Below are positions 1 through 64,000 of a DNA stretch of 64,000 nucleotides, in pieces. The stretch spans positions 1,358 to 65,357 of the forward strand of contig DATDVE010000023.1 in assembly GCA_036517655.1 (NCBI GenBank), in the 5' to 3' direction. The notes beneath the pieces were generated by a model. It had not been told where the DNA came from, searched no databases, and worked only from the letters and a program-made list of their open reading frames with translations. Positions within the stretch are counted from its first letter, which is position 1, and each line of letters begins with the position of its first letter. Source of the DNA: Minisyncoccota bacterium (GTDB lineage Bacteria > Patescibacteriota > Minisyncoccia > Phycocordibacterales > DATDSR01). The position numbers and the translations under genes were made by a program.

Positions 1-396
1 GTCTTGTTGCTTTTCTTTATAAAGCCGTTCACAAAGTAAATTGTTTCGTCTATAACAAAAAATGTAAATCTACTATTCTTTACAATCAACTCCCGTATCT
101 TGCCTCGTAAACTTTTAGTGCGAGCTAGTTCAAGGTGTCCCTCTACCATAACAGATATTGAAGCGGCAAGTTTAGCTCTCTGATCGATAGGCAATGTGTC
201 TATAAACTCCTTGGCTGGTTGCAGAAATCTTGTTTTCACTGTTCTTAGTATAGCAAAGTTGCTATATCAATGTCAAGCAGGATATTCAGGTGATCAATTG
301 ATTCGGAGGATGAGTATTAAGCTCTTGTTTCGGCCTGTATTTAAGAGCTAAAAACTGATAAAATATAAGAACCCGAAGGGGATTCGAACTATCAAA

Positions 397-897
397 ATGG
401 CAAAATTATATATCATGTGCGGCTTAGCATTTTCTGGCAAAAGCACGCTGTCTAGAAAAGTTTCAGGAAGTAAGGGATACGAGCTATTAGCCTTTGATAA
501 GCTTTGGGTAGAAACAGAAAAGGAACGATATGTGCCACAGGGGGCAGAAGGCTGGAGGCTGATCCGAGATCTGGCTCAAGAAAAAGTGCTTGCCACTCTT
601 AAATCCGGTATCTCCGTAGTCTACGATGACAACAATCCGAAAAAAGAACATAGGGAGGAATTGAGAGAAGTGGCGAGAAAAGCAGAAGTAGAATCATTTG
701 TTATATATTTAGACACGCCCTTGGATATCATTAGGGCCAGAGAAGAAGCTAACCGAACTTTGCAGAATCGGCATGATGTCGACCCCGTAAATTTTGATAA
801 AGTTTTAAAAGATTTAGAACCTCCAACCTCTGACGAAAATGTAATTGTATTCAGACCAGAAGACGATGTAGAAAAGTTCGTTGGCCGTTTGAAATAA
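397..897 (+). CDS. P-loop NTPase / small kinase-like protein (AAA_33-like)
   Basis: Walker A GLAFSGKST near N-terminus; 166 aa; size and motif typical of zeta-toxin/gluconokinase-like P-loop kinases. Confidence 0.55.
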   Translation: MAKLYIMCGLAFSGKSTLSRKVSGSKGYELLAFDKLWVETEKERYVPQGAEGWRLIRDLAQEKVLATLKSGISVVYDDNNPKKEHREELREVARKAEVESFVIYLDTPLDIIRAREEANRTLQNRHDVDPVNFDKVLKDLEPPTSDENVIVFRPEDDVEKFVGRLK

Positions 898-906
898 ATA
901 AACAAA

Positions 907-1458
907 ATGAGAGTTGTGGTTATAAGACATACGGAGACAGACTGGAACAAAGATGGTCGCTATCAGGGCCGCACTGATATTCCCATTAATGATATTGGAG
1001 AAAAACAAGCAAGAGCACTGGGTGAGGAATTAAAATTGCTAAACATTAAGAAAATTATCAGTTCGGATCTCACGAGAGCGATTCAGACAGCAAGAATTGT
1101 GAATGAAGCACTCAATTTACCACTGGTCATAGACGAAAGGTTGCGGGAATCAGGATTCGGTGAGATTGAAGGGCATACTAAGCAAGAAGTAGGAGAAAAA
1201 TTTGGCCAAGAATGGATAAAGCATCTAGACGATCACCATGTAGCGTACAATTTTAGACCACTTGGAGGAGAGCATCGTGATGATGTGTTGAATCGGTATT
1301 TAGAAGTGATTGATGGGTTGGCCGAAGAGCATACAGTCGATACTATTCTATTAGTAGCACATGGTAGGGGGTTACGAACACTCGCGGGGCACATGGGCCA
1401 GCCTCCAGATATTGAGCGAGGCGAGTATCGAGTATTTGAGTATCCTGCCGGGCAGTAG
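907..1458 (+). CDS. histidine phosphatase family protein (phosphoglycerate mutase-like / CobC-like)
   Basis: N-terminal RHTET (RHG-type catalytic His motif), 183 aa, ATG 10 nt after previous stop. Confidence 0.7.
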   Translation: MRVVVIRHTETDWNKDGRYQGRTDIPINDIGEKQARALGEELKLLNIKKIISSDLTRAIQTARIVNEALNLPLVIDERLRESGFGEIEGHTKQEVGEKFGQEWIKHLDDHHVAYNFRPLGGEHRDDVLNRYLEVIDGLAEEHTVDTILLVAHGRGLRTLAGHMGQPPDIERGEYRVFEYPAGQ

Positions 1459-1527
1459 TTTAAGCGTATCTCGGGTAAACTATCCACAGATTAGGAAAGT
1501 TTTTACTGTTGCTCTATTGGGGGTAGA

Positions 1528-3918
1528 ATGGATTATCTTACTAATAACTTTATTACGTACATGGCACACACTAAGTCCCGCGCCGCTCACAAGAATTCTG
1601 CAAAGAAATCTGCAGTTACGAAGAAAGTTACCTGGCCGAAGGAGATAACCAAGCGTGATGGGCGATTGGTGCCATTTGAACAAGAGAGAATTACTGCGGC
1701 GGTGACAAAGGCAATGGTGGCTGCGGGCGAATTCGTGATCGCGGCACCCGAACTTGTGCGTGATGCAGTTGTGGCGGAGCTCGGCAAGATGCATATGGCC
1801 AATCCCGCCTATATGCCAACGGTGGAGGCGCTCCAAGACATCGTCGAGAAGCAATTAATTTTGAATAAATTCCCGGCCACAGCTAAAGCCTACATTTTAT
1901 ACAGGCAGAAACATGCCGAGATGCGCAAGCAGGGGCGCGAGGTACCCGAGAAGGTACGCGAACTTGCGGAAGAGAGTTCCAAATTTTTCTCCAACAAACT
2001 TTCTGAACTTGTCTACTACACCACTTACTCGAAGTGGATACCGGAAGAGAATAGGCGCGAGACTTGGATCGAGACGGTGGATCGCTACATAAACTTCATG
2101 CGCGAGAACTTGGGAGATAAGTTGCGTGAGGATGAATACGCGGAAGTTCGCGATGCAATGCTACACATGCGCTCGATGGGTTCGATGCGTTTGCTTTGGT
2201 CAGCAGGACCTGCGGCACGCAAGAGCAATGTCTGCGCGTACAATTGCTCGTTCATCGCGCCGTCGTGTTGGAAGGATTTCGCCGAGATAATTTATATCTC
2301 GATGTGCGGCACAGGACTCGGCTTCTCTGTCGAGCAACAGACAGTGGGACTCTTACCTATGATCGAGCGCCAGAATGGCAAGAAGTTGGCCAATTATGTT
2401 ATTGATGATTCGAAGGAGGGTTGGGCCAATGCGCTCTGGCATGGCATGGAGACTTGGGCAGCTGGTCAGGATGTAGAATTTGATTTCTCGAAGATTCGTC
2501 CGGCCGGTGCACGGCTTGCCACTATGGGCGGTCGGGCTTCTGGCCCCGAGCCTCTGCGCAGGCTGCTTGCCTTCACGCGCGAGCGCATGCTCTCTCGTCA
2601 GGGTCGCCGCCTTACTCCGCTTGATGTGCATGACATTATCTGTATGGAGGGGGAATGTGTGGTAGCCGGTGGAGTGCGTCGCAGCGCCCTTATCTCGATC
2701 TCTGATCTTGACGATACAGATATGCGCCATGCCAAGGACGGCCAGTTCTATCTGCAGAATGCCCAGCGAGCCATGTCCAACAACTCGGCTGCTTACAACG
2801 AGAAGCCCTCTGTCGAAGTTTTCCTCGATGAGTGGAACAATTTGGTCAAATCTGGCTCAGGTGAGCGGGGAATTTGGAATCGCGGCTCGCTCAAAAAGCA
2901 ATTACCAGTGCGTAGGTGGAAGCTCTTTGAGCGTGACATGTGGCGCTCTGGCGTTAATCCTTGTGGCGAGATCGTGCTCAAGAGCAAAGAATTCTGCAAC
3001 CTAACTGAAGTTTGCGCCCGCAAAGAAGATACAGAAGATACTTTGATGGAGAAGGTCAGGATAGGTGCGATACTGGGTACGTATCAAGCAACTTTGACGA
3101 ACTTCGGTTTCTTATCACCCGAATGGAAGAAGAATTGCGAGGAAGAAGCTCTTTTGGGTGTCTCAATAACTGGCCAATGGGATTGTCCGGCCTTGCGCAA
3201 CCCTAACACGTTCAGGAAATTGAAAGAGGTTGCGATAGAAACTAACAGGGAGTACGCGACTAGATTCGGCATTAGGCCCTCTGCTGCGATTACTTGCGTC
3301 AAGCCATCCGGTAACACATCTCAACTCTTTAACTCAAGTTCTGGCATGCACCCTCGACATGCGCCTTACTATATTAGGCGAGTTCGCATAGAGGGACATA
3401 ATCCGATCTTCAAGATGCTCAAGGAAGCAGGTGTGCCGTACTTCCCTGAAGTGGGCCAGAATGTGGATACGGCTACTACCTTCGTACTCGAATTCCCAAT
3501 CAAGGCACCAGATAAATCTGTCTTCAAAGATGACATGACAGCTATCGAGCAATTGGAATACTGGAAGATGGTCAAGGAGAATTTCACCGAGCATAATCCA
3601 TCCACTACAATTTCGGTGGGTGATAGCGAGTGGTTGCAAGTAGCAAATTGGGTTTATGCGAACTGGGATATGGTAGGAGGACTCTCGTTCTTGCCACGCT
3701 CTAATCATGTCTATCGTCTGGCTCCGTACGAAGAGATAACCAAAGATCAATATGACGAATTGGTGAAGAAGTTCCCAGACCTAGACTTCGCCAAACTCGT
3801 GCTCTACGAATACGATGATGCCAATGCCAACCAAGGAGCCAAAGAGCTGGCCTGTGTCTCGGGAGTCTGCGAAGTAGATGTTTCAACGAGCGACCTGGTA
3901 AAAGAAGGCAAAGCTTAG
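1528..3918 (+). CDS. nrdJ: ribonucleotide reductase, class II (adenosylcobalamin-dependent, NrdJ-like)
   Basis: 796 aa; N-terminal ATP-cone-like segment (VTKRDGRLVPFEQERI), conserved active-site Cys context NPCGEI and CNLTE, single-polypeptide RNR length. Confidence 0.7.
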   Translation: MDYLTNNFITYMAHTKSRAAHKNSAKKSAVTKKVTWPKEITKRDGRLVPFEQERITAAVTKAMVAAGEFVIAAPELVRDAVVAELGKMHMANPAYMPTVEALQDIVEKQLILNKFPATAKAYILYRQKHAEMRKQGREVPEKVRELAEESSKFFSNKLSELVYYTTYSKWIPEENRRETWIETVDRYINFMRENLGDKLREDEYAEVRDAMLHMRSMGSMRLLWSAGPAARKSNVCAYNCSFIAPSCWKDFAEIIYISMCGTGLGFSVEQQTVGLLPMIERQNGKKLANYVIDDSKEGWANALWHGMETWAAGQDVEFDFSKIRPAGARLATMGGRASGPEPLRRLLAFTRERMLSRQGRRLTPLDVHDIICMEGECVVAGGVRRSALISISDLDDTDMRHAKDGQFYLQNAQRAMSNNSAAYNEKPSVEVFLDEWNNLVKSGSGERGIWNRGSLKKQLPVRRWKLFERDMWRSGVNPCGEIVLKSKEFCNLTEVCARKEDTEDTLMEKVRIGAILGTYQATLTNFGFLSPEWKKNCEEEALLGVSITGQWDCPALRNPNTFRKLKEVAIETNREYATRFGIRPSAAITCVKPSGNTSQLFNSSSGMHPRHAPYYIRRVRIEGHNPIFKMLKEAGVPYFPEVGQNVDTATTFVLEFPIKAPDKSVFKDDMTAIEQLEYWKMVKENFTEHNPSTTISVGDSEWLQVANWVYANWDMVGGLSFLPRSNHVYRLAPYEEITKDQYDELVKKFPDLDFAKLVLYEYDDANANQGAKELACVSGVCEVDVSTSDLVKEGKA

Positions 3919-3931
3919 TAAGCTTGTTGTA

Positions 3932-4183
3932 ATGGAAGAAAATAAAATACTTCAATCTCTGGCGGGTGTGCAAAAAAGTGTTAATGATCTTTCGAGTGAC
4001 TTACGTTCTTTCAAGAAAGAAGTAAGGGACGAGTTTACTCAAGTGCACGAAAGTCTCGCCGAACTTAAAGCCTCTGCAGGAGCCACAGACAAGATCCTTG
4101 AACAACACCCAGTAAAGAGAATAGAAAGAATAGAATCACACCTAAACCTGACAAAATTTTCACTAGAATCTTCCGACGAATAG
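3932..4183 (+). CDS. hypothetical small coiled-coil protein
   Basis: 83 aa ORF with heptad-like charged/hydrophobic pattern; no recognisable motif. Confidence 0.3.
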   Translation: MEENKILQSLAGVQKSVNDLSSDLRSFKKEVRDEFTQVHESLAELKASAGATDKILEQHPVKRIERIESHLNLTKFSLESSDE

Positions 4184-4187
4184 CCTA

Positions 4188-4216
4188 TTGCAAAATAAAC
4201 TAGAGTGTGATATAAT
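4188..4216 (+). promoter_or_regulatory. sigma70-like promoter with extended -10 (TTGCAA-N17-TGaTATAAT) followed by RBS AAGGAGG
   Basis: TTGCAA 4188-4193, 17-nt spacer, TG-n-TATAAT 4211-4216; AAGGAGG 4240-4246, 6 nt before ATG at 4253. Confidence 0.5.
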
Positions 4217-4252
4217 TGACATAGGGTGATCAAGCCCTAAAGGAGGTACTTC

Positions 4253-4531
4253 ATGAAGGCCCAAAGGCTCTCTAGGGCGGAGTTTTTCGCCAAGATCGCA
4301 AGAATCGGTAATGTGCACAAGAAGTGCCGTGACCCAAAGGTCCTAGCGGCGGCAGCCGAGCGCGATGGCATCCCAATCAAGAGCGTTGCAATGACCGGAG
4401 ACCCGATTATGGAGGCACTCGTAGTTGTGAGTTTTCCGGAGGAGTGTTCCCCAGTCCATTTTATCGTAGCATTCGAATGGGCATGGGAGCACTATCACCG
4501 GGCTTGCTCAAGGCTAAGAAATAAGCGCTAG
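4253..4531 (+). CDS. hypothetical protein
   Basis: 92 aa ORF with strong RBS and promoter upstream; no recognisable domain. Confidence 0.4.
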   Translation: MKAQRLSRAEFFAKIARIGNVHKKCRDPKVLAAAAERDGIPIKSVAMTGDPIMEALVVVSFPEECSPVHFIVAFEWAWEHYHRACSRLRNKR

Positions 4532-4543
4532 GGCGCTTACGAG

Positions 4544-5707
4544 ATGTCGGGTTACAGTCGCCGAGCCGCAAGCTCGGCGACTTTCCTTCTATGCTATACT
4601 TTTTATATGCTGGACGGACTTTTCGTACGTAAGGCAAACTATGATCGAGTAGATTCTATATTGAAACGCGAAAATTTTGCATTCACTAGTGATGACGTCA
4701 CCTCTTTTTTAAAGGGAAACCAAAAGGGCTTGCGTTATGGCAACAAGGTGTTGCTACGTAATGAGGCGGGTATTTTCCAGAAACGCTTCTTAAAAATCGT
4801 CATCGACGGCACTTATAGAACGTATAACTTATTTAAGCGCCAGGTGAAAATAACAGAAGCTCTTCAAGAAGATAAGAATTTTGATTCCCGAACGTTGGCT
4901 GTGGTGCGCTCTTCTGTGAAGCCACCAGTTCCATATGCTATTTTCGAAACTCTTGATGAAGGTGATGGGTTTGGCTTTATGCATGACAACTTGTCTTTTT
5001 ATGAAAAATTTACAGAACAGGAGATGGAAAAACTTGTTGAGACAATGTACAAATTCCACGAGGCCGGGGCAAATGTTAATCAAAAAACCATAAAGCTGGC
5101 TCGTGACATTCCACCTAGATTAAAGACTTATGTTAAAGAAGCAGATAAACTGCTTGGTACTCGTGTTGTTCACAAAAAGAAGGACGGAAGTGAGACTAAG
5201 GAGCAAGTTGGCACACTAATTGCCCAGTATATGGGTATAACGGATGTTAAATCACGCGTATCAAATGCATTTCAGCAGAATTTTGTGCGCATCAGAGCAA
5301 TGGAATCAAGTAACTATTTTTTAGTACATGCAGATATGCAGATTGATAATGTGTACAGACACAATAATGGAGATTTTGAGCTAATTGATTTTGAGTGGGT
5401 GGGAAGAACAAAGAATCATGCTGTTGCTATTATGTATGACTACGGCAACCTACGTGCTCGAGCTTGGTCATCAAAAAGGTTTCAATTAATGCTAGATGGT
5501 ACTATGATTAATGTTGGTGCCAGGTACAAGTACAGTCCAGACCTAGTTAAGGCGGGGCTTACATTAGGGAAGCTACGTTCTTCACTAATGATGGCCAGGT
5601 TTCATTTAGATTTTACTAACACAGTTAAAGAAGATAAACGCACAGAAGGGCAATATTATGATATGTACCCAAGAACAATCGCTACTCTTGCTGAAGTTTT
5701 AAAGTGA
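4544..5707 (+). CDS. protein-kinase-like fold phosphotransferase (APH/CotH-like), function unknown
   Basis: 387 aa; Brenner-type catalytic motif HADMQIDNV and DFG-like LIDFEW, as in aminoglycoside/choline kinase-like enzymes. Confidence 0.45.
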   Translation: MSGYSRRAASSATFLLCYTFYMLDGLFVRKANYDRVDSILKRENFAFTSDDVTSFLKGNQKGLRYGNKVLLRNEAGIFQKRFLKIVIDGTYRTYNLFKRQVKITEALQEDKNFDSRTLAVVRSSVKPPVPYAIFETLDEGDGFGFMHDNLSFYEKFTEQEMEKLVETMYKFHEAGANVNQKTIKLARDIPPRLKTYVKEADKLLGTRVVHKKKDGSETKEQVGTLIAQYMGITDVKSRVSNAFQQNFVRIRAMESSNYFLVHADMQIDNVYRHNNGDFELIDFEWVGRTKNHAVAIMYDYGNLRARAWSSKRFQLMLDGTMINVGARYKYSPDLVKAGLTLGKLRSSLMMARFHLDFTNTVKEDKRTEGQYYDMYPRTIATLAEVLK

Positions 5708-5710
5708 TAG

Positions 5711-5747
5711 CAAAACGGACCACTTGCGCGGTCCGTTTTGATTTTTG
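5711..5747 (+). terminator. rho-independent terminator hairpin (AAACGGACC...GGTCCGTTT followed by T-tract)
   Basis: 9-bp stem, 6-nt loop, followed by TTTTGATTTTTGTTG directly after the stop of the 4544..5707 CDS. Confidence 0.6.
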
Positions 5748-6215
5748 TTGTACGTGCCTATAAGCCGGATTCTGTCCTCCCTTGCGGGATGGATAATCAT
5801 TTGTCTTGATCCGATATTGCTATCGAGATTCTTTGCGAGCACTCTGCCAATCTTGCCCACCGCAGGTGGTTGCAATGATTGAGCACCCTTCCGTAGCCTT
5901 GGCGAAGGAGGGCGGGTAACCCTACTACGCTAAAGCTTCGCAGGGCTCTCAATTTTGCAGCTGCCAGCGGCAGGCAAAATTGGAGCACGACTCTTGCACA
6001 CAGGTAAGTATTTTGCCGTTTCATCCGAACTTAATCGGTTCGTCACTGTTCGCAACTCTTGGATTGCTCCAGATGGGCATTACCCACTACCTTCTCCCAC
6101 TTCGCACAAGGCTTCGCGGGACGTGTGTCCGGACTTTCCTCCCCACTTCGCACAAGGCTTCGCGGGGCGATTATCCGGCACGTACATGATCAATTATATC
6201 ATATCTAGGCTACAA
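5745..6215 (-). ncRNA. rnpB: RNase P RNA (bacterial type), approximate ends
   Basis: Minus strand carries the universally conserved P4 halves GGAGGAAAGUCCGGAC (revcomp of 6127-6142) and ACAGAAUCCGGCUUAUAG (revcomp of 5758-5775), about 365 nt apart, which is the right spacing and order for RNase P RNA. Confidence 0.7.
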
Positions 6216-6422
6216 AATCAACTTAATACCGCGTTTGGGCCTTTTTAGGCCTTCTTTTTCAGCGAATTTCTCGAGTTCTGAGATATTATAGACTCTGTAG
6301 CCATTCTTGTTACGCCTGGCTTTAAGCTTGCCTGTCTTGTCCCAGTTGCGCAGAGTTTCCACGGAGATCCTTAAGATCTCTGCCGCTGATCTGATAGTTA
6401 CCAAGCCGCCGTTCATTCCCAT
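6210..6422 (-). CDS. excisionase-family / MerR-like helix-turn-helix DNA-binding protein
   Basis: 70 aa; HTH_17-like segment SAAEILRISVETLRNWDKTGKL; no integrase adjacent. Confidence 0.5.
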   Translation of the reverse strand: MGMNGGLVTIRSAAEILRISVETLRNWDKTGKLKARRNKNGYRVYNISELEKFAEKEGLKRPKRGIKLIL

Positions 6423-6519
6423 TAGAAACTCACGATATAGTTTGCTAATTTTATCATAGTTGTGTGTGGTGTTGATTTGGGGTGTTTCTAACGGGACACG
6501 TGTGATAGACTGATTCTAA

Positions 6520-8508
6520 ATGGAAGAGAAGAAAATAGCCAGTGCTCTCCTCGCCCTACTTGCTTTCGTCCTGCCTATTGCCGAGCTTCCTTTCGGAGCG
6601 AGTGTCATCACGGCTGACAAGAAGTTGATATTTGCCATCGGGTCTATCCTCCTCATACTAGTATGGTCGGTAGCCCGCATTATTGACGGTAGCTTTGTTG
6701 TCCCCAGGTCATCTCTACTATATGCCGGATTTGCCGTTGGACTCGCATATCTGGCTGGGGCGATTTTTTCCTTAGATAGAGCAACCTCCTTTTCCGGAAA
6801 TCTCTTCGATAACGAAACTTTTTGGGTAATTGCTCTCCTGCTTGCCCTAATGTATATCTCGAGCTTGGCCTTCCAGAATCTTCATCGTGCGGCGCTGTTC
6901 TATCTTGCCTTACTTGCCTCCGGAGCTCTCTTATTTGTAAATGAGGTCCTGCGCGCCTCTTTCGGATGGAATCTTGGAGCTCTCGGCAAGTTATACGACG
7001 TTGGTATCTTTTTCGGCCTCATTCTTCTCCTTGCTCTAATCTTCCTTGAATTTGCCCCGAAGACTGCTTTCCTGCGACGGGCGAGTTTGGTAATGTTTGT
7101 AATTTCGCTTTTTGCTCTACTTGTTATCAATTTCACTCTTGTCTGGTGGGTGATTGGAGTTTGTTCTCTTGTCCTCATATCCCGCACTCTCTACAGCCGG
7201 AAGTGTAACAGCCTACCTCCCACGGTTCCGTATTTCCCAGTGATTGTAGTTGTTGTTTCTATATCCGCAATTATTTTTGGTTACCTAGGTGGTCCAATTG
7301 AGAGAGTCACCTCAACAATTGCTCCGCACCCCTTTGAAGTTCGGCCCTCTCCTTCTATGACTTGGGATGTTGCCCTTAGTTCGCTTGCCACGAATCTAGC
7401 TTTTGGCATCGGCCCAAATCTCTTTGTGCAGGAGTGGCACATGAGTAAGCCGGATTCTGTGAATACTGGTGACTACTTCGGGGCTGACTTTAACGTTGGT
7501 TTTAGTCATTTGCTCACTGCTCCAGTGACTGTGGGTTTATTTGGTTTCCTTGCTTCCCTTTCTCTCATTTGCGCTCTCGGTCTCTACTTGTTTAAGGCCT
7601 TGCGACAGAGTTTGACAGATAGTCCGCAGGTGGCCTATGTACTGGCGTCCTTATTCGGTGCAGTTTACATGCTAGTTTTTTCTGTCTTGTATATTCCGGA
7701 TCTGGTAATCCTTGCTACTACATTTATCCTCATCGGTATTTCTGTCGCATTGGGTGTTCTTGGTGGGGGGATACGTGAGTTGGTCGTGTCATCAAAGATT
7801 TTCCCTCACGTGCGGACATCCGTGGTGCTCGCTCTTGTTGTCCTTGCTCTCGGAAGTCTGTCGCTCTCATATTTGTATATACAGAAGTATAGAGCTTTCG
7901 CCTCCTTTGAGGCGGGCCTTTTCGAGAAGGCGGCCGCGATCGATAATTTTGACGCCTATTACAGGTCCTTGTCCCTCGACTACGTTTCCAAATTCACAGA
8001 AGTTCTCTCTAGGCCGATACCTGGCAGTGAGTCGGAAGTCGGAGCTCTGCGGGAGGAGTTTGCAAACTATTTCGATCAGGCCTCCATAAACGCAAGGGCG
8101 GCGATAGAGGTTGGACCCCATAACTATCTCAACTACGTTCTCCTCGGCAACCTGTATGAGACTGCCACAGCCCTAAATATTGACGGAGCATACGAATACG
8201 CAGGCGAAAATTATAGAAGGGCGATAGAACTTAATCCAACTAATCCGGCCTTGCTGCTTGACCAGGCTCGACTCGAAATCGTCAGAAATAATCCCGAAGG
8301 AGCGGTAGAGCCGCTTGCGGCCGCTATCAGAATGAAGCCAAACTACATTCCCGCTTACATCCTAGAGGCAGAGGTTGCCTTCCAGGCGGGGGACTATGTT
8401 GCGGCTCTAGAGAAGCTCGAACTTGTCTCAAGCTTTGCCCCGGATGATCCGAATGTGATCGCGGCTCTCTCAAATCTAAAGGCCGGTAACGCTCCGTATA
8501 GTCGCTAG
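6520..8508 (+). CDS. polytopic membrane protein with C-terminal TPR repeats (O-antigen ligase/PglL-like architecture?)
   Basis: 662 aa; more than 10 predicted TM helices over about 440 aa, then TPR-like repeats (NYLNYVLLGNLYE..., YRRAIELNPTNP..., AEVAFQAGDYVAALEKL). Confidence 0.55.
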   Translation: MEEKKIASALLALLAFVLPIAELPFGASVITADKKLIFAIGSILLILVWSVARIIDGSFVVPRSSLLYAGFAVGLAYLAGAIFSLDRATSFSGNLFDNETFWVIALLLALMYISSLAFQNLHRAALFYLALLASGALLFVNEVLRASFGWNLGALGKLYDVGIFFGLILLLALIFLEFAPKTAFLRRASLVMFVISLFALLVINFTLVWWVIGVCSLVLISRTLYSRKCNSLPPTVPYFPVIVVVVSISAIIFGYLGGPIERVTSTIAPHPFEVRPSPSMTWDVALSSLATNLAFGIGPNLFVQEWHMSKPDSVNTGDYFGADFNVGFSHLLTAPVTVGLFGFLASLSLICALGLYLFKALRQSLTDSPQVAYVLASLFGAVYMLVFSVLYIPDLVILATTFILIGISVALGVLGGGIRELVVSSKIFPHVRTSVVLALVVLALGSLSLSYLYIQKYRAFASFEAGLFEKAAAIDNFDAYYRSLSLDYVSKFTEVLSRPIPGSESEVGALREEFANYFDQASINARAAIEVGPHNYLNYVLLGNLYETATALNIDGAYEYAGENYRRAIELNPTNPALLLDQARLEIVRNNPEGAVEPLAAAIRMKPNYIPAYILEAEVAFQAGDYVAALEKLELVSSFAPDDPNVIAALSNLKAGNAPYSR

Positions 8509-8513
8509 CATCT

Positions 8514-10214
8514 GTGGTCGCGCGTCTAACAAGAGTATTTGGTGGGCCGGTAGAAAGCTTGAACAAGGCTGCTGTCGTGCTCGGCCTCTCTGCTGTAGTT
8601 TCCCAAGTCCTGGCTTTAGTTAGAGACAGAATCTTTGCCCATATTTTTGGAGCAGGGCAGACCTTGGACATATACTACGCCGCCTTCAAGATCCCTGATC
8701 TTTTGTTCGTGTCGGTGGCCTCGCTTGTTTCTATGTCAGTTCTGATCCCATATTTTACTCGAGAACTTAAGACAGGTGATAAGAGTGCTAGGAACTTCCT
8801 TGACTCTATCTTTACTGTTTTTGTGCTGTTGCTTATCGCGCTTGGTGCTCTTGCATACTTACTCATGCCTCGACTGGCTCCTCTAGTTGCACCAGGATTC
8901 CCGCCCGAAGCTTTAAGAGAGCTTATCAATTTATCGCGGATACTCCTACTCTCGCCACTTTTCCTGGGTCTATCGGGTCACGTATCGAGCATTGTGCATT
9001 CTTTCCAGCGCTTTGGTATCTATGCTCTCTCGCCGGTGCTCTATAATATCGGCATTATTCTCGGAGCTCTTTTGTTCTACCCGTATTTTGGATTATCCGG
9101 CCTTGCCTTGGGAGTAGTGTTGGGCGCCTTCCTGCACTTTGCCGTACAATGGCCAACGGTTAGATCCGTTGGTTTTGCCCCGCGCTTACGTGCGGGAATA
9201 ATCTGGCCTAAAGTGAGAGAAGTCTTCCTCATTTCAATTCCGAGAACTTTTACTTTGGGTATCCATCAGATTGTTACTATCATATTTACCGCGGTCGCTT
9301 CAGGGATCGCCGTTGGCTCGATTTCTGTTTTTAACTTCTCCTTCAATCTACAGTCAGTGCCGCTTGCGGTCGTGGGTGTGTCATATTCAATGGCGGCTTT
9401 CCCCACACTTTCGCGACTATTTGCAAGTGGAGCGAGGCGTGAGTTTGGTATGCAGATCAGTCTTGCTGCACGGAACATTATTTTCTGGTCACTGCCCATC
9501 ACTGCACTTTTCATTGTCCTGCGTGCGCAAATAGTGCGCACTGTTTTGGGCACGGGAGCTTTTGACTGGACAAGTACGCGTCTTACGGCAGCTGCCCTTG
9601 CCCTCTTTGCTCTCTCCATACTTGCTCAGAGTTTGGTCCTACTCTTTGTACGCGGCTATTACGCCTCCGGCAACACTCGCATCCCTCTTATTATTAATAT
9701 TGTCTCGGGCGTAGGAATGATTGCTCTTGCTCTTGTTTTGATTCCTCTCTATACCAAGTCCGAAAGCTTCCGTTTCTTCTTCGAGAGCCTCTTTCGGGTC
9801 GGTGGGCTAGGGCGTGATTCAGTCGTACTCATGCTACCTCTTTCGTACAGTATAGGCATGATATGTGCCGCAGGAGCCTATGTGGTTCTGTTCTACCGGA
9901 CTTATAGAGACGAGGCTCTTACGCTTCTTCGCACACTGCGACATTCCTTCTATACCGCTGTGCTCTCTGGTCTCGTTGCGTATAAAGCTCTTGCGCTATT
10001 CGATAATTTGTTTAACCTTGAGACTCTGCCCGGTATCTTCATGCAAGGCTTGCTCTCTGGCCTCTTGGCCATAATATGCGGGGCACTTGTTCTTGTCGCC
10101 TTGCGTAACGGAGAGATAAGAGATCTATACAATATCTTGCGCAGAAAGTTCTGGAGAACCGAGGGGACTTATCCGGAAAGCGTGCCTGGTCCAGAAGAAA
10201 TAAATCAAATATGA
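8514..10214 (+). CDS. murJ: lipid II flippase MurJ (MviN family)
   Basis: 566 aa multi-TM protein; N-terminal signature LALVRDRIFAHIFGAGQTLDIYYAAFKIPDLLF matches the MurJ motif; GTG start. Confidence 0.8.
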   Translation: MVARLTRVFGGPVESLNKAAVVLGLSAVVSQVLALVRDRIFAHIFGAGQTLDIYYAAFKIPDLLFVSVASLVSMSVLIPYFTRELKTGDKSARNFLDSIFTVFVLLLIALGALAYLLMPRLAPLVAPGFPPEALRELINLSRILLLSPLFLGLSGHVSSIVHSFQRFGIYALSPVLYNIGIILGALLFYPYFGLSGLALGVVLGAFLHFAVQWPTVRSVGFAPRLRAGIIWPKVREVFLISIPRTFTLGIHQIVTIIFTAVASGIAVGSISVFNFSFNLQSVPLAVVGVSYSMAAFPTLSRLFASGARREFGMQISLAARNIIFWSLPITALFIVLRAQIVRTVLGTGAFDWTSTRLTAAALALFALSILAQSLVLLFVRGYYASGNTRIPLIINIVSGVGMIALALVLIPLYTKSESFRFFFESLFRVGGLGRDSVVLMLPLSYSIGMICAAGAYVVLFYRTYRDEALTLLRTLRHSFYTAVLSGLVAYKALALFDNLFNLETLPGIFMQGLLSGLLAIICGALVLVALRNGEIRDLYNILRRKFWRTEGTYPESVPGPEEINQI

Positions 10215-12013
10215 ATTCCATACGAAATTTTTCTATTATCGCCCATATTGATCACGGCAAGTCTACTCTTGCCGACAGGATGCTTGAATTAACGGGCACT
10301 ATTGAAAAGCGCAAGATGCGCGAGCAAGTCCTTGATCGGATGGATCTTGAGCGTGAGCGTGGCATAACTATCAAAATGCAACCAGTGCGTATGGACTATG
10401 TCCTAGGTTCTATGTCCTATGTTCTAAACTTGATAGATACCCCGGGGCACATTGATTTTAGCTACGAGGTTTCGCGAGCGCTCACGGCCGTTGAAGGGGC
10501 AATTTTACTTGTTGACGCTTCGCAGGGTATACAAGCTCAAACACTTTCTGTGCTCGAACTCGCCCGTGCCCAGAACCTGAAAATTATTCCGGTAATAAAC
10601 AAGATAGATTTGCCACACGCAGATCCAGAGAGCGTGAAAGATGAAATTGTGAAGTTGCTTGATTGCGACAGAAGTGAGATCTTAGCTGTCTCTGGCAAAA
10701 CAGGTAAGGGCGTTCCGGAATTATTGAAGGCAGTTGTTGAGCGGATTCCTGCTCCCGAGTTACCTGGTAACCAACCTGGTTACCAGGTAACCAAATCCCT
10801 ACAGGCCTTAATTTTTGATTTTTCGTACGATACACATCGGGGGATTATTTTGTTTTTGCGTCTGTTTGGGGGACAGATAAATAGATTAGACAAACTTAAG
10901 TTTGCTTCATCAGGCAAGGAATTCGGGGCGATCGAGGTGGGAGTTTTCAAACCCGACGAGTTGATCACAAACAAATTAGAGTCTGGGGAAATCGGCTATG
11001 TTGTGACGGGGTTAAAAGAACCCGGTGTGGCCAGAATCGGCGACACTATCACGAGCCAGAAGTTACCCGCTCCTGCATTACCTGGGTACGGCAGGCCGGA
11101 TCCAGTCGTGTGGGCGAGTGTCTATCCCGAGGATCAAGGGGACTTTGTCACTTTGCGCCAGGCTCTTGAACGTCTCTCCCTTTCCGATTCGTCACTCTCA
11201 TTTGAAGAGGAGAGTTCGGGAACATTGGGTAGGGGATTTAGGTGTGGCTTCTTGGGAATGCTGCACATGGAGATAATTACAGAGCGACTTAAACGCGAAT
11301 TCAACCTATCGCTCATTGTTGCCTCTCCCACTATCACATATGAGATAGAGGATCTTAAGGGGTTGCGAAGTAAAGTTTATTCAGCAATCTACTTTCCTGA
11401 TGAGGGTGCGTACAAATCTGTCTACGAACCCTGGGTAAACATTAGGATCATTGCGCCCAGTCAGTACGCAGGCGCTCTCCAAGTTCTATTCCACGAGCAC
11501 GAAGTTATCCAGACTAATATCGAGAACTGGTCCGGGGAGCGTGTGAGTGTGGAGGGCGAGATGCCTCTGCGCGAACTTATGCGCGGCTTCTTCGATGAGC
11601 TCAAGAGTATCTCAAGCGGCTATGCCTCACTCTCGTACAAAATAGGAGATATGAGGGCAGCTGATATTGCGCGTTTAGACTTACTTGTGAATGATGAAAG
11701 GATTGCCGCTTTCTCGCGAGTTGTCTCGCGTCGCAGAATCGAAACAGAAGCTAACTCTGCCGCCGACAAACTCGAAGAGTCTATCCCCAAGCAAATGATC
11801 GAAGTCAAGATTCAAGCCAAAGCGCTCGGCAGAATTATAGCTGCCCGTCGCAAATCTGCCTTACGCAAAGATGTAACAGATTATCTATACGGCGGAGACA
11901 TAACGCGCAAAATGAAGTTGCGAGAAAAGCAAAAGAAAGGCAAGAAAAAGATGCAAGCCCGCGGATCTGTCTCAATTCCCCACGAGGTGTATTTGAAAAT
12001 GACGAAATCGTGA
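10211..12013 (+). CDS. lepA: translation elongation factor 4 (LepA)
   Basis: 600 aa; MNSIRNFSIIAHIDHGKSTLADR, G-domain motifs and LepA-specific C-terminus; contains an in-frame palindromic DNA insert at 10760-10795. Confidence 0.9.
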   Translation: MNSIRNFSIIAHIDHGKSTLADRMLELTGTIEKRKMREQVLDRMDLERERGITIKMQPVRMDYVLGSMSYVLNLIDTPGHIDFSYEVSRALTAVEGAILLVDASQGIQAQTLSVLELARAQNLKIIPVINKIDLPHADPESVKDEIVKLLDCDRSEILAVSGKTGKGVPELLKAVVERIPAPELPGNQPGYQVTKSLQALIFDFSYDTHRGIILFLRLFGGQINRLDKLKFASSGKEFGAIEVGVFKPDELITNKLESGEIGYVVTGLKEPGVARIGDTITSQKLPAPALPGYGRPDPVVWASVYPEDQGDFVTLRQALERLSLSDSSLSFEEESSGTLGRGFRCGFLGMLHMEIITERLKREFNLSLIVASPTITYEIEDLKGLRSKVYSAIYFPDEGAYKSVYEPWVNIRIIAPSQYAGALQVLFHEHEVIQTNIENWSGERVSVEGEMPLRELMRGFFDELKSISSGYASLSYKIGDMRAADIARLDLLVNDERIAAFSRVVSRRRIETEANSAADKLEESIPKQMIEVKIQAKALGRIIAARRKSALRKDVTDYLYGGDITRKMKLREKQKKGKKKMQARGSVSIPHEVYLKMTKS

Positions 12014-12155
12014 GCGGGATGATTCTATTGGAATAGGCTGGGGATATAGAGCAGGACCATTGAGATGGCAAGTACTACTGCGGCTATTGCCCAGAATGTT
12101 TTGAGGCGCTTCTGATTCCTCTTCTCGAATAGCATGACGAGAGTATAATGTATGA

Positions 12156-12479
12156 ATGCGGAAAGCACAACCGATTTATCATGGCTGGCGACGGGTTGCT
12201 TACTCTTGGCCAGTGCTGGCTATCATGACTCTCTTTGTAATCTTTATAGGGAGAGCAACATGGCGAGTATATGAACGTTGGGATCGAGCAAGAGGGGAGA
12301 GAAAAGAAGCCGAGAATCGCTACGAAGGAGAGATCAGTAGGCAGGCAAAATTGGAGTCGGACATTGCCCGCCTGAAGACCGAAAGAGGTTGGGAAGAATT
12401 AATCCGAAAAAATTTCCAGCTTGCCAAACCTGGAGAGGGTGTGATTATAATAATCGACGAAGCGACCAGCACGAGGTAG
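12156..12479 (+). CDS. septum formation initiator family protein (FtsB/DivIC-like)
   Basis: 107 aa; one N-terminal TM helix, coiled coil, C-terminal ...LAKPGEGVIII motif typical of FtsB/DivIC. Confidence 0.55.
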   Translation: MRKAQPIYHGWRRVAYSWPVLAIMTLFVIFIGRATWRVYERWDRARGERKEAENRYEGEISRQAKLESDIARLKTERGWEELIRKNFQLAKPGEGVIIIIDEATSTR

Positions 12480-12512
12480 ATGGCGGGCTTGCCTCGCCGA
12501 AATGAAGTGAAG

Positions 12513-12583
12513 GCGGGTATCGTTCAGTGGCAGGATGAGTGCTTCCCAAGCATTAGACGCGAGTTCGATTCTCGCTACCCGCA
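12513..12583 (+). tRNA. tRNA-Gly (anticodon CCC)
   Basis: Cloverleaf by eye: acceptor GCGGGTA/TACCCGC, anticodon stem AGTGC/GCATT, loop TTCCCAA, T-arm GCGAG-TTCGATT-CTCGC. Confidence 0.7.
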
Positions 12584-12681
12584 CTTGCAGAGAGACGACG
12601 ATGTGCTATCCTTTTTGCTAGGTTAGGATAATATGTCGCTAGATTATCAAGAAGACATTATTAATATTTAGTCAATAAAGT

Positions 12682-13809
12682 ATGAAAGCTATTGTATGGC
12701 TCATAGTGATCGTTGTGGTCATTTGGGCAGGATGGGCACTCTTGGATAAAGCTCCAGAAGCAGAAGCAGGTCCGATCATGATCGGCTTCATCGGCCCGCT
12801 CACGGGCGATGCAGCGGCCTACGGCGAGCCCGAGCGTGATGTTGTTGCCCTTGCTGTTGAAGAGATCAATGCTGCAGGTGGTATAAACGGACGACAGATA
12901 AGTGTTATCTACGAAGACGGTAAGTGTGACGGGACAGCATCGGCGAGCGCCGCACAGAAGCTTGTTAATGTTGATAAGGTTCAGGCAATCATTGGCGGAT
13001 TCTGTTCGAGTGAGTCTCTGGCTGCCGTGCCTATTGCGGCCGCTGGCAAGGTATTCCTGTTTTCTCCTGGTTCCTCGAGCCCAGACCTGACCGGTATCAA
13101 TCAATTTTTCGCCCGCAACTACCCGAGCGATGCGTCGCAGGGTAGGGTGATGGCCGATGTCCTATATGCTAAGGGAATGCGCAATGTTGCCTTCATTCAA
13201 GAGTCTAAGGATTACCCTCTGGGAATCTTTAAGGCTTTCCAGGCCCGCTTTGCCGAGCTCGGTGGAGAAGTGGTGAAAGAAGAATTCCCGACAGATTCTA
13301 CTGATTTCCGCACAAGCTTGACTAAACTTAAGGCCGGTAAGCCAGATGCTCTCTTTGTAGATGCACAGACACCGGCTGCGGCTGACAGAATCTTGCAGCA
13401 AGTGCAGGAACTTGGTTGGAAGACGCAGATCTTGCTCAATGATGCGGCTAGTGACCCAGCTCTTATAACCAAGTACGCCAAACTGTTAGAGGGAGCTATG
13501 TTTGCTGAATTCGGGTATGACGCGACGAATTCGAAGTTCGCCGCGCTTGCTACGGCCTACAAGGCCAAGTATGCGACTGATTTACCGTGGCAGAGCTATT
13601 CCCAGACTTACTACGATTCAGTCTACATTCTAGCCGAGGGTATCAAGGCCGTCGGTTATGAAGGCGAGAAACTTGCCACATGGGTGAGGACCGTCAAGGA
13701 TTGGCCAGGTGCTTCAGGTAATGTGAGCATTGGTTCAGATGGTGATGTAGTAGGGGGTCACTCTGCTCGCGTCATCATGGATGGAAAGGCTACCCCCCTC
13801 GGTCAGTAA
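12682..13809 (+). CDS. branched-chain amino acid ABC transporter substrate-binding protein (LivJ/LivK-like)
   Basis: 375 aa; signal/TM anchor then FIGPLTGDAAAYG...INAAGGINGR, typical Peripla_BP_6 / Leu-Ile-Val-binding. Confidence 0.8.
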   Translation: MKAIVWLIVIVVVIWAGWALLDKAPEAEAGPIMIGFIGPLTGDAAAYGEPERDVVALAVEEINAAGGINGRQISVIYEDGKCDGTASASAAQKLVNVDKVQAIIGGFCSSESLAAVPIAAAGKVFLFSPGSSSPDLTGINQFFARNYPSDASQGRVMADVLYAKGMRNVAFIQESKDYPLGIFKAFQARFAELGGEVVKEEFPTDSTDFRTSLTKLKAGKPDALFVDAQTPAAADRILQQVQELGWKTQILLNDAASDPALITKYAKLLEGAMFAEFGYDATNSKFAALATAYKAKYATDLPWQSYSQTYYDSVYILAEGIKAVGYEGEKLATWVRTVKDWPGASGNVSIGSDGDVVGGHSARVIMDGKATPLGQ

Positions 13810-13881
13810 TATAGAGTTAAGGCCTAAACACAGAGCCTTCCCAGACAATCCATGGGGAGGCTTTTGTGTTAATATCTAGCC

Positions 13882-14748
13882 ATGGAAATCTTTGTCCAGC
13901 TCCTGTTAAACGGTCTCATCGCGGGATCCCTCTACTCTCTCTTGGCGATCGGATTCAACTTATTCTACGGGACTGTCAAATTTTTTGACCTTGCTTTCGG
14001 CACTATCGCTCTAGTGGGCTCATACGCAACGCTCTCATTCCTAAAGAATCTGGATTTGCCTCTACTGATATCGGTGATGGGGGGGATTCTGGTTGGTGCT
14101 GTACTCAATGTGATCATCTACAAGCTAGTATATGTACCGATAAGAGCCAGAAAAGGGAGCAATATGGTTCTTCTGGTTACCTCTTTGGGTGTGTTTACTA
14201 TCTTGCAGTCACTTCTTGCTATTCTTTTCTCAAGTCAATTCCAGACACTTAGGTCTGCCGGATACGTTCCTCACATCTTCCACATATACGGCGCCTCTGT
14301 GACTTCTGTGCAAGTTCTGATGATTGCTCTTGCAGTATTAGTTCCAATAGTTATGCACTTTATCTTGAAAAGGACTAAATTCGGCAGAGCAGTGCGAGCC
14401 ATTGGGGACAACGAAGAAGTAGCCAGTATTGTGGGCATTAACACGAGCAAAGTTATTGGAGGGGTATTTTTTATTTCCGCAGCACTCTCCGGACTTGCTG
14501 GTATCATGAATGGCTTGGACAGAGGTATCGAGCCGTATATGGGGCTGGCGCTCTTACTCAAGGGCATTATTGCCGCTATCGTAGGTGGTATAGGTTATCT
14601 TTGGGGCGGAGTACTGGGCGGTTTTGTTTTGGGCTTGATCGAGAACTTCGGGACATGGTATTTACCCAGTGAGTGGAAGGATGCAATCGCATTTGTTGTT
14701 CTTATTATCTTCTTAATCTTCCGACCGCGCGGAATACTGTCAAAATAA
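13882..14748 (+). CDS. branched-chain amino acid ABC transporter permease (LivH-like)
   Basis: 288 aa multi-TM BPD_transp_2-type permease; operon position after the SBP gene. Confidence 0.8.
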   Translation: MEIFVQLLLNGLIAGSLYSLLAIGFNLFYGTVKFFDLAFGTIALVGSYATLSFLKNLDLPLLISVMGGILVGAVLNVIIYKLVYVPIRARKGSNMVLLVTSLGVFTILQSLLAILFSSQFQTLRSAGYVPHIFHIYGASVTSVQVLMIALAVLVPIVMHFILKRTKFGRAVRAIGDNEEVASIVGINTSKVIGGVFFISAALSGLAGIMNGLDRGIEPYMGLALLLKGIIAAIVGGIGYLWGGVLGGFVLGLIENFGTWYLPSEWKDAIAFVVLIIFLIFRPRGILSK

Positions 14749-15615
14749 ATGGGTTATATCATTCACTTAATTATTCTCTGCTTGCTCTTTGCTATTAATG
14801 CAATGAGTCTCAACTTACTTATTGGCTATACGGGACTACTATTCGCTGCCTCAGCGGCATTTGCGGGTATTGGCGCCTATACTACGGTCTTTCTACTCAA
14901 GTCTACCGAGCTCGGATTCTTCCCTGCGGTGATCATTAGTATGCTCGTGGCTTCTGTCATGGCAACTCTTTTGGGTCTAGTACTGAATAAGTTTAGAGAT
15001 GACTACTTCGCGCTTGTCAGTGTTGGATTCCAGGTTATTGTGAGCACAGTCTTTATGTATTGGGTGGGCTTTACTCGCGGGCCATTAGGAATCCCGGGTA
15101 TAGCCCGGCCTACTCTTCTAGGCCTAGATTTCAGCAGCAATATTATGTTTCTCATTCTCGTGGCCATCATAGCATCTGTTGTCTACTTGTTCATTAAATT
15201 CTTGATAGGCTCACCCTTTGGTCGCGTGCTCAAAGCGATCAGGGATAATGAGGAAGCAATTAAGGTCTTCGGCTACAATACTTATTTTTTTAAGCTAACA
15301 ATTTTGAGCTTAGCCGCAATGTTATGTGCACTCGCGGGTGCATTATATGCTTCCTATATTACCTACATTAGCCCTCCAGTCTTCTATCTCTTTGAGTCGA
15401 TACTACTGATCTCTATTGTCACTTTTGGCGGACTAGGAAGTCTAAAGGGGCCCGTAATTGGGGCAGTGATTATGGTTTTGCTCCCCGAGGCGCTCCGGTT
15501 TGTGGGGTTTCCTCCGGAGGTGGCGGCCCAGATGAGGCAGGCAGTTTTCGGCTTGGCCCTCATATTACTTATGCTCTATCGCCCGCAAGGCTTGGTAGGA
15601 GAATATAAATTATGA
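14749..15615 (+). CDS. branched-chain amino acid ABC transporter permease (LivM-like)
   Basis: 288 aa multi-TM permease; start codon abuts previous stop. Confidence 0.8.
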   Translation: MGYIIHLIILCLLFAINAMSLNLLIGYTGLLFAASAAFAGIGAYTTVFLLKSTELGFFPAVIISMLVASVMATLLGLVLNKFRDDYFALVSVGFQVIVSTVFMYWVGFTRGPLGIPGIARPTLLGLDFSSNIMFLILVAIIASVVYLFIKFLIGSPFGRVLKAIRDNEEAIKVFGYNTYFFKLTILSLAAMLCALAGALYASYITYISPPVFYLFESILLISIVTFGGLGSLKGPVIGAVIMVLLPEALRFVGFPPEVAAQMRQAVFGLALILLMLYRPQGLVGEYKL

Positions 15616-16343
15616 ATGCCCTAACGATCAAAAATTTATCTAAGCACTTCGACGGAGTTAGGGCCGTTGACGATCTCTCGCTTTCGTTTGAGAAGGGGAG
15701 AGTGACGGCTCTCGTTGGGCCCAATGGTTCGGGCAAGACAACCCTCATGCATCTTCTCTCTGGAGTTACCCCATTTGATAGTGGCGAAGTGGTGGTGGGA
15801 ACGACGGCCTTCTCTCATATCGCGCCTTACGATATTTCATCACTTGGCATAACCCGCACCTTCCAGAGCGTACAACTCTTCGAGCAGATTTCTGTGCTCG
15901 ACAATATTTTGGTAGTACTTACAGAACGCAGCGTATGGGCCTCTCTCTTCGAGCGACATAGCAAGTTCCACACAGAGAAAGCAAAAGGGGTTCTTGAGTT
16001 TGTAGGTTTGTGGGAGAAGCGTAGCGAGAAAGTTGAGGGTTTATCGTACGGCCAGCGCAAGCTCCTGGAGATTGCCAGAGTGCTTGCCATGAATTGCGAA
16101 ATTATACTGTTCGACGAACCTTTCGCTGGGTTATTTCCCGAAATGGTGAAGCGTGTGCGTGACGCTATCTCGCATATGCGTGAAGCGGGTAAAACGATAG
16201 TTTTCATAGAACACAGCATGCAACTTATCAGAGAGCTTTCTGATTATGTGTATGTTTTGGACGCCGGTAAGCTTCTAGCCGAAGGCGCTCCAGCGCACGT
16301 TCTCGGCGAGCGTAAAGTTATCGCGGCGTATCTCGGCGAATAA
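15612..16343 (+). CDS. ABC transporter ATP-binding protein (LivG-like)
   Basis: 243 aa; Walker A GPNGSGKTT, ABC signature LSYGQRK, Walker B ILFDEP; 4-nt overlap with upstream gene. Confidence 0.85.
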   Translation: MNALTIKNLSKHFDGVRAVDDLSLSFEKGRVTALVGPNGSGKTTLMHLLSGVTPFDSGEVVVGTTAFSHIAPYDISSLGITRTFQSVQLFEQISVLDNILVVLTERSVWASLFERHSKFHTEKAKGVLEFVGLWEKRSEKVEGLSYGQRKLLEIARVLAMNCEIILFDEPFAGLFPEMVKRVRDAISHMREAGKTIVFIEHSMQLIRELSDYVYVLDAGKLLAEGAPAHVLGERKVIAAYLGE

Positions 16344-16344
16344 T

Positions 16345-17067
16345 ATGAAAGAAGTCCTGCTAAAACTTGAAGATATTAAAGTCACATACGGCGGTATCCA
16401 TGCGCTTGATGGTGTGGATGTTGCGATTGACGAAGGGGAAGTGGTAGCTCTAATGGGTCCCAATGGTGCAGGCAAGAGCACGGTGCTCAAGGCTTTATTT
16501 GGGATTACCCCCATATCGCATGGGCAAGTCCTCTGGCAGGAACAGAAAGTGTCACCCAAGCCACACGAAATGGTGAAGAGGGGGATATCTTTCGTGCCAC
16601 AAGGTCGCCAGATTTTCGGCAGCTTATCTGTATATGAGAATTTGCAAATGGGCGGCTTCTCTCTATCTGACACAAGCGATCTTGGAAGTCGGATTGATGA
16701 AGTGCTCAGGTTCTTCCCAATGCTCAAAGAGAAACGTAAAGCAAGGGCCAACACTCTCTCTGGTGGTCAGCAACAGATGCTGGCCATTGCCAGAGGCCTG
16801 GTGACAGATCCCAAACTCTTGCTCCTTGACGAACCCACACTTGGACTTGCCCCCAAAATAGTTAAAGAAGTCTTCGAGAAAATTAAGGAAATAAATCGAG
16901 AGCGCAAGATCGCGATACTGGTAGTAGAGCACAATATCGTCTCGTTGCTTGAAGTGGTTCACAGAGGATACGTACTAGATCATGGCAAAATAATCAAGCA
17001 CGGATCGAGCCAAGAGCTGAAGAGTAGCGGCATATTAGATAAAATATTTGTGGGAGCTCATACATAA
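16345..17067 (+). CDS. ABC transporter ATP-binding protein (LivF-like)
   Basis: 240 aa; Walker A GPNGAGKST, signature LSGGQQQM, Walker B LLLDEP. Confidence 0.85.
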   Translation: MKEVLLKLEDIKVTYGGIHALDGVDVAIDEGEVVALMGPNGAGKSTVLKALFGITPISHGQVLWQEQKVSPKPHEMVKRGISFVPQGRQIFGSLSVYENLQMGGFSLSDTSDLGSRIDEVLRFFPMLKEKRKARANTLSGGQQQMLAIARGLVTDPKLLLLDEPTLGLAPKIVKEVFEKIKEINRERKIAILVVEHNIVSLLEVVHRGYVLDHGKIIKHGSSQELKSSGILDKIFVGAHT

Positions 17068-17072
17068 CATAT

Positions 17073-17363
17073 ATGTCTAGCTCATTCAAAAGAGTAATCG
17101 AAGATTTTGTATGTGAACATTGTGGCGAGAACGTAGAAGGAGATGGCTACACTAACCATTGCCCTAAGTGCCTCTGGAGCTTGCATGTAGACAATGATCC
17201 GGGGGACCGGGCCAATAATTGCAATGGCCTAATGCAGCCATTTGGCGTACTCTATACCACCGATGAGACTAAGTTACAGCACAAATGCGTTAAGTGCGGT
17301 ATGATTAAGCGTAACCGGCTAAGCAAGCAAGACAACCAAGATGCAATTTCGAAAATATATTAA
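17073..17363 (+). CDS. RNHCP-domain zinc-binding protein
   Basis: 96 aa; CEHCG...YTNHCPKC...CVKCG pattern containing the literal RNHCP-like NHCPKC motif. Confidence 0.5.
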   Translation: MSSSFKRVIEDFVCEHCGENVEGDGYTNHCPKCLWSLHVDNDPGDRANNCNGLMQPFGVLYTTDETKLQHKCVKCGMIKRNRLSKQDNQDAISKIY

Positions 17364-17847
17364 AGATATCGTATATGGTGCCAACGATGGCATGGTCACA
17401 ACTTTTGCTGTTGTGGCGGGTGTCGTGGGAGCAAGCCTCGAGCCCACAATTATCCTGATAGTGGGCTTCGCTAACTTACTAGCCGACGGCTTCTCTATGG
17501 CGGTGTCAGATTATCTGGGCACCAAGAGTGAGTGCGAGGCCAAAGAGGGGAATGTAATAGAGTGTGATCCCAAGCACTTATTGCGTAGTGCCTCGTACAC
17601 ATTCTTCTCGTTTGTCATTGCCGGCCTCGTGCCACTTATCCCTTTTCTTTTTTCACTGCCAAGTGGTTTGGCACTCACGGCGGCTGCTATAGCAACGGGT
17701 GTGGGCTTATTTGTGATAGGCGCATTGCGCAGTCACTATACCAAGCGCCACTTTATAATCTCCGGCGTAGAGGTGCTCGTAGTCGGAGGAGTGGCAGCAA
17801 CGATTGCGTATCTAGTAGGCTTGTTTCTTAAGACTATCGTAGGATGA
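17341..17847 (+). CDS. VIT1/CCC1 family metal (Fe/Mn) transporter
   Basis: 168 aa; YGANDGMVTTFAVVAGVVGA signature of the VIT family; multiple TM helices. Confidence 0.65.
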   Translation: MQFRKYIKDIVYGANDGMVTTFAVVAGVVGASLEPTIILIVGFANLLADGFSMAVSDYLGTKSECEAKEGNVIECDPKHLLRSASYTFFSFVIAGLVPLIPFLFSLPSGLALTAAAIATGVGLFVIGALRSHYTKRHFIISGVEVLVVGGVAATIAYLVGLFLKTIVG

Positions 17848-17859
17848 ATACTTGTCGAA

Positions 17860-17931
17860 TGCCCCCGGGGGGAATTGAACCCTCATCGCTCCCTTAGGAC
17901 GGGACCGTTCTATCCGTTGAACTACAGGGGC
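17860..17931 (-). tRNA. tRNA-Arg (anticodon CCT)
   Basis: Revcomp folds as acceptor GCCCCTG/CGGGGGC, D-arm GTTC-AACGGATA-GAAC, anticodon loop GTCCTAA, T-loop TTCAATT. Confidence 0.7.
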
Positions 17932-17957
17932 TGTGGGTGCTATGATATCATAAATAT

Positions 17958-18203
17958 ATGGTAATCGATCAGAATGAGAAGTTAGAAGAGGTGCTAAAGC
18001 TCGAGCGCGAGAATCACGAGATGCTCAAGGGCATGCGGGCTCGTCAGAGATGGCACACAGTTTTTCTGATCCTCTACTGGGCCCTGCTTGGTGGTATTGC
18101 TGTAGCCACTTACCACTTCCTAGAACCGTATCTCAAAACACTTCTTGAGACATACAACTCTATCCAAGACGGCATAGGCAAAATTAGCTCATTTGGTGGT
18201 TAA
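17958..18203 (+). CDS. hypothetical small membrane protein
   Basis: 81 aa; coiled-coil N-terminus then one TM helix; no known motif. Confidence 0.3.
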   Translation: MVIDQNEKLEEVLKLERENHEMLKGMRARQRWHTVFLILYWALLGGIAVATYHFLEPYLKTLLETYNSIQDGIGKISSFGG

Positions 18204-18214
18204 GCTTTCGTAGT

Positions 18215-18290
18215 TGGTGCCGAGGGCCGGGATCGAACCGGCGACCCTTCGCTCTTCAGGCGAATGCTCTACCAACTGAGCTACCTCGGC
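18215..18290 (-). tRNA. tRNA-Phe (anticodon GAA), CCA encoded
   Basis: Revcomp GCCGAGGTAGCTCAGTTGGTAGAGC...CTGAAGA...GGTTCGATCC...CACCA; canonical cloverleaf. Confidence 0.9.
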
Positions 18291-18359
18291 CCTGCTTCGC
18301 CCAGGCTACGCAGGGCAAGCTTGTGGACATGATTCTACCAGTTTGATAGCATGTAGGCA

Positions 18360-18632
18360 ATGAAAGAGAAACGTAGAAATAACACAAAGAAGCGAGATCA
18401 ATATACGGTAGTACTCGAGGGGTTACGTTCGGATTTCAAACTTTTTGGCGAGGGTCTCGGTGGCCTACATGGTAAGGTTGATAAAATAGATACACGAATA
18501 GGCGTTGTGGAGACCGAACTTCAAATTATAAAAGGAGAAGTTGCTCTGATTCGCCACAATCAGATTACTCGAGACGAGTTCAAACTACTCGAATCTCGTG
18601 TGTTGCGCCTAGAGAAACTAGCCAATAGCTAG
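18360..18632 (+). CDS. hypothetical small coiled-coil protein
   Basis: 90 aa, basic N-terminus, heptad-like repeat; no known motif. Confidence 0.3.
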   Translation: MKEKRRNNTKKRDQYTVVLEGLRSDFKLFGEGLGGLHGKVDKIDTRIGVVETELQIIKGEVALIRHNQITRDEFKLLESRVLRLEKLANS

Positions 18633-19108
18633 CTCTGTTGGGTGGATTTGACTCGGACTTTGTGGGTCTTGTTCTTGTCTGATTTGGGTAGGATGATGGT
18701 CAGAAGCCCAGCTTTCTCGCGGGCGTCAGCTCGGTCTGGTTCAACCTCTTGAGGGAGGAGAATCGTGCGGGAAAACGTGCCCCAGAAGAGCTCCCGGAAG
18801 AAAAATTGATCGTCTTCCACTGTCCTATGGCGCTCTCTGGTGCCCTTGATAGTGACCATCTCGCGGGTGATTGAAATGTCCAGATCCTCTGGTTTGACCG
18901 CGGGGATCATGGCCTCGATGATGATTTCGTCAGGTGTTTGATACACGTCCACCGTAAGTGAGGCTTCACTTTCCTCCTCTTCTGCCATGGCCTCTACTGC
19001 AGTCTTATCCCGCGCTCCTTCTCGTCGAGGAACAATCTTCACCTCCTCTTCTTCCTCATAATAATTACTGCCTGTCAGTCTTTCGAAAAATGATGGTTTC
19101 CTTGGCAT
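18629..19108 (-). CDS. Hsp20/alpha-crystallin family small heat-shock protein
   Basis: 159 aa; alpha-crystallin domain pattern (VDVYQTPDEIIIEAMIPAVKPEDLDISI...TIKG...LLTIILPK). Confidence 0.8.
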   Translation of the reverse strand: MPRKPSFFERLTGSNYYEEEEEVKIVPRREGARDKTAVEAMAEEEESEASLTVDVYQTPDEIIIEAMIPAVKPEDLDISITREMVTIKGTRERHRTVEDDQFFFRELFWGTFSRTILLPQEVEPDRADAREKAGLLTIILPKSDKNKTHKVRVKSTQQS

Positions 19109-19115
19109 TTATATT

Positions 19116-19955
19116 TTAAGCTATTTTGCGAGTAATGTTCTTGACCTTTTCAAAAAATAGGAGCAAGAGGAGCACCCCCACCCACAACATCGCGAATACA
19201 GCAAGAACGTTACCGGACCCTTCTGCGATGACCTCGTTCATTATAAAGAAGTTGAACAAGGTGTGCAACGCCGCCGCCGCCAGTAAGCCAACAATGAGGT
19301 GTACCAGTTTGTCTCTTCTCGTCTTGTAGAAGGATGTGGCGATGATGCCTCCCATGATGGCCGATGAGAAAACGTGCAAAAGAGATGCCCCTAGGAAGCG
19401 CATAGAAGCTGTGACGATACTAAGCTCGAGGCCGCCCTGGGAGATGCTTTTGAGCAGAAAGAGTACGTTCTCGAAAGCTGCGAAGCCTAGAGCGGCTGTG
19501 ATCAGATATATCATAGCATCGAGAGGCTCGTCGTACGTTCTCCGGCGAAAGTCTGCGAAGAATGCAACGGCGTACTTTCCGATTTCTTCTATTGTTGCCC
19601 AAACGAGCAAGAGTACCAGGCTAGGGACGAAGAATTTGCTCGCGAGTGCCTGGAAGGGGAGAACCAATAGAACTACAAAGGCCCCACCGAAGAAAGTTAG
19701 GAGGAGCAGACTTCTTGGTTCTGGTCGCCGCTTGTCCTCCTTGAGCCAGAACCATAGCCAAACGAGTGGCGGGACAATGCCAGCCAGCAGAATTAAGAAT
19801 AGTTCCGTTGAACTTATGGAGTCGGCCACGTCTCTATCATAAGCAATTTCCCGTCTTTGTGGTAGCCAAGTAGTCCCCAGATCTCTTCGGTCACGAAGGG
19901 CATGAAAGGATGAAGTAATTTGAGAATATCGCAAAGCGCAAAACGCAAAGCGCAA
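19116..19955 (-). CDS. PrsW-family intramembrane metalloprotease (start uncertain, probably downstream of 19955)
   Basis: Multi-TM protein with PrsW motifs EEIGKY (EExxK), FAAFENVLF and HVFSSAIMG; the ORF's 5' end overlaps the valS 3' end by about 140 nt, so the real start is likely internal. Confidence 0.55.
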   Translation of the reverse strand: MRFAFCALRYSQITSSFHALRDRRDLGTTWLPQRREIAYDRDVADSISSTELFLILLAGIVPPLVWLWFWLKEDKRRPEPRSLLLLTFFGGAFVVLLVLPFQALASKFFVPSLVLLLVWATIEEIGKYAVAFFADFRRRTYDEPLDAMIYLITAALGFAAFENVLFLLKSISQGGLELSIVTASMRFLGASLLHVFSSAIMGGIIATSFYKTRRDKLVHLIVGLLAAAALHTLFNFFIMNEVIAEGSGNVLAVFAMLWVGVLLLLLFFEKVKNITRKIA

Positions 19956-21922
19956 AACTTTTCTGGATCCTTCTCCTTTTTAGCCTCCTCGATATACTTA
20001 TCGGCAAATTCATGCCAGGTGAAGTGATAGAGCTTTTCTGCGGCAAGGTAGAATCGATAGTTATCCATATCGCTCGTTACATCTTTTGTCAGCGCCTCAA
20101 GTTCTGCAAGCAGTTTTGAGTTTTGCGCTTCCGGTTTTGAGTCCCCAGATTCGTTCTCCATAACGAATCTGGCGATGTTCCAGAGTTTGTTAGCAAAGTT
20201 CTTGTAGGCTCTAATCTTATCTTCAGAGAGCGCCAGTGACGTGCCGGGGGTGTTGCCTATAACCAGGCCCATGCGAAATGCGTCAGTGCCGTATTTAGCT
20301 GTGTAATCTAGTGGATTGATTACGTTGCCTTTTGACTTACTCATTTTCTGACCCTTCCCGTCGAGCACCAAGCCGTGAAGGTAGACAGTTTGGAAGGGGA
20401 CCTTGCCTGTAGTGTATAGGCTAAGCATGATCATGCGTGCAACCCAAAAGAAGATAATCTCGCCCGCCGTTTCCATCACATCAGTGGGGTAGAAAGTCTT
20501 GGCATCGCCATCAGGATAGCCGAGCGCAGCAAATGGCCACTGACCAGACGAGAACCATGTGTCGAATGTGTCTGTATCCTGATGCACTGTGCCCCCGCAC
20601 TTTGGGCAAGTAGAGATTTTATTTTCCAGGTCTACGTAACCTTCCCCGCACGAGTCACAGATTTTAGCCGGAATGGGGATGCCCCACACAATCTGGCGCG
20701 AAATATTCCAGTCAAGAATATTTTCTAGCCAATGAGTAGTTATTTTTTCGTAATGGTCAGGTATGTAAGTTATTTCTTTTGCTCGGATTTTCTCAAGTGC
20801 CAGTTTTGCAAGCGGCCGCATTTTCACAAACCATTGCGGCATGACCTGCGGCTCGATAAGTGTGTTGCATTTATAGCAGGTATGTACAGTGTGCTTGTAC
20901 CCTTCGTCAATCTTTTCCACCAAGCCCTTACTCGCGAGCTTAGCCACTATGGCCTCGCGCGCTTTCGATATGTGTTGTCCAGCAAATTCGCCGGCAATAG
21001 GCAGTAGCTTGCCTCGTAGGTCAATTACTTGCTCCATATCTAGATCATGCCGCTTGGCAATTTCAAAATCGGCTGTATCGTGCCAAGGAGTGATAGTCAT
21101 AACGCCCGTGCCAAACTCTTGATCAACTGCTGTATCTTTGATCACTGTCGCCTCAATCTCGCCGTTTATCCACTCTAGTTTAAGTTTTTGCCCATGTTCG
21201 TATTGCTTGTAGCGTTGATCATCTGGATGCATGACTACATACTTATCGCCAAACTTTGTTTCCGGCCTCGATGTGCTGATTGTGAATGGCCCATATTTAA
21301 GATAGTAATATTTTTCTGTGCGTTCCTCGTCTTTGATCTCAAGATCAGAGAAAGATGTTTGATGTTTGGGGCACCAGCTCACAATGCGCTTGCCTCTGTA
21401 AACCAAACCATCGTCATATAGCTTTTTGAAGGTTTTATAAACAGTTTGGACAATGTCTGGATCAAGAGTGAACTTCTCTCGCGACCAATCACAAGATGCG
21501 CCCATGCTCCTAATCTGGGACTTGATATTCTTCGAGTTCTCGAGAGTGAAGTCGAGAATTTCTTTGTAGAGATCTTCGCGGGGGATATCAAATCTGGATC
21601 GACCCTCTTTCTCCAACTTCTTCTCATAAACCACTTGAGTTTCAAATCCGGCGTGATCAAGACCAGGAAGCCAAAGTGTCTTAAATCCGCGCATGCGCTT
21701 ATAACGCGTCATGATATCTTCAATAGTCATAACCAAACCATGCCCAGCATGCAAAGAGCCGTTAGCATTAGTAGGCGGCATCAGAATAGTAAACGCCTCA
21801 CCCGAGCCATAAGGAGCAAATTTGCCAGACTTCTCCCAAAGCGAATATATCCGCCCTTCAGTCTCACTAGGGCTATAAGGCTTGGTTAATTTTTCTGGGC
21901 AATTGTTTTCCTGTGCAGCCAT
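19814..21922 (-). CDS. valS: valyl-tRNA synthetase (compact form)
   Basis: 702 aa; class I HIGH region PPTNANGSLHAGHGL (the TGSLH variant typical of ValRS), KMSKS (QKMSKSKGN), zinc-knuckle Cys pairs; lacks the long C-terminal coiled coil. Confidence 0.75.
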   Translation of the reverse strand: MAAQENNCPEKLTKPYSPSETEGRIYSLWEKSGKFAPYGSGEAFTILMPPTNANGSLHAGHGLVMTIEDIMTRYKRMRGFKTLWLPGLDHAGFETQVVYEKKLEKEGRSRFDIPREDLYKEILDFTLENSKNIKSQIRSMGASCDWSREKFTLDPDIVQTVYKTFKKLYDDGLVYRGKRIVSWCPKHQTSFSDLEIKDEERTEKYYYLKYGPFTISTSRPETKFGDKYVVMHPDDQRYKQYEHGQKLKLEWINGEIEATVIKDTAVDQEFGTGVMTITPWHDTADFEIAKRHDLDMEQVIDLRGKLLPIAGEFAGQHISKAREAIVAKLASKGLVEKIDEGYKHTVHTCYKCNTLIEPQVMPQWFVKMRPLAKLALEKIRAKEITYIPDHYEKITTHWLENILDWNISRQIVWGIPIPAKICDSCGEGYVDLENKISTCPKCGGTVHQDTDTFDTWFSSGQWPFAALGYPDGDAKTFYPTDVMETAGEIIFFWVARMIMLSLYTTGKVPFQTVYLHGLVLDGKGQKMSKSKGNVINPLDYTAKYGTDAFRMGLVIGNTPGTSLALSEDKIRAYKNFANKLWNIARFVMENESGDSKPEAQNSKLLAELEALTKDVTSDMDNYRFYLAAEKLYHFTWHEFADKYIEEAKKEKDPEKFCALRFALCDILKLLHPFMPFVTEEIWGLLGYHKDGKLLMIETWPTP

Positions 21923-21978
21923 GTCACCAATCCTAGCAAAATAAGGTCTGTTGTGGTAGCTTTTGGTCGGAGGTTCTC

Positions 21979-22176
21979 ATGGACGAGTCAGTGGCAATCG
22001 AGGTCGCTTGTCCGTTCTGCAAGTCGAAGCACAAGTACGCGCCGGGGGAAATACTCATTTCTGGCGAGTACAAGGATCGCGAGTCACGCGGTGACGAGTT
22101 CCACGATCTTACCAAGATCGCGAAGTGGCGGTACATTCTCTGCCGGGGAGCACTTCGGCACGTAATCGTCATCTGA
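21979..22176 (+). CDS. hypothetical small Cys-containing protein (high-GC islet)
   Basis: 65 aa; CPFC...C motif; GC content locally higher than flanks. Confidence 0.3.
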   Translation: MDESVAIEVACPFCKSKHKYAPGEILISGEYKDRESRGDEFHDLTKIAKWRYILCRGALRHVIVI

Positions 22177-22194
22177 CGAAGGGGGGACTGACCC

Positions 22195-22497
22195 ATGCCT
22201 TTTGAGTTTGACGGCCAGCGAAACGCACCGGCCGGTATGTACAGGTCCGAAGTCACTTCGACTGCACCAGGCCACGCTCACAAGTGGGAAGCGACTAAAC
22301 AGTCGGGTCACTACGGTGGACTCTACCGGTGCACGAACAAGGACTGCCGTGCGCTCGGGGAGGACGAACAGACGCGCTTCGGCATCATTGCCCGCGAGTG
22401 CATTGATTGCCGTCGAGTAGCGACGCAGTACAATGGCCAAGACTTCGCGTGTCGCTGGCATGTGAAGAAGGTCTACATAAAGGGGAAGATGAAGTAA
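22195..22497 (+). CDS. hypothetical Cys-rich protein (high-GC islet)
   Basis: 100 aa; CTNKDC...CIDC...C pattern suggests Zn-binding; followed by a GC hairpin. Confidence 0.4.
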   Translation: MPFEFDGQRNAPAGMYRSEVTSTAPGHAHKWEATKQSGHYGGLYRCTNKDCRALGEDEQTRFGIIARECIDCRRVATQYNGQDFACRWHVKKVYIKGKMK

Positions 22498-22515
22498 GGG
22501 GCCCTTCGGGGCCCC
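22498..22515. terminator. GC-rich hairpin GGGGCCC-TTCG-GGGCCCC between convergent genes (bidirectional terminator candidate)
   Basis: Perfect 7-bp GC stem with UUCG loop, 1 nt after the + ORF stop and 5 nt before the tsaD stop. Confidence 0.5.
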
Positions 22516-22519
22516 GGCG

Positions 22520-23644
22520 TCATTTATACAGTGACAGATTGCCGCTTGCTTTGAGTTCTGCGAAGGCGGAAGTATCAGAATGAAGTAGAAACTCGGGGTG
22601 CAGATATGCTTGTCCTGCGAAGCCTAGGCGAAGTAGGGCTGCGATGCCGATCATGGTGGCATTGTCGCCCGTGAACTTCAGGTCGGGTAAGTGCAGAGCA
22701 ACCTCCCGTGGCTGACTGTCAGCCACGGGGCCGACAGTCAGCCTAAGATGATCACGAATTGTTTTATTAGCTATTACCCCACCGCCGACCAGCAAGCTTT
22801 TGGCTCCGTATTTAGTAATAGCATCAGTTGTTTTCTTGATCAGCACTTCTGTCACAGCCTGCTCGAATTCATGCGCGATTGCTATTTTTTGCTCATCTGT
22901 GAGTTCACCTTTATTTTCTTCTTTAAGTTTTTTTGCTAGATAGAGAACAGCAGTTTTTAAACCAGAAAACGAGTAATCCAAATCGCCCGAATGTAGCATT
23001 GGCCTCGGGAGCGATATTTTGATATTTGGATATTTAGATGTTTCGAAATGAGATGCTAGTCTGGAGATTTCTGGACCTCCTGGATAGGGCAAGCCGAGTA
23101 TGCGCGCAACTTTATCAAACGCTTCGCCTACAGCATCGTCTCGAGTGTTGCCAACCACTTCGTAACTACCCATCTCACGCATTAACACAAGTTGTGTATG
23201 CCCACCTGATATAAGTAATGCAATTGCCGGGAGTTCTAGTTTGCAAATTTCAAATTGCTCATTGCTCATTCGTTTCAGCAAAGCTGAAACGATATGTCCT
23301 TCCAGATGATCCGTGGCAACCAAAGGCACATTCCACTTCATGGATAATCCGCGAGCAAAGTTAATCCCTTCCCAAAGCGCCGGCTCGAGGCCGGGACCAT
23401 ATGTTACGGCAATCAAGTCAACCTTAATTCCTAATTCATTATTCATAATTCGCGCAAGAATCTCCGGCAGATTCTTGGCATGCTCGCGCTTGGCAAGCAT
23501 CGGTACCACCCCGCCCCACTCTTTGTGAACATTTATCTGACTCGAGACTTCGTGTGCAAGCACATCGAAAAGTTTGCCATCGCTAGTCTCAAGTAAAGAG
23601 ATAGCAGTCTCATCGCACGAAGTTTCTATCGCCAGAATTCTCAT
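22520..23644 (-). CDS. tsaD: tRNA N6-adenosine threonylcarbamoyltransferase TsaD (Kae1/Gcp family)
   Basis: MRILAIETSCDETAISLLE N-terminus, His-pair metal site (HLEGH), 375 aa from the ATG at 23644; the longer ORF would run into tRNA-Ser. Confidence 0.85.
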   Translation of the reverse strand: MRILAIETSCDETAISLLETSDGKLFDVLAHEVSSQINVHKEWGGVVPMLAKREHAKNLPEILARIMNNELGIKVDLIAVTYGPGLEPALWEGINFARGLSMKWNVPLVATDHLEGHIVSALLKRMSNEQFEICKLELPAIALLISGGHTQLVLMREMGSYEVVGNTRDDAVGEAFDKVARILGLPYPGGPEISRLASHFETSKYPNIKISLPRPMLHSGDLDYSFSGLKTAVLYLAKKLKEENKGELTDEQKIAIAHEFEQAVTEVLIKKTTDAITKYGAKSLLVGGGVIANKTIRDHLRLTVGPVADSQPREVALHLPDLKFTGDNATMIGIAALLRLGFAGQAYLHPEFLLHSDTSAFAELKASGNLSLYK

Positions 23645-23646
23645 AA

Positions 23647-23733
23647 CGGAGGCGGGAGGATTCGAACCTCCGATAGAGTTTCCCCTATGCCAGTTTTCGA
23701 AACTGGTGCCTTCAACCACTCAGCCACGCCTCC
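23647..23733 (-). tRNA. tRNA-Ser (anticodon CGA)
   Basis: Revcomp GGAGGCGTGGCTGAGTGGTTGAAGGC...CCAGT-TTCGAAA-ACTGG, long variable arm, T-arm GGAGG-TTCGAAT-CCTCC. Confidence 0.85.
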
Positions 23734-23800
23734 GCAATTCGTGGCAATTCTACCAGAAAATGTTATATTTGGCTTGCCCCGCGGAGCTTTGGCGGAATGA

Positions 23801-23872
23801 GGCCCTATCGTCTAGCGGTTAGGACACCACCCTTTCACGGTGGGAACCCGGGTTCGATTCCCGGTAGGGTCG
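23801..23872 (+). tRNA. tRNA-Glu (anticodon TTC)
   Basis: Acceptor GGCCCTA/TAGGGTC, anticodon stem CCACC/GGTGG with loop CTTTCAC, T-arm CCGGG-TTCGATT-CCCGG. Confidence 0.8.
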
Positions 23873-23878
23873 TTGGTT

Positions 23879-24976
23879 ATGAATCTTAATTTTCAATTCA
23901 CGGCTCATGATGTTTGGCTCTCGCAGCTTGATGATTGCAGGGCCGCTACTTCCAGCATTGATCTTGAAAATTGGATTTTTGCAGACTCGGGGATTGGGCG
24001 GGAGTTCCTGGATGTTTTTTTAAAAAAGGCGAAAGAAGGGATACGGGTGCGTATATTACTTGATATGTATGGGAGTCTGTCAATGTACAAGAATGCTAGT
24101 TTACTTTTTGAATTTAGGAAGTCTGGGATTGAAATTGAATTTTTTAACCCCATTGCTTTCTGGCGATTATACAAATTATTTAGTTGGTTCTCGCGCCGCG
24201 ATCACCGCAAGCTTATTCTGGTAGACGGACGGATTGCTCACATTGGCAGCGCTTGCATAGACGAGAAGATGCGCTCCTGGCAAGAAGCTTCTGTGCGTGT
24301 TCTGGCAAGTGAACCTAGTGAACTTGTGCCTATCGCGGACGCATTTAATTACCTGTGGCACTCGGTTAAACGCAAGACACTTTCGCGCAAGGCGTTCGAC
24401 GTGCCACTTACGCCACGATTAAACTACATCTCAAGCACGCCGCATATTGGCAAGCGCATGATTCACCAAGCGCTAACACGCGCAATACGCAAAGCGCGCG
24501 AAAGTGTGCATCTAGTTACGCCCTATTTTGTACCCACAGAACGTTTGCAGTTTGCGCTCTTCCGGGCGCTCAAGAGAGGGGTAAAAGTCACACTGCTAAT
24601 TCCCGAGAATTCTGATCCCAGAATAGTGAATCTCGCCGCGTATGAATACGCGCGTTCACTTGTGCGCCGCGGAGCGCAAGTTTTGCTCTATCCCACCATG
24701 ATGCATTCTAAATACGCCATCATAGACGGGAAGATAGATAGCGATGGCAGTAGTGGGTGGGGGATGTTGGGCAGTGCGAATCTGGATAACTTGAGTTTAC
24801 TAAGTGATTATGAGCATGTAGTGTCCGGCACTGACCAAGATCTAATTGGGCCACTAATAAACAACTTCAATCTTTTAGCAAAGAATTCCAAACCATTCGG
24901 CGATAAGCAGATGCACCCACCTATCCACGACAAATTACTAGGCCTCCTGGCCCGCCCCATTCACCGGTTCTTATAA
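23879..24976 (+). CDS. phospholipase D family protein (cardiolipin synthase-like, two HKD motifs)
   Basis: HRKLILVDGRIAHIGSACID and HSKYAIIDGK...GSANLD (two HxKx4D motifs); start taken at the ATG at 23879 just after tRNA-Glu. Confidence 0.7.
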   Translation: MNLNFQFTAHDVWLSQLDDCRAATSSIDLENWIFADSGIGREFLDVFLKKAKEGIRVRILLDMYGSLSMYKNASLLFEFRKSGIEIEFFNPIAFWRLYKLFSWFSRRDHRKLILVDGRIAHIGSACIDEKMRSWQEASVRVLASEPSELVPIADAFNYLWHSVKRKTLSRKAFDVPLTPRLNYISSTPHIGKRMIHQALTRAIRKARESVHLVTPYFVPTERLQFALFRALKRGVKVTLLIPENSDPRIVNLAAYEYARSLVRRGAQVLLYPTMMHSKYAIIDGKIDSDGSSGWGMLGSANLDNLSLLSDYEHVVSGTDQDLIGPLINNFNLLAKNSKPFGDKQMHPPIHDKLLGLLARPIHRFL

Positions 24977-24979
24977 TTT

Positions 24980-25055
24980 TGGTGGGCGCGCCCAGACTTG
25001 AACTGGGAACCCTCGTCACGTCAAGACGATGCTCTACCAATTGAGCTACGCGCCC
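24980..25055 (-). tRNA. tRNA-Val (anticodon GAC), CCA encoded
   Basis: Revcomp GGGCGCGTAGCTCAATTGGTAGAGC...TTGACGT...GGTTCCCAGTTCAAGTCTGGG...CCA. Confidence 0.9.
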
Positions 25056-25122
25056 AAGCAATGCGCTTATGCTAGCAAAAAATAGTTGCTTGTGCTAGTT
25101 TGACCAAAGCACGGATCTCTTA

Positions 25123-25494
25123 GTGCAAGAGCGGGAGGACGCGATGGCAGGAGGAGGGTGTGGAGAAGCGGGTGGATTGCCCGCTTCTATCACGCGACCG
25201 ACAGGAATGAAGGATGCGCACTGGTTGAACATCGTGACGCTGGCCGCGGACCCGAAGGTATTCGAAGGCTTATTGCTTGACGTCAAGAAGCTCCGGGAGC
25301 AGGCTGACCGCGTGGCTGAACTCGAAGTGGCTTGCGCCAAGGACCACATCGCCAAGTCGGGGATCGAGGGACTGGCACGCGAGTGGGAGACGAGGTCGAT
25401 GGAGGCGCATGGGAGTATCCACGAACACTTGAAGGCCACTGGACGGGCCTTTGCTACCGCCGCGCGTGAGCTTCGTGCGCTCATCGGCAAATGA
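25123..25494 (+). CDS. hypothetical protein (high-GC; paralogous to the fragment at 27866..28074)
   Basis: 123 aa; C-terminal 45 aa (IEGLAREWETRS...AARELRALIGK) align with the translation of 27940-28074 (IEALIREWGTRC...AVRELREIIGE). Confidence 0.4.
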   Translation: MQEREDAMAGGGCGEAGGLPASITRPTGMKDAHWLNIVTLAADPKVFEGLLLDVKKLREQADRVAELEVACAKDHIAKSGIEGLAREWETRSMEAHGSIHEHLKATGRAFATAARELRALIGK

Positions 25495-25585
25495 GCGCGA
25501 TCGCTGGACACAGCAGCCGGGGACCCAAGAGGGTACCCGGCTGCGATTCGTTTACAATTTACTTTATCCACACACTCGACTTGCT

Positions 25586-25607
25586 ATGGTGTACGATCGT
25601 ACACCAT
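25586..25607. promoter_or_regulatory. perfect 22-bp palindrome ATGGTGTACGATCGTACACCAT, candidate LexA operator (SOS box)
   Basis: Perfect dyad 12 nt upstream of the lexA-like start; GTAC-N4-GTAC core resembles non-E. coli LexA boxes. Confidence 0.5.
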
Positions 25608-25618
25608 AATTCTTATAT

Positions 25619-26209
25619 ATGGCGATGAAGGAAGGAAAGAGGAGTTTGGGGGAGGTGGTGGGGAAACTGCGCGGCTTTTATCTTGCTCACAGACGTTTGC
25701 CTAGTTATTCTGAATTTGCCAAGGAAATTGGTGTGCGCTCTAAAAACGCGGTGCTCAAGTGGATGCATAAGTTAGAAGATGCGGGGTTCGTTAAGCAAGA
25801 CTCTCGCGGCAGAATATCTCTGGGCGAGAACTTCGCTGGTGTGCCACTTTTGGGTGTGATTGAAGCGGGTTTCCCCACGGGTGCGGAAGAAGAGGTGCTC
25901 GGTACACTTAGTCTTGACTCATACTTGATCAAAAACCGCGAGGCAACTTATGTGCTCACAGTGAAGGGCGACTCGATGATAGACGCTGGTATCCGCGAGG
26001 GCGACATGGTTATTGTTGAGCGCGGAGTAGAGGCAAAAAGTGACGATATTGTGATTGCAGAAATAGACGGCGCGTTTACGATGAAATACTACCGGAAACG
26101 CGGCAGAGAAGTGTCGTTAGAGGCAGCGAATAAGAAGTATAAAACTATCTTCCCAAAAAATGATTTAAAAATTACTGCCGTAGTACGAGCAGTTATCAGA
26201 AAATATTAG
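25619..26209 (+). CDS. lexA: LexA-like transcriptional repressor (winged HTH + S24 peptidase)
   Basis: 196 aa; N-terminal DNA-binding region, C-terminal S24 fold with Ser in VKGDSM and downstream Lys (MKYYRKRG). Confidence 0.75.
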   Translation: MAMKEGKRSLGEVVGKLRGFYLAHRRLPSYSEFAKEIGVRSKNAVLKWMHKLEDAGFVKQDSRGRISLGENFAGVPLLGVIEAGFPTGAEEEVLGTLSLDSYLIKNREATYVLTVKGDSMIDAGIREGDMVIVERGVEAKSDDIVIAEIDGAFTMKYYRKRGREVSLEAANKKYKTIFPKNDLKITAVVRAVIRKY

Positions 26210-26304
26210 AGATAATGACGAAATGAGCAATTTGCAATTTGCAAACAATTTTGGAATGGCAGAATGTTTAAAACGAATTAAATCATTATTTCATTGTTTA
26301 CACA

Positions 26305-27549
26305 TTGCAAATTAAACCATTGAATCATTTAGTTCTTCATGTAGACGGCGATGCGTTCTTCGTGGGTTGCGAGCTTACGCGCCGGCCGGACTTGCGGGGC
26401 TTGCCTGTTGTTACCGGCGCGGAGCGGGGGATTGCCTCGGCCATGAGTTATGAGGCAAAAAGACTGGGTGTAACTCGCGGCTACCCAATATTTAAGTTAC
26501 GCAAAGACTTTCCTCAAGTTATTGTGCTGCCAGGCGATTATGAATTATATGAGCAGATGGCTATGCGCATGTACTCAATAATGAGCAGGTTTAGCGACAA
26601 AGTCGAAGAGTACAGCATAGATGAATGCTTCGCCCTGCTTCGTCAAGACTACGCAGGGCAAGCTCGTGAAATTAAAAATACTTTGCAGCGCGAGCTGGGT
26701 ATGACATTCTCTTTCGGCCTTGCGCCTACTAAAGTTCTGGCCAAACTGGCGAGCAAGCGCGATAAGCCAGACGGTTTAGTTTGTGTGTCGCGAGAAAATA
26801 TTGAGCGAGAGTTATATGGCATGAGTATAGAGAAAGTGTGGGGCATTGGCCCGCGCAGTCTGCCGCTATTACATGCTCTGGGTGTGCACACTGTAGGTGA
26901 CTTTGCTGCGCAAAACGAGCAGTGGGTGCGCACACATTGGAATGTGAACTTTCTAGATTTATGGCACGAGATTAGGGGCGAGCAAGTTTACAAAGTAGGG
27001 GAAGGTGATCTTGCTAAACATAAGTCAATTCAAAAGACGCGCACATTCTCGCCCTCTACCAACGATCCCGCAGTGCTTATGGGCCAATTAGCTAAAAATA
27101 TAGAAAACGCATTCGGTTATGCGAGGTCACTTAATCTTGCCGCGAGCGGGGCAAGCGTGTTCATTAAAACAGATAAATTCGGCTACCGGGTAGCCGAATT
27201 TAAGTTCTCTTCACTTACTCAAACCCCGGAACTACTGCTTGCAAAAGTTCGCGAGCGATTACCCAAATTAATCAAAAAGAGCGAGAAATACAGAGCCACA
27301 GGCGTCACTTTGTTGAATTTACTGGAGGTGAGTCCTCCACTTGGAGGTCTCACCTCCAAACCAGATCTCTTCGGCGACTTCGCAAAAAAAGAGAGTCAGT
27401 TAGCTGTGCACCAAGTTGCTGATAAATTATATGAGAAATATGGTGGCAGAGTGCTAACCGTGGGAAGCGCGCTAGCCTCGAGGCACCTAGGCAAAGTGCA
27501 ATCCGCAAGATCAAACCTAGGCCTTCCGTATCTAGGCATTGTGTGCTAG
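26305..27549 (+). CDS. Y-family DNA polymerase (DinB/Pol IV or UmuC-like)
   Basis: 414 aa; catalytic start LHVDGDAFFVGCE, SIDECF acidic motif, little-finger region; directly downstream of lexA. Confidence 0.8.
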   Translation: MQIKPLNHLVLHVDGDAFFVGCELTRRPDLRGLPVVTGAERGIASAMSYEAKRLGVTRGYPIFKLRKDFPQVIVLPGDYELYEQMAMRMYSIMSRFSDKVEEYSIDECFALLRQDYAGQAREIKNTLQRELGMTFSFGLAPTKVLAKLASKRDKPDGLVCVSRENIERELYGMSIEKVWGIGPRSLPLLHALGVHTVGDFAAQNEQWVRTHWNVNFLDLWHEIRGEQVYKVGEGDLAKHKSIQKTRTFSPSTNDPAVLMGQLAKNIENAFGYARSLNLAASGASVFIKTDKFGYRVAEFKFSSLTQTPELLLAKVRERLPKLIKKSEKYRATGVTLLNLLEVSPPLGGLTSKPDLFGDFAKKESQLAVHQVADKLYEKYGGRVLTVGSALASRHLGKVQSARSNLGLPYLGIVC

Positions 27550-27575
27550 TTTGAAACCGGAAGGAGGTCTCAAGA

Positions 27576-27863
27576 ATGCGTATTCTAGAGAACCTTGCGG
27601 GGCTAGCAGCGCTCGTTACGATCATCGCAGCCTTCATGCGGCTGTGGTCTCTTGTAGTCGCCAGTGCCACTACCATGGTGGCTCTCGAAGTCCTCGACAT
27701 CGCCTTGAGCAGCCACTGGGCATGTTCGAAATGGCCCAAACTCCGGCGCTATCAATTGCCGCAACCGCCAGATGACGAAGCGGGAGTAGCAGTTGTCGGT
27801 CTCGGTCCGCGACCTACAAAGAGGGTTGGAGCAGAAGCCGCAATAAAACCAGAAGACGATTAA
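27576..27863 (+). CDS. hypothetical small membrane protein (high-GC)
   Basis: 95 aa; two hydrophobic helices; strong RBS GGAGGT upstream. Confidence 0.3.
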   Translation: MRILENLAGLAALVTIIAAFMRLWSLVVASATTMVALEVLDIALSSHWACSKWPKLRRYQLPQPPDDEAGVAVVGLGPRPTKRVGAEAAIKPEDD

Positions 27864-27865
27864 CT

Positions 27866-28074
27866 CAAACGCGGCCAGTGAGGCCAAGGAGCTACTCGAT
27901 CGGACCGATGTCGGCAGGGGTTTTGTGTCCACAGAGAAGATTGAGGCACTGATAAGGGAATGGGGGACTCGCTGCAAGGAGACCTTGGACGGAGTGGTGC
28001 ATGATCGCCTCAAGGGTATGGGAGCCGGGTTCGGCATCGCGGTGCGGGAGCTTCGAGAAATCATCGGCGAGTGA
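27866..28074 (+). pseudogene. start-less fragment paralogous to the C-terminus of the 25123..25494 product
   Basis: Open frame 27847-28074 translates to ...ELLDRTDVGRGFVSTEKIEALIREWGTRCKETLDGVVHDRLKGMGAGFGIAVRELREIIGE* with no ATG/GTG/TTG start; clear similarity to 25123..25494. Confidence 0.35.
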
Positions 28075-28134
28075 ATACGTACAATAACGGTCGGAACTCC
28101 AAGTGGAGGACCGACCGCCTTTCTTTTAAGAGAG

Positions 28135-29343
28135 TTACTTCTTTCTTCGCAGAAATGCGGGCATGGCCCAAGAATCGTCTTCTTCCTCTTCCTTCTTTTC
28201 TTCTTTCTTTTCTGTTTTGCCGGCGCGGCTCTGGACCATGCCCATGTCAGAATTTGGAGTCTGGATGCTAGAGACTGGAGTCTGGATGCTAGAGACTGGA
28301 CGCTGGACGCTGGAACTTCTAGCTTCCGATTTACTAGCTTCTATATCTCCAGAGCTGAAGAGGCCCTTCTTCTTGGGTGCTGCTTGTGCACCCCCGAAGC
28401 CCGAAGCTATAACAGTAATCTTGACTGTGCCCTTCTTGAGTCTGTCGTCGTAGAAGGCGCCGAATATGACTCTTGCCTCCGGATCAGCAGACTCGGTGAT
28501 CACTTGCGCCGCTTCTTGGATCTCCATCATTGACAAGTCCTCGCCTCCTGCGATTGCAAAGAGCAGTCCTCGAGCTCCCTCGATCGAGACATCGAGCAAA
28601 GGCGAATTGATAGCGGCGCGCGCCGCGTCCGTGGCCCGATTCTCGCCAGAGCCAATGCCGATACCCATGAGAGCAGAACCAGCATCCTCGAGTACAGCTC
28701 TGATGTCGGCAAAGTCTACGTTGACCAATCCCTTCGAAGTAATTAAATCAGAGATTCCTTCAACTGCTTGCAGCAGTATTTCATCGCAGAGAGCAAAAGC
28801 GGCCGAGACTGTTGTGTTCTTGTCGATAATTTGGAGCAGGCGATCATTAGGAATAACTATAATCGCATCCACTTCACGTGAGAGTTCTTCGAGGCCTTGG
28901 TCTGCAATGCGACTGCGTTGCGCTCCTTCGAATGCAAATGGTTTGGTCACAACGCCGATGGTCAGAATGCCTTGCTCGCGCGCCGCGCGGGCCACAACTG
29001 CAGAAGCACCTGTGCCCGTGCCTCCGCCCATGCCACAGGCGACGAAGACCATGTCCGCGCCCTTGATCACGCCCTGCACGTCCTCGAGTGTTTCTTCTGC
29101 AGCCTTGCGACCTAATTCTGGATTCATGCCCGTGCCCAAACCCCTAGTCAGATTTTTGCCGATGTGTATTTTTTTAGGAGCAAGTGAGTGATGCAAGTCT
29201 TGAGCGTCAGTGTTAATGGCAATAAATTCCACTCCCTTGACTTTGGAGCGAACCATGTGGTTTACCGCATTAGTGCCTGAACCACCCACTCCAATTACCT
29301 TGATGCGCGCGAAGGCCTCAATTTCTGGACTAACTTTTGCCAT
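28135..29343 (-). CDS. ftsZ: cell division protein FtsZ
   Basis: GGGTGTG tubulin signature, NTDAQ, 402 aa; C-terminal linker encoded by a 21-bp tandem DNA repeat. Confidence 0.95.
   Translation of the reverse strand: MAKVSPEIEAFARIKVIGVGGSGTNAVNHMVRSKVKGVEFIAINTDAQDLHHSLAPKKIHIGKNLTRGLGTGMNPELGRKAAEETLEDVQGVIKGADMVFVACGMGGGTGTGASAVVARAAREQGILTIGVVTKPFAFEGAQRSRIADQGLEELSREVDAIIVIPNDRLLQIIDKNTTVSAAFALCDEILLQAVEGISDLITSKGLVNVDFADIRAVLEDAGSALMGIGIGSGENRATDAARAAINSPLLDVSIEGARGLLFAIAGGEDLSMMEIQEAAQVITESADPEARVIFGAFYDDRLKKGTVKITVIASGFGGAQAAPKKKGLFSSGDIEASKSEARSSSVQRPVSSIQTPVSSIQTPNSDMGMVQSRAGKTEKKEEKKEEEEDDSWAMPAFLRRKK
28256..28312. repeat. tandem 21-bp repeat (GGAGTCTGGATGCTAGAGACT x2 plus degenerate copies) inside the ftsZ 3' region
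   Basis: Two exact adjacent copies, then GGACGCTGGACGCTGG; encodes the repeated SSIQTPV peptide in the FtsZ C-terminal linker. Confidence 0.8.
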
Positions 29344-29358
29344 ATGGGGAATGATAGC

Positions 29359-30582
29359 CTATGGCAGGAATTGTTTCAAGAAGCCCATAAGACTGTTTTT
29401 CGTCTTCCTGGCCATGCGTATACCGAGCGATTCCTCCGGTGCGGCAGACATCCCGAGCACACATAGACCTAAGGCCGTTGACCACTCTGGTCCACGCGCC
29501 TTCTCCAATCGTTCTCTCATGCGCGCGATGTTTTTGCCTGAGGCTCCTTCGTCTGTGCCGACAGCTGTGAGTTCGTCAGGTATGCTGTTGCGCGCGATCT
29601 TCACCGGTAAGCCAAGTTGTCTCCTCCCAAGATTCTCGAGTCCCTTCGTGTGAGCACCTTCACCGGTGAAGACTACCCCGGCCGGCAGCAAGCCTGATCT
29701 TCCGATCTTCTTGAGGTGGGTGTCGATAAGTTCGAAAATATCACTTAACCTTGCTTCAGTGATCTCGCTCACGCGCTTCAGATTTTTCTTTTCTTGCTCA
29801 CCGTTTATTTTGATGCTCTCTGCCGCTTCGAGCGGGATGCGCAGTCCAAGGGCAATATCGTGGGTTATGTCTGTTGACCCCAGAGGGAAAACCTTGAGTG
29901 AAGTTGGCAGTCCGTCCTCTATAGTGAGCATTGATACTGTTTGCGCGCCGATATTGGCCACGAGTGTGCCGGCGTTCCTTGCGGTTGCTGTAGTTGTGAC
30001 CATACTCTCGGCAATAGGCGCGGCGTAGACTTCTTGGACTTCGACTCCGCTGTCCTCGACAGATTTTACAAGAGCGTCAAGATGTGGCGCTGCAGCTGTT
30101 ATGAAAGTCGTTTTCTGCTCCAGTTTGTTGCCGCTGTAGCCACCTGGTTTGCCCAGAATTTTCCGTCCGTCGACTTTGTATTCCGATGGTATAGCGTGAA
30201 GAATTCTTGTGTTGGGGCGCTCTCCTATACGGGCCTCCGCCTCCTGCAATAGTCTGTCTATGTCGAAGTCGCTCACTAGTGAATCTGCTCTTGAGATGGC
30301 CACTGTCCCAACATCAATCACAGTGCCCAAACCTACGCCACCTACAGAAACTATGGCACGCTTGATTCGCTCGCCTACGGTGCGCTCGGCCTCACGCAAG
30401 GCATTGCCAATACTTGCGGTTACCGCATCGGGATTCACAATGTACCCATTCTTGAGGCCATCTGATGGCACTTTAGCAAGAGCGCGCACGCTGAAGGTTC
30501 CGTCCTTCCTCGAGTATTCGCAAACAGCAACCCGAACATTAGAGCTCCCGACATCTATGCTCGCAATGATCTGTCCTCTCAT
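29359..30582 (-). CDS. ftsA: cell division protein FtsA
   Basis: 407 aa actin-like ATPase; N-terminal IASIDVGSSNVRVAV; immediately upstream of ftsZ. Confidence 0.9.
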   Translation of the reverse strand: MRGQIIASIDVGSSNVRVAVCEYSRKDGTFSVRALAKVPSDGLKNGYIVNPDAVTASIGNALREAERTVGERIKRAIVSVGGVGLGTVIDVGTVAISRADSLVSDFDIDRLLQEAEARIGERPNTRILHAIPSEYKVDGRKILGKPGGYSGNKLEQKTTFITAAAPHLDALVKSVEDSGVEVQEVYAAPIAESMVTTTATARNAGTLVANIGAQTVSMLTIEDGLPTSLKVFPLGSTDITHDIALGLRIPLEAAESIKINGEQEKKNLKRVSEITEARLSDIFELIDTHLKKIGRSGLLPAGVVFTGEGAHTKGLENLGRRQLGLPVKIARNSIPDELTAVGTDEGASGKNIARMRERLEKARGPEWSTALGLCVLGMSAAPEESLGIRMARKTKNSLMGFLKQFLP

Positions 30583-30594
30583 GCAGTAATTGTA

Positions 30595-30930
30595 TCAGAG
30601 ATCTGTCCCGAGTCCCCTGTGGATTTGTCTGGCAAGTTTCAGTTCCAGACTGTCCATTTTTTTGCCATGGTCTAAGCCGGAGAGATGGAGACACGAGTGG
30701 AGGAAAAGATAGGGTAGTGAGTACTTGCCTTTTCGTGAAGGGTTCAACAGAATCTCGCCGTCACTCTCTCCGAGTGGGTATGCGAGAGTGTTGTGTTTGC
30801 TTGTCTTGTCTGTGCAGATGACCAGTGACAATTCGTAGTCCTTGCCGAGCACTCTCTCTGCAATCTCCCCAAACAAAACAAGCTCTTGCTTTGAGAGTTT
30901 GCGCCGTGTCTTATTGGTTATCTCGAGCAT
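30595..30930 (-). CDS. ybeY: rRNA maturation endoribonuclease YbeY
   Basis: 111 aa; metal-binding motif HSCLHLSGLDHG (HxxxHxxGxxH). Confidence 0.7.
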   Translation of the reverse strand: MLEITNKTRRKLSKQELVLFGEIAERVLGKDYELSLVICTDKTSKHNTLAYPLGESDGEILLNPSRKGKYSLPYLFLHSCLHLSGLDHGKKMDSLELKLARQIHRGLGTDL

Positions 30931-30933
30931 CTC

Positions 30934-31182
30934 TTAAAACCTGCGCTTCTTGGGTACAGGGGCTTTGCCAAGTTTGATCAATTTCTGCATGACCTTGCGC
31001 TTCTCAATGCGCTTGAGTGCTGAACGTTTGCGTGAGAGTGAAGATTGAGAACGCACATGATAACGGCCACTACGGGCAAGGCGCAGGATGCCCGAGCCAG
31101 AAACGCGTTTGGAGAACTGGCGCAGAACCACGGATGGTCCCTGGCTCTTCTCGTTTGTTACTTGTATAACAGCTTTGCGCAT
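30934..31182 (-). CDS. rpsU: 30S ribosomal protein bS21
   Basis: 82 aa very basic; VIQVTNE...LRQFSKR...RKRSALKR resembles bS21 (V.V.ENE..ALRRFKR...RKR). Confidence 0.6.
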   Translation of the reverse strand: MRKAVIQVTNEKSQGPSVVLRQFSKRVSGSGILRLARSGRYHVRSQSSLSRKRSALKRIEKRKVMQKLIKLGKAPVPKKRRF

Positions 31183-31206
31183 GTGGGGAACATCCTGTCA
31201 CAGTCT

Positions 31207-32550
31207 CTACTTTTTTGCAACTGTCTTGATCTCCTTTATATATGTAGGCAAGTCCTTGAGCAAGACCGATTTCTGCGAGCGGGTCTCCATGTCACGCACT
31301 ATGACAGTGTTATCCAGGACCTCTCGCTGGCCCAATATCAGACAATAGGGGATGCCCAGTTTCTCGGCGGCCGATAGTTGCGAAGCCAGGCTATCCTTAG
31401 ATATAGAATGAGCGATCGGGATGCGAGCTTCACGCAAGATCTCTATAATTAGTACGCTCTTTAGTTTGGCATCGTAACCTAGCTGGATAAAGAATACCTT
31501 GGGCTTTTTGACGATTCTGGGCGCAAGTTTCTCCTTGGCCGCAAGAATTATGCGATCTACTCCGGGGGCGCAACCGACAGCGGGAATAGGCTTGTTGCTT
31601 CCCAATAATTTACCAAGATAGTCGTACCTGCCACCACCACCAAGAGCGAGTCCTGCCATTGGATCAGTTTCACCCTCCTTCTGCTTTTGGAAAATCTCAA
31701 AAACTGTGCGAGTGTAGTAATCTAACCCGCGAACAAGAGTGTGATCGATGGTGTACTCGATATTCATACCCTCGAGATATTCTAGGACCTCCTTGAAGTG
31801 GCGTTTGCAGGGCTCACATAGATAGGAGACAGAATCCGGCGCTCCCGATTTGATCTCGCGACACTGCTCTTCCTTGCAATCAAGCAAGCGCATCGGATTA
31901 GTTTTGAAACGCTCTACGCAGTCTACACAAACCTTGCCTAAATTCTTGCGATAGTAGTTAACTAGCTCGCGGCGATAATTTGGCCGGCAATCTTTATCAC
32001 CGATCGAGTTTAATTTAAGCTCGATTTCGTTTATGCCCGCCTCACCTAAGATAGAAATAAATACTTTTATTATAAGCGCATCATTGATAGCCTTTTCTGA
32101 ACCAAGAATTTCTAAATTAAACTGCCGCAATTCGCGATACCTGCCTCGCTGTGGCTTGTCGTGTCTGTACAAGTTGCCGAATGAATAGAGCATGACCGGT
32201 TGTGGCAGTGACTGCATGCCGTGTTCTAGGTATGCGCGCATTACTCCGGCGGTGAACTCTGGCCGCAAAGCTAGTCTATCGCCCCCTTTGGTGCGCAGTG
32301 TATAAAGTTCTTTGTCTACAATATCAGTGCCCTCGCCCACGCCCCTTATGAAGACTTCTTCTTGCTCAAGTATTGGAGTTTCGATGGGTGTGAAGCCGTA
32401 ATAGATCGCCACTTCGGCTGCTTTTTCGAAGAGTCCATGATAAGCATAAAACTCTTTGCCCAAAAGGTCGCGCATGCCCTTGGGCGACTGATACGGTCCT
32501 TCTAGGGACTTGCGTTCTGTTTTCTCTTTCTTTGTCTTCTTGGCCTGCAT
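31207..32550 (-). CDS. hisS: histidyl-tRNA synthetase
   Basis: 447 aa class II aaRS; LRPEFTAGVMRAY motif 2 region; GGGGRYDYL His-specific motif. Confidence 0.9.
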   Translation of the reverse strand: MQAKKTKKEKTERKSLEGPYQSPKGMRDLLGKEFYAYHGLFEKAAEVAIYYGFTPIETPILEQEEVFIRGVGEGTDIVDKELYTLRTKGGDRLALRPEFTAGVMRAYLEHGMQSLPQPVMLYSFGNLYRHDKPQRGRYRELRQFNLEILGSEKAINDALIIKVFISILGEAGINEIELKLNSIGDKDCRPNYRRELVNYYRKNLGKVCVDCVERFKTNPMRLLDCKEEQCREIKSGAPDSVSYLCEPCKRHFKEVLEYLEGMNIEYTIDHTLVRGLDYYTRTVFEIFQKQKEGETDPMAGLALGGGGRYDYLGKLLGSNKPIPAVGCAPGVDRIILAAKEKLAPRIVKKPKVFFIQLGYDAKLKSVLIIEILREARIPIAHSISKDSLASQLSAAEKLGIPYCLILGQREVLDNTVIVRDMETRSQKSVLLKDLPTYIKEIKTVAKK

Positions 32551-32562
32551 ATTGCTTATTTG

Positions 32563-33042
32563 TTACTCACTTAGGTAAGCATCTTTTTCTGCGAGACCTG
32601 GCAAGAAAGATAGTTCGCCAATCGGTAGGAGGCGAACTATGGGTCGGCCAATTACCAGATCCCGTTCAACCGGTCCCCAAACACGTGAGTCGGAACTTGC
32701 GTCGCGATTGTCGCCTTCGACAAAGTATTCGGTGGTTCCCAAAGTCTCGCCGTCCACTGTATCGCCGGGTAATCCTATAACGCGCTTAATGAAATATTTG
32801 GAAGGGTCCTTGGGATACTTGAAGATGATCACTTCGCCGCGTTTAGGATCGCGAAAATGGAATGTAAGTTCGTCTACGATCAAGTAGTCACCACTTTCAA
32901 AGGTAGGGGACATCGATGCGCCATTGACTATAAACGGTTGAGCTACGAAGAGTCTGATCGGCAGAACAATCAAGAGTGTAACAGCAATGAAAGGCAAAAA
33001 ATCACTTTTCGGTTTCCTTTCGATGTTCACTTCTTCCTCCAT
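32563..33042 (-). CDS. lepB: signal peptidase I (S26)
   Basis: N-terminal TM; catalytic Ser in NGASMSPTF, Lys box IKRVIGLPGDTV. Confidence 0.85.
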   Translation of the reverse strand: MEEEVNIERKPKSDFLPFIAVTLLIVLPIRLFVAQPFIVNGASMSPTFESGDYLIVDELTFHFRDPKRGEVIIFKYPKDPSKYFIKRVIGLPGDTVDGETLGTTEYFVEGDNRDASSDSRVWGPVERDLVIGRPIVRLLPIGELSFLPGLAEKDAYLSE

Positions 33043-33077
33043 GGCGACCCATTATAGCACATGTTACAATCTGGTCC

Positions 33078-33581
33078 ATGGCATATATTATCGTTGGGTT
33101 AGGTAATCCAGGAGTTGAGTACGAAAATACGCGTCACAATACAGGCAGAATCATTGCCGAGAAGTTGGGCTATCGCGTGCTCGATGACTACATGAACAAT
33201 TCCGGCAAATTAGTTGCTAAGTTAATTAAATCAAAAAAAGATATTGCAAAGCTTGTTGTGATACATGATGATTTAGATATCCCCATAGGCAAGTTCAAGA
33301 TCTCATTTAATAAGAGTGCCGGGGGTCATAGGGGAGTAAGCTCTGTTGTTCGGGCTATCAAGTCACAAGAATTCACACGAATCAGAGTTGGTATTTCGCC
33401 CAGCACTCCATCGGGGAAATTAAAGAAGCCAATGGGGGAGAAAAAAGTGCTTGAGTTTATTTTGGGCAAGTTCAAACCCAAAGAGCTTGAAGTTCTGAAA
33501 AAATTGACAAAAAAAATTGGCGAAGCAGTCTCGCTAATAGAATCGGGCGATATAGCAATCGCCCAAAACAAATTTAACTAG
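33078..33581 (+). CDS. pth: peptidyl-tRNA hydrolase
   Basis: MAYIIVGLGNPGVEYENTRHNTGR N-terminal signature; 167 aa. Confidence 0.9.
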   Translation: MAYIIVGLGNPGVEYENTRHNTGRIIAEKLGYRVLDDYMNNSGKLVAKLIKSKKDIAKLVVIHDDLDIPIGKFKISFNKSAGGHRGVSSVVRAIKSQEFTRIRVGISPSTPSGKLKKPMGEKKVLEFILGKFKPKELEVLKKLTKKIGEAVSLIESGDIAIAQNKFN

Positions 33582-34686
33582 TCTTCTTCTTGAACGAGAG
33601 CGTCATGCGAGCAGTGGTAGGCTCGAAGAGAGTGATTTCGAAAGGATATTTCTTGCCTAGTTCAAGCGTAGCTCGCAGATGTTCCTCACTGTCGAACTCG
33701 CTGATATGCACGAGCCCTGCTACGCCTTCCTCTATCGAGACTAACGCGCCGTGCTTGTTGTACTTGATAACCACACCATCCACGATGTCGCCTTTCTTGA
33801 ATCGTGAGGCAGCCTCTACCCAGGGGTTGGGTTTGAGAGCCTTGATAGATAGCGAAATCTTGCCGTCCTTGATCTCGATCACTTTGACTTTGAGTTTCGT
33901 TCCTGGTTTGTAAATCGCGCGGGGATTCTCGACTAGCGCCCAGTCAATTTCCGATATATGCACAAGTCCTTCAAGTCCTTCTTCGATCTTGATGAAAATG
34001 CCAAAGTCTACGGCACCAGTCACCTCACCATCAATAACATCTCCAACTTGATAACGGTCGAGGATTTCTTTCTTGTCCGGATCGCTTGATCCCTTCTCGG
34101 AGAAAATGAGTTTACCTTCCTTTGGGTCAGCTGTGATTATGCAAACGCCAATTTTGTTGCCAACCAATTTCTTAAGTTCTTTGTAAATAAGCTCTTTATC
34201 GCCATCAGCAACACGAGGATAATGATCTGGCTTGAGTTGCGAGGCGGGCAAGAATCCAGCAATGCCTTGCCACTCGAGGATAAGGCCTCCCTTGTTGGCA
34301 TCTTTGACTAGCACCTCGAACATCGTTTGCTTGGCTATAGCCTCTTCGGCCTCGGTCCAGAGAAGTGCTTGTCTTGCTTCCTTGAGCGAGAGTTCTACGT
34401 AGCCGTCTTCGTTGTCAGTCTCGACTACTTTGGCCGTGATGAGGTCGCCAATATTTGTCTTTTTTAATACATCTCGCGCGTTCAAATATTCGCGACCATA
34501 AATTATGCCAGTTCCAAAAGGCGGCAAGTCTATATAAACAGCCATTTTGTCCTTGCCGATAACCCGTCCCTCTACAAGACTCTCTACAACCGGTAGGGTA
34601 GGGCTACCCTTCAATATTAACGACATTAGAGAGTTACTCTCGTCTGCAATTTGGGCCTCCGTATCCTTATCCATCAACATATCCAT
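33574..34686 (-). CDS. rpsA: ribosomal protein S1-like (four S1 domains, compact)
   Basis: 370 aa with repeated S1 OB-fold motifs (G.V.G.V..I..FG.F...G..GL.HISE). Confidence 0.75.
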   Translation of the reverse strand: MDMLMDKDTEAQIADESNSLMSLILKGSPTLPVVESLVEGRVIGKDKMAVYIDLPPFGTGIIYGREYLNARDVLKKTNIGDLITAKVVETDNEDGYVELSLKEARQALLWTEAEEAIAKQTMFEVLVKDANKGGLILEWQGIAGFLPASQLKPDHYPRVADGDKELIYKELKKLVGNKIGVCIITADPKEGKLIFSEKGSSDPDKKEILDRYQVGDVIDGEVTGAVDFGIFIKIEEGLEGLVHISEIDWALVENPRAIYKPGTKLKVKVIEIKDGKISLSIKALKPNPWVEAASRFKKGDIVDGVVIKYNKHGALVSIEEGVAGLVHISEFDSEEHLRATLELGKKYPFEITLFEPTTARMTLSFKKKTS

Positions 34687-34736
34687 AAGTCAGGGAATCT
34701 TACCAGACCCTCTTCCGTCTTGCAATCCCGCAGCTT

Positions 34737-34765
34737 AGAACTTAGGACCCGGAGTCCTAAGTTCT
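34737..34765. repeat. REP-like hairpin AGAACTTAGGAC-CCGGA-GTCCTAAGTTCT at the 3' end of the RAYT gene
   Basis: 12-bp inverted repeat overlapping the stop codon of the 34765..35412 CDS. Confidence 0.8.
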
Positions 34766-35412
34766 TACTCTTCATTAAATAATTCTTGAAGTTCTTTGTA
34801 CGATGCCCTTTTTTCGATCATGAATGGAAGATTGTCTAAGCAAAAATTTTCAAACTCTCTATTTTTCGTGAATTGTTCGAGCAAAATATCCTTCTTACAC
34901 AACCCTCGTGCATTTTGCGTATATTCATTCCAACTTGAACGGACAAGCTTGTTACTCTCTTCATTAAGTTGGTGAACACGGTTGTTCAGATTTACATATG
35001 CAGCTGAATGGAGAAAGTAATCGTTATCAGAAATGTGTTTTGACTTGAATCTCCCTGGGAAAAGAGTCCCAGAACGTTTGTGCCGATTATTGAAATATTT
35101 AACGTATCCACCTATTTGTTTGTTCATGAACAAACTGATGCCGCCCTCAACTATTTCCTCTAAAATAAAGTGGAAGTGGTTAGGGTTAAGGCAATAACAA
35201 ATAATGTTAACTAATGGAGAGACATCGTCCCTTTTATTGCCCGCAAAAGAGTTCGAGTAAATGCTCTCGATAGGTTCTATCGTATTGAATTCTGCCAATC
35301 CTTGCACGAACCTGTCAGAGTCTTTACTATCAATTACAATATTCCGTTTATCTACACCACGATTATAAATGTGATAGAACTCTCCAACAGCAAAAGCTTC
35401 TTTCCTAACCAT
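34765..35412 (-). mobile_element. HUH-Y1 transposase gene, REP-associated tyrosine transposase (RAYT)/IS200-like, copy 1
   Basis: 215 aa; HUH motif NPNHFHFIL and catalytic Tyr region SAAYVNLN; flanked on both sides by CTTAGGAC-N5-GTCCTAAG hairpins; paralog at 39208..39855. Confidence 0.75.
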
Positions 35413-35424
35413 ATTCGTATTATA

Positions 35425-35447
35425 ACTTAGGACTCCGGGTCCTAAGT
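35425..35447. repeat. REP-like hairpin ACTTAGGAC-TCCGG-GTCCTAAGT upstream of RAYT copy 1
   Basis: 9-bp inverted repeat 13 nt upstream of the RAYT start. Confidence 0.8.
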
Positions 35448-35532
35448 AAGGAGTTGTGGATAAAAGAAAGGCCGGGACGCTCTCGCACTCCCAGCCTTGA
35501 CTTTCGCTTTCCCCGGCCGTGATGTGGCCGCT

Positions 35533-35733
35533 TCACTTTTTGTTGCCGTTGATCTTGTCGAGCTCGTCTGCGATCCATCGGAGCTCCCCGGCGGTGAGGT
35601 AGGTCATACCTATATTGAACTTGCCTTTGTACACGCCTGCCACGTCGATGGTTCCGGCGGTGATTGTGGGGCCGCTGCGCTCGTAGTAGTAAACGATTTT
35701 CCAGCCCGATTTCCTGCCTTGGATCTCAATCAT
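35533..35733 (-). CDS. hypothetical small protein
   Basis: 66 aa ORF with beta-rich composition; the overlapping + ORF 35497..35760 looks spurious. Confidence 0.3.
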   Translation of the reverse strand: MIEIQGRKSGWKIVYYYERSGPTITAGTIDVAGVYKGKFNIGMTYLTAGELRWIADELDKINGNKK

Positions 35734-35800
35734 GATGTGTGCCCTCCGGAATTAAGCTAGCATAATGCTCCGCAAAATGCTATAATATACTCATACAATC

Positions 35801-36277
35801 ATGGTTATACAGTATTTTGGGCAGGGGGAGGTTAAGGTGAGTCAAGGGGATTGGAACCTTAGCTTTTCGGCTGGCAAGTTGCGGATTGGTGGGCGAGATG
35901 GTTTTGAGATTGTTGGCCCGGGCGAGTACGAAGTAAATGGCACTTTCGTCCGCGCTGTGCCAACTGATGGCCCTGATAACAAAATTAACACTGCTTATTC
36001 TGTTTTATTTGATGATATTAGGTTAGTGCACTTGGGAGAGTCTCTCGGTGCGATTAAAGCCGAGGCTAAAGAAGTTTTGTCAGATGCAGATATTTTATTT
36101 AGCCCCAGTTCTGACTATGCCACTACGCTTGATCCCAAGATTATAATTCCAATGTATGAAGCCAAAGGCAAAGATTTGCCTAAGCCGGTTGATAAATTAG
36201 TTGTGAAGCGTAAAGATCTTGAGGGCAAGGAAGGAGAAGTAGTTCCGATAATTTCCCTGCCTGCGGCAGGCAGGTAA
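35801..36277 (+). CDS. hypothetical protein
   Basis: 158 aa, soluble, no recognisable motif. Confidence 0.35.
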   Translation: MVIQYFGQGEVKVSQGDWNLSFSAGKLRIGGRDGFEIVGPGEYEVNGTFVRAVPTDGPDNKINTAYSVLFDDIRLVHLGESLGAIKAEAKEVLSDADILFSPSSDYATTLDPKIIIPMYEAKGKDLPKPVDKLVVKRKDLEGKEGEVVPIISLPAAGR

Positions 36278-36308
36278 TTGACCTAATTACTAATTTCTAA
36301 AACTTATC

Positions 36309-36506
36309 ATGGACTTTTTAGAAAAATTACGATCTAAGCCGGAGCCAGTAAGGAGGGCGATTGCCTTTTGGGCGGCAGCCATCTTTAGCTTTATCATCTT
36401 CACAATTTGGGTTGTGAATTTGGGCACGAATCTTGCAGGCAAAAATAGTCAGATCGCCTCGCCCTTCGAGACAATAAAGAACGATCTAAGTAACTTGGGC
36501 GAGTAA
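36309..36506 (+). CDS. hypothetical small membrane protein
   Basis: 65 aa with one TM helix; stop abuts gyrA start. Confidence 0.3.
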
Positions 36507-36508
36507 TT

Positions 36509-38977
36509 ATGGCATCGAAGAAATCAGAAGAGAAAGGTTTGCCTGCTGCCCACGCTAACGTCGTGGCTACTCCCATTGTGGGCGAGATGCGCACTTCATA
36601 TTTGACCTACGCTATGAGCGTGATTGTTTCGCGCGCATTACCAGATGTGCGCGACGGTCTCAAGCCTGTGCACAGGCGCATTCTGTACGCCATGCACGAA
36701 GACGGGCGCGTACACAGTGCACGGTTTACGAAATCTGCCGGAGTGGTGGGCGATGTACTCAAGAAGTATCATCCACACGGCGACATGGCCGTCTACGACT
36801 CGATCGTGAAGATGACTCAAGATTTTTCTAGTCGTTATCCACTCATTCAGGGCCAGGGAAATTTCGGTTCGATTGATGGCGATAGCGCGGCCGCCTACAG
36901 ATATACAGAAGTGCGCATGTCGGCTCTTGCATCAGAAGTTTTGCGCGACATTGATAAAGAGACTGTTGACTTTACCCCCAGTTATGACGCCACACGCAAA
37001 GAACCCCTTGTTCTGCCATCGCGCGTGCCCATGCTCTTATTAAATGGAACATTGGGTATTGCCGTCGGCATGGCTACCAAAGTGCCGCCGCACAACTTAC
37101 GCGAAGTGATGCAGGCTCTCATACACTTAGCAGACAATCCAGAGGCAACGAATGAAGATTTACTTGAATTTGTGCAGGGGCCGGACTTCCCAACGGGCGG
37201 TATTATTTTCAACAAAAAAGATATTGCTCACGCTTACTCATCTGGCCGCGGGGGCGTGCTTGTTCGTGGTGAAGCAGAAATAATAGAAGACAAAAACTCC
37301 CAAATAGTAATTACCTCCATCCCATATCAAGTCAACAAGGCGGAGCTAATAATCAAGATGGCTGACCTTGTGCATGAGAAAAAGATTGAGGGAGTGAAAG
37401 ATATTCGTGATGAGTCGACAACACTCGATGATCTTAGAATTGCAATTGATCTCAAACATGGCAGTTTCCCACAGAAAGTGCTCAATGCGCTCTACAAACA
37501 CACAGACCTGGAAACAATGTTTCATTTTAACACGCTGGCATTGGTAGATGGCGTGCCAGAGACTTTGTCACTGAAAAGAATTTTGGAGGAATTTCTGGGT
37601 CATAGAAAGGTTGTAGTCAAACGTCGCACGCAATTTGATCTCACCAAGGCCAAAGATCGCGCGCATATATTGGAAGGCCTCAAGAAAGCGCTTGATCACA
37701 TAGATGAAATTATCAAGCTAATTAAGAAGTCAGCCGATGTGCCAACTGCCCGCGAGGGGCTAGTGAAGCAATTCAAGTTTAGCGAGCTTCAGGCAAACGC
37801 GATACTTGAAATGAAGCTCTCTAAACTCGCCGGTCTCGAACGCAAGAAGATAGAAGATGAGCTTAAAGAAATGCTGGCCCTGATTGCAGAACTTGAAAGC
37901 ATACTTAAGAGCGCGGCCAAAATGCTTACTCTGATCAAGAAGGAGTCGCAGGAAATAATAGATAAATTTGGCGATGACAGGCGCACGAAAGTTGTGAAGG
38001 GTGGGGCCAAAGAGATTAGCACGGAAGATATGATCCCCGACGAAGATAGCATGCTCGTGCTCACGCGCGGCGGTTATATTAAGCGCACGCGCCCAGAAGA
38101 GTACAAACGTCAGAAGAGAGGCGGCGTGGGCGTGGTGGATCTTGATACTAAAGAAGAGGACTTTATCACGGTCTTGCTTAGCGCCCGCACTCATTCTGAT
38201 CTCTTGTTCTTCACAGATCGGGGCAAAGTGTATCAACTCAAAATGTATGATATTCCCGAAGGCAAACGGGCAACCAAAGGTAAGAGCATAATGAACTTCT
38301 TATCTCTAAGTGAGGGAGAGAAAGTGACTAGCGTTTTGCCACTACCTAAAGAAGCGAAAGCGCGCGAAAAGTTTGAACTGATGATGATCACTAAACGTGC
38401 CGTGGGCAAGAAAGTTGAAGCAGACAGATTCTTCGACGTGCGCAGATCCGGCATTATTGCGATCACTCTAGATAAAGGAGACGAACTCCTAGGCGTGTTC
38501 CCGGTTGAGAAGGGGGATAGTGTCGTGCTCGCGTCCAGAGGCGGCCAAGCAATTAGGTTTAAAGAGAGTGATATAAGAGCGATGGGTCGAGCCGCAGGCG
38601 GCGTGCGAGCCATGAAGCTAAAGTCCGGCGATGAGATCGTGGGCGCAGACTTGGTGGAGAAAGAAAAAGAGAGTGAGCTCACGCTCTTTGTGATGAGCGA
38701 TAACGGCCTGGGCAAGAAAACTAAAATCAAGGAGTACAAGATTCAGAAGCGCGGCGGTTCTGGCGTCAAGACTGCCAAAGTGACTGCCAAAACTGGCAAG
38801 CTAATAGTGGCTAAAGTCTTATTTGGCGCTGAAGAAGAACTTGTGGCCATGTCTAAGATGGGCCAAGTAATCAGAGTGGAAGGCAAAGAAGTGCCAACCT
38901 TAGGCCGTCAGACTCAAGGCGTAAGAATCATGAAGCTCCGCCCTGGGGACAATATCGCTTCGGTAGAACGCCTATGA
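36509..38977 (+). CDS. gyrA: DNA gyrase subunit A
   Basis: 822 aa; active-site Tyr region [15 protein letters not shown]-like segment, C-terminal beta-pinwheel repeats. Confidence 0.95.
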
Positions 38978-39177
38978 TGACTCCTTACACACCCAAAAGA
39001 CTAGTACGCTGGTTAAGAGATTTTCTCAATTGGATTGATAGTACTAGAGAAAAAGCGGAAAGAAAAGGAGTTATTACAGATCTATTAGCAAATACACTCC
39101 TATTACTAAGCGAGTTGTTTGTTATTTTCGTTTTCCTTGTCGGGGCGGTATTCTTATTTCTTAATTTCTTTGACTGA
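38974..39177 (+). CDS. hypothetical small membrane protein
   Basis: 67 aa, C-terminal TM helix; overlaps the gyrA stop by 4 nt. Confidence 0.3.
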
Positions 39178-39180
39178 TTT

Positions 39181-39205
39181 CACTTAGCGCCCAGGGCGCT
39201 AAGTG
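39181..39205. repeat. REP-like hairpin CACTTAGCGCC-CAG-GGCGCTAAGTG at the 3' end of RAYT copy 2
   Basis: 11-bp inverted repeat; identical copy at 39869-39893 and a degenerate copy at 39385-39417 inside the CDS. Confidence 0.8.
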
Positions 39206-39207
39206 TT

Positions 39208-39855
39208 TTATTCATTCATCAAAATTTCCTTCAATTCAGCGTAGTCATCTCTTTTACGTATCATCTCGGTAAGTGCATCAAGTGCGAAGATCCTATAGTC
39301 ATCTTTTGAATCAAACTGTTCAAGCACTATTTCCTTTGCGCAAATACCTTGAATATTTGTCGTATATTCTAACCAACTCGATCTCACCAACTCAGCGCCC
39401 TGGGCGCTAAGTTGGTGGACTCGGTCGTTTAGGTTTACATAGGCGCTTCCATGAACCAAATGTTCATTCGTTGTTATGTGCTTGGCCCTGAACGGCCCCT
39501 GGAAAAGTGGCCCGCTACGTTTATTTTTCTTGTTAAAGTACCAGGAATATCCTCCCATCACTTTCATCATAAATTTACTGATACCGTGATCCGCGATTTG
39601 CTTTAAAATAAGATGAAAATGGTTTGGGTTGATGCAATAAGCAATTATCTCAACAAGAGGGTCACTCTTCTTAATTTTGTTCTGATTAGAAAAATTTAAT
39701 TCGTAAAGACCACCTTCTGGCTCGACCTGGTTGAATATATCGATGCACGTTACCAATCTTTCCGAATTTTCGGGTGTCATAACGATTTGCCTTTTGTCTA
39801 CACCTCTATTAAAGACATGATAAATTTCACCAGGAGCCAAGTTTTGTTTTCTCAT
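39208..39855 (-). mobile_element. HUH-Y1 transposase gene, RAYT/IS200-like, copy 2 (start trimmed to align with copy 1)
   Basis: HUH motif NPNHFHLIL, Tyr region SAYVNLN; about 50% identical to copy 1; the annotated longer ORF would translate through the upstream hairpin. Confidence 0.75.
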
Positions 39856-39868
39856 GTGCGAATGATAA

Positions 39869-39893
39869 CACTTAGCGCCCAGGGCGCTAAGTG
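39869..39893. repeat. REP-like hairpin CACTTAGCGCC-CAG-GGCGCTAAGTG upstream of RAYT copy 2
   Basis: Identical to 39181-39205. Confidence 0.8.
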
Positions 39894-39947
39894 GGACGTG
39901 GGGATAGAGAGGGCGGTGTTTTCTAGTGATCTGATACAATATAGGGG

Positions 39948-40451
39948 ATGACAAACTTCGCTTCACCGGCTTTAAATATTAGCCACTTGCACTTGCGGCC
40001 GGGGAACATTGTTGCTGATCTCGGGGCAGGCTCTGGACACTACGCTATTGCCCTGGCCGATAAGCTCCAAGAATTGGGCAAGGGGCATGTGTACGCGGTA
40101 GACGTGCAGAAGCATTATCTGGAAAAGATTAAACAAGAAGCGGACAAAAAAGGATTAGGTAATTTAAGCGTAATTTGGGGCGATGTTGATGTATCTGGGG
40201 GAACGAAGCTTGCCAATCATGTTGCCGACGCAGTTGTGATCTCGAATGTGCTTTTTCAAACGCAGACGAGAAAAGAATTTTTGAAAGAGGCAAGTAGAAT
40301 CTTGAAGCCTGGTGGCGAAATGCTTATCATAGACTGGCAAGATAAGCTTAAACCTCACGAAGTGCTAGATATTTTGCCAGCCGGGATTAGCAAAGTGAGC
40401 GAATTTGACGCCGGCTCGCATCATTTCGGACTCTTACTTCGTAAATCATGA
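39948..40451 (+). CDS. class I SAM-dependent methyltransferase
   Basis: 167 aa; motif I VADLGAGSGHYA; acidic post-I residue; motif II-like region. Confidence 0.7.
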   Translation: MTNFASPALNISHLHLRPGNIVADLGAGSGHYAIALADKLQELGKGHVYAVDVQKHYLEKIKQEADKKGLGNLSVIWGDVDVSGGTKLANHVADAVVISNVLFQTQTRKEFLKEASRILKPGGEMLIIDWQDKLKPHEVLDILPAGISKVSEFDAGSHHFGLLLRKS

Positions 40452-40468
40452 ATCATAAATCATAAATC

Positions 40469-41770
40469 GTGAAGTCATTCCAAACAATTCTTTTGATAGT
40501 TTTTGCCTTCTTTATTGTGGGGGCTGTGCTTATATTTTCGGGCGTTTTGGGTGGGGGTAGCGGCTCACAGGACAAGCTTATTGCGCAGCCAGTAATAATG
40601 TGGGGCACGGTCTCTAAGTCTACGATGGAAGATATCTTGCAGAAGGCTATAGATGCCGGGGACAAGTTCGAGATTACCTATGTGGAGAAACGAGCCGACA
40701 GCTTCGAAGCGGAACTTATTGATGCTCTGGCCTCGAACAAAGGGCCAGATCTAATCCTTGCGCCGCATACTCTTGTTTTGAAGCAACGGGACAAGCTTCT
40801 GCCACTGCCCGAGACGGCTTTCTCAAGGCGCCTCTTCATGGACAGTTTCGTTGAGGCCGGCGAGACGTTGCTTGGGACAGACCAGGAAGGTGGTGAGAGC
40901 ATTGTGCTTGGATTGCCCCTTTTCCTAGATCCAATAGTTATGTACTGGAATCGTGACATGTTCACTAAGGCGGGCTTATCCGCTCCGCCTTCCACTTGGC
41001 TCGAGGTTCAACTTCTGCCAGAGCGCCTGACCAAGCTCGACGAGCGGGGCAATATCGTAGAGGGCGCTGTCGGTCTCGGGGGTGTCAATAATGTGAGTCA
41101 CTTCAAGGAGATCCTCTCCGCCCAGATTATGCAGACTGGTAACAAGATCGTCACGTTTGCCCTAGGGCGGGCTTCTGTCGTACTGGCAGAGGGTACCAAT
41201 GCGGAATCAGCTCTGCGCTTCTACTCCGAATTCGGCAACCCAAGTCTACCCAAGTATTCCTGGAACTCTGCCAAGCGCAGCTCGCTTGACGAATTCATAG
41301 CAGGCAAGCTTGCGATCTACTTCGGCTTTGGTAGTGAACTGGGGATAATCGAGGCTCGCAACCCACACCTTAACTTCGATACGGCCAATTTCCCACAGAT
41401 CTCAAGCGGTGAGCGCCGTCTCACATATGCAGATGTATACACACTCGCTGTTATCAAGAATTCGTCCGTGCAGAATGCGGCCTATGCCGTGGCCTATCGC
41501 ATGTCACTTGGTGTTGCGGCTGATATAGCGGGGAGTGAGTTGCGCTTGCCTCCCGCCCGTCGTGACCTCCTCTCTGTGGCCGATGAGGATCCGAATGTGG
41601 CTCTCTTCGAGTCCGCGGCCGTAATCAGCAAGACCTGGTTTGATCCCAACTGGGTAGTGACGAGGAATATCTTCGCCGATATGATAGAATCTGTATTAAT
41701 AGGCAAGTTAAGTCCGAGCAGCGCAGTGTCGGCGGCAAGCGCCCGCATCCAAGACTTGTTAAATATATAA
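40469..41770 (+). CDS. membrane-anchored extracellular solute-binding-like protein
   Basis: 433 aa; N-terminal TM helix then SBP_bac_1-like fold hints (IVMYWNRDMFTKAGL); GTG start. Confidence 0.45.
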   Translation: MKSFQTILLIVFAFFIVGAVLIFSGVLGGGSGSQDKLIAQPVIMWGTVSKSTMEDILQKAIDAGDKFEITYVEKRADSFEAELIDALASNKGPDLILAPHTLVLKQRDKLLPLPETAFSRRLFMDSFVEAGETLLGTDQEGGESIVLGLPLFLDPIVMYWNRDMFTKAGLSAPPSTWLEVQLLPERLTKLDERGNIVEGAVGLGGVNNVSHFKEILSAQIMQTGNKIVTFALGRASVVLAEGTNAESALRFYSEFGNPSLPKYSWNSAKRSSLDEFIAGKLAIYFGFGSELGIIEARNPHLNFDTANFPQISSGERRLTYADVYTLAVIKNSSVQNAAYAVAYRMSLGVAADIAGSELRLPPARRDLLSVADEDPNVALFESAAVISKTWFDPNWVVTRNIFADMIESVLIGKLSPSSAVSAASARIQDLLNI

Positions 41771-41772
41771 AA

Positions 41773-42114
41773 ATGGCATTAGTTGATTGCAACGGAAAAG
41801 TTGTTGGAGAAGGGGCAGACGCAAAATTCCTTGATGGCTGTACACTTCAAGATTTGGGTGTACTGATTGTGAAGATTTTTGACTACATGATCGACATTGT
41901 GTTCTTGCTTGCAGTGCTGGGCATTGCCGTGGGCGGTTTGTACATAATTTTCGGTGGGGCAAGCGAAGGCAATCGCATCCAGGGCAAGAGCATTATTGGC
42001 TCCTCTATCTTGGGCCTATTTGTAGCGGCCGCAGCCTGGGTGATTGTGAACACAATTCTGGTTGGCTTGGGAGCAGAAGGCTTCCGGAATCCGCTTAAAG
42101 TAGGAATATTTTAA
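41773..42114 (+). CDS. two-TM pilin-like protein (TrbC/VirB2 / T4SS-pilin-like family), paralog 1
   Basis: 113 aa; hairpin of two long hydrophobic helices; first of 8 tandem paralogs. Confidence 0.45.
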   Translation: MALVDCNGKVVGEGADAKFLDGCTLQDLGVLIVKIFDYMIDIVFLLAVLGIAVGGLYIIFGGASEGNRIQGKSIIGSSILGLFVAAAAWVIVNTILVGLGAEGFRNPLKVGIF

Positions 42115-42123
42115 ACAAGAAAT

Positions 42124-42459
42124 ATGCAAAGAATATTAGAATTTTTCACCCAGACCACCTATGCACAGATCACGAGCAAGGGCGGTTCGTCAGTTTTCAA
42201 AAATCCTCTTGGGGGAACCACGAACTTTACCGAACTTCTCAACAAAGTCCTCGAGGTGATAATTGCCATCGGCGTGCCAATACTAGTAGTCTTCATTGTC
42301 TACGCAGGGTTCCTCTTCGTGACGGCTCAAGGCAATGAGACTAAACTCGAGAAGGCTAAGGCGTCTCTCTTCTGGGCGATCATTGGCGGCGCGGTCTTGA
42401 TTGGGGCCAAAGTTATAGCCACGGCGATCCAAGATACTGTGGGAGTAATCGGCCCTTGA
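42124..42459 (+). CDS. two-TM pilin-like protein, paralog 2
   Basis: 111 aa; TM1 - short polar loop (TAQGNETKLEKAKASLFWAIIGG) - TM2. Confidence 0.5.
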   Translation: MQRILEFFTQTTYAQITSKGGSSVFKNPLGGTTNFTELLNKVLEVIIAIGVPILVVFIVYAGFLFVTAQGNETKLEKAKASLFWAIIGGAVLIGAKVIATAIQDTVGVIGP

Positions 42460-42490
42460 TCAAGCTTCTTATTTAACATGTATAGAATAT

Positions 42491-42787
42491 ATGAATGAAG
42501 CGGCAGCATTCAAAATAATAGTGGGCAAGGTCCTGATACAGTTACAGTTTATCCCCCCTTTCCTTGTGGGTCTGGCTCTAGTCTATTTCATATATTCTGT
42601 TGTGCTCGTGATCAAGAATTCTGGCGACGAAGCTAAACTAACAGAGAGCAAGAAGAGCATGACATTCGGTATCGTGGCTCTCTTTATTATGATCTCATTG
42701 TGGGGTTTGGCTACTGCCCTGCGGAGTACCTTCCAGCTCGACGATGGTTCGGTTAATCAGGGCAAGATAGATAGCCTGTGGAAATAG
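42491..42787 (+). CDS. two-TM pilin-like protein, paralog 3
   Basis: 98 aa; loop NSGDEAKLTESKKSMTFGIVALFIMISLWGL matches the family pattern. Confidence 0.5.
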   Translation: MNEAAAFKIIVGKVLIQLQFIPPFLVGLALVYFIYSVVLVIKNSGDEAKLTESKKSMTFGIVALFIMISLWGLATALRSTFQLDDGSVNQGKIDSLWK

Positions 42788-42887
42788 TGCTATCCAGAAA
42801 TATATGGGGGTGTATAATTGCCCTAGCCTCAAAGTAGGCATGAATTAGTGGTTAAAAATTAATAGCGTATTAATAATAAGTAATAAA

Positions 42888-43244
42888 ATGACTAAAGCTA
42901 AGATAACCGCAGCCGCTCTCTCCTTTGCCATGCTTGCGCCTATGTCGGCACTTGCAGTGGGGGAGAACCTGGAGAACTTGTTGTCGTTGATTAAGCGTCT
43001 CGTATCCGGCGCGATCCCAGTTCTGGTGGGTCTTGCCCTCATCTTCTTTATAGTTGGCTTGATTCGCTTCGTAATCGCGGGCGACGCCGAGAAGCGTGAG
43101 GACGGCAAGAAGATGATGTGGTGGGGTATTGTGGCCCTCTTCGTGATTGTCTCGATCTGGGGCATCGTCGAATTCATCGCCAGCACTCTTGGTATAACTA
43201 AGGAAGGACCTATCACTCCTCCTGGAGTAGTGGGTGTCCAGTAG
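42888..43244 (+). CDS. two-TM pilin-like protein, paralog 4 (signal peptide-like N-terminus)
   Basis: 118 aa; AGDAEKREDGKKMMWWGIVALFVIVSIWGIV family signature. Confidence 0.55.
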   Translation: MTKAKITAAALSFAMLAPMSALAVGENLENLLSLIKRLVSGAIPVLVGLALIFFIVGLIRFVIAGDAEKREDGKKMMWWGIVALFVIVSIWGIVEFIASTLGITKEGPITPPGVVGVQ

Positions 43245-43253
43245 ACATAAGTT

Positions 43254-43526
43254 GTGAACGAGTACTTAGCCGCAGTTCCCGCGGCAGTGGGCAAGATCAA
43301 GACAGAGATCGTCAACCCTATACTGAAGCTCTTGATTGCGCTTGCTGTAATATACTTCCTCTTCGGGGTGGTTAAGTACTTTATTGGTGCGCGCGAGAGG
43401 GCTGATTCGCAAGGCGCGGCCGAAGGCAAGAATCACATGCTCTGGGGTATCATAGGTGTAGCTATTACTATCTCGGCCTTCGGCATAGTTAATCTGATCG
43501 CAAGTTTCGTCGGGGAGGTAAGTTAA
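43254..43526 (+). CDS. two-TM pilin-like protein, paralog 5
   Basis: 90 aa; GARERADSQGAAEGKNHMLWGIIGVAITISAFGIV. Confidence 0.55.
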   Translation: MNEYLAAVPAAVGKIKTEIVNPILKLLIALAVIYFLFGVVKYFIGARERADSQGAAEGKNHMLWGIIGVAITISAFGIVNLIASFVGEVS

Positions 43527-43699
43527 CCCTGTTTCGCCCCACTTCGCTAAAGCTTCGCGGGGTCATTTTGCCAGCAAAATGAAAAACAGCCTTCGCGCCG
43601 TTCCCCTCCCAGCTTATGGCGGGGAAGTGACGGAGCGAAGGCCGTGACTTGAGACAAATGGTCCAGGAGAACGTGAGCGGGGGCGTGCTCGTGGCCGGG

Positions 43700-44713
43700 T
43701 CATGGGTAGAGCCGCATCTGGCCGTGACTGGGGCTCTCCGAGACCCAACAAGGGGTACCCTCGCAGATGCCGTCGTGACAGCAGTTCTCGTCCCAGCGCA
43801 TTGTGATAGCTTCACCCCTGTCTCGTGTCCCGTCGCGGTTCACGATCCAGCCCGTTCCCTTGCCGGCACCCTCCTTCCAAACCACGTGGCCGGTGTCGCC
43901 TTCCACGGTGGTGAGAGTGTAATGTTGCCAGCCTGGGCTATCCGCGACCTTGGTGAGGTCGAAGCGCCCATCCTGGTTCTCGAGGAACTGCGCGACGATA
44001 TGTCTCGTCGGCTTCGGGAGTTCGAACCCGAGCGCTGTTGGTGGAGCCGGTAGCGGCTGCTCGTCGGGGATGTGCGGAAGAACGTTTGCCCATCGCGCCA
44101 GTCGCCGGCCTTCCTTCTCCTCATTCACGGCCTGTGCCTGCTTGACGAGGTCGCGAACGGCTTGATGCCGAGTCGCCGTATCCTTGCCGCGGGCGACAGT
44201 CTCGACTCCGCGGACGACCTTCTTTCCCGTCTCGTGCACAGTGTCCGCGCTCGGCCAGGCCACCATCCTCGCCAGGTTCGCGAGTGCGACGACCGCTATG
44301 ATGAGGCCGGCGTACTGACGCAGCTTCCCCGGAGGAAAGACAACGCCGAGACCGATGTAGGCGACGAACAGAACGCCGCAGAGCAGGAAGCCGTAGCGGT
44401 TCTGCTCCGTCTTGAAGACGAGCACGAAGGTGCCGTAGGTGACCCCCAAGAAATAGGGGAACCACAGCAAGCGAACGAGCATCGCCACCGCCCGAATGTA
44501 GGGGATCTGCGAGGCGAGGGCGACGCCGGTGAAGAAGAGGGCCACGATCGTCGGGGAGATGAACACCACGACGAGCGGAAGAAAGATGTAGACGAGCGTC
44601 AGGACGAGTGCGGGTGTGTCCCAGCCCCACAACCCGCAGGCCGTGATGGCCGCGAGCATGGCGCCGAAGCCGATGATCGTCCACTGTCCGATTGAATCGA
44701 GATACGTTCTCAT
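43700..44713 (-). CDS. hypothetical polytopic membrane protein with Cys-rich C-terminal domain (high-GC island)
   Basis: 337 aa; about 6 TM helices then a soluble domain ending in ...CCHDGICEGTPCWVSE; GC content far above flanks. Confidence 0.45.
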   Translation of the reverse strand: MRTYLDSIGQWTIIGFGAMLAAITACGLWGWDTPALVLTLVYIFLPLVVVFISPTIVALFFTGVALASQIPYIRAVAMLVRLLWFPYFLGVTYGTFVLVFKTEQNRYGFLLCGVLFVAYIGLGVVFPPGKLRQYAGLIIAVVALANLARMVAWPSADTVHETGKKVVRGVETVARGKDTATRHQAVRDLVKQAQAVNEEKEGRRLARWANVLPHIPDEQPLPAPPTALGFELPKPTRHIVAQFLENQDGRFDLTKVADSPGWQHYTLTTVEGDTGHVVWKEGAGKGTGWIVNRDGTRDRGEAITMRWDENCCHDGICEGTPCWVSESPSHGQMRLYP

Positions 44714-45121
44714 TTAGTACCTCCTTCTCCTGATGGGTGGTAGGGGTGGGACTGGCTGGCCGACCGGTCGTGACCGGAAGTACGGCAGCTTGTTGACCAG
44801 CCCCATGAACAACCTGACAGGGCTGATCCGTCGGCCGATCTCGGCCATCTCGCGATCGAAATCCGCGATGGGCTCGGCGACCTTGTCGAAGATCTCGCGA
44901 CCCTGCGCCTTGGCCGTGTCCCAGTCTGGGACACTCTCCCCAACGATGGCCACGAAGCCGTCGTCAGAGCGGCGATCGAGCGCTCTCTTGAGCGCCTCCG
45001 GATCAGAACAGATCCGATCCCAACGCTCCGCCCAGACTTTGAAGCGCTTCAGGAACTTCTCCTGATACGCACCCTCGTCGGTCTTGGCGATCTGGGTGAG
45101 ACTCTTGTCTTTCGTTGGCAT
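44714..45121 (-). CDS. hypothetical protein (high-GC island), start trimmed to the internal ATG
   Basis: 136 aa from MPTKDKSL; charged, helical; the longer ORF overlaps the upstream gene. Confidence 0.35.
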   Translation of the reverse strand: MPTKDKSLTQIAKTDEGAYQEKFLKRFKVWAERWDRICSDPEALKRALDRRSDDGFVAIVGESVPDWDTAKAQGREIFDKVAEPIADFDREMAEIGRRISPVRLFMGLVNKLPYFRSRPVGQPVPPLPPIRRRRY

Positions 45122-45134
45122 GTCTCTCCTCCTT

Positions 45135-45473
45135 CTAGAGAATTCCGTCGCGAAGTGCTTCCCGGGCGTCCTCTCCCGGCTTCTTGGGCTTGTCACCCGC
45201 CTTGCCGAAGAGGTGAACGTACGCATCGGCGTAGATGATACGCTGAATGCGTTCGCGCTGGAAGCGGTTCGGATGGTCGAGCGCGGCGCAAAGGGCGGGG
45301 TAATCCCGCTGTCCGTCCTCGCTCTCGATGAGCGGGGAGACCAGACTGCGGACCGCGTCCGCGTCTTCCTTCTGTTGCTCTCTGCCCTTCTTGTCTCCCA
45401 AGAAGAGCTTTTCGATCACGTACCAGATCCCCTCGTCGAATGGGATCAAGTCTAGCAGCTTGGGCATCTTCAC
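45135..45473 (-). CDS. hypothetical protein (high-GC island)
   Basis: 112 aa; the three island genes are co-oriented with short spacers. Confidence 0.35.
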   Translation of the reverse strand: MKMPKLLDLIPFDEGIWYVIEKLFLGDKKGREQQKEDADAVRSLVSPLIESEDGQRDYPALCAALDHPNRFQRERIQRIIYADAYVHLFGKAGDKPKKPGEDAREALRDGIL

Positions 45474-45722
45474 TTTTCCTTTCTAGATTTAGGACCATTT
45501 GTCAGCGTCCTTGATCTACCCTCAATTATATCACATATTAATACGAAATGCAAGCCCACTTCGCCGATAGGCTTCGCGGGCCACAGGGTTGGGGATAAAC
45601 TGCTTTCTGTGGCTTATTTATGGGGTAAAATTGTGTATACTTGTCCCGTTAGAAGTTACGGTGATTATCTAACGAGATTTTATAAAACCACATAATATTA
45701 CTATGCATAAACTTCTAATGGG

Positions 45723-46070
45723 ATGAGAAACAAAATTCTAGTGCCAGTTTTACTTCTAATTTTGCCGAGTTTCGCTAGTGCTAAGACTATCGGTGATCTC
45801 TTGAAGGACGTAGGTGGCTGGCTTGGCACTTTGTTACCCATCTTAACGGCTCTTGCCCTCGTTGTTTTCATCTGGGGACTTGTTATTTTCATCGGCAAGG
45901 CTGGCGATGAGACGGCTCGCACAGAAGGCAAGCAGCGGATGATCTGGGGCGTGATAGCCCTCTTCGTGATCATCTCGATCTGGGGCTTGGTCACCTTCTT
46001 GCAAGAGACAACTGGCACAGGTGGCTCAAGCGCATTGCCCGCACCCGGTTTACCAGCAGCACCAAAGTGA
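45723..46070 (+). CDS. two-TM pilin-like protein, paralog 6 (signal peptide-like N-terminus)
   Basis: 115 aa; GKAGDETARTEGKQRMIWGVIALFVIISIWGLV. Confidence 0.55.
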   Translation: MRNKILVPVLLLILPSFASAKTIGDLLKDVGGWLGTLLPILTALALVVFIWGLVIFIGKAGDETARTEGKQRMIWGVIALFVIISIWGLVTFLQETTGTGGSSALPAPGLPAAPK

Positions 46071-46363
46071 TGGAAGCAGCAGCAACAGTAGGTTCGATCA
46101 TCGGGGTGGGCATGAGTATTTTGGGTTTGCTCATCCCGCTCATAATCGGGCTTGGCCTTGTGTATTTCATTTGGGGTCTGGTGCAATTTATCGGTAAGGC
46201 TGGTGATGAGGCAGGCAGGACTGAAGGTAAGGCTAAGATGCTCTGGGGCATCATTGCTATCTTCGTGATCGTTTCCGTCTGGGGCCTGGTGGGAATTCTG
46301 CGGGAATCCTTCTTCGGAGGTGGTGCCGACAAGACACCGCCGCCCCCGCAGTTCCAAAGTTAA
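46067..46363 (+). CDS. two-TM pilin-like protein, paralog 7
   Basis: 98 aa; GKAGDEAGRTEGKAKMLWGIIAIFVIVSVWGLV; overlaps the previous stop by 4 nt. Confidence 0.55.
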   Translation: MMEAAATVGSIIGVGMSILGLLIPLIIGLGLVYFIWGLVQFIGKAGDEAGRTEGKAKMLWGIIAIFVIVSVWGLVGILRESFFGGGADKTPPPPQFQS

Positions 46364-46369
46364 TTTCTT

Positions 46370-47146
46370 ATGACCGCGCAAGTTTACGCACAAGAGACTG
46401 GCAAGTACCAGCTACTCGAACAGCTTCCTAGTGGCCCGGAAGTTAATACTAAGAGCACAGAATATTTTGGCACGGCATATAACATTGCCCTAACAGTCAC
46501 GGTGGCTCTTGCCCTCGTCATGATTGTGGTGGGTGGTATTCAGTACACTATCTCTTGGGCCTCGCCCTCGGCAAAGGGAGATGCGAAAAATAGAATCTTG
46601 GGTGCCATCGGGGGACTCATTCTGGCTTTGGTCTCGTATATACTTTTGCATACGATTAATCCCAAACTTGTCACAGAGCAGAATATCAATTTGCCAAGCG
46701 GTGGCAGTTCTGGCGGAGGTGGTTCCTCGGGCGGCGGATCTGGGGGAGGAGCTTTATGCAGCACATGCTTGAGTCAAGCTGATGCGCTCAAGCAGTTAAC
46801 AGTCGCTGGCATTAGCGTTAAAACTGGAGTTGTCCTTGAGGGTATACGCCAAGATACTTTGAATGCTGTTTTCTATGTTAGAAGTAAGTGTAATGCTTGT
46901 ACGATAATAGTTACCTCGGCCCTGGAGGGTACTCATGAAAGTGGTGGACATGATTCGGGATACAAACTTGATGTGCGATTGAATCGTGATCTTGATAATT
47001 TTATCGAGACTAATTTCACTCGTGTTTCCGATAGCAAGACAATGAAGTACAAAAGATACCAGGAAAGCGTAACCGGAGCAGTCTGGATGAAAGAGATGTG
47101 CGCTGCCCCATGTACGCCACACTGGGACGTAGACGGAAAGGGATAA
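46370..47146 (+). CDS. pilin-like N-terminal domain fused via Gly/Ser linker to a putative Zn-peptidase (M15/VanY-like) domain
   Basis: 258 aa; two-TM segment with SPSAKGDAKNRILGAIGGLILALV, linker GGSSGGGGSSGGGSGGG, C-terminal SGGHDSGYKLD (H-x3-G-x3-D) plus later His, as in VanY/M15 DD-peptidases. Confidence 0.4.
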   Translation: MTAQVYAQETGKYQLLEQLPSGPEVNTKSTEYFGTAYNIALTVTVALALVMIVVGGIQYTISWASPSAKGDAKNRILGAIGGLILALVSYILLHTINPKLVTEQNINLPSGGSSGGGGSSGGGSGGGALCSTCLSQADALKQLTVAGISVKTGVVLEGIRQDTLNAVFYVRSKCNACTIIVTSALEGTHESGGHDSGYKLDVRLNRDLDNFIETNFTRVSDSKTMKYKRYQESVTGAVWMKEMCAAPCTPHWDVDGKG

Positions 47147-47152
47147 AAGTAG

Positions 47153-47236
47153 TGCCGAGGGAGAGATTTGAACTCTCAATCCCTTGCGGGAGCTAGCTTC
47201 TAAGGCTAGTGCGTATACCAATTCCGCCACCTCGGC
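47153..47236 (-). tRNA. tRNA-Leu (anticodon TAG)
   Basis: Revcomp GCCGAGGTGGCGGAATTGGTATACGC...CTAGC-CTTAGAA-GCTAG, long variable arm, T-arm GAGAG-TTCAAAT-CTCTC. Confidence 0.85.
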
Positions 47237-47258
47237 AAAAGTCCATGATACTTTGTAA

Positions 47259-48425
47259 TCAGATCGTGTTCAAGAGCGTGCGAGTTTTCGGACCTACCAT
47301 GCCAACTTGCTCAAGATAATTTTTGGCTTGGAAGCTTTTGACTGCTTGCTCGGTGCAAGGACCGAAGTTGCCTGTCATAGGGCAATCTCGCAATGTCTTA
47401 CCCAACGGCGGATACAAACCCAGCTCATTTAGTCTAATTTGCAAAGCTAGGATATCCGGTAAGCCCCTCATCCCCCTAAACAACAATTTAGAAAAATAAA
47501 AGCTCGAGCTTTCTGATTTGGTTACCAGGCCTGCCTGCGCAGGCAGGTATCCAAAAAAGTTCTCGAGAGCTTGGGCTGTCTGTCTGGCAAGGTAATCAAG
47601 ATAAAGTGCGCGAACTTCTGGACTGGCAAACTGTGACTCGTAGATGTAGCTGTACTCTATCAAGAGTGAGGCGTTATCTCGAGTGCCATGTGAGCCGATA
47701 GCAATTAGCTCGCGATCGGGTGTTACACCCAAGTCTTCACCCGGCAATGTGCTTATGGGCATAACTTGAGAGAGTTCGTCGCGTAAGTAGATTGCCAGGG
47801 CTTGGCTCGTGGCGCCATTCGCAAAGCTTGAGTCTGGCACATAGATAGTGAAGCCAATGTGCTCGCCCGGCACGCGCATGTTTGATCTGGGGTAGTCGTT
47901 GATGTGGATGTGCAGGGCAATGTCTATCCGATTGTCGTTGGCAAATTTATTGAGGGCGTAGAGTTCGAAAGCTGTTTGAGCTGGAGCCGTGTTGTGGTAA
48001 ACAGATTGAGTTGTCGCGACTGTCGCAGATTTTGCGGAATTATAATATTTGATCGAAGCATCCCTGAAGGCCGTGATCTCTGCGTGCCCCTCGTCCATGA
48101 AAGCTTGGAACCAAGATGCATATTGCCCAGTTTCGTCACGTGCTACATAAATTTTAAAGTTCTTATCGCTCTCGAGTAGCTTCAAAATTTTGTGGGCGAT
48201 CAACACATTGAGATCTCGTTCGTAGTAATCAGCAAATTGCGTGCCGCCGTCATTCTTGCCGTGCCCGGGCACTATCAATACACGCAAATCGCCCTCACTG
48301 TAGTGCTGCTTGATGTGCTCTATCGAGGACTGCTTGCCATAGAATGGATCGTAAGATGTACCGGCCACATGAGCCTGCGCTGCCGCCGGAATGAGTATAA
48401 GAAATATGAGCGAGTACTTAAACAT
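47259..48425 (-). CDS. N-acetylmuramoyl-L-alanine amidase (Amidase_3) with C-terminal peptidoglycan-binding domain
   Basis: 388 aa; signal peptide; LIVPGHGKNDGG...ALHIHINDYP Amidase_3 pattern; C-terminal PG_binding_1-like LALQIRLNELGLY...AVKSFQAKNYL; carries an in-frame palindromic insert at 47518-47556. Confidence 0.7.
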   Translation of the reverse strand: MFKYSLIFLILIPAAAQAHVAGTSYDPFYGKQSSIEHIKQHYSEGDLRVLIVPGHGKNDGGTQFADYYERDLNVLIAHKILKLLESDKNFKIYVARDETGQYASWFQAFMDEGHAEITAFRDASIKYYNSAKSATVATTQSVYHNTAPAQTAFELYALNKFANDNRIDIALHIHINDYPRSNMRVPGEHIGFTIYVPDSSFANGATSQALAIYLRDELSQVMPISTLPGEDLGVTPDRELIAIGSHGTRDNASLLIEYSYIYESQFASPEVRALYLDYLARQTAQALENFFGYLPAQAGLVTKSESSSFYFSKLLFRGMRGLPDILALQIRLNELGLYPPLGKTLRDCPMTGNFGPCTEQAVKSFQAKNYLEQVGMVGPKTRTLLNTI

Positions 48426-48429
48426 CGAG

Positions 48430-48502
48430 TCCCCCCAGTAGGGCTCGAACCTACGACCTTATCCTTAAGAGGGATCTGCTCTACCAACTGAGCTATGGGG
48501 GG
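48430..48502 (-). tRNA. tRNA-Lys (anticodon CTT)
   Basis: Revcomp CCCCCCATAGCTCAGTTGGTAGAGC...GATCC-CTCTTAA-GGATA..GTAGG-TTCGAGC-CCTAC-TGGGGGG. Confidence 0.8.
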
Positions 48503-48528
48503 GTAACAAAGACTATCTTAACAAATTA

Positions 48529-48612
48529 TGCTCGGGGTGGGAATCGAACCCACATGACCTTTCGATCACAACATTTTAAGTGTTGCGCGTATACCAATTC
48601 CGCCACCCGAGC
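48529..48612 (-). tRNA. tRNA-Leu (anticodon TAA)
   Basis: Revcomp GCTCGGGTGGCGGAATTGGTATACGCG-CAACA-CTTAAAA-TGTTG, long variable arm, T-arm GTGGG-TTCGATT-CCCAC. Confidence 0.85.
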
Positions 48613-48767
48613 AACGGGAGGCCACGGCGGGAAACGGTCACAACTCTCGGCTCGTCGTCACTTGCCTCGGTCGCGACCCCGCCTCACGAATTCGCAAGCT
48701 TGCGAATTAACGCTCCGGCTTGCGATTCCCGACACACGCAAAATTGTTTGCGTGTTCCTTGGCCTTG

Positions 48768-48839
48768 AGGCCACGGCGGGAATCGCACCCGCGTATAAGG
48801 GATTTGCAGTCCCTTGCCTTACTACTTGGCTACGTGGCC
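48768..48839 (-). tRNA. tRNA-Cys (anticodon GCA)
   Basis: Revcomp GGCCACGTAGCCAAGTAGTAAGGCA-AGGGA-CTGCAAA-TCCCT..GCGGG-TGCGATT-CCCGC-CGTGGCC. Confidence 0.8.
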
Positions 48840-48853
48840 GTATGACTAGCTTA

Positions 48854-49177
48854 CTATTTTCGCAGGAGCTCGTCTATTCTCTGGCGGTTTTTCTCTCCTT
48901 GGTCAAGTACAAATTGAATTTTGGGGACATGGCGCATTTTTGTTTTCTGCGAGATGTACTCTCTTACGACTCCGGCATGTCTCTCGGCGAAGCCCAAGGC
49001 CGCCTTCTCACTCACAACGGGGAACACAGACATATAACATCTGGCCAGTTTGCCTTCGCCCAGAAGCTCTACTCGCGTAATTGTTATCAGGGCTTTGCGA
49101 TCTGACTCCTTCTCCAGGCACTCTGAAACCAGATCTCGGAATTCATCTGTTAATCTATTTTGTCGCCGCTCTCGCAT
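48854..49177 (-). CDS. rbfA: ribosome-binding factor A
   Basis: 107 aa; KH-like RbfA pattern (ITITRVELLGEGKLARCYMSVF); immediately downstream of infB. Confidence 0.75.
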   Translation of the reverse strand: MRERRQNRLTDEFRDLVSECLEKESDRKALITITRVELLGEGKLARCYMSVFPVVSEKAALGFAERHAGVVREYISQKTKMRHVPKIQFVLDQGEKNRQRIDELLRK

Positions 49178-49181
49178 CTAT

Positions 49182-50672
49182 TTAGGATTTAGTTGTGATC
49201 TCAAGTATATCGCCTTCAGCTATTGCAAGCTTAGATTCTATCACTGCGCCAAACTGCTCTCCCTCCGATACAGAGTCTGCATCGTTGCGCATTTTCTGGA
49301 GGTTAGCAATCTTGCCGTCGCCCACGATCTCATCGGCCCTCTTGATTCTTACCTTCTTGCTCTTTTCAAGCTTGCCCTCTATCACAATGCCGCCAATAAC
49401 CTGCTTGTCGCGAGTTTTACTGAAGGTTTTGAGAACTTTGGCCAGAGCAGTCACAGTTACGCTTTCCTCCTTCGGGCTTACACTCTGGACGTATTCGTCA
49501 AGCCACTCGGTAAGTTTGTAGATAATATCGAAGAGTCCAATCGCAATCCCGTTCTTGAGTGCAAGGTCAGTTGCATGCCTGTCGGCACTGACTCCGAAGC
49601 CGAGCACAACGGGTTTATCAGAGCCGAGAATAAATTTGATATCCGTCTCCGAAATTTCGCCCACCCCACTACTTACAAGTTTGATGGCTACCTTCTCTGT
49701 TGCATGCTTAGACAACTCTGCCATGAGAGCCTCAAGTGTCCCGGCGCTGTCGGCCTTGATTACGATCGGCACTATGATCTCTTTGCTTTCTTCAAGATTC
49801 GTAGCTTTGGCCGAGCTTCCCCTGCTACTTCTCGCAATCTCTGCCGCGTCCTCGGCACTGCGCTTATCGGCGAATACTGCCAAGTGCGCGCCCACCGCTG
49901 GTAACTCTGTGAACCCGCTTAAGATAACTGGTGTCGAAGCAATGGCGCTCTCGATCGCCTTACCTTCCCAATTATGCAGAGTTCTCGCCACAGACACATC
50001 TGTATCTACAAGCACCACATCACCCTTTTTCAGCACGCCATTCTTTATAACGAGCGTGGCCAGCGACCCCTTCTTAGGATCACGGTGAGATTCGACTACG
50101 ACACCTTCTCCTGCCGCGCTATTATCTGTAGTGAGCTCCGTGAGACTCGCGAGAAGAAGTATGAGTGACAGTAGTGTTGGGATGCCCTCTCCGGTCTTGC
50201 CAGAAACCGCTGCGAACGAAACCGTGCCGCCGTAACCTTCGAGGTAGACTTCCGCTTCAGCCAAACTTTGCTTGGCTCTTTCTATGTTGGCGCCAGATTT
50301 GTCGATCTTGGTTATGGCAACTACAAATGGCACATTTGCTTTCTTGATTGCATCAAGGACCTCGAGCGTCTGCGGCTTGACGCCATCGTCTGCGGCAACT
50401 ACCAGAATGGCGATATCTGCGACCGCCGCGCCTCGCTCGCGCATCTTGCCGAATGCCGCATGTCCCGGTGTGTCTATGAATGTGATGCGCTTGCTCTCGC
50501 CTTCGTATTCGTGCGTTACTTCGTAGGCAGCTGTGTGTTGGGTGATACCTCCCGCCTCACTTTCTACAACGTTTGTTTTCCTGATGTAATCAAGCAGGGT
50601 AGACTTGCCGTGGTCAACATGGCCAAGGACAACAACAACAGGCGGTCTTTCGGTTTTAGAATTATTTTCCAT
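49182..50672 (-). CDS. infB: translation initiation factor IF-2 (N-terminally minimal form)
   Basis: 496 aa; G-domain [26 protein letters not shown]; beta-barrel domains; no long N-terminal extension. Confidence 0.9.
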
Positions 50673-50699
50673 GGTTGTGTTGTTGTACTCTTCACGATA

Positions 50700-51143
50700 T
50701 CAATTAGATGTGATACGCGCTATCAATTCTCGTTCCTCGTCCGACAATTCGTGATCACTTGACCTACCCTTGATAGGTTTGGCATAGACACTCGATTTGT
50801 CTCTGCTCCAAAGTCCAGTAAAGACAACTCCGTCGCCCCTCTCATCCGCAAGCAATGTGCTCCAGCTCTGATTGCCACCCTGGTCGCGGAAGGGGTTGAA
50901 GCGTACGGTCTCTACCCATTGCACGCTCTTTTTTACTCTCCCATCAATCTCGCTTATTCTCTCATCGGTGGTCTGCTTGTGGACAAACAATTTCGTAAGT
51001 TCGTCCCGCAAGCGCACTATTGTGTCCTCGAGTGTCTTGGCATTCTTGCCCGCGAGCAAGCGCGAGATCCTAAATTCAAGCCGGATGACCCATGCCAGAA
51101 GCACAACTAAAGCGGCTATAAGAATATAAGAAAGAGTGCTCAT
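50700..51143 (-). CDS. hypothetical membrane-anchored protein
   Basis: 147 aa; N-terminal TM helix, coiled coil, conserved-looking C-terminal region. Confidence 0.4.
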   Translation of the reverse strand: MSTLSYILIAALVVLLAWVIRLEFRISRLLAGKNAKTLEDTIVRLRDELTKLFVHKQTTDERISEIDGRVKKSVQWVETVRFNPFRDQGGNQSWSTLLADERGDGVVFTGLWSRDKSSVYAKPIKGRSSDHELSDEERELIARITSN

Positions 51144-51222
51144 GCTACAGGATGCATACTAACGCTTCCAAGGGATCTTTGCAATAAGAATAAATATATG
51201 TAGTATCACGGCAGGAGGTCAC

Positions 51223-51903
51223 ATGCAGATCCACGGTCGCAATATCGCCGGGGTCGGATTCGACCTCGACGGCACTCTCATTCATTCGGAAGAGATCAAC
51301 ATTCGGGCAGTAGTAGCCACATGCCGACAGTTCCAAATCCCATACGAGCTCAAGGACAAGCGAGAACTCTTGGGCAGAACCAATACCCAGATCTTTACCG
51401 AGATCACAAACAGACTGGGTTTGGGCACGGCGATAGATGTGCGGGAACTCTCACGGCACAAGAGGGAGTACTTCGTCGGACATCTCTCTGAAGCCCAAGA
51501 AGTGGCGGGAGCGGTGAAATTCGTTCGGGCCGTGCGACGGCTTGGACTTGCCACTGCGATCGCCACCGCAGCCTCGAACATTTCGCTCGACGCGGCACTT
51601 GGGGCACTCCTGCTCTCGCGGGAGGAGTTCTCGGTGCTCATGCCAGCTGATTCGTTGCCGCGAGATCGTGCTAAGCCGCATCCGCATCACTGGGCAGAGA
51701 CTGCCAGACTGGCTGGTGTCGGCGCACTGGAGTTCCTGGTCATCGAGGATACGCCACGCAGTGCGATGTCTGCTGTCGAAGCAGGGTGCTTCACCTGCGG
51801 GATCCTGACCACTCACAGCAGGGAGGAGCTACTTGAGGCCGGGACGGACTTTGTTGTGGAGTCCTTCGCAGAGCTTGCCCGACTTGCGGGTCTTGATTTA
51901 TGA
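51223..51903 (+). CDS. HAD-IA family hydrolase (beta-phosphoglucomutase/phosphatase-like)
   Basis: 226 aa; motif I FDLDGTLIHSE, motif IV-like EDT. Confidence 0.7.
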   Translation: MQIHGRNIAGVGFDLDGTLIHSEEINIRAVVATCRQFQIPYELKDKRELLGRTNTQIFTEITNRLGLGTAIDVRELSRHKREYFVGHLSEAQEVAGAVKFVRAVRRLGLATAIATAASNISLDAALGALLLSREEFSVLMPADSLPRDRAKPHPHHWAETARLAGVGALEFLVIEDTPRSAMSAVEAGCFTCGILTTHSREELLEAGTDFVVESFAELARLAGLDL

Positions 51904-51943
51904 CGGCCACTACCACAGGTGGCCGTCAAGCATTTCTGCTATT

Positions 51944-53080
51944 ATGTTTCATATTATGAAGGAGCGCATATTTTTAGATAACGCTGCGGGGCGCAATAAT
52001 CCCAACGCAATTTATCACGAGGGTCGCGAAGCGCGCGCGCGACTTGAGAGTGCACGGGCAAGAATTGCAAAAGTGCTAAGCGTTGCCACCGACGAAATAA
52101 TTTTCACCCCCTGGGGCACAGAGGCAAATATCCTAGTTACCGCTTCACTCCAAAGCGGTTTAACCGCTGAGAAATCGCATGTCATAACCACACAGATAGA
52201 GCACAAGAGCATGCTCGATGCGCTCAAGCATTTCCCGAAAGTAACTTATTTAAAGCCTGATCACGAAGGCCTGATTTCAGTCAAGCAAGTTGAGCAAGCA
52301 TTGCGACCAGAGACAAAACTCGTGAGCATCATGTATGCAAATAACGAAATAGGCACAATCCAGCCGATCAAGGAAATCGCAAGAATGTTAAGGCGAAAGG
52401 GAACTCGCTCTGCTGAAGTCCTCGGAAAAAATCCCCAGACTGTCAGCATAACGAGTTCCCATTCGCCCCAGCCACTTTTTCATAGTGACTGTGTGCAAGC
52501 TCCAGGGCTTTTGCCGATTAATATGCAGAGTTTGGGTGTGGACCTGGCAAGTTTCAGCGCGGCTAAGTTTGGCGGACCAGATGGTATTGGCTTTCTGTTC
52601 AGGCGCAGGGGAGTCGAATTGCCGGGGGTGCGAGATGCCGGAGCAGTTGATCTAGTTGAGCAAATGGCGGTGTCTCTCGAGAAAGCTAGCAAGCTAACAG
52701 GCCAACAAGCTAAAAAGCTAGAAACTCTGCGAGATTACTTTATAGCTGAAGTTCTCAAGAACACCGGGGCTCTACTAAATGGTTCACACGAAGTGAGGCT
52801 GGCGAATAATGCTAATTTTGTTTTCCCGATTGACTCTGAATTGCTTGTGCTAGAACTTGATAGATACGGCATCGCCGCATCAGCTGGTGCCGCATGTAGC
52901 TCGGGAGAATGTGACGAAGGCTCGCATGTTATACTTGCTCTCGGTAAAAGTAAGAAAGAGTCTAACCAGTCCGTCAGATTCTCACTGGGTTACGATACAA
53001 AAAAGAGTGATCTAGATTATGTAGTAAAAATTTTAAGAAAAGTTATAAATAAACACACAAATTTATGGCAGAAGAACTAA
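51944..53080 (+). CDS. class V aminotransferase / cysteine desulfurase-like PLP enzyme
   Basis: About 378 aa from MFHIMKERIF; PLP-Lys region SFSAAKFGGPDGIGFL; start chosen to avoid overlap with the upstream gene. Confidence 0.65.
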   Translation: MFHIMKERIFLDNAAGRNNPNAIYHEGREARARLESARARIAKVLSVATDEIIFTPWGTEANILVTASLQSGLTAEKSHVITTQIEHKSMLDALKHFPKVTYLKPDHEGLISVKQVEQALRPETKLVSIMYANNEIGTIQPIKEIARMLRRKGTRSAEVLGKNPQTVSITSSHSPQPLFHSDCVQAPGLLPINMQSLGVDLASFSAAKFGGPDGIGFLFRRRGVELPGVRDAGAVDLVEQMAVSLEKASKLTGQQAKKLETLRDYFIAEVLKNTGALLNGSHEVRLANNANFVFPIDSELLVLELDRYGIAASAGAACSSGECDEGSHVILALGKSKKESNQSVRFSLGYDTKKSDLDYVVKILRKVINKHTNLWQKN

Positions 53081-53658
53081 AGATTAGCGATAAAACAAAA
53101 CAGATTCACAAAGATAAACTTTATGCAGGTTATGTAGCGAAAGAAAAGGAAGTCGGGGATAAGTTAGTAGAATTAAGAGACAAAATAATCGCGGGCACTG
53201 CACCGGGTGGCAACGCGACATACAGTGAGTTGCGTGCGCTAAAAGACGCTGAGAACTTCGCTACCAATGCAGTTTACTTGCATGAGTGGTACTTTGGTGT
53301 TCAGGAGGGAGATGCAGATTATGCCAAAGCACCAGAATTAGCTAAGGCACTAACAGAGAAATGGGGAAGTATGGAAAATGCGATCAAATATGTGAGCGAA
53401 TGCGGCATGGCGGCCCGTGGTTGGGCAGTGGTAGCTTGGGATACAAAAGATGGCAACTTGCGGCAATATAATGCAGATGCGCACAACCAAGGGGGAGTGT
53501 GGGGTTGCCTTCCCATCATTGTGCTGGACGTCTACGAACATGCGTACTTCATCGATTTTGGCGCAGACAGAAAGAGTTATATAGAAGCATATTGGAAGAA
53601 CTTTAATTGGGCGGCTGCGGAGCAGATGTATCTAAAAGTTCGCGGCTTGACTTTATAG
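53065..53658 (+). CDS. Fe/Mn superoxide dismutase family protein (divergent N-terminus)
   Basis: 197 aa; C-terminal SOD motifs DVYEHAYFIDF and GWAVVAWD; the N-terminal HxxxHH region is not evident. Confidence 0.55.
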   Translation: MAEELKISDKTKQIHKDKLYAGYVAKEKEVGDKLVELRDKIIAGTAPGGNATYSELRALKDAENFATNAVYLHEWYFGVQEGDADYAKAPELAKALTEKWGSMENAIKYVSECGMAARGWAVVAWDTKDGNLRQYNADAHNQGGVWGCLPIIVLDVYEHAYFIDFGADRKSYIEAYWKNFNWAAAEQMYLKVRGLTL

Positions 53659-54012
53659 AGGGGGGGGGGTAGAATCAAGTCGGTTCGAACCATGGTTCGG
53701 TGAGGAATGAAGCGTGTAGACTTTCCGTATTCGCGCAGGGACGGGCGTTACCTTGGAGAAGGTGCGTTAAACCACATACTCGCCACGACGGGTTATGCCG
53801 GGAGTTACCAGACAACTGGCCTCTCGCCTGGGAAACAACGTGGGCCAAGCCCCCTGCTACCTTACGTAGAAACTGTACCCGCTTCTCACCCTGCTCGGGC
53901 TGGATACCCGAGGCAGGTTACCAAGCCGAACTGCTTTACGCCGGGTGGACGCAAGTCCACCCGGCTTTCCCGTTGTCTGTAAGTAATATACCTGCGTAAC
54001 GGGGGTGACTCT

Positions 54013-54876
54013 ATGGCGTCTTTTGCTATAATGGAAGCAATGAATCTGGAACAACTTAGTAAAACTCAAATTGTGCTTTTGACACTTTTCGTTTCTTTTG
54101 TTACTTCTATTGCTACTGGCATCGTCACAGTCACTTTAGTCGAGCAGGCACCTTCGGACGTTACGCGTACCATCAACACAGTTGTGGAGAGAACGGTGGA
54201 GAAGGTTGTACCGGGCGAGACGCGCATCGTGGAGCGGATCAAAGAGATCAGTAACCCCACAGAGAGTGACTTGGCTATCGGTGCGATTGATAAGACGCAG
54301 AACGTTCTGGTCATTGCTCGCACCTCACTCGGCACGCGGGTGAAAGGTTTCTTCGTGAGCAATAAAGGTGAGGCGCTGGTCATGGCCCCGGCCGGAGTAG
54401 ATGTTGGTAACGAACTTGGCCTCACTTGGATAGGCAGTGGTACCACCACAATGATATCGGTGAAGGTCAAAAAGATAGATCAGGAACTCGGGGTTATGAT
54501 CGTTGCTCCATCAGAGAGTCAAAAAATTCTCTATCCGTATGTAAATCTCTCTGCTGTGCCGGTGCCAGCGCTCGGCCAGCGCGTGATCTCGATCGGTTAC
54601 TCGGATGACTTGGGCGTCAAGATCGAATTTGGCAATGTGATCGGGATACTTGATGCCAAGGAAGATGAAGGTGCCCGCCGATTCCTGACCTCGCTATCCG
54701 GCAGTAACTCCAATATTGGCGCGCCTGTTGTAGATGTAAGTGCGAGAGTGATGGGCATTGAGGTGGGCCGCGGCGCCAGTCAGTCAGAAGGTTCGGTCGT
54801 GATCCCACTCTCGAGGCTATCGGCCTTGATTGGCTCTATAGCCGGCGCCTCTACTACAACCCCATTGACAAACTAG
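54013..54876 (+). CDS. membrane-anchored trypsin-like (S1 family) peptidase-domain protein, possibly inactive
   Basis: 287 aa; N-terminal TM helix; chymotrypsin-fold pattern (LAIGAID...GFFVS..G..V..A..V; GSNSNIGAPVVD where GDSGGP is expected). Confidence 0.4.
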   Translation: MASFAIMEAMNLEQLSKTQIVLLTLFVSFVTSIATGIVTVTLVEQAPSDVTRTINTVVERTVEKVVPGETRIVERIKEISNPTESDLAIGAIDKTQNVLVIARTSLGTRVKGFFVSNKGEALVMAPAGVDVGNELGLTWIGSGTTTMISVKVKKIDQELGVMIVAPSESQKILYPYVNLSAVPVPALGQRVISIGYSDDLGVKIEFGNVIGILDAKEDEGARRFLTSLSGSNSNIGAPVVDVSARVMGIEVGRGASQSEGSVVIPLSRLSALIGSIAGASTTTPLTN

Positions 54877-54926
54877 GTTCTATGTCTTAATCTAATATCT
54901 AATACCTAACATCTAGTACCTAACCT

Positions 54927-57638
54927 ATGATTCCCTTCAATAACTTCACATCCAAGGCACGAGAAGCAGTTCGCAAGGCTCATGAGCTGGTAATTGAGCG
55001 TGGCCAGAATTCTGTCCGGCCTATTCATCTACTGGCGGCTCTGATAATTCAGGAAGAGAGCGTGATCATGTCTGTGCTCGATAAGCTTGGCGTGGATACA
55101 GTGCTACTCACTGATCAACTACTCGAGAATATGGAGGGTTCTGGTGAGGGCGGTTCGGTGGCGGCGCCGTCGTACCAAATATATTTCACACCCGAACTAG
55201 TCAAAGTTCTGGACGAGTCCGGGAGAATGGCCGCAATCTTGCGCGACGAGTTCATCAATACAGAACATCTCTTCTTGGCTCTACTCGAGGTGCCTTCTGT
55301 GGCCCGCGATATCCTAGTTCGTTTCAGGATTAATAGAGATGAAGTGTTCAAGGTTATCGAAGAGATGAGGGCAAGCGGCTCGAGTGCCTCGCCGCAAGTG
55401 TCGAGCAAGAAGACCAAGGCTCTTGATAAATATACTCGCGATCTCACCGAACTTGCATTGCACGAGAAGCTTGATCCGGTTATCGGTCGCGACAATGAGA
55501 TCAGACGCACGATCGAGATTCTATCTAGGCGCACAAAGAATAATCCCATACTGATTGGTGAACCGGGCGTGGGTAAGACGGCTATTGCAGAGGGCCTCGC
55601 TGTGAGGATAGCTAAGCAGGATGTGCCGGAATACTTGCGCGATAAGCGTATTGTGTCACTCGATCTCGGCTCTCTTCTTGCCGGCACGAAATATAGGGGT
55701 GAGTTCGAAGACAGGCTCAAAAATATAATCAAAGAGATAGAGAAGTCTGAGGGCAAGATCGTGCTCTTCATAGATGAGATCCATACTATTGTTGGGGCTG
55801 GCTCTGCCGAAGGATCGGTGGATGCGGCCAATATGCTGAAGCCTGCCCTTGCCCGTGGCGAATTGCGAGCTATTGGCGCCACTACGCTTAAGGAGTATCA
55901 GAAGTACATTGAGAAGGATCAGGCTCTGGCCCGCCGCTTCCAGCCTGTGTATGTCGAAGAGCCGACACTTGAAGATGCAACGGCGATCTTGAGGGGTCTC
56001 AAAGAGAAATATGAATTACATCATGGGGTGCGCATCACGGATGCTGCAATCCAGGCTGCGGTCAATCTCTCTGCGCGCTATATATCTGACAGATTCTTGC
56101 CGGACAAGGCTATTGATCTTGTAGATGAGGCTGCGAGCGCCTTACGTTTGCAGCTTGAGAATAAACCAGCGGCGCTCGAGGATTCGCACCGGAAGATTAT
56201 GCGACTCGAGATCGAGCGTGAAGCTCTCAAGAAAGAGCTTGCTGATAACACCGGTGATGAGAAGACGCACAGGAACAGGTTGAAGGACATAGAAAAAGAG
56301 GTAGCGGATCTGCGTGAGGAAACAAAAGAACTTGAGCTCAAGTGGCAGAACGAGAAGGAGACTATTGCTTCTGTGCGGGGAGCTAAGAAGGAACTTGAAT
56401 TATTGCGCCAAGAGGCCGGACGTGCAGAGGCTCATGCTGATCTTGCCAAGGCAGCCGAAATTAGATACGGCAAGATACCGGCCAAGGAGAAGGATTTGAA
56501 CACGGCCGAAACCAGACTTGGTAAACTTCAGCGATCTCGCAGAATACTGCGCGAAGAGATTACCGAGCAAGACATAGCTGGAGTCGTGGCCAGATGGACC
56601 GGCATACCCGTTCTGCGTATGCTCGAGGAAGAGGCGCAGAAGCTCTTGCGCATGGAGGATGATCTGCGCAAACGCGTACTTGGTCAAGACGATGCGATTT
56701 CTAAGATTGCCAACGCTGTCCGTCGCTCGCGCGCGGGGATCGGGGACCTCGACAGGCCCATTGGTTCATTCATGTTCTTGGGGCCCACGGGTGTGGGCAA
56801 GACAGAGCTTGCGCGGGCGCTCGCCGAGTTCATGTTCAACGACGAGAAGTCACTTGTGCGCATAGACATGAGTGAATATATGGAGAGGCATAGTGTGAGC
56901 AAATTAATCGGCTCACCTCCGGGCTATGTGGGTTACGATGAAGGTGGCGGATTGACAGAGATTATACGTCATAGGCCATACTCGGTTATATTGTTTGACG
57001 AAGTGGAGAAGGCCCACCCAGAAGTGTTTAACATTCTTCTTCAGGTTCTGGACAACGGCAGGTTGACGGATAGTAAGGGCAGAATTGTGAACTTCAAGAA
57101 CTCAATCATTATCCTCACATCAAACATTGGCGCAGAGTATCTGAATAGAATGCACTCGATTGGCTTCTCGGCACCGGGCAAGGAGGAAGGCGGCATGGAT
57201 ATAGAGCGCATGAACGAGAAGATTCTCGAAAGCCTCAAAGATCACTTCAGGCCAGAATTCTTGAACCGACTTGACGACATAATAATCTTCAAGGTGCTTG
57301 ATAGAAACGTGGTCAAGAGTATTGTGGGTATCCAGGTTGGATTTGTTAAGACTAGGCTTGCCGATAAGGGCATCACCCTTGCCGTGGGAGACGAAGTACT
57401 TGGCTATCTTGCCGAGAATGGTTATGATCAGAATTACGGTGCAAGACCACTCAAGCGTCTTATCCAAGATAAGATTCTTAATCCCGTTGCCAGCCAGATT
57501 ATTGCGCGCAAGGTGGAAAGTGGAGGTGAAGTTGCTGTCGACCTGGCCGCTGATAAGAAGGGTCTGGTTGTCTCTGTGAAAAAAACTGGGAAGAAGAGAG
57601 GCCGCTCCCAGCAAGTAGAAGAATCTGTGCGAGTCTGA
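54927..57638 (+). CDS. clpB: ATP-dependent chaperone ClpB
   Basis: 903 aa; two AAA+ modules (GEPGVGKT, GPTGVGKT), long middle coiled-coil domain, Clp N-domain. Confidence 0.9.
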   Translation: MIPFNNFTSKAREAVRKAHELVIERGQNSVRPIHLLAALIIQEESVIMSVLDKLGVDTVLLTDQLLENMEGSGEGGSVAAPSYQIYFTPELVKVLDESGRMAAILRDEFINTEHLFLALLEVPSVARDILVRFRINRDEVFKVIEEMRASGSSASPQVSSKKTKALDKYTRDLTELALHEKLDPVIGRDNEIRRTIEILSRRTKNNPILIGEPGVGKTAIAEGLAVRIAKQDVPEYLRDKRIVSLDLGSLLAGTKYRGEFEDRLKNIIKEIEKSEGKIVLFIDEIHTIVGAGSAEGSVDAANMLKPALARGELRAIGATTLKEYQKYIEKDQALARRFQPVYVEEPTLEDATAILRGLKEKYELHHGVRITDAAIQAAVNLSARYISDRFLPDKAIDLVDEAASALRLQLENKPAALEDSHRKIMRLEIEREALKKELADNTGDEKTHRNRLKDIEKEVADLREETKELELKWQNEKETIASVRGAKKELELLRQEAGRAEAHADLAKAAEIRYGKIPAKEKDLNTAETRLGKLQRSRRILREEITEQDIAGVVARWTGIPVLRMLEEEAQKLLRMEDDLRKRVLGQDDAISKIANAVRRSRAGIGDLDRPIGSFMFLGPTGVGKTELARALAEFMFNDEKSLVRIDMSEYMERHSVSKLIGSPPGYVGYDEGGGLTEIIRHRPYSVILFDEVEKAHPEVFNILLQVLDNGRLTDSKGRIVNFKNSIIILTSNIGAEYLNRMHSIGFSAPGKEEGGMDIERMNEKILESLKDHFRPEFLNRLDDIIIFKVLDRNVVKSIVGIQVGFVKTRLADKGITLAVGDEVLGYLAENGYDQNYGARPLKRLIQDKILNPVASQIIARKVESGGEVAVDLAADKKGLVVSVKKTGKKRGRSQQVEESVRV

Positions 57639-57677
57639 TAAAATCGAACTTGGCCTTCGTAGTCTGCAAGAAGGAAG

Positions 57678-57760
57678 GCTGGGATACTCAAGTGGTCAAC
57701 GAGGGGAGACTGTAAATCTCCTGCCTATAGGCTTCGCAGGTTCGAATCCTGCTCCCAGCA
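57678..57760 (+). tRNA. tRNA-Tyr (anticodon GTA), class II with long variable arm
   Basis: Acceptor GCTGGGA/TCCCAGC, anticodon stem GGAGA/TCTCC with loop CTGTAAA, variable arm UGCCUAUAGGCUUC, T-arm GCAGG-TTCGAAT-CCTGC. Confidence 0.8.
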
Positions 57761-57905
57761 TCACGTAAAATCCCGCTTCGCGGGATCACGTGACGCAGTC
57801 GCCTCGTGGTCACTAGACTTTACGAGGCAGTCACTGAGACTGCGAGTGGTGATTTTACGTGCCCCGTGGGAGCTTGCAAAGCAAGCGACTTTACGGGGAG
57901 GAATC

Positions 57906-58181
57906 ATGTACTACGTTGTTTACATCCTCGAGGATCAGTCTGACAAGACCTGGTATACCGGGTATACGAGTGATCTCAATAGAAGAATGAAAGAGCATGA
58001 GGGCAAGCGCAGTCCCTATACAAGCAGGAAAGGCCAAATGAAACTTATCTACGCCGAGATGTATTTGCACAAGATGGATGCAATTGGACGAGAAACTTTT
58101 CTCAAGAGTGGGTCGGGACATAGATTTGTCAAGAAACAACTAGCCAATTACTTATCTGGACCGCTGATTGCCAAGGGATAA
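57906..58181 (+). CDS. GIY-YIG nuclease family protein (short, UPF0213/YhbQ-like)
   Basis: 91 aa from MYYVVYIL; GIY-YIG core YVVYIL...WYTGYTSDLNRRMKEHE; RBS GGGGAGG upstream. Confidence 0.65.
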   Translation: MYYVVYILEDQSDKTWYTGYTSDLNRRMKEHEGKRSPYTSRKGQMKLIYAEMYLHKMDAIGRETFLKSGSGHRFVKKQLANYLSGPLIAKG

Positions 58182-58241
58182 AGGAGGAGTAGTTTTGCAG
58201 CAGCAGTTGCATTTTTTGTCTTTCTCGTATAACCTACCCCC

Positions 58242-58409
58242 ATGCCACAACCACATTTGATCAAGCTTGCCTGTAGCAAATGCAAGCGCATTAACTATTG
58301 GTCCAGCAAGAACAAGAAGAACAAAAAGGGTATAGACCGCAAAATCGAACTCAAGAAGTATTGCCGCTGGTGCAAAGCACATACGGTACACAAGCAAGCC
58401 AAAAAGTAG
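58242..58409 (+). CDS. rpmG: 50S ribosomal protein L33
   Basis: 55 aa (below the ORF-track cutoff): MPQPHLIKLACSKCKRINYWSSKNKKNKKGIDRKIELKKYCRWCKAHTVHKQAKK; Cys4 zinc ribbon and basic composition typical of bL33. Confidence 0.75.
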   Translation: MPQPHLIKLACSKCKRINYWSSKNKKNKKGIDRKIELKKYCRWCKAHTVHKQAKK

Positions 58410-58424
58410 TAAGCTATTCCCGTA

Positions 58425-58495
58425 GGGTCCATAGTTAAATGGTATAATTCCAGTCTCCAAAACTGGAGTTCTTGGTTCGATTCCAAGTGGGCCCG
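58425..58495 (+). tRNA. tRNA-Trp (anticodon CCA)
   Basis: Acceptor GGGTCCA/TGGGCCC, D-arm GTTA-AATGGTA-TAAT, anticodon stem CCAGT/ACTGG with loop CTCCAAA, T-arm CTTGG-TTCGATT-CCAAG. Confidence 0.8.
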
Positions 58496-58498
58496 CAT

Positions 58499-59737
58499 AT
58501 GGAAGTTTCTGTTAAAAACGGTGAAATTGTTCTGTCGGTTAGTGAATACATTGAACGGCTTAACCTTGCTCTTGGGGGTGAGGCGGGATTCGTTGAGGGG
58601 GAAGTGACGGAGTTTAAAGCAAGTGCCAAGTGGGTCGGATTCACACTCAAGGATTCACAAAGTTCGGTGGAGAGACCGCCAACTGGCGGACTCACCGCCA
58701 CAAGTGCTGTGCTTAAGTGTGTGATGCATGCTCATATGTTTCGCCGGCTTGGCGTTGCCATCGAGGATGGTATGAGAGTCAAAGTTTATGGCGTGCCCCG
58801 GATCTCGAAGGGTTGGGGCAGTTTAGGATTATGGGTTGAGAGTATTGAGCCACTTGGTGAAGGCTCGCTTAAGAAGGCTTACGAGTTACTTTTTAAGAAA
58901 TTAACTCTCGAGGGACTATTCGCTCGCAAGCGCGAGTTGCCGGAGTTCATTTCGCGCATTGGCGTGATTAGCTCGCGCGACGGCGTAGTTCTTCAAGACC
59001 TACGCAAGAATCTCCGAAGGTTAAGCCTTCGGGTAAACTTTGTACACACCCAAGTTGAAGGCGCCGGAGCCGTGCCGGGCATCTTGCGAGCGCTCGACTA
59101 TTTTAATCGTAGCGGAAATGATTATGACTGTGTTGTGCTAATACGGGGTGGGGGATCGCTCGAGAGTTTGCAAGCTTTCAACAATGAGGAAGTTGTGCGA
59201 GCTATCTATGCAATGCCTGTACCGGTGATCGCGGGCATTGGCCACGACGTAGACGTGCCCCTCTCTGCGCTCGTGGCAGATGCAATGGCCAGCACGCCCA
59301 CGGGTGTGGCCCACATAATTAATGCTACCTGGGACGCACTTGCGCTTGGCCTGCCTGATCTAACTCGCAGGATTCACGATGGTATGAGTGACATTGTTTA
59401 CGCGCACAAGCAAAGAGTAGAACTTTTGCAGACGCGTATGCACACATACTTTGTTCAACTATTTCGCACATTTGACTTAGCCGCCGGGCGGCTAAGTAGG
59501 GCGCGAGAGAGGGTTGGGGAGAGAATTAGGGCATTGCAGGAGTATCTTGCGCGCACAGAGCGCTTGCTCACATTTTCTGATCCAATCAGGAATTTGAAAC
59601 TGGGGTATAGTTTGACGTATGTAGCGGGCAAGGTTCTCAAGAGCAAAAAAGATGCTAGAATAGGCGACACACTAGAAACTAGAGTGAGTGACGGGCTGAT
59701 TGATTCTAAAATTAGTAACATTCGCATGAATTCGTAA
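58499..59737 (+). CDS. xseA: exodeoxyribonuclease VII large subunit
   Basis: OB-fold N-terminus (VEGEVTEFKASAKWVGFTLKD), catalytic region RGGGSLESL...GIGHDVD; start set after tRNA-Trp. Confidence 0.8.
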   Translation: MEVSVKNGEIVLSVSEYIERLNLALGGEAGFVEGEVTEFKASAKWVGFTLKDSQSSVERPPTGGLTATSAVLKCVMHAHMFRRLGVAIEDGMRVKVYGVPRISKGWGSLGLWVESIEPLGEGSLKKAYELLFKKLTLEGLFARKRELPEFISRIGVISSRDGVVLQDLRKNLRRLSLRVNFVHTQVEGAGAVPGILRALDYFNRSGNDYDCVVLIRGGGSLESLQAFNNEEVVRAIYAMPVPVIAGIGHDVDVPLSALVADAMASTPTGVAHIINATWDALALGLPDLTRRIHDGMSDIVYAHKQRVELLQTRMHTYFVQLFRTFDLAAGRLSRARERVGERIRALQEYLARTERLLTFSDPIRNLKLGYSLTYVAGKVLKSKKDARIGDTLETRVSDGLIDSKISNIRMNS

Positions 59738-59751
59738 ATTAGCATCGCGCT

Positions 59752-59949
59752 ATGAATAAAAGGATAAATATAAAAGAAAAACTGGGCAAACTCGAAGAGA
59801 TAGCCAGCTGGTTCGACAAGCAGAAAGAGGTAGACGTCGAAGAAGGCTTAAAAAAAGTCAAAGAAGGCAATGCCTTAGTTAAAGAATTGAGAGAGCGTTT
59901 GAGCGAAGTAGAGAACGAATTCGAAGAACTAAAGAAGGATTTGGACTAA
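59752..59949 (+). CDS. xseB: exodeoxyribonuclease VII small subunit
   Basis: 65 aa helical protein directly downstream of xseA (KLEEIASWFDKQ...). Confidence 0.7.
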   Translation: MNKRINIKEKLGKLEEIASWFDKQKEVDVEEGLKKVKEGNALVKELRERLSEVENEFEELKKDLD

Positions 59950-60796
59950 CTTGGTTACCTGGTAACCAAATGATTGATTTTTCGCGTTTGAACCAGGTCA
60001 TCTGGCGTTTGGCGTAGTTTAGGTTTTCTTTTTCTATGCTCTCTAGCATTTCTTTTTTTGTAAGTTTATTTCGCAGGTAGTTTGCAACTATTCTGTATTC
60101 TAGTCCCAACGACTCAAGGCGTTTCCAAGAGAGGCCATTTTTATGTAGCTTTTTCACCTCCCCAACCATGCCTCGGCTCATACGCCGTGTGAGCCGATCG
60201 TGAATCTTGAATCGTAATTCGTGAATCGTTGGCCTAATCCCCAGCATCACCGGCGCATACCTCGGTTCTGACTTTAACTCCGGCACTCTCCCTAATGCCT
60301 TTGCAATCTCGATTGCCCTCACTAATCTTCTGGGGTTATGCCTGTCTATTTGCCTGGCCCGAGCAGGGTCGAGGGCTTTGAGCAGTTTGAGCAGTTTGTC
60401 GTTTGTTAGTTTTTCCAAACGTGCACGAAGTTTGGGGTTTGGTTTTACCTCCGGAACTATTAATCCTTGCGTTATGGCGCTGATGTATTGCCCGGTGCCC
60501 CCCACGATTGTCGGTAATTTGTTGCGAGATAAAATGTCGTCTATTATTTTGTATGCAAGTTTCTGATACTGCGAGACATTAAACACGTGTTTAGGATTTG
60601 CCACATCTAGCATATGATGCGCCACGCCCAGCATCTCACGCTTCGTCACTTTGCCGGAGCCAATGTCTAGCCCACGATAAATTTGCCGCGAGTCGGCGCT
60701 TACAATCTCACCGTTAAATTTTTTGGCAAGTTTAATTCCAAGCGCGGATTTGCCGGAGGCGTTGGGGCCGACTATGACGAGAATCTTTGGTTTCAT
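59879..60796 (-). CDS. miaA: tRNA dimethylallyltransferase MiaA (3' end uncertain, reads through a palindromic element)
   Basis: MKPKILVIVGPNASGKSALGIKLAK P-loop, SADSRQIYRGLDIGSGK; the C-terminal about 30 codons overlap xseB by 70 nt and include the TTGGTTACCTGGTAACCAA palindrome. Confidence 0.8.
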   Translation of the reverse strand: MKPKILVIVGPNASGKSALGIKLAKKFNGEIVSADSRQIYRGLDIGSGKVTKREMLGVAHHMLDVANPKHVFNVSQYQKLAYKIIDDILSRNKLPTIVGGTGQYISAITQGLIVPEVKPNPKLRARLEKLTNDKLLKLLKALDPARARQIDRHNPRRLVRAIEIAKALGRVPELKSEPRYAPVMLGIRPTIHELRFKIHDRLTRRMSRGMVGEVKKLHKNGLSWKRLESLGLEYRIVANYLRNKLTKKEMLESIEKENLNYAKRQMTWFKREKSIIWLPGNQVSPNPSLVLRIRSLLRSNALSIL

Positions 60797-60860
60797 GTTT
60801 TAACTTTAAGTGACCCCCTCGACGTTTGCGTGCATATAAACGCGTCTCGGGGGCTTGTCG

Positions 60861-61109
60861 CTAGGAGCTGATGTGGACCCAGGTTCTGAGTTTGTTGACG
60901 TAAATCTCGGCCGAGCCAGACCCCACTGCTTGCTGAAGAACTGCAAGCAATACGGAAGCCTGACTCTCGTCCTTGATGTACTCGGCGAACTCATCTGCTG
61001 CGACCTCCGGCTTCATTGTCCGGTTGATAATTGCCCCTACCAATTCCCGTACACGTGAGATTGGCATGGCGCTCGGTTCATCGCGATTCTGTTGCTGGGG
61101 CAAAGACAT
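60861..61109 (-). CDS. hypothetical protein
   Basis: 82 aa, soluble helical, acidic. Confidence 0.3.
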   Translation of the reverse strand: MSLPQQQNRDEPSAMPISRVRELVGAIINRTMKPEVAADEFAEYIKDESQASVLLAVLQQAVGSGSAEIYVNKLRTWVHISS

Positions 61110-61163
61110 GGGTCACCTCCTTTCGAGCCTTGGGACCTTGCCCAGAGCTATTATATCACAAAA

Positions 61164-61246
61164 TGCCGGAGGAGGGACTTGAACCCTCACGCCCTTGCGA
61201 GCACAGGATTTTGAGTCCTGCGTGTCTGCCATTCCACCACTCCGGC
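61164..61246 (-). tRNA. tRNA-Leu (anticodon CAA)
   Basis: Revcomp GCCGGAGTGGTGGAATGGCAGACACGC-AGGAC-TCAAAAT-CCTGT, long variable arm, T-arm GAGGG-TTCAAGT-CCCTC. Confidence 0.85.
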
Positions 61247-61296
61247 CTACTTCGCCAAGGCTTCGCACGCCAAGGCTGGCGTGCTAATATTATCAC

Positions 61297-62220
61297 ATGT
61301 CTGAAGAGTTGCCGTTTAGTAATTCTATTTTTTGGATTGAGGTGGGCAAGATTAGCCCTAACCCTTTCCAGCCACGCAAAGAATTTGATCAGAGGGCTCT
61401 CGAGAGCTTAGCCGATTCTATTAAGCAGTACGGCGTGCTTCAGCCACTGGTTGTGACGCGCAAGGAATTTGAGAAACCAGATGGTGGTATTGCTGTTGAG
61501 TATGAACTAATAGCGGGCGAACGCAGATTGCGCGCAAGCAAACTTGCGGGTCTCCTTCAAGTGCCTGCTGTAATCAGACCTGGTCAAGATAACGACAAAG
61601 TCAAACTCGAGATTGCAATAATAGAGAACTTGCAGCGTGAGGACCTAAACCCCATTGATCGGGCTGAAGCCTTCAAAAAACTTTTGGACGAATTTGGTTA
61701 CAAAGCGACCGAAGTGGCTAAGAAAATTGGCATGAGTCGCGAGTACGTCTCTAATACTGTGCGTATGCTTGGTCTACCAGCGCACATGATCGAGAGCATT
61801 AGGCAAGGTGAGATTACAGAAGGTCACTCGAGGCCACTGCTCATGCTCACCGATAAACCTGCCGAGCAGGAGACGCTTTATAAAGATATCAAAGTGAGGC
61901 GGCTTTCGGTGCGTGATACAGAAAGTGCCGCGCGGCATATCGCAGTTGATAAAGTGCGCAAGCATAGCCTCATAGACCCAGAGATTGCCGCGGCTGAATC
62001 GCAACTGACAGAAAAGTTTGGAACAAAAGTAGAAATCCAGAAAAAGCAAGATGGTGGCAGAATTATGATAGATTATTTCTCACCCGAAGATCTTAAAAAT
62101 CTACTCGAAAAGTTAATTGCGGGGCAGATTGTTCCCGAGACTGCAATAGACGATCGGAGCAAAGAAGAGAAACAGGAAGACGAAGGAGAGCTCTATTCTG
62201 TCTCAAACTTTACGGTGTAG
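61297..62220 (+). CDS. parB: ParB/Spo0J chromosome partitioning protein
   Basis: 307 aa; ParB box [19 protein letters not shown] region; N-terminal [10 protein letters not shown]. Confidence 0.85.
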
Positions 62221-63657
62221 AGCCGCTCTAATCTTCCTTCTCGCTTCCACTGTACGTGCAAATTCGAGCCATTTTCGATTTGGTCGGGCCGATTTTGAGG
62301 TCTCGATCAGAACAGTTTCGTACCCGTGCAGGGGAGTGTCGAGGGATTTGTACTTGCCATTTATCTTAGCAGCATGAGCATGGTTGCCTAGATCAGAATG
62401 TATTGCGTAAGCAAAATCGATAGGTGTAGAGCCTTCTGGCAGCTCTATCACATCGCCCGTTGGGGTGAAGACGAATATGCGGTCACGGAAGAAGTCAAGC
62501 TTCACTGCTTCAGCGAAGTCCGAAATATTTTTAGACTTCTTTGCAATCTCAAGCATCTGCTTTACCCAGACAAGACTATTAGCCCAGCGGCCACCGGTGT
62601 CCGGCTTGTCGCTCTCCTCGTACGCGACCACCGCAGCCACTCCGTACTCTGCCTCCGCGTGCATCTCTTTAGTTCTGATCTGAATCTCGGCCATGCTGCC
62701 GTCCCCCGTATAGATCGTGGTGTGGATGCTCTGGTAACCATTCGGCTTGGGGTTGGCTACGTAATCCTTCACTTTGCCAGCGACGGGCTTCCACTTAGAG
62801 TGTATTAAGCCCAGTATCTTGTAGCAGTTCTCAACTGTGTCAGTCACGATCCTAAGAGCGAGCAAATCTCGGATCTTGTCTATCTCGAAGTTGTAGCGTC
62901 CAAGTTTCTTCCACAGACTGTACATATTCTTTAGACGGTAATCTACCTCAATTATGTTGATATTCTCTTTGGAGAAATACTTGCGCAACGAGCGATAGAT
63001 TTTCTCGAGGTTCTTGGTAGCTATCGGCGCCCTTTTCTTAAGCAACTTGCTTACTTTGGCATATTCGTCGGGGTAAACGTAAGGAAAGGCGAGAGTCTCA
63101 AATTGTGCCTTCACTCTACCCATACCTAATCTGTTTGCAAGGGGAGCATAGACCTCGAGAGTCTCAAGGGCCACTTGTTTCTGGTCCTCCCTACTTCTCC
63201 TGCTAAGTACTTCCATGGTATGCAACCTATGTGCGAAGGCGATGAAGATTATGCGCAAGTCCTTGGCGAATACGACAAAAAATCTGCGCAAGTCCTCTAC
63301 ATGCTTCTCAAGGCCTTTGTAATGAATGTCAGTCAGGCTCCTGGTGCCCTTTATCAGATTGAGCACCTCTATTCCAAATTCTCTTTTGACGTCCTCTTCG
63401 CTCGCGTCTCCACTTCCTGTTGTGCTGTGGATGAGACCCGCAACTATAACTATGGTAGGCAGTTTCCAGGAGGCCAAGGTCTTGGCTGTTTCGACACAGT
63501 GGGAGATGTATGGTTCTCCGGATTTGCGCGCACGACCCTCAAGATGCACCTGCGCGAACTTGTAGGCGCGAGCTATCAGAGCTTCGTCCGCCGCACTTTG
63601 CCGGCCAGTGAGCTTAGTTATTTCTTGGAGAGCTTGTGTGGATTGTGGTTCGGGCAT
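62203..63657 (-). CDS. RelA/SpoT-family (p)ppGpp synthetase/hydrolase (compact, HD + synthetase + TGS)
   Basis: 484 aa; HD motif region (HCVETAKTLASW...), synthetase domain (RIVTDTVENCYKILGLIHS), TGS-like segment (FVFTPTGDVIELPEGSTPIDFAYAIHS). Confidence 0.8.
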   Translation of the reverse strand: MPEPQSTQALQEITKLTGRQSAADEALIARAYKFAQVHLEGRARKSGEPYISHCVETAKTLASWKLPTIVIVAGLIHSTTGSGDASEEDVKREFGIEVLNLIKGTRSLTDIHYKGLEKHVEDLRRFFVVFAKDLRIIFIAFAHRLHTMEVLSRRSREDQKQVALETLEVYAPLANRLGMGRVKAQFETLAFPYVYPDEYAKVSKLLKKRAPIATKNLEKIYRSLRKYFSKENINIIEVDYRLKNMYSLWKKLGRYNFEIDKIRDLLALRIVTDTVENCYKILGLIHSKWKPVAGKVKDYVANPKPNGYQSIHTTIYTGDGSMAEIQIRTKEMHAEAEYGVAAVVAYEESDKPDTGGRWANSLVWVKQMLEIAKKSKNISDFAEAVKLDFFRDRIFVFTPTGDVIELPEGSTPIDFAYAIHSDLGNHAHAAKINGKYKSLDTPLHGYETVLIETSKSARPNRKWLEFARTVEARRKIRAALHRKV

Positions 63658-64000
63658 TGTTTATTCGAGCAACGCTCTGGGATTGTTTTGGTCCCCTCCA
63701 TTTTTAAACTGCCGCAGAGTTCGCAAAGTTTGCCTGTAGGCTTGCTCTTTGTGATATTTTTACAGTCCGGATAATTCGAGCAGCTATAAAATAGGCCAAA
63801 CCTACCCCTCTTTTCTATCATTGTTCCGGTTTTACAGATCGGACACGTTACGCCTGTGTCGGCTCGCTTCCTAGCCTCCTCGTCAACCTTTACGTACTTG
63901 CACTTGGGGTATCGCGAGCAAGCAATGAATGTGCCATATTTGCCTGATCGCTCAACCAGCATGCCGCCTGCCTGCGCAGGCAGGCCTCCCTTCCCCTTTT
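63618..64000 (-). CDS. topA: DNA topoisomerase I, C-terminal Zn-ribbon region (partial; gene continues beyond window end)
   Basis: Repeated C4 zinc-ribbon motifs (CPICKTG...CSNYPDC; CELCGS...C..C) typical of the TopA C-terminus; the frame stays open to position 64000. Confidence 0.6.
   Translation of the reverse strand, partial: KGKGGLPAQAGGMLVERSGKYGTFIACSRYPKCKYVKVDEEARKRADTGVTCPICKTGTMIEKRGRFGLFYSCSNYPDCKNITKSKPTGKLCELCGSLKMEGTKTIPERCSNKQCPNHNPHKLSKK

Follow-up and report, generated by a model that had tools for sequence, protein, structure and literature searches.

Four copies of a small hairpin lie within the gene for the RNase P RNA (rnpB) of a Minisyncoccota bacterium and further copies are found at tRNA genes, between genes and inside protein-coding genes of the same 64-kb stretch of DNA (hereinafter, the window, that is, the whole stretch of 64,000 nucleotides analyzed). 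These copies belong to a repeat family that has a conserved structure, is spread across the phyla of the CPR, is represented in coding sequences and in RNA genes in both orientations, and has been gained in individual lineages. The observations are probably best explained by one family of dispersed palindromic repeats of ~30 nt in the CPR/Patescibacteria that resembles the REP sequences in form and the Rickettsia palindromic elements (RPEs) in behavior, with the rnpB copies being insertions or replacements. A small REP-like repeat family was among the possibilities raised in an earlier note on this DNA and is the one favored by the evidence; for an att-like target, which had been raised as well, no support was found.

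Structure of the hairpin and its copies in the window

On the strand that folds best, the consensus of the element, written as RNA, is UGYCCYGC-GNA-GC(N)-loop(4-6)-(N)GC-GAA-GURGGRYA. This sequence forms an imperfect hairpin of ~30 nt (range, 25-30 bases) that consists of a basal stem of 7-8 bp, usually including one G.U pair, a symmetric 3x3 internal loop over this stem in which G-N-A faces G-A-A, and, at the top, a GC apical stem of 2-3 bp with a loop of 4-6 nt. Two sheared G.A pairs can form in the internal loop, on either side of a middle pair of variable composition; the first G and the third A on both loop strands are strongly conserved, as is the G.U pair, and the middle base varies (GAA, GUA, GGA or AAA). 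The G.U pair had been described as closing the hairpin; it is indeed present, but in the second position under the internal loop. The two half-sites, GCGAAG, repeat each other directly at a spacing of ~11 bp, and a GUAG or GUGG tetranucleotide is located within the 3' arm. The folding energy ranges from -12 to -18 kcal/mol for the sense strand, compared with -3 to -13 kcal/mol for the antisense strand.

A covariance model of the element (hereinafter R1) was built from 43 copies. Pair 3-30 is represented by CG in 23 copies, UA in 13 and GC in 3; pair 6-27 by CG in 33 and UA in 8; and pair 14-19 by UA in 17 and CG in 15. Altogether, 93.5% of the stem cells are paired, as opposed to 31-46% when the 3' partners are slid; given that the core was fixed by the search pattern, the covariation is informative in the flanking and apical pairs only. 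Because the stem pairs covary, with compensatory changes from C-G to U-A in three of them, the hairpin is genuine.

The pattern CTTCGC-N2-9-CTTCGC has 6 matches in the window where 0.12 are expected, a count that was reached in none of 100 shuffles. The search with R1 yielded 9 strong copies in the 64 kb (E-values from 1e-10 to 5e-4), one copy at an E-value of 0.027 and 2 decayed copies (Table 1); the seven obvious copies score 39-47 bits, with E-values of about 1e-8 to 1e-10. The six copies known from the earlier note (5921-5945, 6096-6120, 6142-6166, 43537-43562, 45555-45580 and 61247-61270) were all recovered to within 1-2 nt. Added to these are the copies in tsaD, in dinB and at tRNA-Phe, copy D of rnpB, and the two decayed copies, in the C-terminal tail of tsaD and at tRNA-Glu. 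Copies occur on both strands of the window, one of the rnpB copies is antisense to the gene, and both coding copies are antisense to the mRNA, so that the minus strand, which had been suggested to be the functional one, has no such privileged status. Most of the copies are singletons; adjacent inverted doublets were found twice, at 5884-5947 in the window and in the P3 region of L142/L158. The window, which is DNA of a CPR organism, also encodes T4SS-type pilins, a short LeuRS and 13 tRNAs; one of its proteins has a 100% identical counterpart that carries the NCBI annotation 'Candidatus Paceibacterota bacterium'.

Table 1. Copies of the hairpin in the window, with their R1 scores, and the genes and regions discussed in the text
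Feature	Positions	Strand	Location and remarks	R1 score (bits)	E-value
rnpB	5745-6186	-	RNase P RNA gene
Copy D	5884..5914	+	antisense to rnpB	17.2	0.027
Copy C	5918..5947	-	P15-P17 arm of rnpB, sense; GAA/GUA variant	41.6	4.6e-9
Copy B	6093..6123	-	rnpB, directly after the 5' strand of P5, sense	39.1	2.2e-8
Copy A	6139..6169	-	entire P3 hairpin of rnpB, sense	40.1	1.2e-8
tRNA-Phe leader copy	18288..18317	-	GUA/GAA; G-C replaces G.U	28.9	1.5e-5
tsaD	22520-23644	-
Decayed weak copy	22554..22592	+	C-terminal tail of tsaD	13.5	0.27
tsaD copy	22611..22640	+	antisense to mRNA, in frame	44.4	7.9e-10
Decayed weak copy	23775..23804	+	tRNA-Glu leader; GGA/GGA	8.1	8.5
dinB	26305-27549	+	Y-family polymerase
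dinB copy	26631..26660	-	antisense, in frame; apical GU/AC variant	23.6	4.5e-4
Y1 transposase gene	39208-39858	-	IS200/RAYT-like (HUH); 51% identical to its paralogue
Y1 transposase gene	34765-35412	-	IS200/RAYT-like (HUH); 51% identical to its paralogue
Pilin-like gene	43254-43526		adjoins the intergenic copy at 43535
Intergenic copy	43535..43564	-	low-coordinate border of the high-GC stretch; between convergent genes	46.9	1.6e-10
High-GC stretch	43.56-45.4 kb		GC profile
Intergenic copy	45552..45583	-	near the high-coordinate border of the high-GC stretch	41.1	6.3e-9
tRNA-Leu-CAA	61164-61246	-	ARAGORN
tRNA-Leu-CAA leader copy	61243..61272	-		42.3	3e-9

None of the hairpin copies matched Rfam, either at gathering scores or at E <= 1, and no earlier description of the hairpin was found in the searchable literature. 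Several known classes of elements were rejected as candidates. A bulge-helix-bulge splice site was dismissed because the two 3-nt strands are directly opposed in a symmetric 3x3 loop; an integron attC site and a CRISPR repeat were discarded, from the sequence, because the element is only 30 nt long and is not arrayed; and an intrinsic terminator was rejected because most of the copies lack a U-tract. The kink-turn contains an asymmetric 3-nt bulge followed by tandem G.A and A.G pairs, and was rejected because the loop of the element is symmetric, with C-G pairs on either side.

Copies in RNase P RNA, tRNA leaders and protein-coding genes

The rnpB gene of the window matches the Rfam model RF00010 (RNaseP_bact_a) with 95.9 bits and an E-value of 8.5e-30, the gathering score being 100; the match spans the full model (1-367) and P4 is conserved. 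By this model, the RNA is a diverged CPR form of the bacterial type A RNase P RNA. The RNase P RNAs of the CPR commonly fall under the Rfam thresholds and have extended or missing helices (PMC8172020). Of the four copies within the gene, three are sense and one is antisense. Copy A is aligned to P3, copy B stays unaligned, as an insertion of 23 nt following P5, and copy C lies inside an insertion of ~110 nt in the P15-P17 arm, 3 nt from copy D, which has the opposite orientation, so that the two form an inverted doublet. Copies A and B had been read as a 50-nt direct repeat: they are indeed near-identical (identical over 25 nt), but their start-to-start spacing is 46 nt. Copy B occupies the site where type B RNAs have P5.1, and, like P5.1 of the type B (Firmicutes) RNase P, is an extra hairpin between P5 and P7; in contrast to P5.1, however, it belongs to an RNA that is of type A by the covariance model, and is a copy of a dispersed repeat. 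A precedent for genome-wide repeats in the peripheral helices of rnpB is provided by the STRR repeats of cyanobacteria.

Comparison with other rnpB genes reveals both conservation and variation of these sites. The P3 copy is identical in ~28 of 31 nt among the window, L163 and L168, compared with a column identity of ~66% for rnpB overall, and is conserved about as well as the neighboring P4 strand. The site after P5 holds a copy of the element in L163, as in the window, and an unrelated AT-rich palindrome in L168, the latter gene having a copy of the element in place of P15. In L141 and L161, an antisense copy is located right before the 3' strand of P4; the rnpB of L158, which is high in GC and otherwise canonical (226 bits), contains two tandem copies of opposite orientation in the P3 region; and the 692-nt rnpB of the Saccharibacteria locus L073 combines an ordinary P3 with a copy near the 3' part. 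A metagenome scan with a pattern that required the 3' half of the element to be followed directly by the universal P4 strand retrieved 37 loci, of which ~17 (at least 11 distinct sequences) are rnpB genes in which P3 is built as the hairpin module, although this set is biased, given that the pattern demanded the sense motif. These genes come from two or more clades, and some of them have apical extensions capped by GNRA. In the four relatives examined, rnpB was not syntenic with homologues of the neighboring gene. Because the rnpB copies differ in position and orientation among lineages, repeated insertion at the DNA level into tolerant helices is indicated. The P3 copy, common to L163 and L168, is an old one of high conservation that may have been co-opted to serve as P3; for this copy only, the recruited RNA module that the earlier note also considered is conceivable.

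In the window, leader copies are present at tRNA-Leu-CAA and tRNA-Phe, with a decayed one at tRNA-Glu, and each of them ends at or overlaps the +1 position of the tRNA. The copy at tRNA-Leu-CAA, which abuts the tRNA as previously reported, lies 30 nt from the start of the divergent parB gene; the last 3 nt of the tRNA-Phe copy are positions 1-3 of the tRNA; and the decayed copy overlaps positions 1-4 of tRNA-Glu. In these leaders, the element is wedged between a -10-like box and the tRNA +1. This adjacency requires no special function because, in a compact genome, the leader is dispensable and is removed by RNase P. The intergenic copies had been taken to bracket the high-GC island; one border does coincide with a copy, but the other copy lies ~150 nt outside.

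Within protein-coding genes, the element is translated in frame, as ALLRLGFAGQ in TsaD and as FALLRQDYAGQ in DinB, the latter protein containing the Pfam domain IMS at residues 13-151. In CPR loci, the element is often found deep in long open frames, and in the genes for GAPDH, MiaA, UvrC and a MiaB-like radical-SAM protein, the Pfam domains continue straight across the in-frame element, as is also the case for tsaD and dinB of the window. Of the coding copies, those of the window included, 9 are antisense and 1 is sense to the mRNA. They add 0, 3-4, 6 or 11 residues to the respective proteins and hence do not behave as constant 30-nt insertions: the gain is 3-4 residues in MiaA and 6 residues in TsaD. 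In the dinB orthologue of L123, the same site is occupied, with no net change in length, by a different perfect palindrome, TCCCCGAGG-ACGGT-CCTCGGGGA. Clean pairs of filled and empty sites were expected in the coding genes; what was found instead is replacement by other palindromes or variable net lengths. The pattern of the same site with a different hairpin is seen in dinB, in a nested copy in tsaD (see below) and at the post-P5 site of rnpB, which suggests that existing hairpins are either preferred targets or are overwritten.

Distribution among genomes and gain in individual lineages

A scan of one genome per species, in which the query consisted of the core and the 3' stem and an exact core was required, produced at least 120 loci; among the matches listed, 38 have the complete stem, where ~3 are expected. 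These 38 full-stem loci have a mean GC content of 0.43 and are nearly all from the CPR, whereas the 82 listed loci without the stem have a GC content of 0.65 and look like chance matches in coding DNA. The full-stem loci listed come from Saccharibacteria, Berkel-, Nomura-, Woese-, Woyke-, Staskawicz-, Zambryski- and Peribacteria, and Paceibacterota. Outside the CPR, a few full-stem copies are listed, in a Phenylobacterium MAG, in a Lentisphaerae contig, where the copy likewise abuts a tRNA, and in low-GC MAGs labeled 'Gammaproteobacteria'. In one of the latter (L011/L045), a mosaic of different palindromic units that resembles a BIME is duplicated, and the hairpin forms its first unit. In a scan of viral contigs, the full stem was present in 2 of the 52 matches, which is about the level expected by chance and gives no hint of a phage as the vector.

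Gain of the element in individual lineages is apparent from several comparisons, for which the nearest other genomes show protein identities of ~55-70%. The segment encoded by the element is present in some TsaD orthologues only; in L123, a second in-frame copy of 33 nt is nested inside the first one, and L124 has none. No element was detected in the tRNA-Phe leaders of L123, L124 and L126, in the tRNA-Glu leaders of L123 and L124, or in the tRNA-Leu-CAA leader of L126; the leaders of these relatives are short and AT-rich, with a -10-like box, and next to them the copies in the window look like clean additions of ~27-30 nt. A sample of ~57 kb of related Paceibacterota DNA, retrieved without regard to the motif, contains no strong copy, compared with 9 in the 64 kb of the window.

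Origin of the repeats and implications for CPR biology

Under the favored explanation, a dispersed palindromic repeat family, copies would be made at the DNA level and would land in either orientation, to persist only where they do little harm, that is, between genes and in those nucleotides of pre-tRNA leaders that are removed by RNase P. Within rnpB, the tolerated sites would be peripheral helices, namely P3, the position after P5 and the P15-P17 arm; within proteins, they would be in-frame surface segments, mostly with the element in the antisense orientation, in which the mRNA hairpin is weaker. The four copies in rnpB would accordingly represent insertions into, or replacements of, tolerant helices and not a dedicated device of RNase P.

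As for the mode of spread, we tentatively suggest the handling of the single-stranded hairpin by an HUH/Y1 transposase of the IS200/RAYT type, possibly one that targets existing hairpins. The window encodes two such transposases (Table 1). The Y1 transposase matches PF01797 (Y1_Tnp) with 26.4 bits, the cutoff being 23; its best NCBIfam match is 'REP-associated tyrosine transposase', with 28.9 bits, which is under the equivalog cutoff of 80; and the HUH motif 'YCLNPNHfH' and the tyrosine motif 'SaYvNLN' are at least 90% conserved in 120 homologues. A search of the PDB sequences with the transposase-like ORF gave nothing useful. Both genes, as well as their orthologue in L126, are tightly bracketed by their own inverted pair of perfect hairpins. 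These hairpins are not of the GCGAAG type and differ between the two paralogues; GCGAAGTG, the 3' half of the element, resembles GCTAAGTG of the hairpin that flanks transposase 1. Perfect hairpins whose arms measure 9 nt or more are generally abundant in the window (24, compared with ~1.5 in shuffles, a 16-fold excess) and are often translated in frame, in lepA, leuS, tsaD, dinB, xseA and miaA. Since families of the hairpins that flank Y1 genes are also dispersed inside genes, namely xseA, lepA and miaA, systems of hairpins and Y1 transposases that reach into genes do exist in this genome; a link of this kind might hold for the GCGAAG hairpin family as well. No Y1 gene flanked by GCGAAG hairpins was detected in the window or in the collected loci by tblastn or profile HMM searches, and a search of the accessible literature revealed no connection between RAYT or REPIN and the CPR.

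The element shares many features with the REP/BIME sequences that are associated with RAYT in Enterobacteria and Pseudomonas, including the size (~30-35 nt), the imperfect hairpin with a basal stem, an internal mismatch loop, a short apical stem and a loop of ~4 nt, the preference for one strand through G.T/G.U pairs, the density of ~1 copy per 6-8 kb, the mosaic clusters and possibly the inverted doublets, and the presence, in the same genome, of hairpin-bracketed Y1 transposases of the IS200/RAYT-like type. In E. coli, the REP carries a conserved tetranucleotide GTAG at the foot of the hairpin. The REP sequences are extragenic and species-specific; the element, in contrast, is also found in coding and RNA genes (tsaD, dinB, the genes for GAPDH, MiaA, UvrC and the MiaB-like protein, and rnpB) and has the same core across CPR phyla, and, unlike in REP-RAYT systems, the cognate Y1 gene with flanking GCGAAG hairpins was not found in the window and the collected loci. 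The 8-bp stem could count as inverted repeats, a trait of MITEs, and no direct repeats indicative of target-site duplication were seen next to the copies that make up alignment A1 or around those inserted in tRNA leaders. The RPEs are palindromic repeats of ~150 bp that comprise ten families confined to Rickettsia and often lie in frame in unrelated housekeeping ORFs, to which they add a short peptide (PMC10969869). The element similarly sits in frame inside unrelated housekeeping genes of a reduced genome but, at ~30 nt or about 10 residues, is five times shorter, extends across the superphylum, and additionally recurs in RNase P RNA and tRNA leaders.

Several observations do not fit the REP-like reading easily. 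The core GCGAAGC...GCGAAGU does not differ between distant CPR phyla, whereas the hairpins at the Y1 transposase genes are unlike even between paralogues of 51% identity; such constancy is more typical of a functional site, although it is in part a product of the genome and metagenome searches, which needed the exact core. Furthermore, most copies in RNA genes and tRNA leaders have the sense orientation, the P3 copy is conserved like P4, net lengths vary and no target-site duplication is seen. The constancy of the core and of the P3 copy and the prevalence of the sense orientation in RNA genes and tRNA leaders speak for another reading, in which the hairpin would be a functional RNA module, composed of a helix, a GAA/GAA loop and another helix, that is recognized by a conserved protein or RNA partner. 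By analogy with the kink-turns, RNase P RNA (P3 and the extra helices), pre-tRNA leaders and untranslated regions would contain the module as a building block, and the coding and antisense copies would be by-products. The kink-turn, together with L7Ae, is likewise a small internal loop with G.A pairs that recurs in RNase P RNA (in archaea) and in other RNAs (rRNA and sRNAs). The retention of G1, A3 and the G.U pair next to a free middle base, the much better folding of the sense strand, and the use of the module as P3 in two or more clades (at least 11 distinct rnpB genes), with ~28 of 31 nt identical among the window, L163 and L168, are all compatible with this possibility. We nevertheless regard it as unlikely: the P3 set came from a pattern that required the sense orientation; the rnpB genes of the window, L141, L161 and L158 contain antisense copies; 9 of the 10 coding copies are antisense to the mRNA, a distribution that, like the very presence of copies in coding sequence, differs from that of the kink-turn; relatives lack the tRNA-leader copies and the number of copies depends strongly on the lineage; in L073, P3 is ordinary and the copy lies elsewhere; and the post-P5 site of L168 holds a different palindrome. 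To our knowledge, there is no known protein that binds this hairpin.

A DNA-level signal, such as an uptake, recombination or protein-binding site, spread by biased gene conversion that overwrites rather than inserts, would account for the replacement of an equally long segment in dinB and for the net gain of only 3-6 residues in MiaA and TsaD, as well as for the occurrence of both orientations, also inside genes, and for the direct repetition of the GCGAAG half-sites at ~11 bp; CPR bacteria are believed to rely on the uptake of DNA. However, the compensatory changes in three stem pairs imply that pairing is maintained and not just sequence, a motif of ~22 positions is unlikely to arise repeatedly via point mutation, the tRNA-leader copies resemble clean additions, and the uptake sequences known to us are family- or genus-specific, not shared across phyla; hence we consider such a signal very unlikely. 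Mere chance, whereby the rnpB copies would be the canonical P3 and P5.1 helices and all others noise, has next to no probability left and is refuted. One copy does lie in the P3 position of the RNase P model, but copy B is an unaligned insertion in a type A RNA, which lacks P5.1, none of the 100 shuffles reaches the observed count, the R1 E-values go down to 1e-10, and the same hairpin is present in dozens of CPR genomes. This was the outcome that the earlier note had named as fatal to its proposal; when the RNase P model was run, the motif survived, with the second and third copies in insertions and the copies outside rnpB highly significant.

There is, finally, a slim prospect that the element serves throughout the CPR as a module for RNA recognition, placed in P3 of RNase P and immediately 5' of tRNAs, whose dedicated partner is either a protein or a further copy of the module in another RNA, or else that it spreads by templated, hairpin-by-hairpin overwriting. 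In the former case, the module would couple the ribozyme to some of its substrates or regulate processing, and selfish dispersal would be secondary; in the latter case, the loops of CPR proteins and RNAs would be continually remodeled.

The dispersed repeats described here help explain why the rnpB genes of the CPR appear 'diverged' and are hard to detect: part of the extra sequence consists of repeat copies, and P3 itself can be one. Masking or modeling these hairpins should improve the detection of rnpB and the interpretation of odd insertions of 9-11 residues in CPR proteins. Should the P3 copy turn out to be functional, a selfish hairpin would have been co-opted into a ribozyme. More generally, even the most streamlined bacterial genomes carry families of very small palindromic repeats, and these extend into essential genes for proteins and RNAs, to which they supply short insertions of peptides and helices.

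Transposase genes and the high-GC stretch

The window encodes two IS200/RAYT-like transposases of the Y1 (HUH) type that share 51% identity with each other and belong to a family with more than 1800 homologues, the majority of them in Paceibacterota/Parcubacteria. Perfect hairpins in inverted orientation flank both genes, and each gene has a pair to itself: CACTTAGCGCCC-A-GGGCGCTAAGTG borders gene 1 and ACTTAGGAC-CCGGA-GTCCTAAGT borders gene 2; a longer variant of the flanking hairpin of gene 1 is also located within that gene, at 39385-39417.

Over approximately 1.9 kb, at 43560-45400, the GC content reaches 60-66%, compared to about 48% elsewhere. Neither of the two ORFs in this stretch has a Pfam match, and T4SS-pilin-like genes lie on both sides (43254-43526 and 46370-47146). 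The high-GC stretch may be horizontally acquired DNA.

Features of the window discussed in this part
Feature	Coordinates	Strand	Hairpin-bracketed unit
Y1 transposase gene 1	39208-39858	minus	39181-39893
Y1 transposase gene 2	34765-35412	minus	34737-35447
ORF in high-GC stretch	43700-44713	minus	
ORF in high-GC stretch	44714-45226	minus	
Perfect hairpin in lepA	10759-10791		
Perfect hairpin in leuS	20145-20172		
Perfect hairpin in tsaD	22705-22729		
Perfect hairpin in dinB	27174-27202		
Perfect hairpin in xseA	59475-59497		
Perfect hairpin in miaA	59951-59969		
Further perfect hairpins	36256, 47530, 63966		

Hairpins in RNase P RNA and in genes of relatives

Within rnpB, the inverted doublet of element copies C and D adjoins a long, perfect-looking hairpin, CUCCAAUUUUGCCUGCCGCUGGCAGCUGCAAAAUUGAGAG (5948-5995), which makes up the rest of the insertion of about 110 nt in the P15-P17 arm of the RNase P RNA. 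The RNase P RNA of a Saccharibacteria locus (L073, 3473-4164) is 692 nt long, about twice the usual length, scores only 40.6 bits against the bacterial type A model RF00010, and contains large insertions, among them one copy of the element. Separately, a sub-threshold match to the type III hammerhead ribozyme (35.2 bits versus a gathering score of 48.5; E = 5.5e-4) was detected at 9033-9088 in a contig of a related Paceibacterota (L131).

In the relative L123, the 3' part of tsaD (6920-7030) harbors a second, 33-nt copy of the element family that is nested in frame within the first, carries the stem variant CCUCC/GGAGG, and adds PPSHKASGGHS to TsaD. In dinB of the same relative (1980-3203, minus), the codons following EEYSIDECFAL form a perfect palindrome, TCCCCGAGG-ACGGT-CCTCGGGGA, that differs from the GCGAAG-type hairpin and occupies the exact site of that hairpin in the window dinB, with no net difference in length.

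Diversity of palindromic repeats

In a low-GC 'Gammaproteobacteria' MAG contig (CAYHHA010000014.1; L011 and L045), an array of more than 270 nt starts with the GCGAAG hairpin; the array is duplicated and is a mosaic of diverse palindromic units, organized much like a BIME. GTCAT precedes every unit, and one of them, ATTCCCGCGGAGGCGGGAAT, is dRS3-like.

A perfect 24-nt palindrome in the window, TATGGTGTACGATCGTACACCATA (25585-25608), precedes a LexA-like (Peptidase_S24) gene (25619-26209) by 11 nt, and the Y-family polymerase gene comes after that gene; the palindrome looks like an SOS operator.

The window contains 24 perfect hairpins (arm of at least 9, loop of at most 7), compared to about 1.5 in shuffled sequences, and many of these lie within housekeeping genes and are read in frame as part of the protein. 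Among the hairpins are several sequence families: ACTTAG...CTAAGT, GGTTACC...GGTAACC and CCTGCCTGC-GCAGGCAGG. The genome carries several families of palindromic repeats, the GCGAAG hairpin being one among them.

Follow-up and report, generated by a model that had tools for sequence, protein, structure and literature searches.

A probable core SOS operon of a Paceibacterota bacterium, with a variant of the Gram-positive-type LexA operator and clade-restricted orphan flanks

In E. coli, the LexA-controlled umuDC operon places the gene of an S24 protein directly 5' of a Y-family polymerase gene, and the dinB-yafNOP operon carries small passenger genes downstream of its polymerase gene. The locus studied here resembles the former in its S24-polymerase gene order and the latter in its small downstream genes, but its S24 protein has a DNA-binding domain and would be the repressor itself, and its passenger ORFs are orphans for which no relation to yafNOP was detectable. 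The cyanobacterial LexA box reportedly reads RGTAC-N3-DGTWCB and, the boxes alone being compared and the phylum being different, shares with our site a GTAC half-site and A/T tolerance at the corresponding position. In Firmicutes and Actinobacteria, LexA (DinR) is associated with GAAC-N4-GTTC, variations of which are found in Cyanobacteria and Chloroflexi (PMC4951493), and a second LexA of betaproteobacteria (Gallionellales-type) is reported with the same motif (Sanchez-Alberola et al., 2015, cited in PMC4951493), a case that, as cited there, matches ours in motif class and differs in lineage and gene context. Within our own phylum, a Patescibacteria SOS network has been described in which, as represented in later papers, lexA is autoregulated and translesion polymerases are core targets, as they would be here (Sanchez-Osuna, Barbe and Erill, 2017, Environ Microbiol 19:3465, via PMC7739468 and PMC8565304); relative to that description, the studied locus has GTAC arms whose symmetry continues outward to a perfect 22-bp palindrome. 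An SOS system in a reduced genome, which a sequence-only reading of this DNA had singled out as noteworthy, was therefore already on record for Patescibacteria in that work as cited, and with LexA-controlled translesion polymerases described even for such genomes, the original finding carries little weight by itself.

We consider it highly probable that the locus is a core SOS operon that sits on the chromosome of a Paceibacterota (Patescibacteria/CPR) bacterium and has been inherited vertically, with an operator that is a variant of the Gram-positive type and flanks drawn from a clade-restricted orphan family. Its core genes lie on the plus strand of the window, by which we mean the whole 64-kb stretch of DNA analysed, and their reading as a LexA-type repressor gene followed by a Y-family polymerase gene is borne out by Pfam and NCBIfam models and by diagnostic residues; the gap between them is exactly 95 nt. 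Every feature named in the sequence-only reading is there, its position off by about one base at most. The lexA product (25619..26209; 196 aa) combines an N-terminal LexA-type winged helix-turn-helix (HTH) domain with an S24 peptidase domain (Pfam Peptidase_S24, E 3.6e-27); it scores 120.5 bits against the NCBIfam lexA model TIGR00498 (cut-off 110.95), which covers residues 27-195, and can be aligned with residues 24-178 of E. coli LexA, the HTH assignment following from this score and from the alignment from residue 24 onwards, while no Pfam HTH model rose above its own cut-off. Ala83-Gly84 (in IEAGFP), Ser119 (in GDSM) and Lys156 (in TMKYY) match A84-G85, S119 and K156 of the E. coli protein, the same Ser/Lys/Ala-Gly autocleavage chemistry as in LexA of Firmicutes and Actinobacteria. 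The closest named proteins among 5306 LexA homologs come from Paceibacterota/Patescibacteria, and the most similar LexA outside Patescibacteria is betaproteobacterial, at 34-41% identity (L038-L080).

The polymerase gene (26305..27549, plus strand), the downstream partner that sets this locus apart from the Firmicutes and Actinobacteria systems, is intact and encodes a DinB/UmuC-like translesion DNA polymerase of 414 aa with IMS (2.6e-35, 121.9 bits), IMS_C (5.4e-9, 36.9 bits) and IMS_HHH domains in Pfam and with catalytic residues D14 and D16 in VDGDAFF and D106/E107 in SIDE. It aligns over its full length to NCBIfam Pol IV models, yet passes none of the Pol IV or UmuC cut-offs (best 183.7 versus 399, PRK01810; UmuC PRK03609, 145.9 versus 431), and on these scores we would assign it to the Y-family as a whole, not to a particular subfamily. 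The spacer between the two genes (26210..26304, plus strand) is AT-rich (GC 0.27) and measures 28-33 nt in relatives versus 95 nt here; it contains an imperfect inverted repeat (26229-26249 / 26293-26313) that overlaps the TTG start of the polymerase gene, its fold z-score, -1.69, falls short of significance, and it could hold an unrecognised promoter or attenuator.

Upstream of lexA lies a perfect 22-bp palindrome, ATGGTGTACGATCGTACACCAT (25586..25607), with a 16-bp core of GTGTAC-GATC-GTACAC (25589-25604); it had been recognized correctly in the sequence-only reading, which put it 12 nt from lexA, whereas 11 nt separate it from the ATG at 25619. Its proposed identity as an SOS box is upheld by promoter position, by motif score and by orthologous sites, and we interpret it as the predicted LexA operator, an autoregulatory site within the lexA promoter. 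That promoter (TTGCTA-N18-CATAAT, 25581..25610, plus strand) is sigma-70-like and is the sole promoter-like match in 24900-28400; the LexA box occupies the 17-18 nt spacer between its -35 and -10 hexamers, a layout common to 32 Patescibacteria lexA promoters, and an operator overlapping the lexA core promoter is likewise a feature of the Firmicutes and Actinobacteria systems. Because the lexA ATG follows the -10 hexamer by only 8 nt, the lexA mRNA probably has little or no leader; the same promoter architecture recurs in more than 20 orthologous promoters, in which the ATG typically lies 6-7 nt past the -10 hexamer and in a few cases further. A position-specific scoring matrix derived from 20 Patescibacteria lexA operators, the studied site not among them, gave the palindrome 21.2 bits (training sites, 14.3-22.2), compared with 11.1 for the next site in the window and a maximum of 19.0 over 50 shuffles. 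A search for further dyads of this kind returned the lexA site alone: the 14-nt palindrome core (with up to three mismatches) and GTAC-N4-GTAC each occur once in the 64 kb, where no second LexA box was found and a regulon past autoregulation finds no support.

The operator had been described as unlike the Gram-positive box, a judgement that comparison with orthologs reverses. The two boxes share an inverted-repeat design, a 4-nt spacer and GNAC/GTNC arms, and the arms here read GTAC/GTAC in place of the canonical GAAC/GTTC, with T for A at the second base once per arm; further differences from the Firmicutes and Actinobacteria operators are the longer arms (GGTGTAC) and the single box. The geometry of inverted tetranucleotide arms at an exact 4-nt spacing (GTAC-GATC-GTAC) is the same in 31 other Patescibacteria lexA promoters, and our survey of 41+26 loci revealed GAAC-N4-GTTC-type boxes in lexA promoters. 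Orthologous operators read GTGTAC-GATT-GTACAC (L081), GTGAAC-GGTT-GTTCAC (L083) and CTGGAC-GATC/GAAC-GTACAG (L086, L087), hybrid GTAC/GTTC sites occur in L114 (GTGTAC..GTTCAC), L035 and L036, and GAAC and GTAC arms thus alternate among orthologous promoters. Since the L083 ortholog carries GAAC/GTTC and hybrid sites exist, this arm position appears to tolerate A or T; and since orthologous promoters carry GTGTAC, GTGAAC or GGAC/GTAC versions, we read the operator as a lineage variant of the Gram-positive/Patescibacteria GAAC-N4-GTTC box and no new motif. The locus illustrates operator drift clearly, with GAAC and GTAC alternating in close relatives, and is suited to studies of how LexA specificity evolves.

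The flanks of the operon are its variable part. Upstream lies ORF-A, an orphan ORF of 116 aa from the ATG at 25144 (25144..25494, plus strand) or 123 aa from the GTG at 25123, the former start being favored by family comparison and by a GGGAGG Shine-Dalgarno sequence. Independent assemblies carry it as a called gene; it found only its own copy among 5.8 billion proteins, with a full HMMER search adding distant relatives P0124 and P0125, and is predicted to be all-helical (AlphaFold: three helices, pLDDT 69.6). At the start of its leader (25085..25143, plus strand) stands a remnant of the 3' end of the polymerase gene, TGTGCTAGTTTG (25091-25102), a 12-mer comprising the last polymerase codons and stop, whose only two occurrences are this one, at 25091, and the true polymerase stop, at 27542. 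The leader can be aligned to those that come after the polymerase gene in L090, where the duplicated part of that gene's 3' end amounts to about 50 nt, and to the corresponding junction in L087. We take the copy 5' of lexA to have arisen when the segment behind the polymerase gene was duplicated; 12-14 nt of that gene's 3' end remain in it. A GC-rich hairpin follows ORF-A (inverted repeat I6, 25513..25544, plus strand; 14-nt arms, 93% complementary), has similar counterparts 3' of orphan ORFs in L087 and L090, and is likely a terminator or insulator before the lexA promoter.

On the other side, 26 nt past the polymerase stop and behind a GGAGG Shine-Dalgarno sequence, lies an orphan ORF for a predicted membrane protein of 95 aa (27576..27863, plus strand; Kyte-Doolittle 19-residue peak 2.2) that matched only itself among the 5.8 billion proteins and is present on 16 contigs from independent samples. 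It overlaps an open frame running from 27847 to 28074 on the same strand, which had been described as a start-less fragment; the open frame is real, but gene callers assign it a 49-aa gene (P0122) from a GTG at 27925, and a strain variant (L097) shows three nonsynonymous changes in 27847..28074, one of them a stop one codon early. This frame is a paralog of the ORF-A C-terminal module, a similarity that survives proper alignment statistics (25123-25494 versus 27847-28074: BLASTP 44% identity over 50 aa, E 8e-12 for the pair; tblastn E 2e-8 over all six frames of the window). Alignment of the two at the DNA level gave about 60% identity, so the duplication is old, not recent. Weak but significant similarities link the flanking orphans, and comparison of the window with L087 shows conserved junctions around unrelated ORF bodies: these GC-rich ORFs are a modular, very fast-evolving, clade-restricted orphan family in hypervariable gaps around the operon, in which genes are duplicated, swapped and lost within an otherwise rigid, streamlined genome.

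Direct-repeat paralogs around a lexA-polymerase pair had suggested a mobile or recently acquired SOS-mutagenesis cassette, and this reading draws on true features of the locus: the flanking pieces are indeed paralogous and in direct orientation, an exact 12-nt repeat, TGTGCTAGTTTG, lies at 25091 and 27542, tRNA-Val(GAC) adjoins (24980..25055, minus strand; ARAGORN; Rfam tRNA, 66 bits), and the flanks were rightly noted as GC-richer (0.61 for the upstream ORF and 0.57 for 27576-28074, with only 3% of 372-nt windows at 0.60 or above). The atypical composition stops at the flanks, however, for lexA (0.475) and the polymerase gene (0.482) are native to a window averaging 0.488, the repeat is the polymerase gene's own stop-codon context, and the paralogs are too divergent for a recent event. 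The order PLD, tRNA-Val, lexA, polymerase, ftsZ, ftsA, hisS is kept across relatives: in all four related lineages (LexA 70-77% identical) lexA and the polymerase gene occupy the same slot, with ftsZ (28135..29343 here, minus strand; 76-88% identical in relatives), ftsA and hisS downstream and PLD/tRNA-Val upstream wherever the contig extends that far, tRNA-Val standing immediately 5' of lexA also in L081/L082, L086 and L087. Both genes sit at this site in L081-L087 and L091-L098, variation being confined to the small flanking ORFs, and L081 and L082 carry the pair in place with no ORF between tRNA-Val and lexA, L082 with none between polymerase and ftsZ either. Among the ORFs of 23840-28074, Pfam, NCBIfam and PHROGs detected no domain of an integrase, transposase or recombinase, and the relatives showed no presence/absence polymorphism with an empty site. 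The linkage itself recurs across the phylum: in 26 of 41 Patescibacteria loci a Y-family polymerase gene comes straight after lexA or lies no more than about 2 kb further on. Synteny, native GC, old duplication and the lack of mobility genes thus largely refute a mobile cassette, which we regard as extremely improbable.

Two other readings concern the operator and the protein that would bind it. The palindrome has the look of a terminator, a 10-bp stem and 4-nt loop followed by ATTCTTATAT, and might function principally as a hairpin in RNA or DNA, for instance at the end of the upstream ORF, with no protein-binding role; but ORF-A has a hairpin of its own, the dyad sits in the -35/-10 spacer also in relatives that lack the upstream ORF (L081), conservation of the GNAC/GTNC arms around a free spacer across the 32 promoters is the pattern of a protein site and not of a stem, and the matrix score lies within the range of the training sites, so that we think this very improbable. 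Somewhat differently, the S24 protein could be chiefly a UmuD-like partner of the adjacent polymerase (a Pol V-like arrangement and local repressor, cf. UmuDAb) and no global SOS repressor, as its C-terminal domain passes a UmuD subfamily model (110.4 bits, cut-off 110), it aligns to UmuD/UmuD' structures, its linkage to Y-family polymerases is tight across the phylum, the 64 kb hold a single operator, and the source of one homolog (P0069) names it a "polymerase subunit". Yet the protein passes the LexA equivalog model and has a LexA-type winged HTH that aligns to the E. coli protein from residue 24, 15 of the 41 lexA loci, about one third, have no polymerase gene in the stretch examined, and the literature, as cited in PMC7739468 and PMC8565304, treats such proteins as Patescibacteria LexA; we therefore hold this reading to be unlikely. 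UmuD-like and LexA roles can coexist.

In the preferred reading, that of a LexA-controlled core operon, the sigma-70-type promoter would drive one transcript carrying lexA and the polymerase gene, and a LexA dimer on the box would exclude RNA polymerase. After DNA damage, RecA-ssDNA filaments would provoke LexA self-cleavage at Ala83-Gly84 via the Ser119/Lys156 dyad (recA itself is not in the 64-kb window), derepressing the operon and yielding translesion polymerase and fresh LexA. No promoter or terminator was predicted between the polymerase gene and the 95-aa ORF, which is probably the third gene of the operon, and from this absence of predicted signals the two small orphan ORFs most likely lie on the same transcript. 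It would end at a hairpin (28089..28119) that is followed by GCCTTTCTTTT, lies between the operon and the convergent ftsZ, has conserved counterparts 3' of ftsZ in L081-L084 and L090, and is likely a bidirectional terminator common to both.

The unusual parts of the locus are the fast-evolving orphan mini-genes and a conserved DnaA-box-like element in the lexA promoter, the latter a new observation of this work. A perfect consensus match, TTATCCACA (25564..25572, plus strand), lies 8 nt upstream of the -35 hexamer, and 16 of the 32 Patescibacteria lexA promoters contain such an element, allowing one mismatch, on the same strand and 12-40 nt before the LexA box. These elements cluster at -17, -25 and -35 from the box; the corresponding counts are 0 for the opposite strand and 0-1 in control windows. 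A fixed-position element in half of these promoters suggests a second, replication-linked input to the SOS core. It is possible, if doubtful, that DnaA provides this input by binding at the predicted box (dnaA is not in the window) and, as a separate matter, that the orphan ORFs are SOS-induced effectors. In the former case, translesion synthesis and LexA levels would be tied to replication status; for the latter, the main candidate is the 95-aa membrane protein, which may be, for example, a division inhibitor or small toxin, and such a role could account for the rapid turnover of the orphan ORFs. Elsewhere in the window, a near-perfect DnaA box is also located upstream of a ribonucleotide reductase gene (1480-1488).

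The source contig belongs to a Paceibacterota (Patescibacteria/CPR) MAG, and the locus comprises, in order, a PLD-like gene (23840-24976), tRNA-Val on the minus strand (24980-25055), a GC-rich orphan frame, ORF-A (from ATG 25144 or GTG 25123 to 25494), lexA (25619-26209), a Y-family polymerase gene (26305-27549), a membrane ORF of 95 amino acids (27576-27863), an open frame (27847-28074) with a 49-aa ORF (from GTG 27925), and a hairpin (28089-28119), after which come ftsZ and ftsA in convergent orientation. A protein homology search with the window LexA placed first an NCBI entry of 100% identity from a 77.9-kb contig, 'transcriptional repressor LexA [Candidatus Paceibacterota bacterium]', and thousands of Patescibacteria homologs behind it; the best match in the genome-contig collection is 61% identical, and contigs of 77-83 kb from this species are present in ERZ4903055 and ERZ4903072. 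The protein scores above the cut-off of the curated LexA equivalog model (120.5 versus 110.95 bits), also matches Pfam Peptidase_S24 and, aligned to E. coli LexA structures, keeps the Ala83-Gly84 cleavage site, Ser119 and Lys156. The polymerase contains the Pfam IMS core, HhH motif and little finger with acidic catalytic residues present, so the LexA and Y-family polymerase pair proposed by the sequence-only reading stands, as do all the other elements it listed, with small corrections only; since the polymerase scores below every NCBIfam Pol IV/UmuC cut-off, we name it a Y-family polymerase only. Outside Patescibacteria, the nearest LexAs are mostly betaproteobacterial (Gallionellales, Nitrosomonadales and Burkholderiales MAGs, loci L038-L080; 34-41% identity) and are reminiscent of the second, non-canonical LexA, with a GAAC-N4-GTTC motif, that PMC4951493 reports in Betaproteobacteria.

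Upstream of lexA, a perfect 22-bp palindrome (25586-25607), single in the 64-kb window and with the ATG 11 nt further on, fills the spacer of the sole sigma-70-like promoter within 24900-28400, formed by TTGCTA (25581) and CATAAT (25610) with 18 nt between them. We surveyed lexA loci from genomes (80) and metagenomes (80), together with the contigs of the closest homologs. A common layout emerged for 32 Patescibacteria lexA promoters: a TTGACA-like -35 hexamer, 1-2 nt, a 16-bp dyad NNG[A/T]AC-N4-GT[A/T]CNN, and a TATAMT -10 hexamer that starts at the end of the dyad and usually lies 6-7 nt from the ATG, a distance so short that the mRNAs of these promoters are probably leaderless. Among the four closest lineages, whose LexA proteins are 70-77% identical to that of the window, the orthologous sites read GTGTAC-GATT-GTACAC (L081/82), GTGAAC-GGTT-GTTCAC (L083-85), CTGGAC-GATC-GTACAG (L086) and CTGGAC-GAAC-GTACAG (L087). 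A PSSM trained on 20 Patescibacteria lexA sites, with the window's own site left out, scored the site in the window at 21.2 bits (14.3-22.2 for the training sites; runner-up in the 64 kb, 11.1), the highest site across 50 shuffles reaching 19.0 bits. Its position in the promoter spacer, its orthologous sites and its PSSM score together make the palindrome, earlier put forward as an SOS-box candidate, a predicted LexA operator of a known class.

That reading had also held the operator to be unlike the Gram-positive box. Additional GTAC-arm loci come from one Adlerbacteria, one genome recorded as Marinamargulisbacteria, and Peribacteria, and GTAC/GTTC hybrid sites are also seen among the surveyed loci. 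Because GTAC, GAAC and hybrid arms occur across related promoters, the predicted operator is instead best described as the GAAC-N4-GTTC box of Firmicutes/Actinobacteria with one base changed per arm, a motif that is not new and whose class recurs in the relatives; PMC4951493 describes variations of this box in Cyanobacteria and Chloroflexi. Arm type follows the recognition helix (SKNAV-LK, -SQ, -IA) suggestively in close relatives only, and we make no claim of co-variation, as loci L036 and L037 have near-identical helices yet include both arm types. Where Patescibacteria lexA loci have no GAAC/GTAC box (L004, L005, L007, L010, L014, L015, L021, L027), the downstream polymerase gene is mostly missing too; several of these loci have tandem direct repeats (CATTTC five times in L005; TCTAATC in L007) or other palindromes upstream of lexA, which fit the direct-repeat or divergent LexA motifs attributed to Patescibacteria in PMC7739468.

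Within the 64 kb, no second credible LexA site came out of searches with two PSSMs and with the patterns TGTACGATCGTACA (up to three mismatches), GTAC-N4-GTAC and GWAC-N4-GTWC; the remaining GWAC-N4-GTWC matches lie in tRNA-Glu, within a superoxide dismutase gene and in intergenic sequence that has no annotation. A 350-nt intergenic stretch (53660-54012) opens with ten consecutive G and appears structured and rich in GC; its dyads (GAAC-N4-GTTC-like and GTGGAC-N4-GTCCAC) score poorly as LexA boxes, and Rfam assigned it no family, an L20-leader match being sub-threshold at 25 bits.

The best-supported mechanism for the lexA-polymerase operon is the classical one, in which LexA in the promoter spacer would occlude RNA polymerase, RecA activated by damage would promote LexA self-cleavage, and the operon would then yield fresh LexA and translesion polymerase, with the small downstream ORFs probably made from it too. 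The 95-nt spacer between the two genes (26210-26313 region) is AT-rich (GC 0.27) with TTGCAA repeats and contains an imperfect 21-nt inverted repeat whose right arm spans the TTG start of the polymerase gene; the predicted fold is not significant (z -1.69), Rfam found only the tRNA in 24900-28200, and the spacers of relatives are 28-33 nt long and unrelated, with GTTTGAG-like repeats.

The lexA promoter also contains a perfect DnaA-box consensus, TTATCCACA, at 25564-25572, 8 nt upstream of the -35 hexamer. Allowing up to one mismatch, 16 of the 32 LexA-box promoters (the window, L006, L013, L016, L018, L019, L025, L028-L030, L086, L087, L104, L106, L114 and L117) carry this element 12-40 nt upstream of the LexA box, all on the same strand and at offsets clustering near -17, -25 and -35 from the box; the opposite strand yielded 0 and control windows 0-1. 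As the sequence around it is not conserved, the DnaA-box-like element is under selection. A literature search returned no paper that connects lexA promoters with a DnaA box, and the element is possibly a new, additional feature of these promoters. Across the whole window, DnaA-box-like sites with up to one mismatch number 23, compared with 11.2 +/- 3.5 expected; one of them, CTATCCACA (one mismatch, 1480-1488), lies 39 nt upstream of the ATG (1528) of a class II ribonucleotide reductase. In E. coli, genes for ribonucleotide reductase are among the classical targets of DnaA.

The sequence-only reading had interpreted the lexA-polymerase pair as a mobile or recently acquired cassette, and several results argue against this. 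In all four closest lineages (L081/82, L083-85, L086, L087) the pair precedes ftsZ, ftsA and hisS at the same position, with the upstream PLD gene detected in L081 and L083, probably present in L087 and not detected in L086. Relatives hold the two genes there without flanking paralogs, the tRNA-Val-lexA gap having no ORF in L081 and L082 and the polymerase-ftsZ gap none in L082, and the palindrome is not repeated in the window, the combination that the sequence-only reading had named as a refutation of its own proposal. Domain and profile searches found no integrase, transposase or recombinase at the locus. The flanks are GC-rich as had been described (0.61 and 0.57), but lexA (0.475) and the polymerase gene (0.482) share the composition of the genome (window mean 0.488). 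Finally, 26 of 41 Patescibacteria loci have a Y-family polymerase immediately behind lexA or up to about 2 kb downstream of it, and the linkage is ancestral and phylum-wide. An SOS system in reduced genomes, which had been considered notable in itself, was already published for Patescibacteria, according to papers citing Sanchez-Osuna et al. 2017. The earlier description was accurate, but its mobile-element interpretation and unusual-operator claim were not supported; the modest interest that is left lies in the drift of the operator between GTAC and GAAC arms, in the DnaA-box-like element and in the hypervariable orphan ORFs.

The surroundings of the pair vary among relatives. L081 (about 5880-5960) and L082 (about 1-90) have their tRNA-Val upstream of lexA on the plus strand, the window, L086 and L087 on the minus strand, which indicates a local inversion or rearrangement at a hotspot. 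Some close relatives have a polymerase gene broken into two frames (L081 6622-7817, L082 810-2035, L087 2105-3327) of 296 and 105 aa, seen in two independent assemblies, which suggests that the polymerase is decaying in those lineages; the window copy is intact. An apparent loss of lexA and polymerase in contig L090 was rejected, as the contig begins within the 3' end of the polymerase gene and its second 'remnant' arose by local duplication.

The proposed paralogy of the flanking ORFs proved significant: ORF-A and the 27847-28074 frame share 44% identity over 50 residues (E 8e-12 pairwise, 2e-8 against the six-frame window). All-against-all BLAST connected seven sequences through differing modules (ORF-A, the fragment, and the relatives' ORFs L087_123, L086_134, L089_204, L090_110 and L090_109), namely an N-terminal GLPxSITRPxGMxDxEW, a VAELEAxCA helix, GKG[WF]VS...EL and a C-terminal ELRxLIGE. 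By these shared modules, the seven sequences form a modular orphan family that diverges very fast. In relatives, members occupy three gaps (tRNA-Val/lexA, polymerase gene/ftsZ and ftsA/ybeY) with lineage-specific content. Among 5.8 billion proteins, ORF-A and the 95-aa ORF matched only themselves; their gene calls come from up to 16 contigs of independent samples but essentially one strain, and population variants of the locus are few and nearly clonal. Exhaustive HMMER searching from the alignment of ORF-A with the fragment added only the database proteins P0124 and P0125, both on short contigs resembling the window's clade. P0123, a 982-aa repeat protein (E 1.8e-16 to the orphan profile), was dismissed because its score sums over ten copies of one short repeat. 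Minus-strand ORFs at 25095-25571 and 27603-28064, low-complexity Ser/Arg/Pro-rich antisense of the GC-rich ORFs, were rejected as coding since gene callers and family similarity favour the plus strand. A single-sequence AlphaFold model of ORF-A gave three helices in a generic helical bundle (pLDDT 69.6), and the 95-aa ORF has one or two predicted transmembrane helices. Of the nine differences in strain variant L097, which is otherwise 99.8% identical, three lie within the 49-aa ORF (window equivalent 28042-28069); all three are nonsynonymous, one bringing the stop one codon early, a pattern that hints at relaxed or diversifying selection.

How the orphan ORFs came to flank the operon may be read from their junctions. 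Between the window and L087 these are nearly identical, on the left ...GCTAGCAAAAAATAGTTGYYTGTGCTAGTTTG and on the right TTTATCCACA, and the roughly 450 nt inside them are unrelated, an arrangement that indicates either cassette-like replacement or extreme divergence. The 12-mer TGTGCTAGTTTG of the left junction recurs in the window only at the stop codon of the polymerase gene, and in L090 an ORF-A-like gene lies directly 3' of the polymerase gene, and a repeat of the polymerase gene's last ~50 nt plus the leader stands ahead of a paralogous ORF. Given this 12-mer and the L090 arrangement, the simplest history would derive ORF-A from a duplication, either of the segment behind the polymerase gene or of the entire operon with one lexA-polymerase copy lost afterwards; the duplicate would have come to lie upstream of lexA before the lineages of the window and L087 separated.

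Further repeats, and possibly further orphan genes, occur in and beyond the locus. GC-rich hairpins of the GGTGAGTCCTCC..GGAGGTCTCACC type lie in the 3' coding part of the polymerase gene (27323-27358) and as the likely ftsZ-side terminator (28089-28119), with L090 counterparts at 1272-1312 and 1746-1775, and may be REP-like repeated palindromes. Two inverted copies of CTTAGGACCCGGAGTCCTAAG, a 21-nt sequence containing a palindrome, surround a 215-aa ORF (34741-34761 and 35426-35446) that has a weak, sub-threshold match to an IS200-like Y1 transposase; a perfect TTATCCACA adjoins the unit at 35455-35463, and 34741-35463 may be an IS200/IS605-type or RAYT-like element. The window's largest GC-rich island (43500-45230; GC 0.60-0.66 over 1.7 kb) contains a 337-aa and a 170-aa ORF, both on the minus strand and lacking Pfam matches, which may be more orphan or foreign genes.

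Follow-up and report, generated by a model that had tools for sequence, protein, structure and literature searches.

Two Y1 HUH genes and their cognate palindromes on either side of gyrA in Patescibacteria: a RAYT/REP-type reading

The window, a 64-kb (64,000 nucleotide) stretch of Patescibacteria DNA, carries two related genes that point the same way and have gyrA between them, each gene being enclosed by short palindromes. This arrangement raises the question of whether the two units are insertion sequences, the ends of a composite transposon or a RAYT gene system with its own REP-like palindromes. The best reading is a RAYT/REP-type system, and neither an active IS200 element nor a composite transposon around gyrA. 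The two genes are:

34765..35412, minus strand: copy 1, a Y1 HUH (RAYT-like) gene of 215 aa (ORF, Pfam, BLASTP, family alignment)
39208..39855, minus strand: copy 2, a Y1 HUH (RAYT-like) gene of 215 aa with its ATG at 39855 (ORF, Pfam, fold)

Both coding regions lie where an earlier note on this DNA had placed them, on the same (minus) strand, and its figure of about 50% identity is borne out by a value of 51% for the two proteins (BLASTP, E 8e-81). The motifs from which Y1 proteins had been recognised, NPNHFH(F/L)IL and (S/A)AYVNLN, are found in both copies. H79, H81 and Y139 show no variation in a family alignment of 27 sequences, and Y139 is situated within a helix (residues 130–141) of the AlphaFold model. 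In the proposed check against Pfam PF01797 (Y1_Tnp), copy 2 scores above the cut-off of 23 with 26.9 bits and copy 1 slightly under it with 20.2 bits; a precomputed match to this family exists for most homologs. The AlphaFold model (pLDDT 86) has as its top PDB match 4er8, the E. coli RAYT with a REP hairpin (E 1.2e-5, TM 0.66). IS608 and ISDra2 TnpA rank after it, and every one of the 17 PDB matches at E ≤ 0.001 is RAYT, IS608 or ISDra2 TnpA. Searching the PDB with the sequence of copy 2 gives nothing relevant, and a family profile search gives only weak spurious RNase A matches and ISDra2 TnpA at E 0.36; it took the fold search to bring out the structural relatives. Both copies belong to the Y1 HUH superfamily.

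The earlier note had offered two types, RAYT or IS200, and the evidence favours the RAYT option and not the IS200 one. On the latter view each unit of ~710 bp would be a minimal autonomous IS200-like element that moves via a single-stranded circle, with the palindromes as its left and right ends. The proteins do share the HUH/Y1 fold, down to the matches with IS608 and ISDra2, and a hairpin-bounded gene with the TnpA elements of IS200/IS605, which act on single-stranded DNA. However, the class-1 Y---Q motif is absent, its place being taken by YVNLN, and no tnpB gene is found nearby: no OrfB/TnpB domain occurs among the neighbouring genes, which are housekeeping genes. The Y motif, Y-V-N-L-N followed by D or N rather than P, also departs from the class-2 form Y---NP.

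The palindromes of the window are:

34737..34765, no strand: palindrome 3' of copy 1, AGAACTTAGGAC-CCGGA-GTCCTAAGTTCT, 12-bp arms (-11 kcal/mol, z -5.6)
35425..35447, no strand: palindrome 5' of copy 1, ACTTAGGAC-TCCGG-GTCCTAAGT, 9-bp arms (sequence, pattern search, DNA folding)
39181..39205, no strand: palindrome 3' of copy 2, CACTTAGCGCC-CAG-GGCGCTAAGTG, 11-bp arms (sequence, pattern search, DNA folding)
39869..39893, no strand: palindrome 5' of copy 2, same sequence as 39181..39205 (sequence, pattern search, DNA folding)
39385..39417, no strand: internal palindrome of copy 2, in frame, 15-bp arms with one mismatch (-15.5 kcal/mol, z -7.5)
59475..59497, no strand: orphan palindrome of a third type, ACTTAGCCGC-CGG-GCGGCTAAGT, in frame in xseA (sequence, pattern search, folding)

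All of the flanking palindromes reported previously are present, as is the degenerate third one inside copy 2, whose arms contain a single mismatch. The palindrome 3' of copy 1 ends with its final base within the stop codon, and positions 34740–34762 are the exact reverse complement of 35425–35447, so that the flanks of copy 1 form inverted, exact 23-nt repeats. The two flanking palindromes of copy 2 are identical and in direct orientation, and the internal one is inverted relative to both. It encodes HQLSAQGAELV (H147–V157), a segment that follows the helix of the catalytic Tyr139 and precedes the SSW motif. Copy 1 has no internal palindrome, and the corresponding peptide is QLNEESNKLV. The single orphan of the window, which encodes DLAAGRLS, has the same outer arms as the other two types, and its type flanks a Y1 gene on other metagenome contigs (L098 and L114). 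Three palindrome pattern searches of the window return 2, 6 and 5 matches, where chance would give 0.01, 0.00 and 0.05, and the hairpins folded as DNA give -7.5 to -15.5 kcal/mol (z -4.3 to -7.5). An Rfam search gives only a sub-threshold miRNA match, on the internal palindrome.

The layout of the window (palindrome, ~15 nt, gene, ~2 nt, palindrome) is found at 79 related Patescibacteria loci; over 81 genes the end of the upstream palindrome lies a median of 15 nt from the ATG and the downstream palindrome a median of 2 nt from the stop codon. The outer arms that the earlier note had seen in both hairpin types, ACTT(G/A)G...C(C/T)AAGT, prove to be conserved family-wide; the inner 4 bp and the loop vary between genes and match within a gene. 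In the 81-gene set the inner arms of the upstream and downstream palindromes agree exactly in 38 of 47 comparisons, where permutation gives a mean of 2.5 and at most 8, those of the upstream and internal palindromes in 25 of 31 (permutation mean 1.8), and those of the internal and downstream palindromes in 21 of 29. The claim that each copy has its own cognate hairpins thus holds, and extends to the family. An in-frame palindrome between the catalytic tyrosine and the SSW motif is present in 44% of family genes, and is a family-wide feature and no accident of copy 2. Across 126 distinct palindrome variants 94.9% of cells are paired, and compensatory cells number 258 against 93 in shuffles, with none of 500 shuffles reaching 258. 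As G-T pairs are almost absent among these variants the constraint is placed at the DNA level; an RNA-level role as the main constraint was considered and rejected on the same ground.

Sequence outside the ACTT(G/A)G foot is variable, so that the conservation of the unit stops exactly at the palindromes, as an IS200-like element ending there would predict. The same view gains from the several Y1 paralogs per genome in differing contexts, and from a close relative (L007) that lacks copy 2 together with orf67, its gyrA lying 17 bp from the methyltransferase gene. There are, however, no near-identical copies: the best non-self protein match among 5.8 billion proteins searched is 57% identical, and paralogs within one genome are mostly 40–57% identical, compared with ~99% for IS200 (PMC6006769). 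All 17 contigs with copy 2 show it in a single context. Because its site is shared by a more distant relative (L025), in which a gene grouping with copy 2 occupies the same MT-gyrA position, the absence from L007 looks like a loss. L007 retains an ortholog of copy 1 at the same site (70.6% identical, with gyrA 83% identical), so that synteny of copy 1 has been kept while gyrA diverged by 17%. Between these orthologs dN is 0.24, and no dN/dS ratio is given since dS is saturated. Furthermore, both ends of a unit are one perfect palindrome in random relative orientation rather than strand-specific left and right ends. Taken together, an IS200-like element is unlikely. The Y1 genes are of old standing, have stayed in place and evolve under purifying selection. 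In the copy-1 palindromes, 4 of the 23 positions are not the same in the window and L007; a compensatory change from C:G to T:A is among these differences, and each of them is mirrored in both flanks.

The same synteny bears on the idea of a composite transposon-like structure, in which the two units would together move the 3.8-kb gyrA block that lies between them. That gyrA has a related gene on each flank, both reading in the same direction, might suggest this. The copies are nevertheless just 51% identical and have different palindromes. The gene order of L007, pth-S1-Y1-orf158-gyrA-MT-SBP, is that of the window minus copy 2, the gyrA of L025 adjoins a copy-2-like gene, and gyrA, a conserved housekeeping gene, stays in the same place in all three genomes. 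The composite transposon was rejected on the synteny and is scarcely credible. Comparing the gyrA neighbourhood in relatives had been suggested beforehand; the bracketing of gyrA described then is real but looks incidental, as L007 keeps the gyrA block and copy 1 without copy 2.

The palindromes are also dispersed over metagenome contigs. A metagenome scan returned 80 matches, 64 of them perfect; 68 of the 80 are not beside a Y1 gene, and about 38 of these 68 orphans lie inside ORFs of at least 100 aa. The counts are lower bounds because a JGI contig known to carry copy 2 was missed. The earlier note had held that palindromes absent elsewhere would speak against REP-like elements. For copy 2 this absence does not apply, its type occurring at at least three further loci, on contigs that rank 2nd to 8th of 126 in tetranucleotide match to the window and are tied to its genome by composition only. 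For copy 1 no further palindrome was found in this non-exhaustive scan, which is weak evidence of absence given the missed positive contig. Of 20 orphans near a Y1 gene, 13 share the type of that gene, where 2.0 would be expected at random. In-frame palindromes occur in the genes of XseA, MiaA, TsaE, UvrD, transketolase, YchF, SecA and LeuRS. Homologs of transketolase, UvrD, MiaA and YchF lack the palindrome-encoded segments. At the palindrome site the differences in length are smaller for SecA and LeuRS, and in TsaE the site holds a palindrome of another type. Intergenic location, a criterion for REPs, does not describe these elements: many orphans are intragenic and several are insertions relative to homologs.

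Upstream of each gene a hexamer resembling a -10 element is located close to the palindrome:

35419..35424, minus strand: TATAAT, -10-like hexamer of copy 1, ending 6 nt 5' of the ATG and 3' of the upstream palindrome (direct reading)
39862..39867, minus strand: TATCAT, -10-like hexamer of copy 2, preceded by TGT as in an extended -10 (direct reading)

The TG of the extended -10 of copy 2 is the end of the palindrome itself. A TAnnnT hexamer ends 4–14 nt 5' of the ATG in 49 of 55 family genes, 23 of them with TGn before it, counts that carry little weight because TAnnnT is common in AT-rich spacers. A scan for the two-hexamer sigma-70 consensus calls no promoter for copy 1 or copy 2, so that the -10 reading draws on inspection and family statistics. 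The hexamers at 35419–35424 and 39862–39867 are thus putative promoters. With the upstream palindrome overlapping this candidate promoter and the downstream one abutting the stop codon, the protein probably limits its own expression.

These positions, in common across the family, would equally suit palindromes that are ordinary operators, bidirectional terminators or mRNA-end stabilisers, the Y1 protein then being a repressor, or serving a host task on single-strand DNA, that moves none of them. Perfect symmetry fits a dimer on double-stranded DNA. On the plus strand, the T-rich sequence TTTTATTCAT directly follows 39181–39205, which makes this palindrome also terminator-like for gyrA-orf67; the T-run is, however, missing from most downstream copies in the family, and the near absence of G-T pairs speaks against constraint at the RNA level. 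Such a reading also leaves unexplained the third, in-frame copy inside the gene, the dozens of in-frame copies in unrelated housekeeping genes that are missing from homologs, and the concerted change of both flanks. A purely regulatory role is accordingly quite improbable.

Each unit is probably a REPtron-like module, in which a vertically inherited, stationary RAYT-type gene and its cognate palindrome represent a Patescibacteria-specific branch of Y1 HUH proteins. In known systems every tnpAREP goes with a REP family of its own, and a REP may also lie in frame within tnpAREP (PMC6006769); in vitro, REP strands are cut and transferred by TnpAREP (PMC8266576). The E. coli TnpAREP/REP 'REPtron' (4er8; PMC3479197, PMC8266576) is the best structural match and similarly has a single or low-copy, diverged and vertically inherited Y1 gene between its own palindromes, with which it co-varies; dispersal of the palindromes within the genome is a probable further resemblance. 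In contrast to it, the window palindromes lack the 5' GT[AG]G tag and have the foot ACTT(G/A)G on both sides, giving a symmetric 'double foot' on perfect 9–17-bp stems with 3–5-nt loops. Their copy number is low, and many of them are intragenic. The protein has a longer C-terminal part, and the NCBIfam model REP_Tyr_transpos (NF047646) scores the window proteins at 17.8 and 29.5 bits, far under its cut-off of 80.

Besides the low NCBIfam scores and the missing tag, further observations run counter to the REPtron reading: perfect Watson-Crick palindromes equally fit double-stranded operators for a dimer, the palindromes are few, the contigs with the copy-2 type are tied to this genome by composition only, 39181–39205 is also terminator-like, and the loop orientation of the flanking palindromes is random, as against the strand specificity of characterised TnpAREP enzymes.

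Within TnpAY1, subclass 2.4 (Quentin et al. 2018, PMC6006769) likewise has REPs flanking the gene and in frame inside tnpAREP, as well as 'double-foot' REPs. In much of the Patescibacteria family, by contrast, the internal copy always occupies the same site, which follows the Y motif. The motifs are NH[IFV]H, WQ and YIxNNP in subclass 2.4 and NPNH[FY]H, LFQG and YVNLN[DN] in the Patescibacteria family, and the hosts of subclass 2.4 are Cyanobacteria and Bacteroidetes. The closest motif set, judged by eye, is that of subclass 2.1/TIRYT (PMC6006769; PMC3733652), with NH[YF]H, FQ, a Y[IV]HLNP-like motif and SS after the tyrosine. These proteins of ~240 aa also have a C-terminal extension and are of low copy number, and some TIRYT genes are flanked by self-complementary inverted repeats, as is copy 1; their repeats have a GGGG[AT][CG]A[CG] consensus, however, and subclass 2.1 is reported to be without REP-like hairpins nearby. 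The in-frame location has a parallel in Rickettsia palindromic elements and REPs inside ORFs (PMC3733652), short palindromes in genes that are probably functional, including replication and repair genes. At 23–33 nt the elements of the present family are much shorter, and they go together with a cognate Y1 gene in which a copy is itself found.

A mechanism for the REPtron-like module can be proposed. The palindrome would extrude as a hairpin on single-stranded DNA and be bound by the Y1 protein, with the conserved foot ACTT(G/A)G...C(C/T)AAGT serving as the family signature and the inner 4–5 bp plus loop as the specificity part. Tyr139 and an HUH-bound metal would cut beside the hairpin and the strand would be rejoined elsewhere, so that the 23–33-nt palindrome may be copied to new sites and resident copies overwritten. 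Such nuclease activity and mobilisation of palindromes by the Y1 protein would account for several features of the family. Copying over would keep the copies around and inside one gene identical and yet different from those of paralogs, copying to new sites would scatter orphans through the genome, and overwriting would leave different types at orthologous sites. In these gene-dense genomes the orphans that survive are largely in-frame, stop-free insertions in coding sequences.

A further proposal, and a very doubtful one, is that the palindrome inside the gene is a 'master copy', at once a substrate of the enzyme and the code for the loop H147–V157 by the catalytic tyrosine, which would help to read the palindrome. 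If this were true, a change in the palindrome would alter site and reader together, and a new type would then spread by overwriting the copies in the flanks and the orphans, so that specificity could diversify fast by a self-referential route.

Descriptions of RAYT/REP systems come so far mainly from Proteobacteria, Cyanobacteria and Bacteroidetes, and no description of one in Patescibacteria (Candidate Phyla Radiation) was found in the searchable literature. How Y1 nucleases read hairpins can be studied with a data set of at least 126 natural variants of the palindrome, of which about 50 have a cognate Y1 gene assigned to them here. A copy-over process is suggested by the fixed copy inside the gene and by sites at which one palindrome type has taken the place of another. 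Tiny palindromes, apparently mobile, sit in frame in essential genes of very small, gene-dense genomes, and such in-frame palindromes may explain some of the unexplained short insertions in proteins of Patescibacteria.

The two Y1 genes on either side of gyrA each encode a protein of 215 residues, and the proteins share 51% identity (E 8e-81). The genes, and the palindromes of three types associated with them in the window, are arranged as follows.

Y1 genes and related palindromes
34765..35412, minus strand: copy 1, ORF of 215 aa
39208..39855, minus strand: copy 2, ORF of 215 aa
34737-34765: copy 1 palindrome on the stop-codon side, touching the stop, AGAACTTAGGAC-CCGGA-GTCCTAAGTTCT
35425-35447: copy 1 palindrome 12 nt 5' of the ATG, ACTTAGGAC-TCCGG-GTCCTAAGT
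39181-39205 and 39869-39893: two identical palindromes flanking copy 2, CACTTAGCGCC-CAG-GGCGCTAAGTG
39385-39417: copy 2 internal palindrome, orientation opposite to the flanks, 15-bp arms with one mismatch
59475-59497: third-type palindrome inside the exonuclease VII large-subunit gene (xseA), ACTTAGCCGC-CGG-GCGGCTAAGT

Assignment of both proteins to the Y1/HUH transposases, proposed in the earlier note, was supported by the HMM check against Pfam Y1_Tnp (cut-off 23 bits), copy 2 scoring 26.9 bits and copy 1, under the cut-off, 20.2 bits. The NCBIfam model for REP-associated tyrosine transposases (RAYTs) gave weak matches, 17.8 and 29.5 bits, far from its cut-off of 80. When 27 family members are aligned, H79 and H81 of the HUH motif, Y139 and the SSW motif (159-161) are invariant or nearly so. 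The AlphaFold2 model of copy 2 (pLDDT 86.4, pTM 0.85) is closest in the PDB to 4er8, the E. coli REP-associated tyrosine transposase on its REP hairpin (E 1.2e-5, TM 0.66), followed by IS608 and ISDra2 TnpA. Residues 113-202 of the family profile also gave weak matches to bovine RNase A among PDB sequences (E 5e-5 to 0.05), a likeness judged to be chance and without support from the fold search.

All the hairpins attributed earlier to the two genes, including the third copy within copy 2, were found. The 23-nt cores flanking copy 1 are exact reverse complements of one another, and the internal palindrome of copy 2 lies in frame, encoding HQLSAQGAELV. The xseA palindrome has the same outer arms with a third inner sequence. 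Pattern searches expected to give 0.01, 0.00 and 0.05 matches returned 2, 6 and 5, far beyond chance, and DNA folding of the palindromes gave z-scores of -4.3 to -7.5. The 39181-39205 palindrome is followed on the plus strand by TTTTATTCAT and, from its sequence, may double as a terminator for gyrA and orf67, the small gene between gyrA and copy 2. About 16 perfect palindromes (stem at least 9 bp) occur in the window, where chance would give roughly 1. Several of these are from other sequence families and are located in long ORFs (10759-10791; 27174-27202; 20145-20172; 22705-22729, 23270-23292 and 23455-23477); a single ORF (22523..23719) contains three palindromes, and a LepA-like gene holds one 33-nt palindrome of another family encoding ELPGNQPGYQVT. 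These may represent further mobile palindrome families.

Copies 1 and 2 belong to a large, diverse family. A word-indexed search found 1,837 matches, those with a source name bearing the labels Paceibacterota, Parcubacteria or relatives, and the nearest non-self match to copy 2 was just 57% identical. With a profile, 1,122 clusters (50% identity) were retrieved at E <= 1e-30 and 11,225 at E <= 1e-10. Layout was surveyed in 81 genes, the window's two and those of 79 relatives' loci from species-representative genomes, nearly all labelled Patescibacteria or unclassified bacteria; flanking palindromes were counted if perfect and of at least 8 bp. The upstream palindrome ends a median of 15 nt from the ATG (interquartile range 13-20), and the downstream palindrome starts a median of 2 nt past the stop codon, which it overlaps or abuts in 17 of 42 cases.

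The palindromes follow the family consensus (C)ACTTGG-NNNN-loop-NNNN-CCAAGT(G), or its variant ACTTAG...CTAAGT, which the window has; from gene to gene the loop and the inner four base pairs vary, and within one gene they match. Upstream and downstream arms are identical in 38 of 47 genes (permutation mean 2.5, maximum 8 in 2000 permutations), upstream and internal arms in 25 of 31 (mean 1.8, maximum 7), and internal and downstream arms in 21 of 29 (mean 1.5, maximum 6). The flanks have a common loop triplet in 37/47 genes, with matching orientation in only about half of these. When sites were picked by their outer feet alone in the roughly 1.3 Mb of sequence fetched, 228 of 308 had Watson-Crick pairs at all four inner positions, against 0.4% by chance. 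Over 126 distinct variants pairing holds in 94.9% of cells, double changes occur at all five variable pairs, and there are 258 compensatory cells compared with 93 in shuffles (0 of 500 reach 258). As G-T pairs are almost absent (4 of 1,260 cells), the constraint acts on DNA, not RNA.

An in-frame perfect palindrome, with arms of up to 17 bp, is present at one fixed site, after the catalytic-tyrosine helix and before the SSW motif, in 36 of the 81 genes (44%). The consensus peptide VH-QLGGxTAKL-V(R/K)SSW is the palindrome read in frame (CAA CTT GGC GGT nnn ACC GCC AAG TTG). The inner stem tracks the flanks and the peptide tracks the stem, giving for example QLGDQVAKL, QLGGLAAKL, KLGHSVSKS, GLGSLAPKS and RGGPTATL. 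The internal palindrome, retained in copy 2, has been lost from copy 1 and its ortholog in a close relative (locus L007), and from a whole clade (L020, L056, L045, L041, L044, L059, L057, L062 and L076) that keeps matched flanks; the internal copy is therefore unnecessary for flank matching.

Comparison with relatives demonstrates that these Y1 genes are stationary and old. L007, whose GyrA is 83% identical to that of the window, has the order pth-S1-Y1-orf158-gyrA-methyltransferase-SBP, where SBP is a solute-binding-protein gene. Its copy 1 ortholog, at the same site, is 70.6% identical (dN 0.24, synonymous sites saturated) and is flanked by ACTTGGGATC-CGG-GATCCTAAGT and the exact reverse complement. 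The copy 1 palindrome differs between the two at 4 of 23 positions, including one compensatory C:G to T:A change, and every difference appears in both flanks, which have thus changed in concert. The earlier note had the two units bracketing gyrA; this describes the window, and L007 keeps the gyrA order without copy 2 or orf67, leaving 17 bp between gyrA and the methyltransferase gene. In L025, which is more distant (GyrA 69% identical), copy 2's site is occupied by a Y1 gene of like orientation that clusters with copy 2 in a neighbour-joining tree, so loss from L007 is the simpler reading. Seventeen contigs from several samples encode the exact copy 2 protein, each time in one and the same context, and paralogs within a genome are 40-57% identical (76% in one pair). 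The diverged paralogs, the fixed context on the 17 contigs and the synteny with L007 and L025 do not fit an active insertion sequence, and the gyrA block is not a composite transposon. The gap between gyrA and the methyltransferase gene is a variable spot. There, orf67 (38974-39177, plus strand), whose protein product is small and hydrophobic, overlaps the gyrA stop codon (ATGA), and L025 has an unrelated 239-aa gene at the orf67 position. Beyond the SBP gene, at about 41770-46500 (2635-8008 in L080), lies a cluster of small genes with T4SS_pilin/TrbC-like domains.

A metagenome scan with a pattern covering the window's three palindrome types gave 80 matches at 70 loci, 64 of them perfect palindromes; 68 of the matches had no Y1 gene next to them, about 38 of these within ORFs of at least 100 aa. 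Dispersal, raised in the earlier note for both flanking palindromes, was seen on metagenome contigs for that of copy 2; no other copy of the copy 1 type was found in this non-exhaustive scan, which missed one contig known to carry copy 2. The copy 2 type occurs at at least three distinct non-Y1 loci (L090/L147, L094 and L128/L150), which rank 2nd to 8th of 126 in tetranucleotide similarity to the window, as near to it as its own pieces are to one another, and at two loci from Hainich groundwater samples. The xseA type, found 12 times, flanks a Y1 gene (L098, L114; 53-56% identity to copy 2) that has a variant form inside, and so this type has its own cognate gene class. Of 20 orphan palindromes lying at most a few kb from a Y1 gene in the 79 genome loci, 13 are of the type belonging to that gene (random pairing 2.0, maximum 7 in 5,000 trials).

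Host genes of the orphans include those for XseA, MiaA, TsaE, transketolase, UvrD, YchF, SecA and LeuRS, and in alignments the palindrome-encoded segment is inserted sequence, 5 to about 20 residues long, that up to six homologs lack. The window and L099 have the identical xseA palindrome (83% identity in XseA protein, 76.6% in DNA), though nearby synonymous sites differ. One orthologous site can hold different types: that in TsaE carries the copy 2 type in L139 (SLSAQGAKS) and ACTTGGGGGT-CGG-ATCCCCAAGT in L120, L122 and L131 (ELGGRIPKS). Conservation amid synonymous change, combined with type switching, speaks for selection or overwriting and against drift. A further xseA site holds a degenerate palindrome in the window (58681-58705, AACTGGCGGACTCACCGCCACAAGT) and, in L099, a perfect ACTTGGGATC-CCG-GATCCCAAGT (11573-11595), the type flanking the L007 Y1 gene. 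A type-3 palindrome is also present at another site in L120 and L122. In L111, L124 and L158 the transketolase C-terminal subunit contains two adjacent or overlapping palindromes (peptide NLAAGPLS-SGPAAKS), an insertion of 13-21 residues missing from six homologs; REPIN-like doublets are also present in L112 and L127.

A RAYT/REP-type system, whose enzymatic and regulatory steps we infer throughout, fits the data. The resident Y1 nuclease would recognise its own palindrome as a single-stranded-DNA hairpin, cut beside it and rejoin strands, seeding new copies and overwriting old ones. Such seeding and overwriting would explain why copies in one unit are identical, why orphans match in type and why a fixed site can switch type. 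In other families, TnpAREP has been shown to transfer strands between REPs in vitro (PMC8266576). There is also overlap between the upstream palindrome and a -10-like hexamer, the palindrome often supplying with its last bases the TG of an extended -10; the ATG follows within about 6-12 nt. Self-repression by the Y1 protein is therefore plausible, as is a leaderless or short-leader transcript.

In fold and population genetics the system resembles a REPtron, a RAYT gene with its own REP palindromes. Its motifs (NPNH[FY]H, LFQG, YVNLN[DN] and SSW) look closest to TnpAY1 subclass 2.1/TIRYT (Quentin et al., PMC6006769), which is reported to be without hairpins, whereas the behaviour, with a palindrome inside the gene and a double foot, is like that of subclass 2.4 (PMC6006769). 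In contrast to canonical RAYT/REP systems, the family lacks the GTAG tag and the Y---NP motif, scores below the NCBIfam threshold and has palindromes that are not extragenic; nor does it have the defining features of IS200. No description of a RAYT/REP-type system in Patescibacteria was found in the literature searched.
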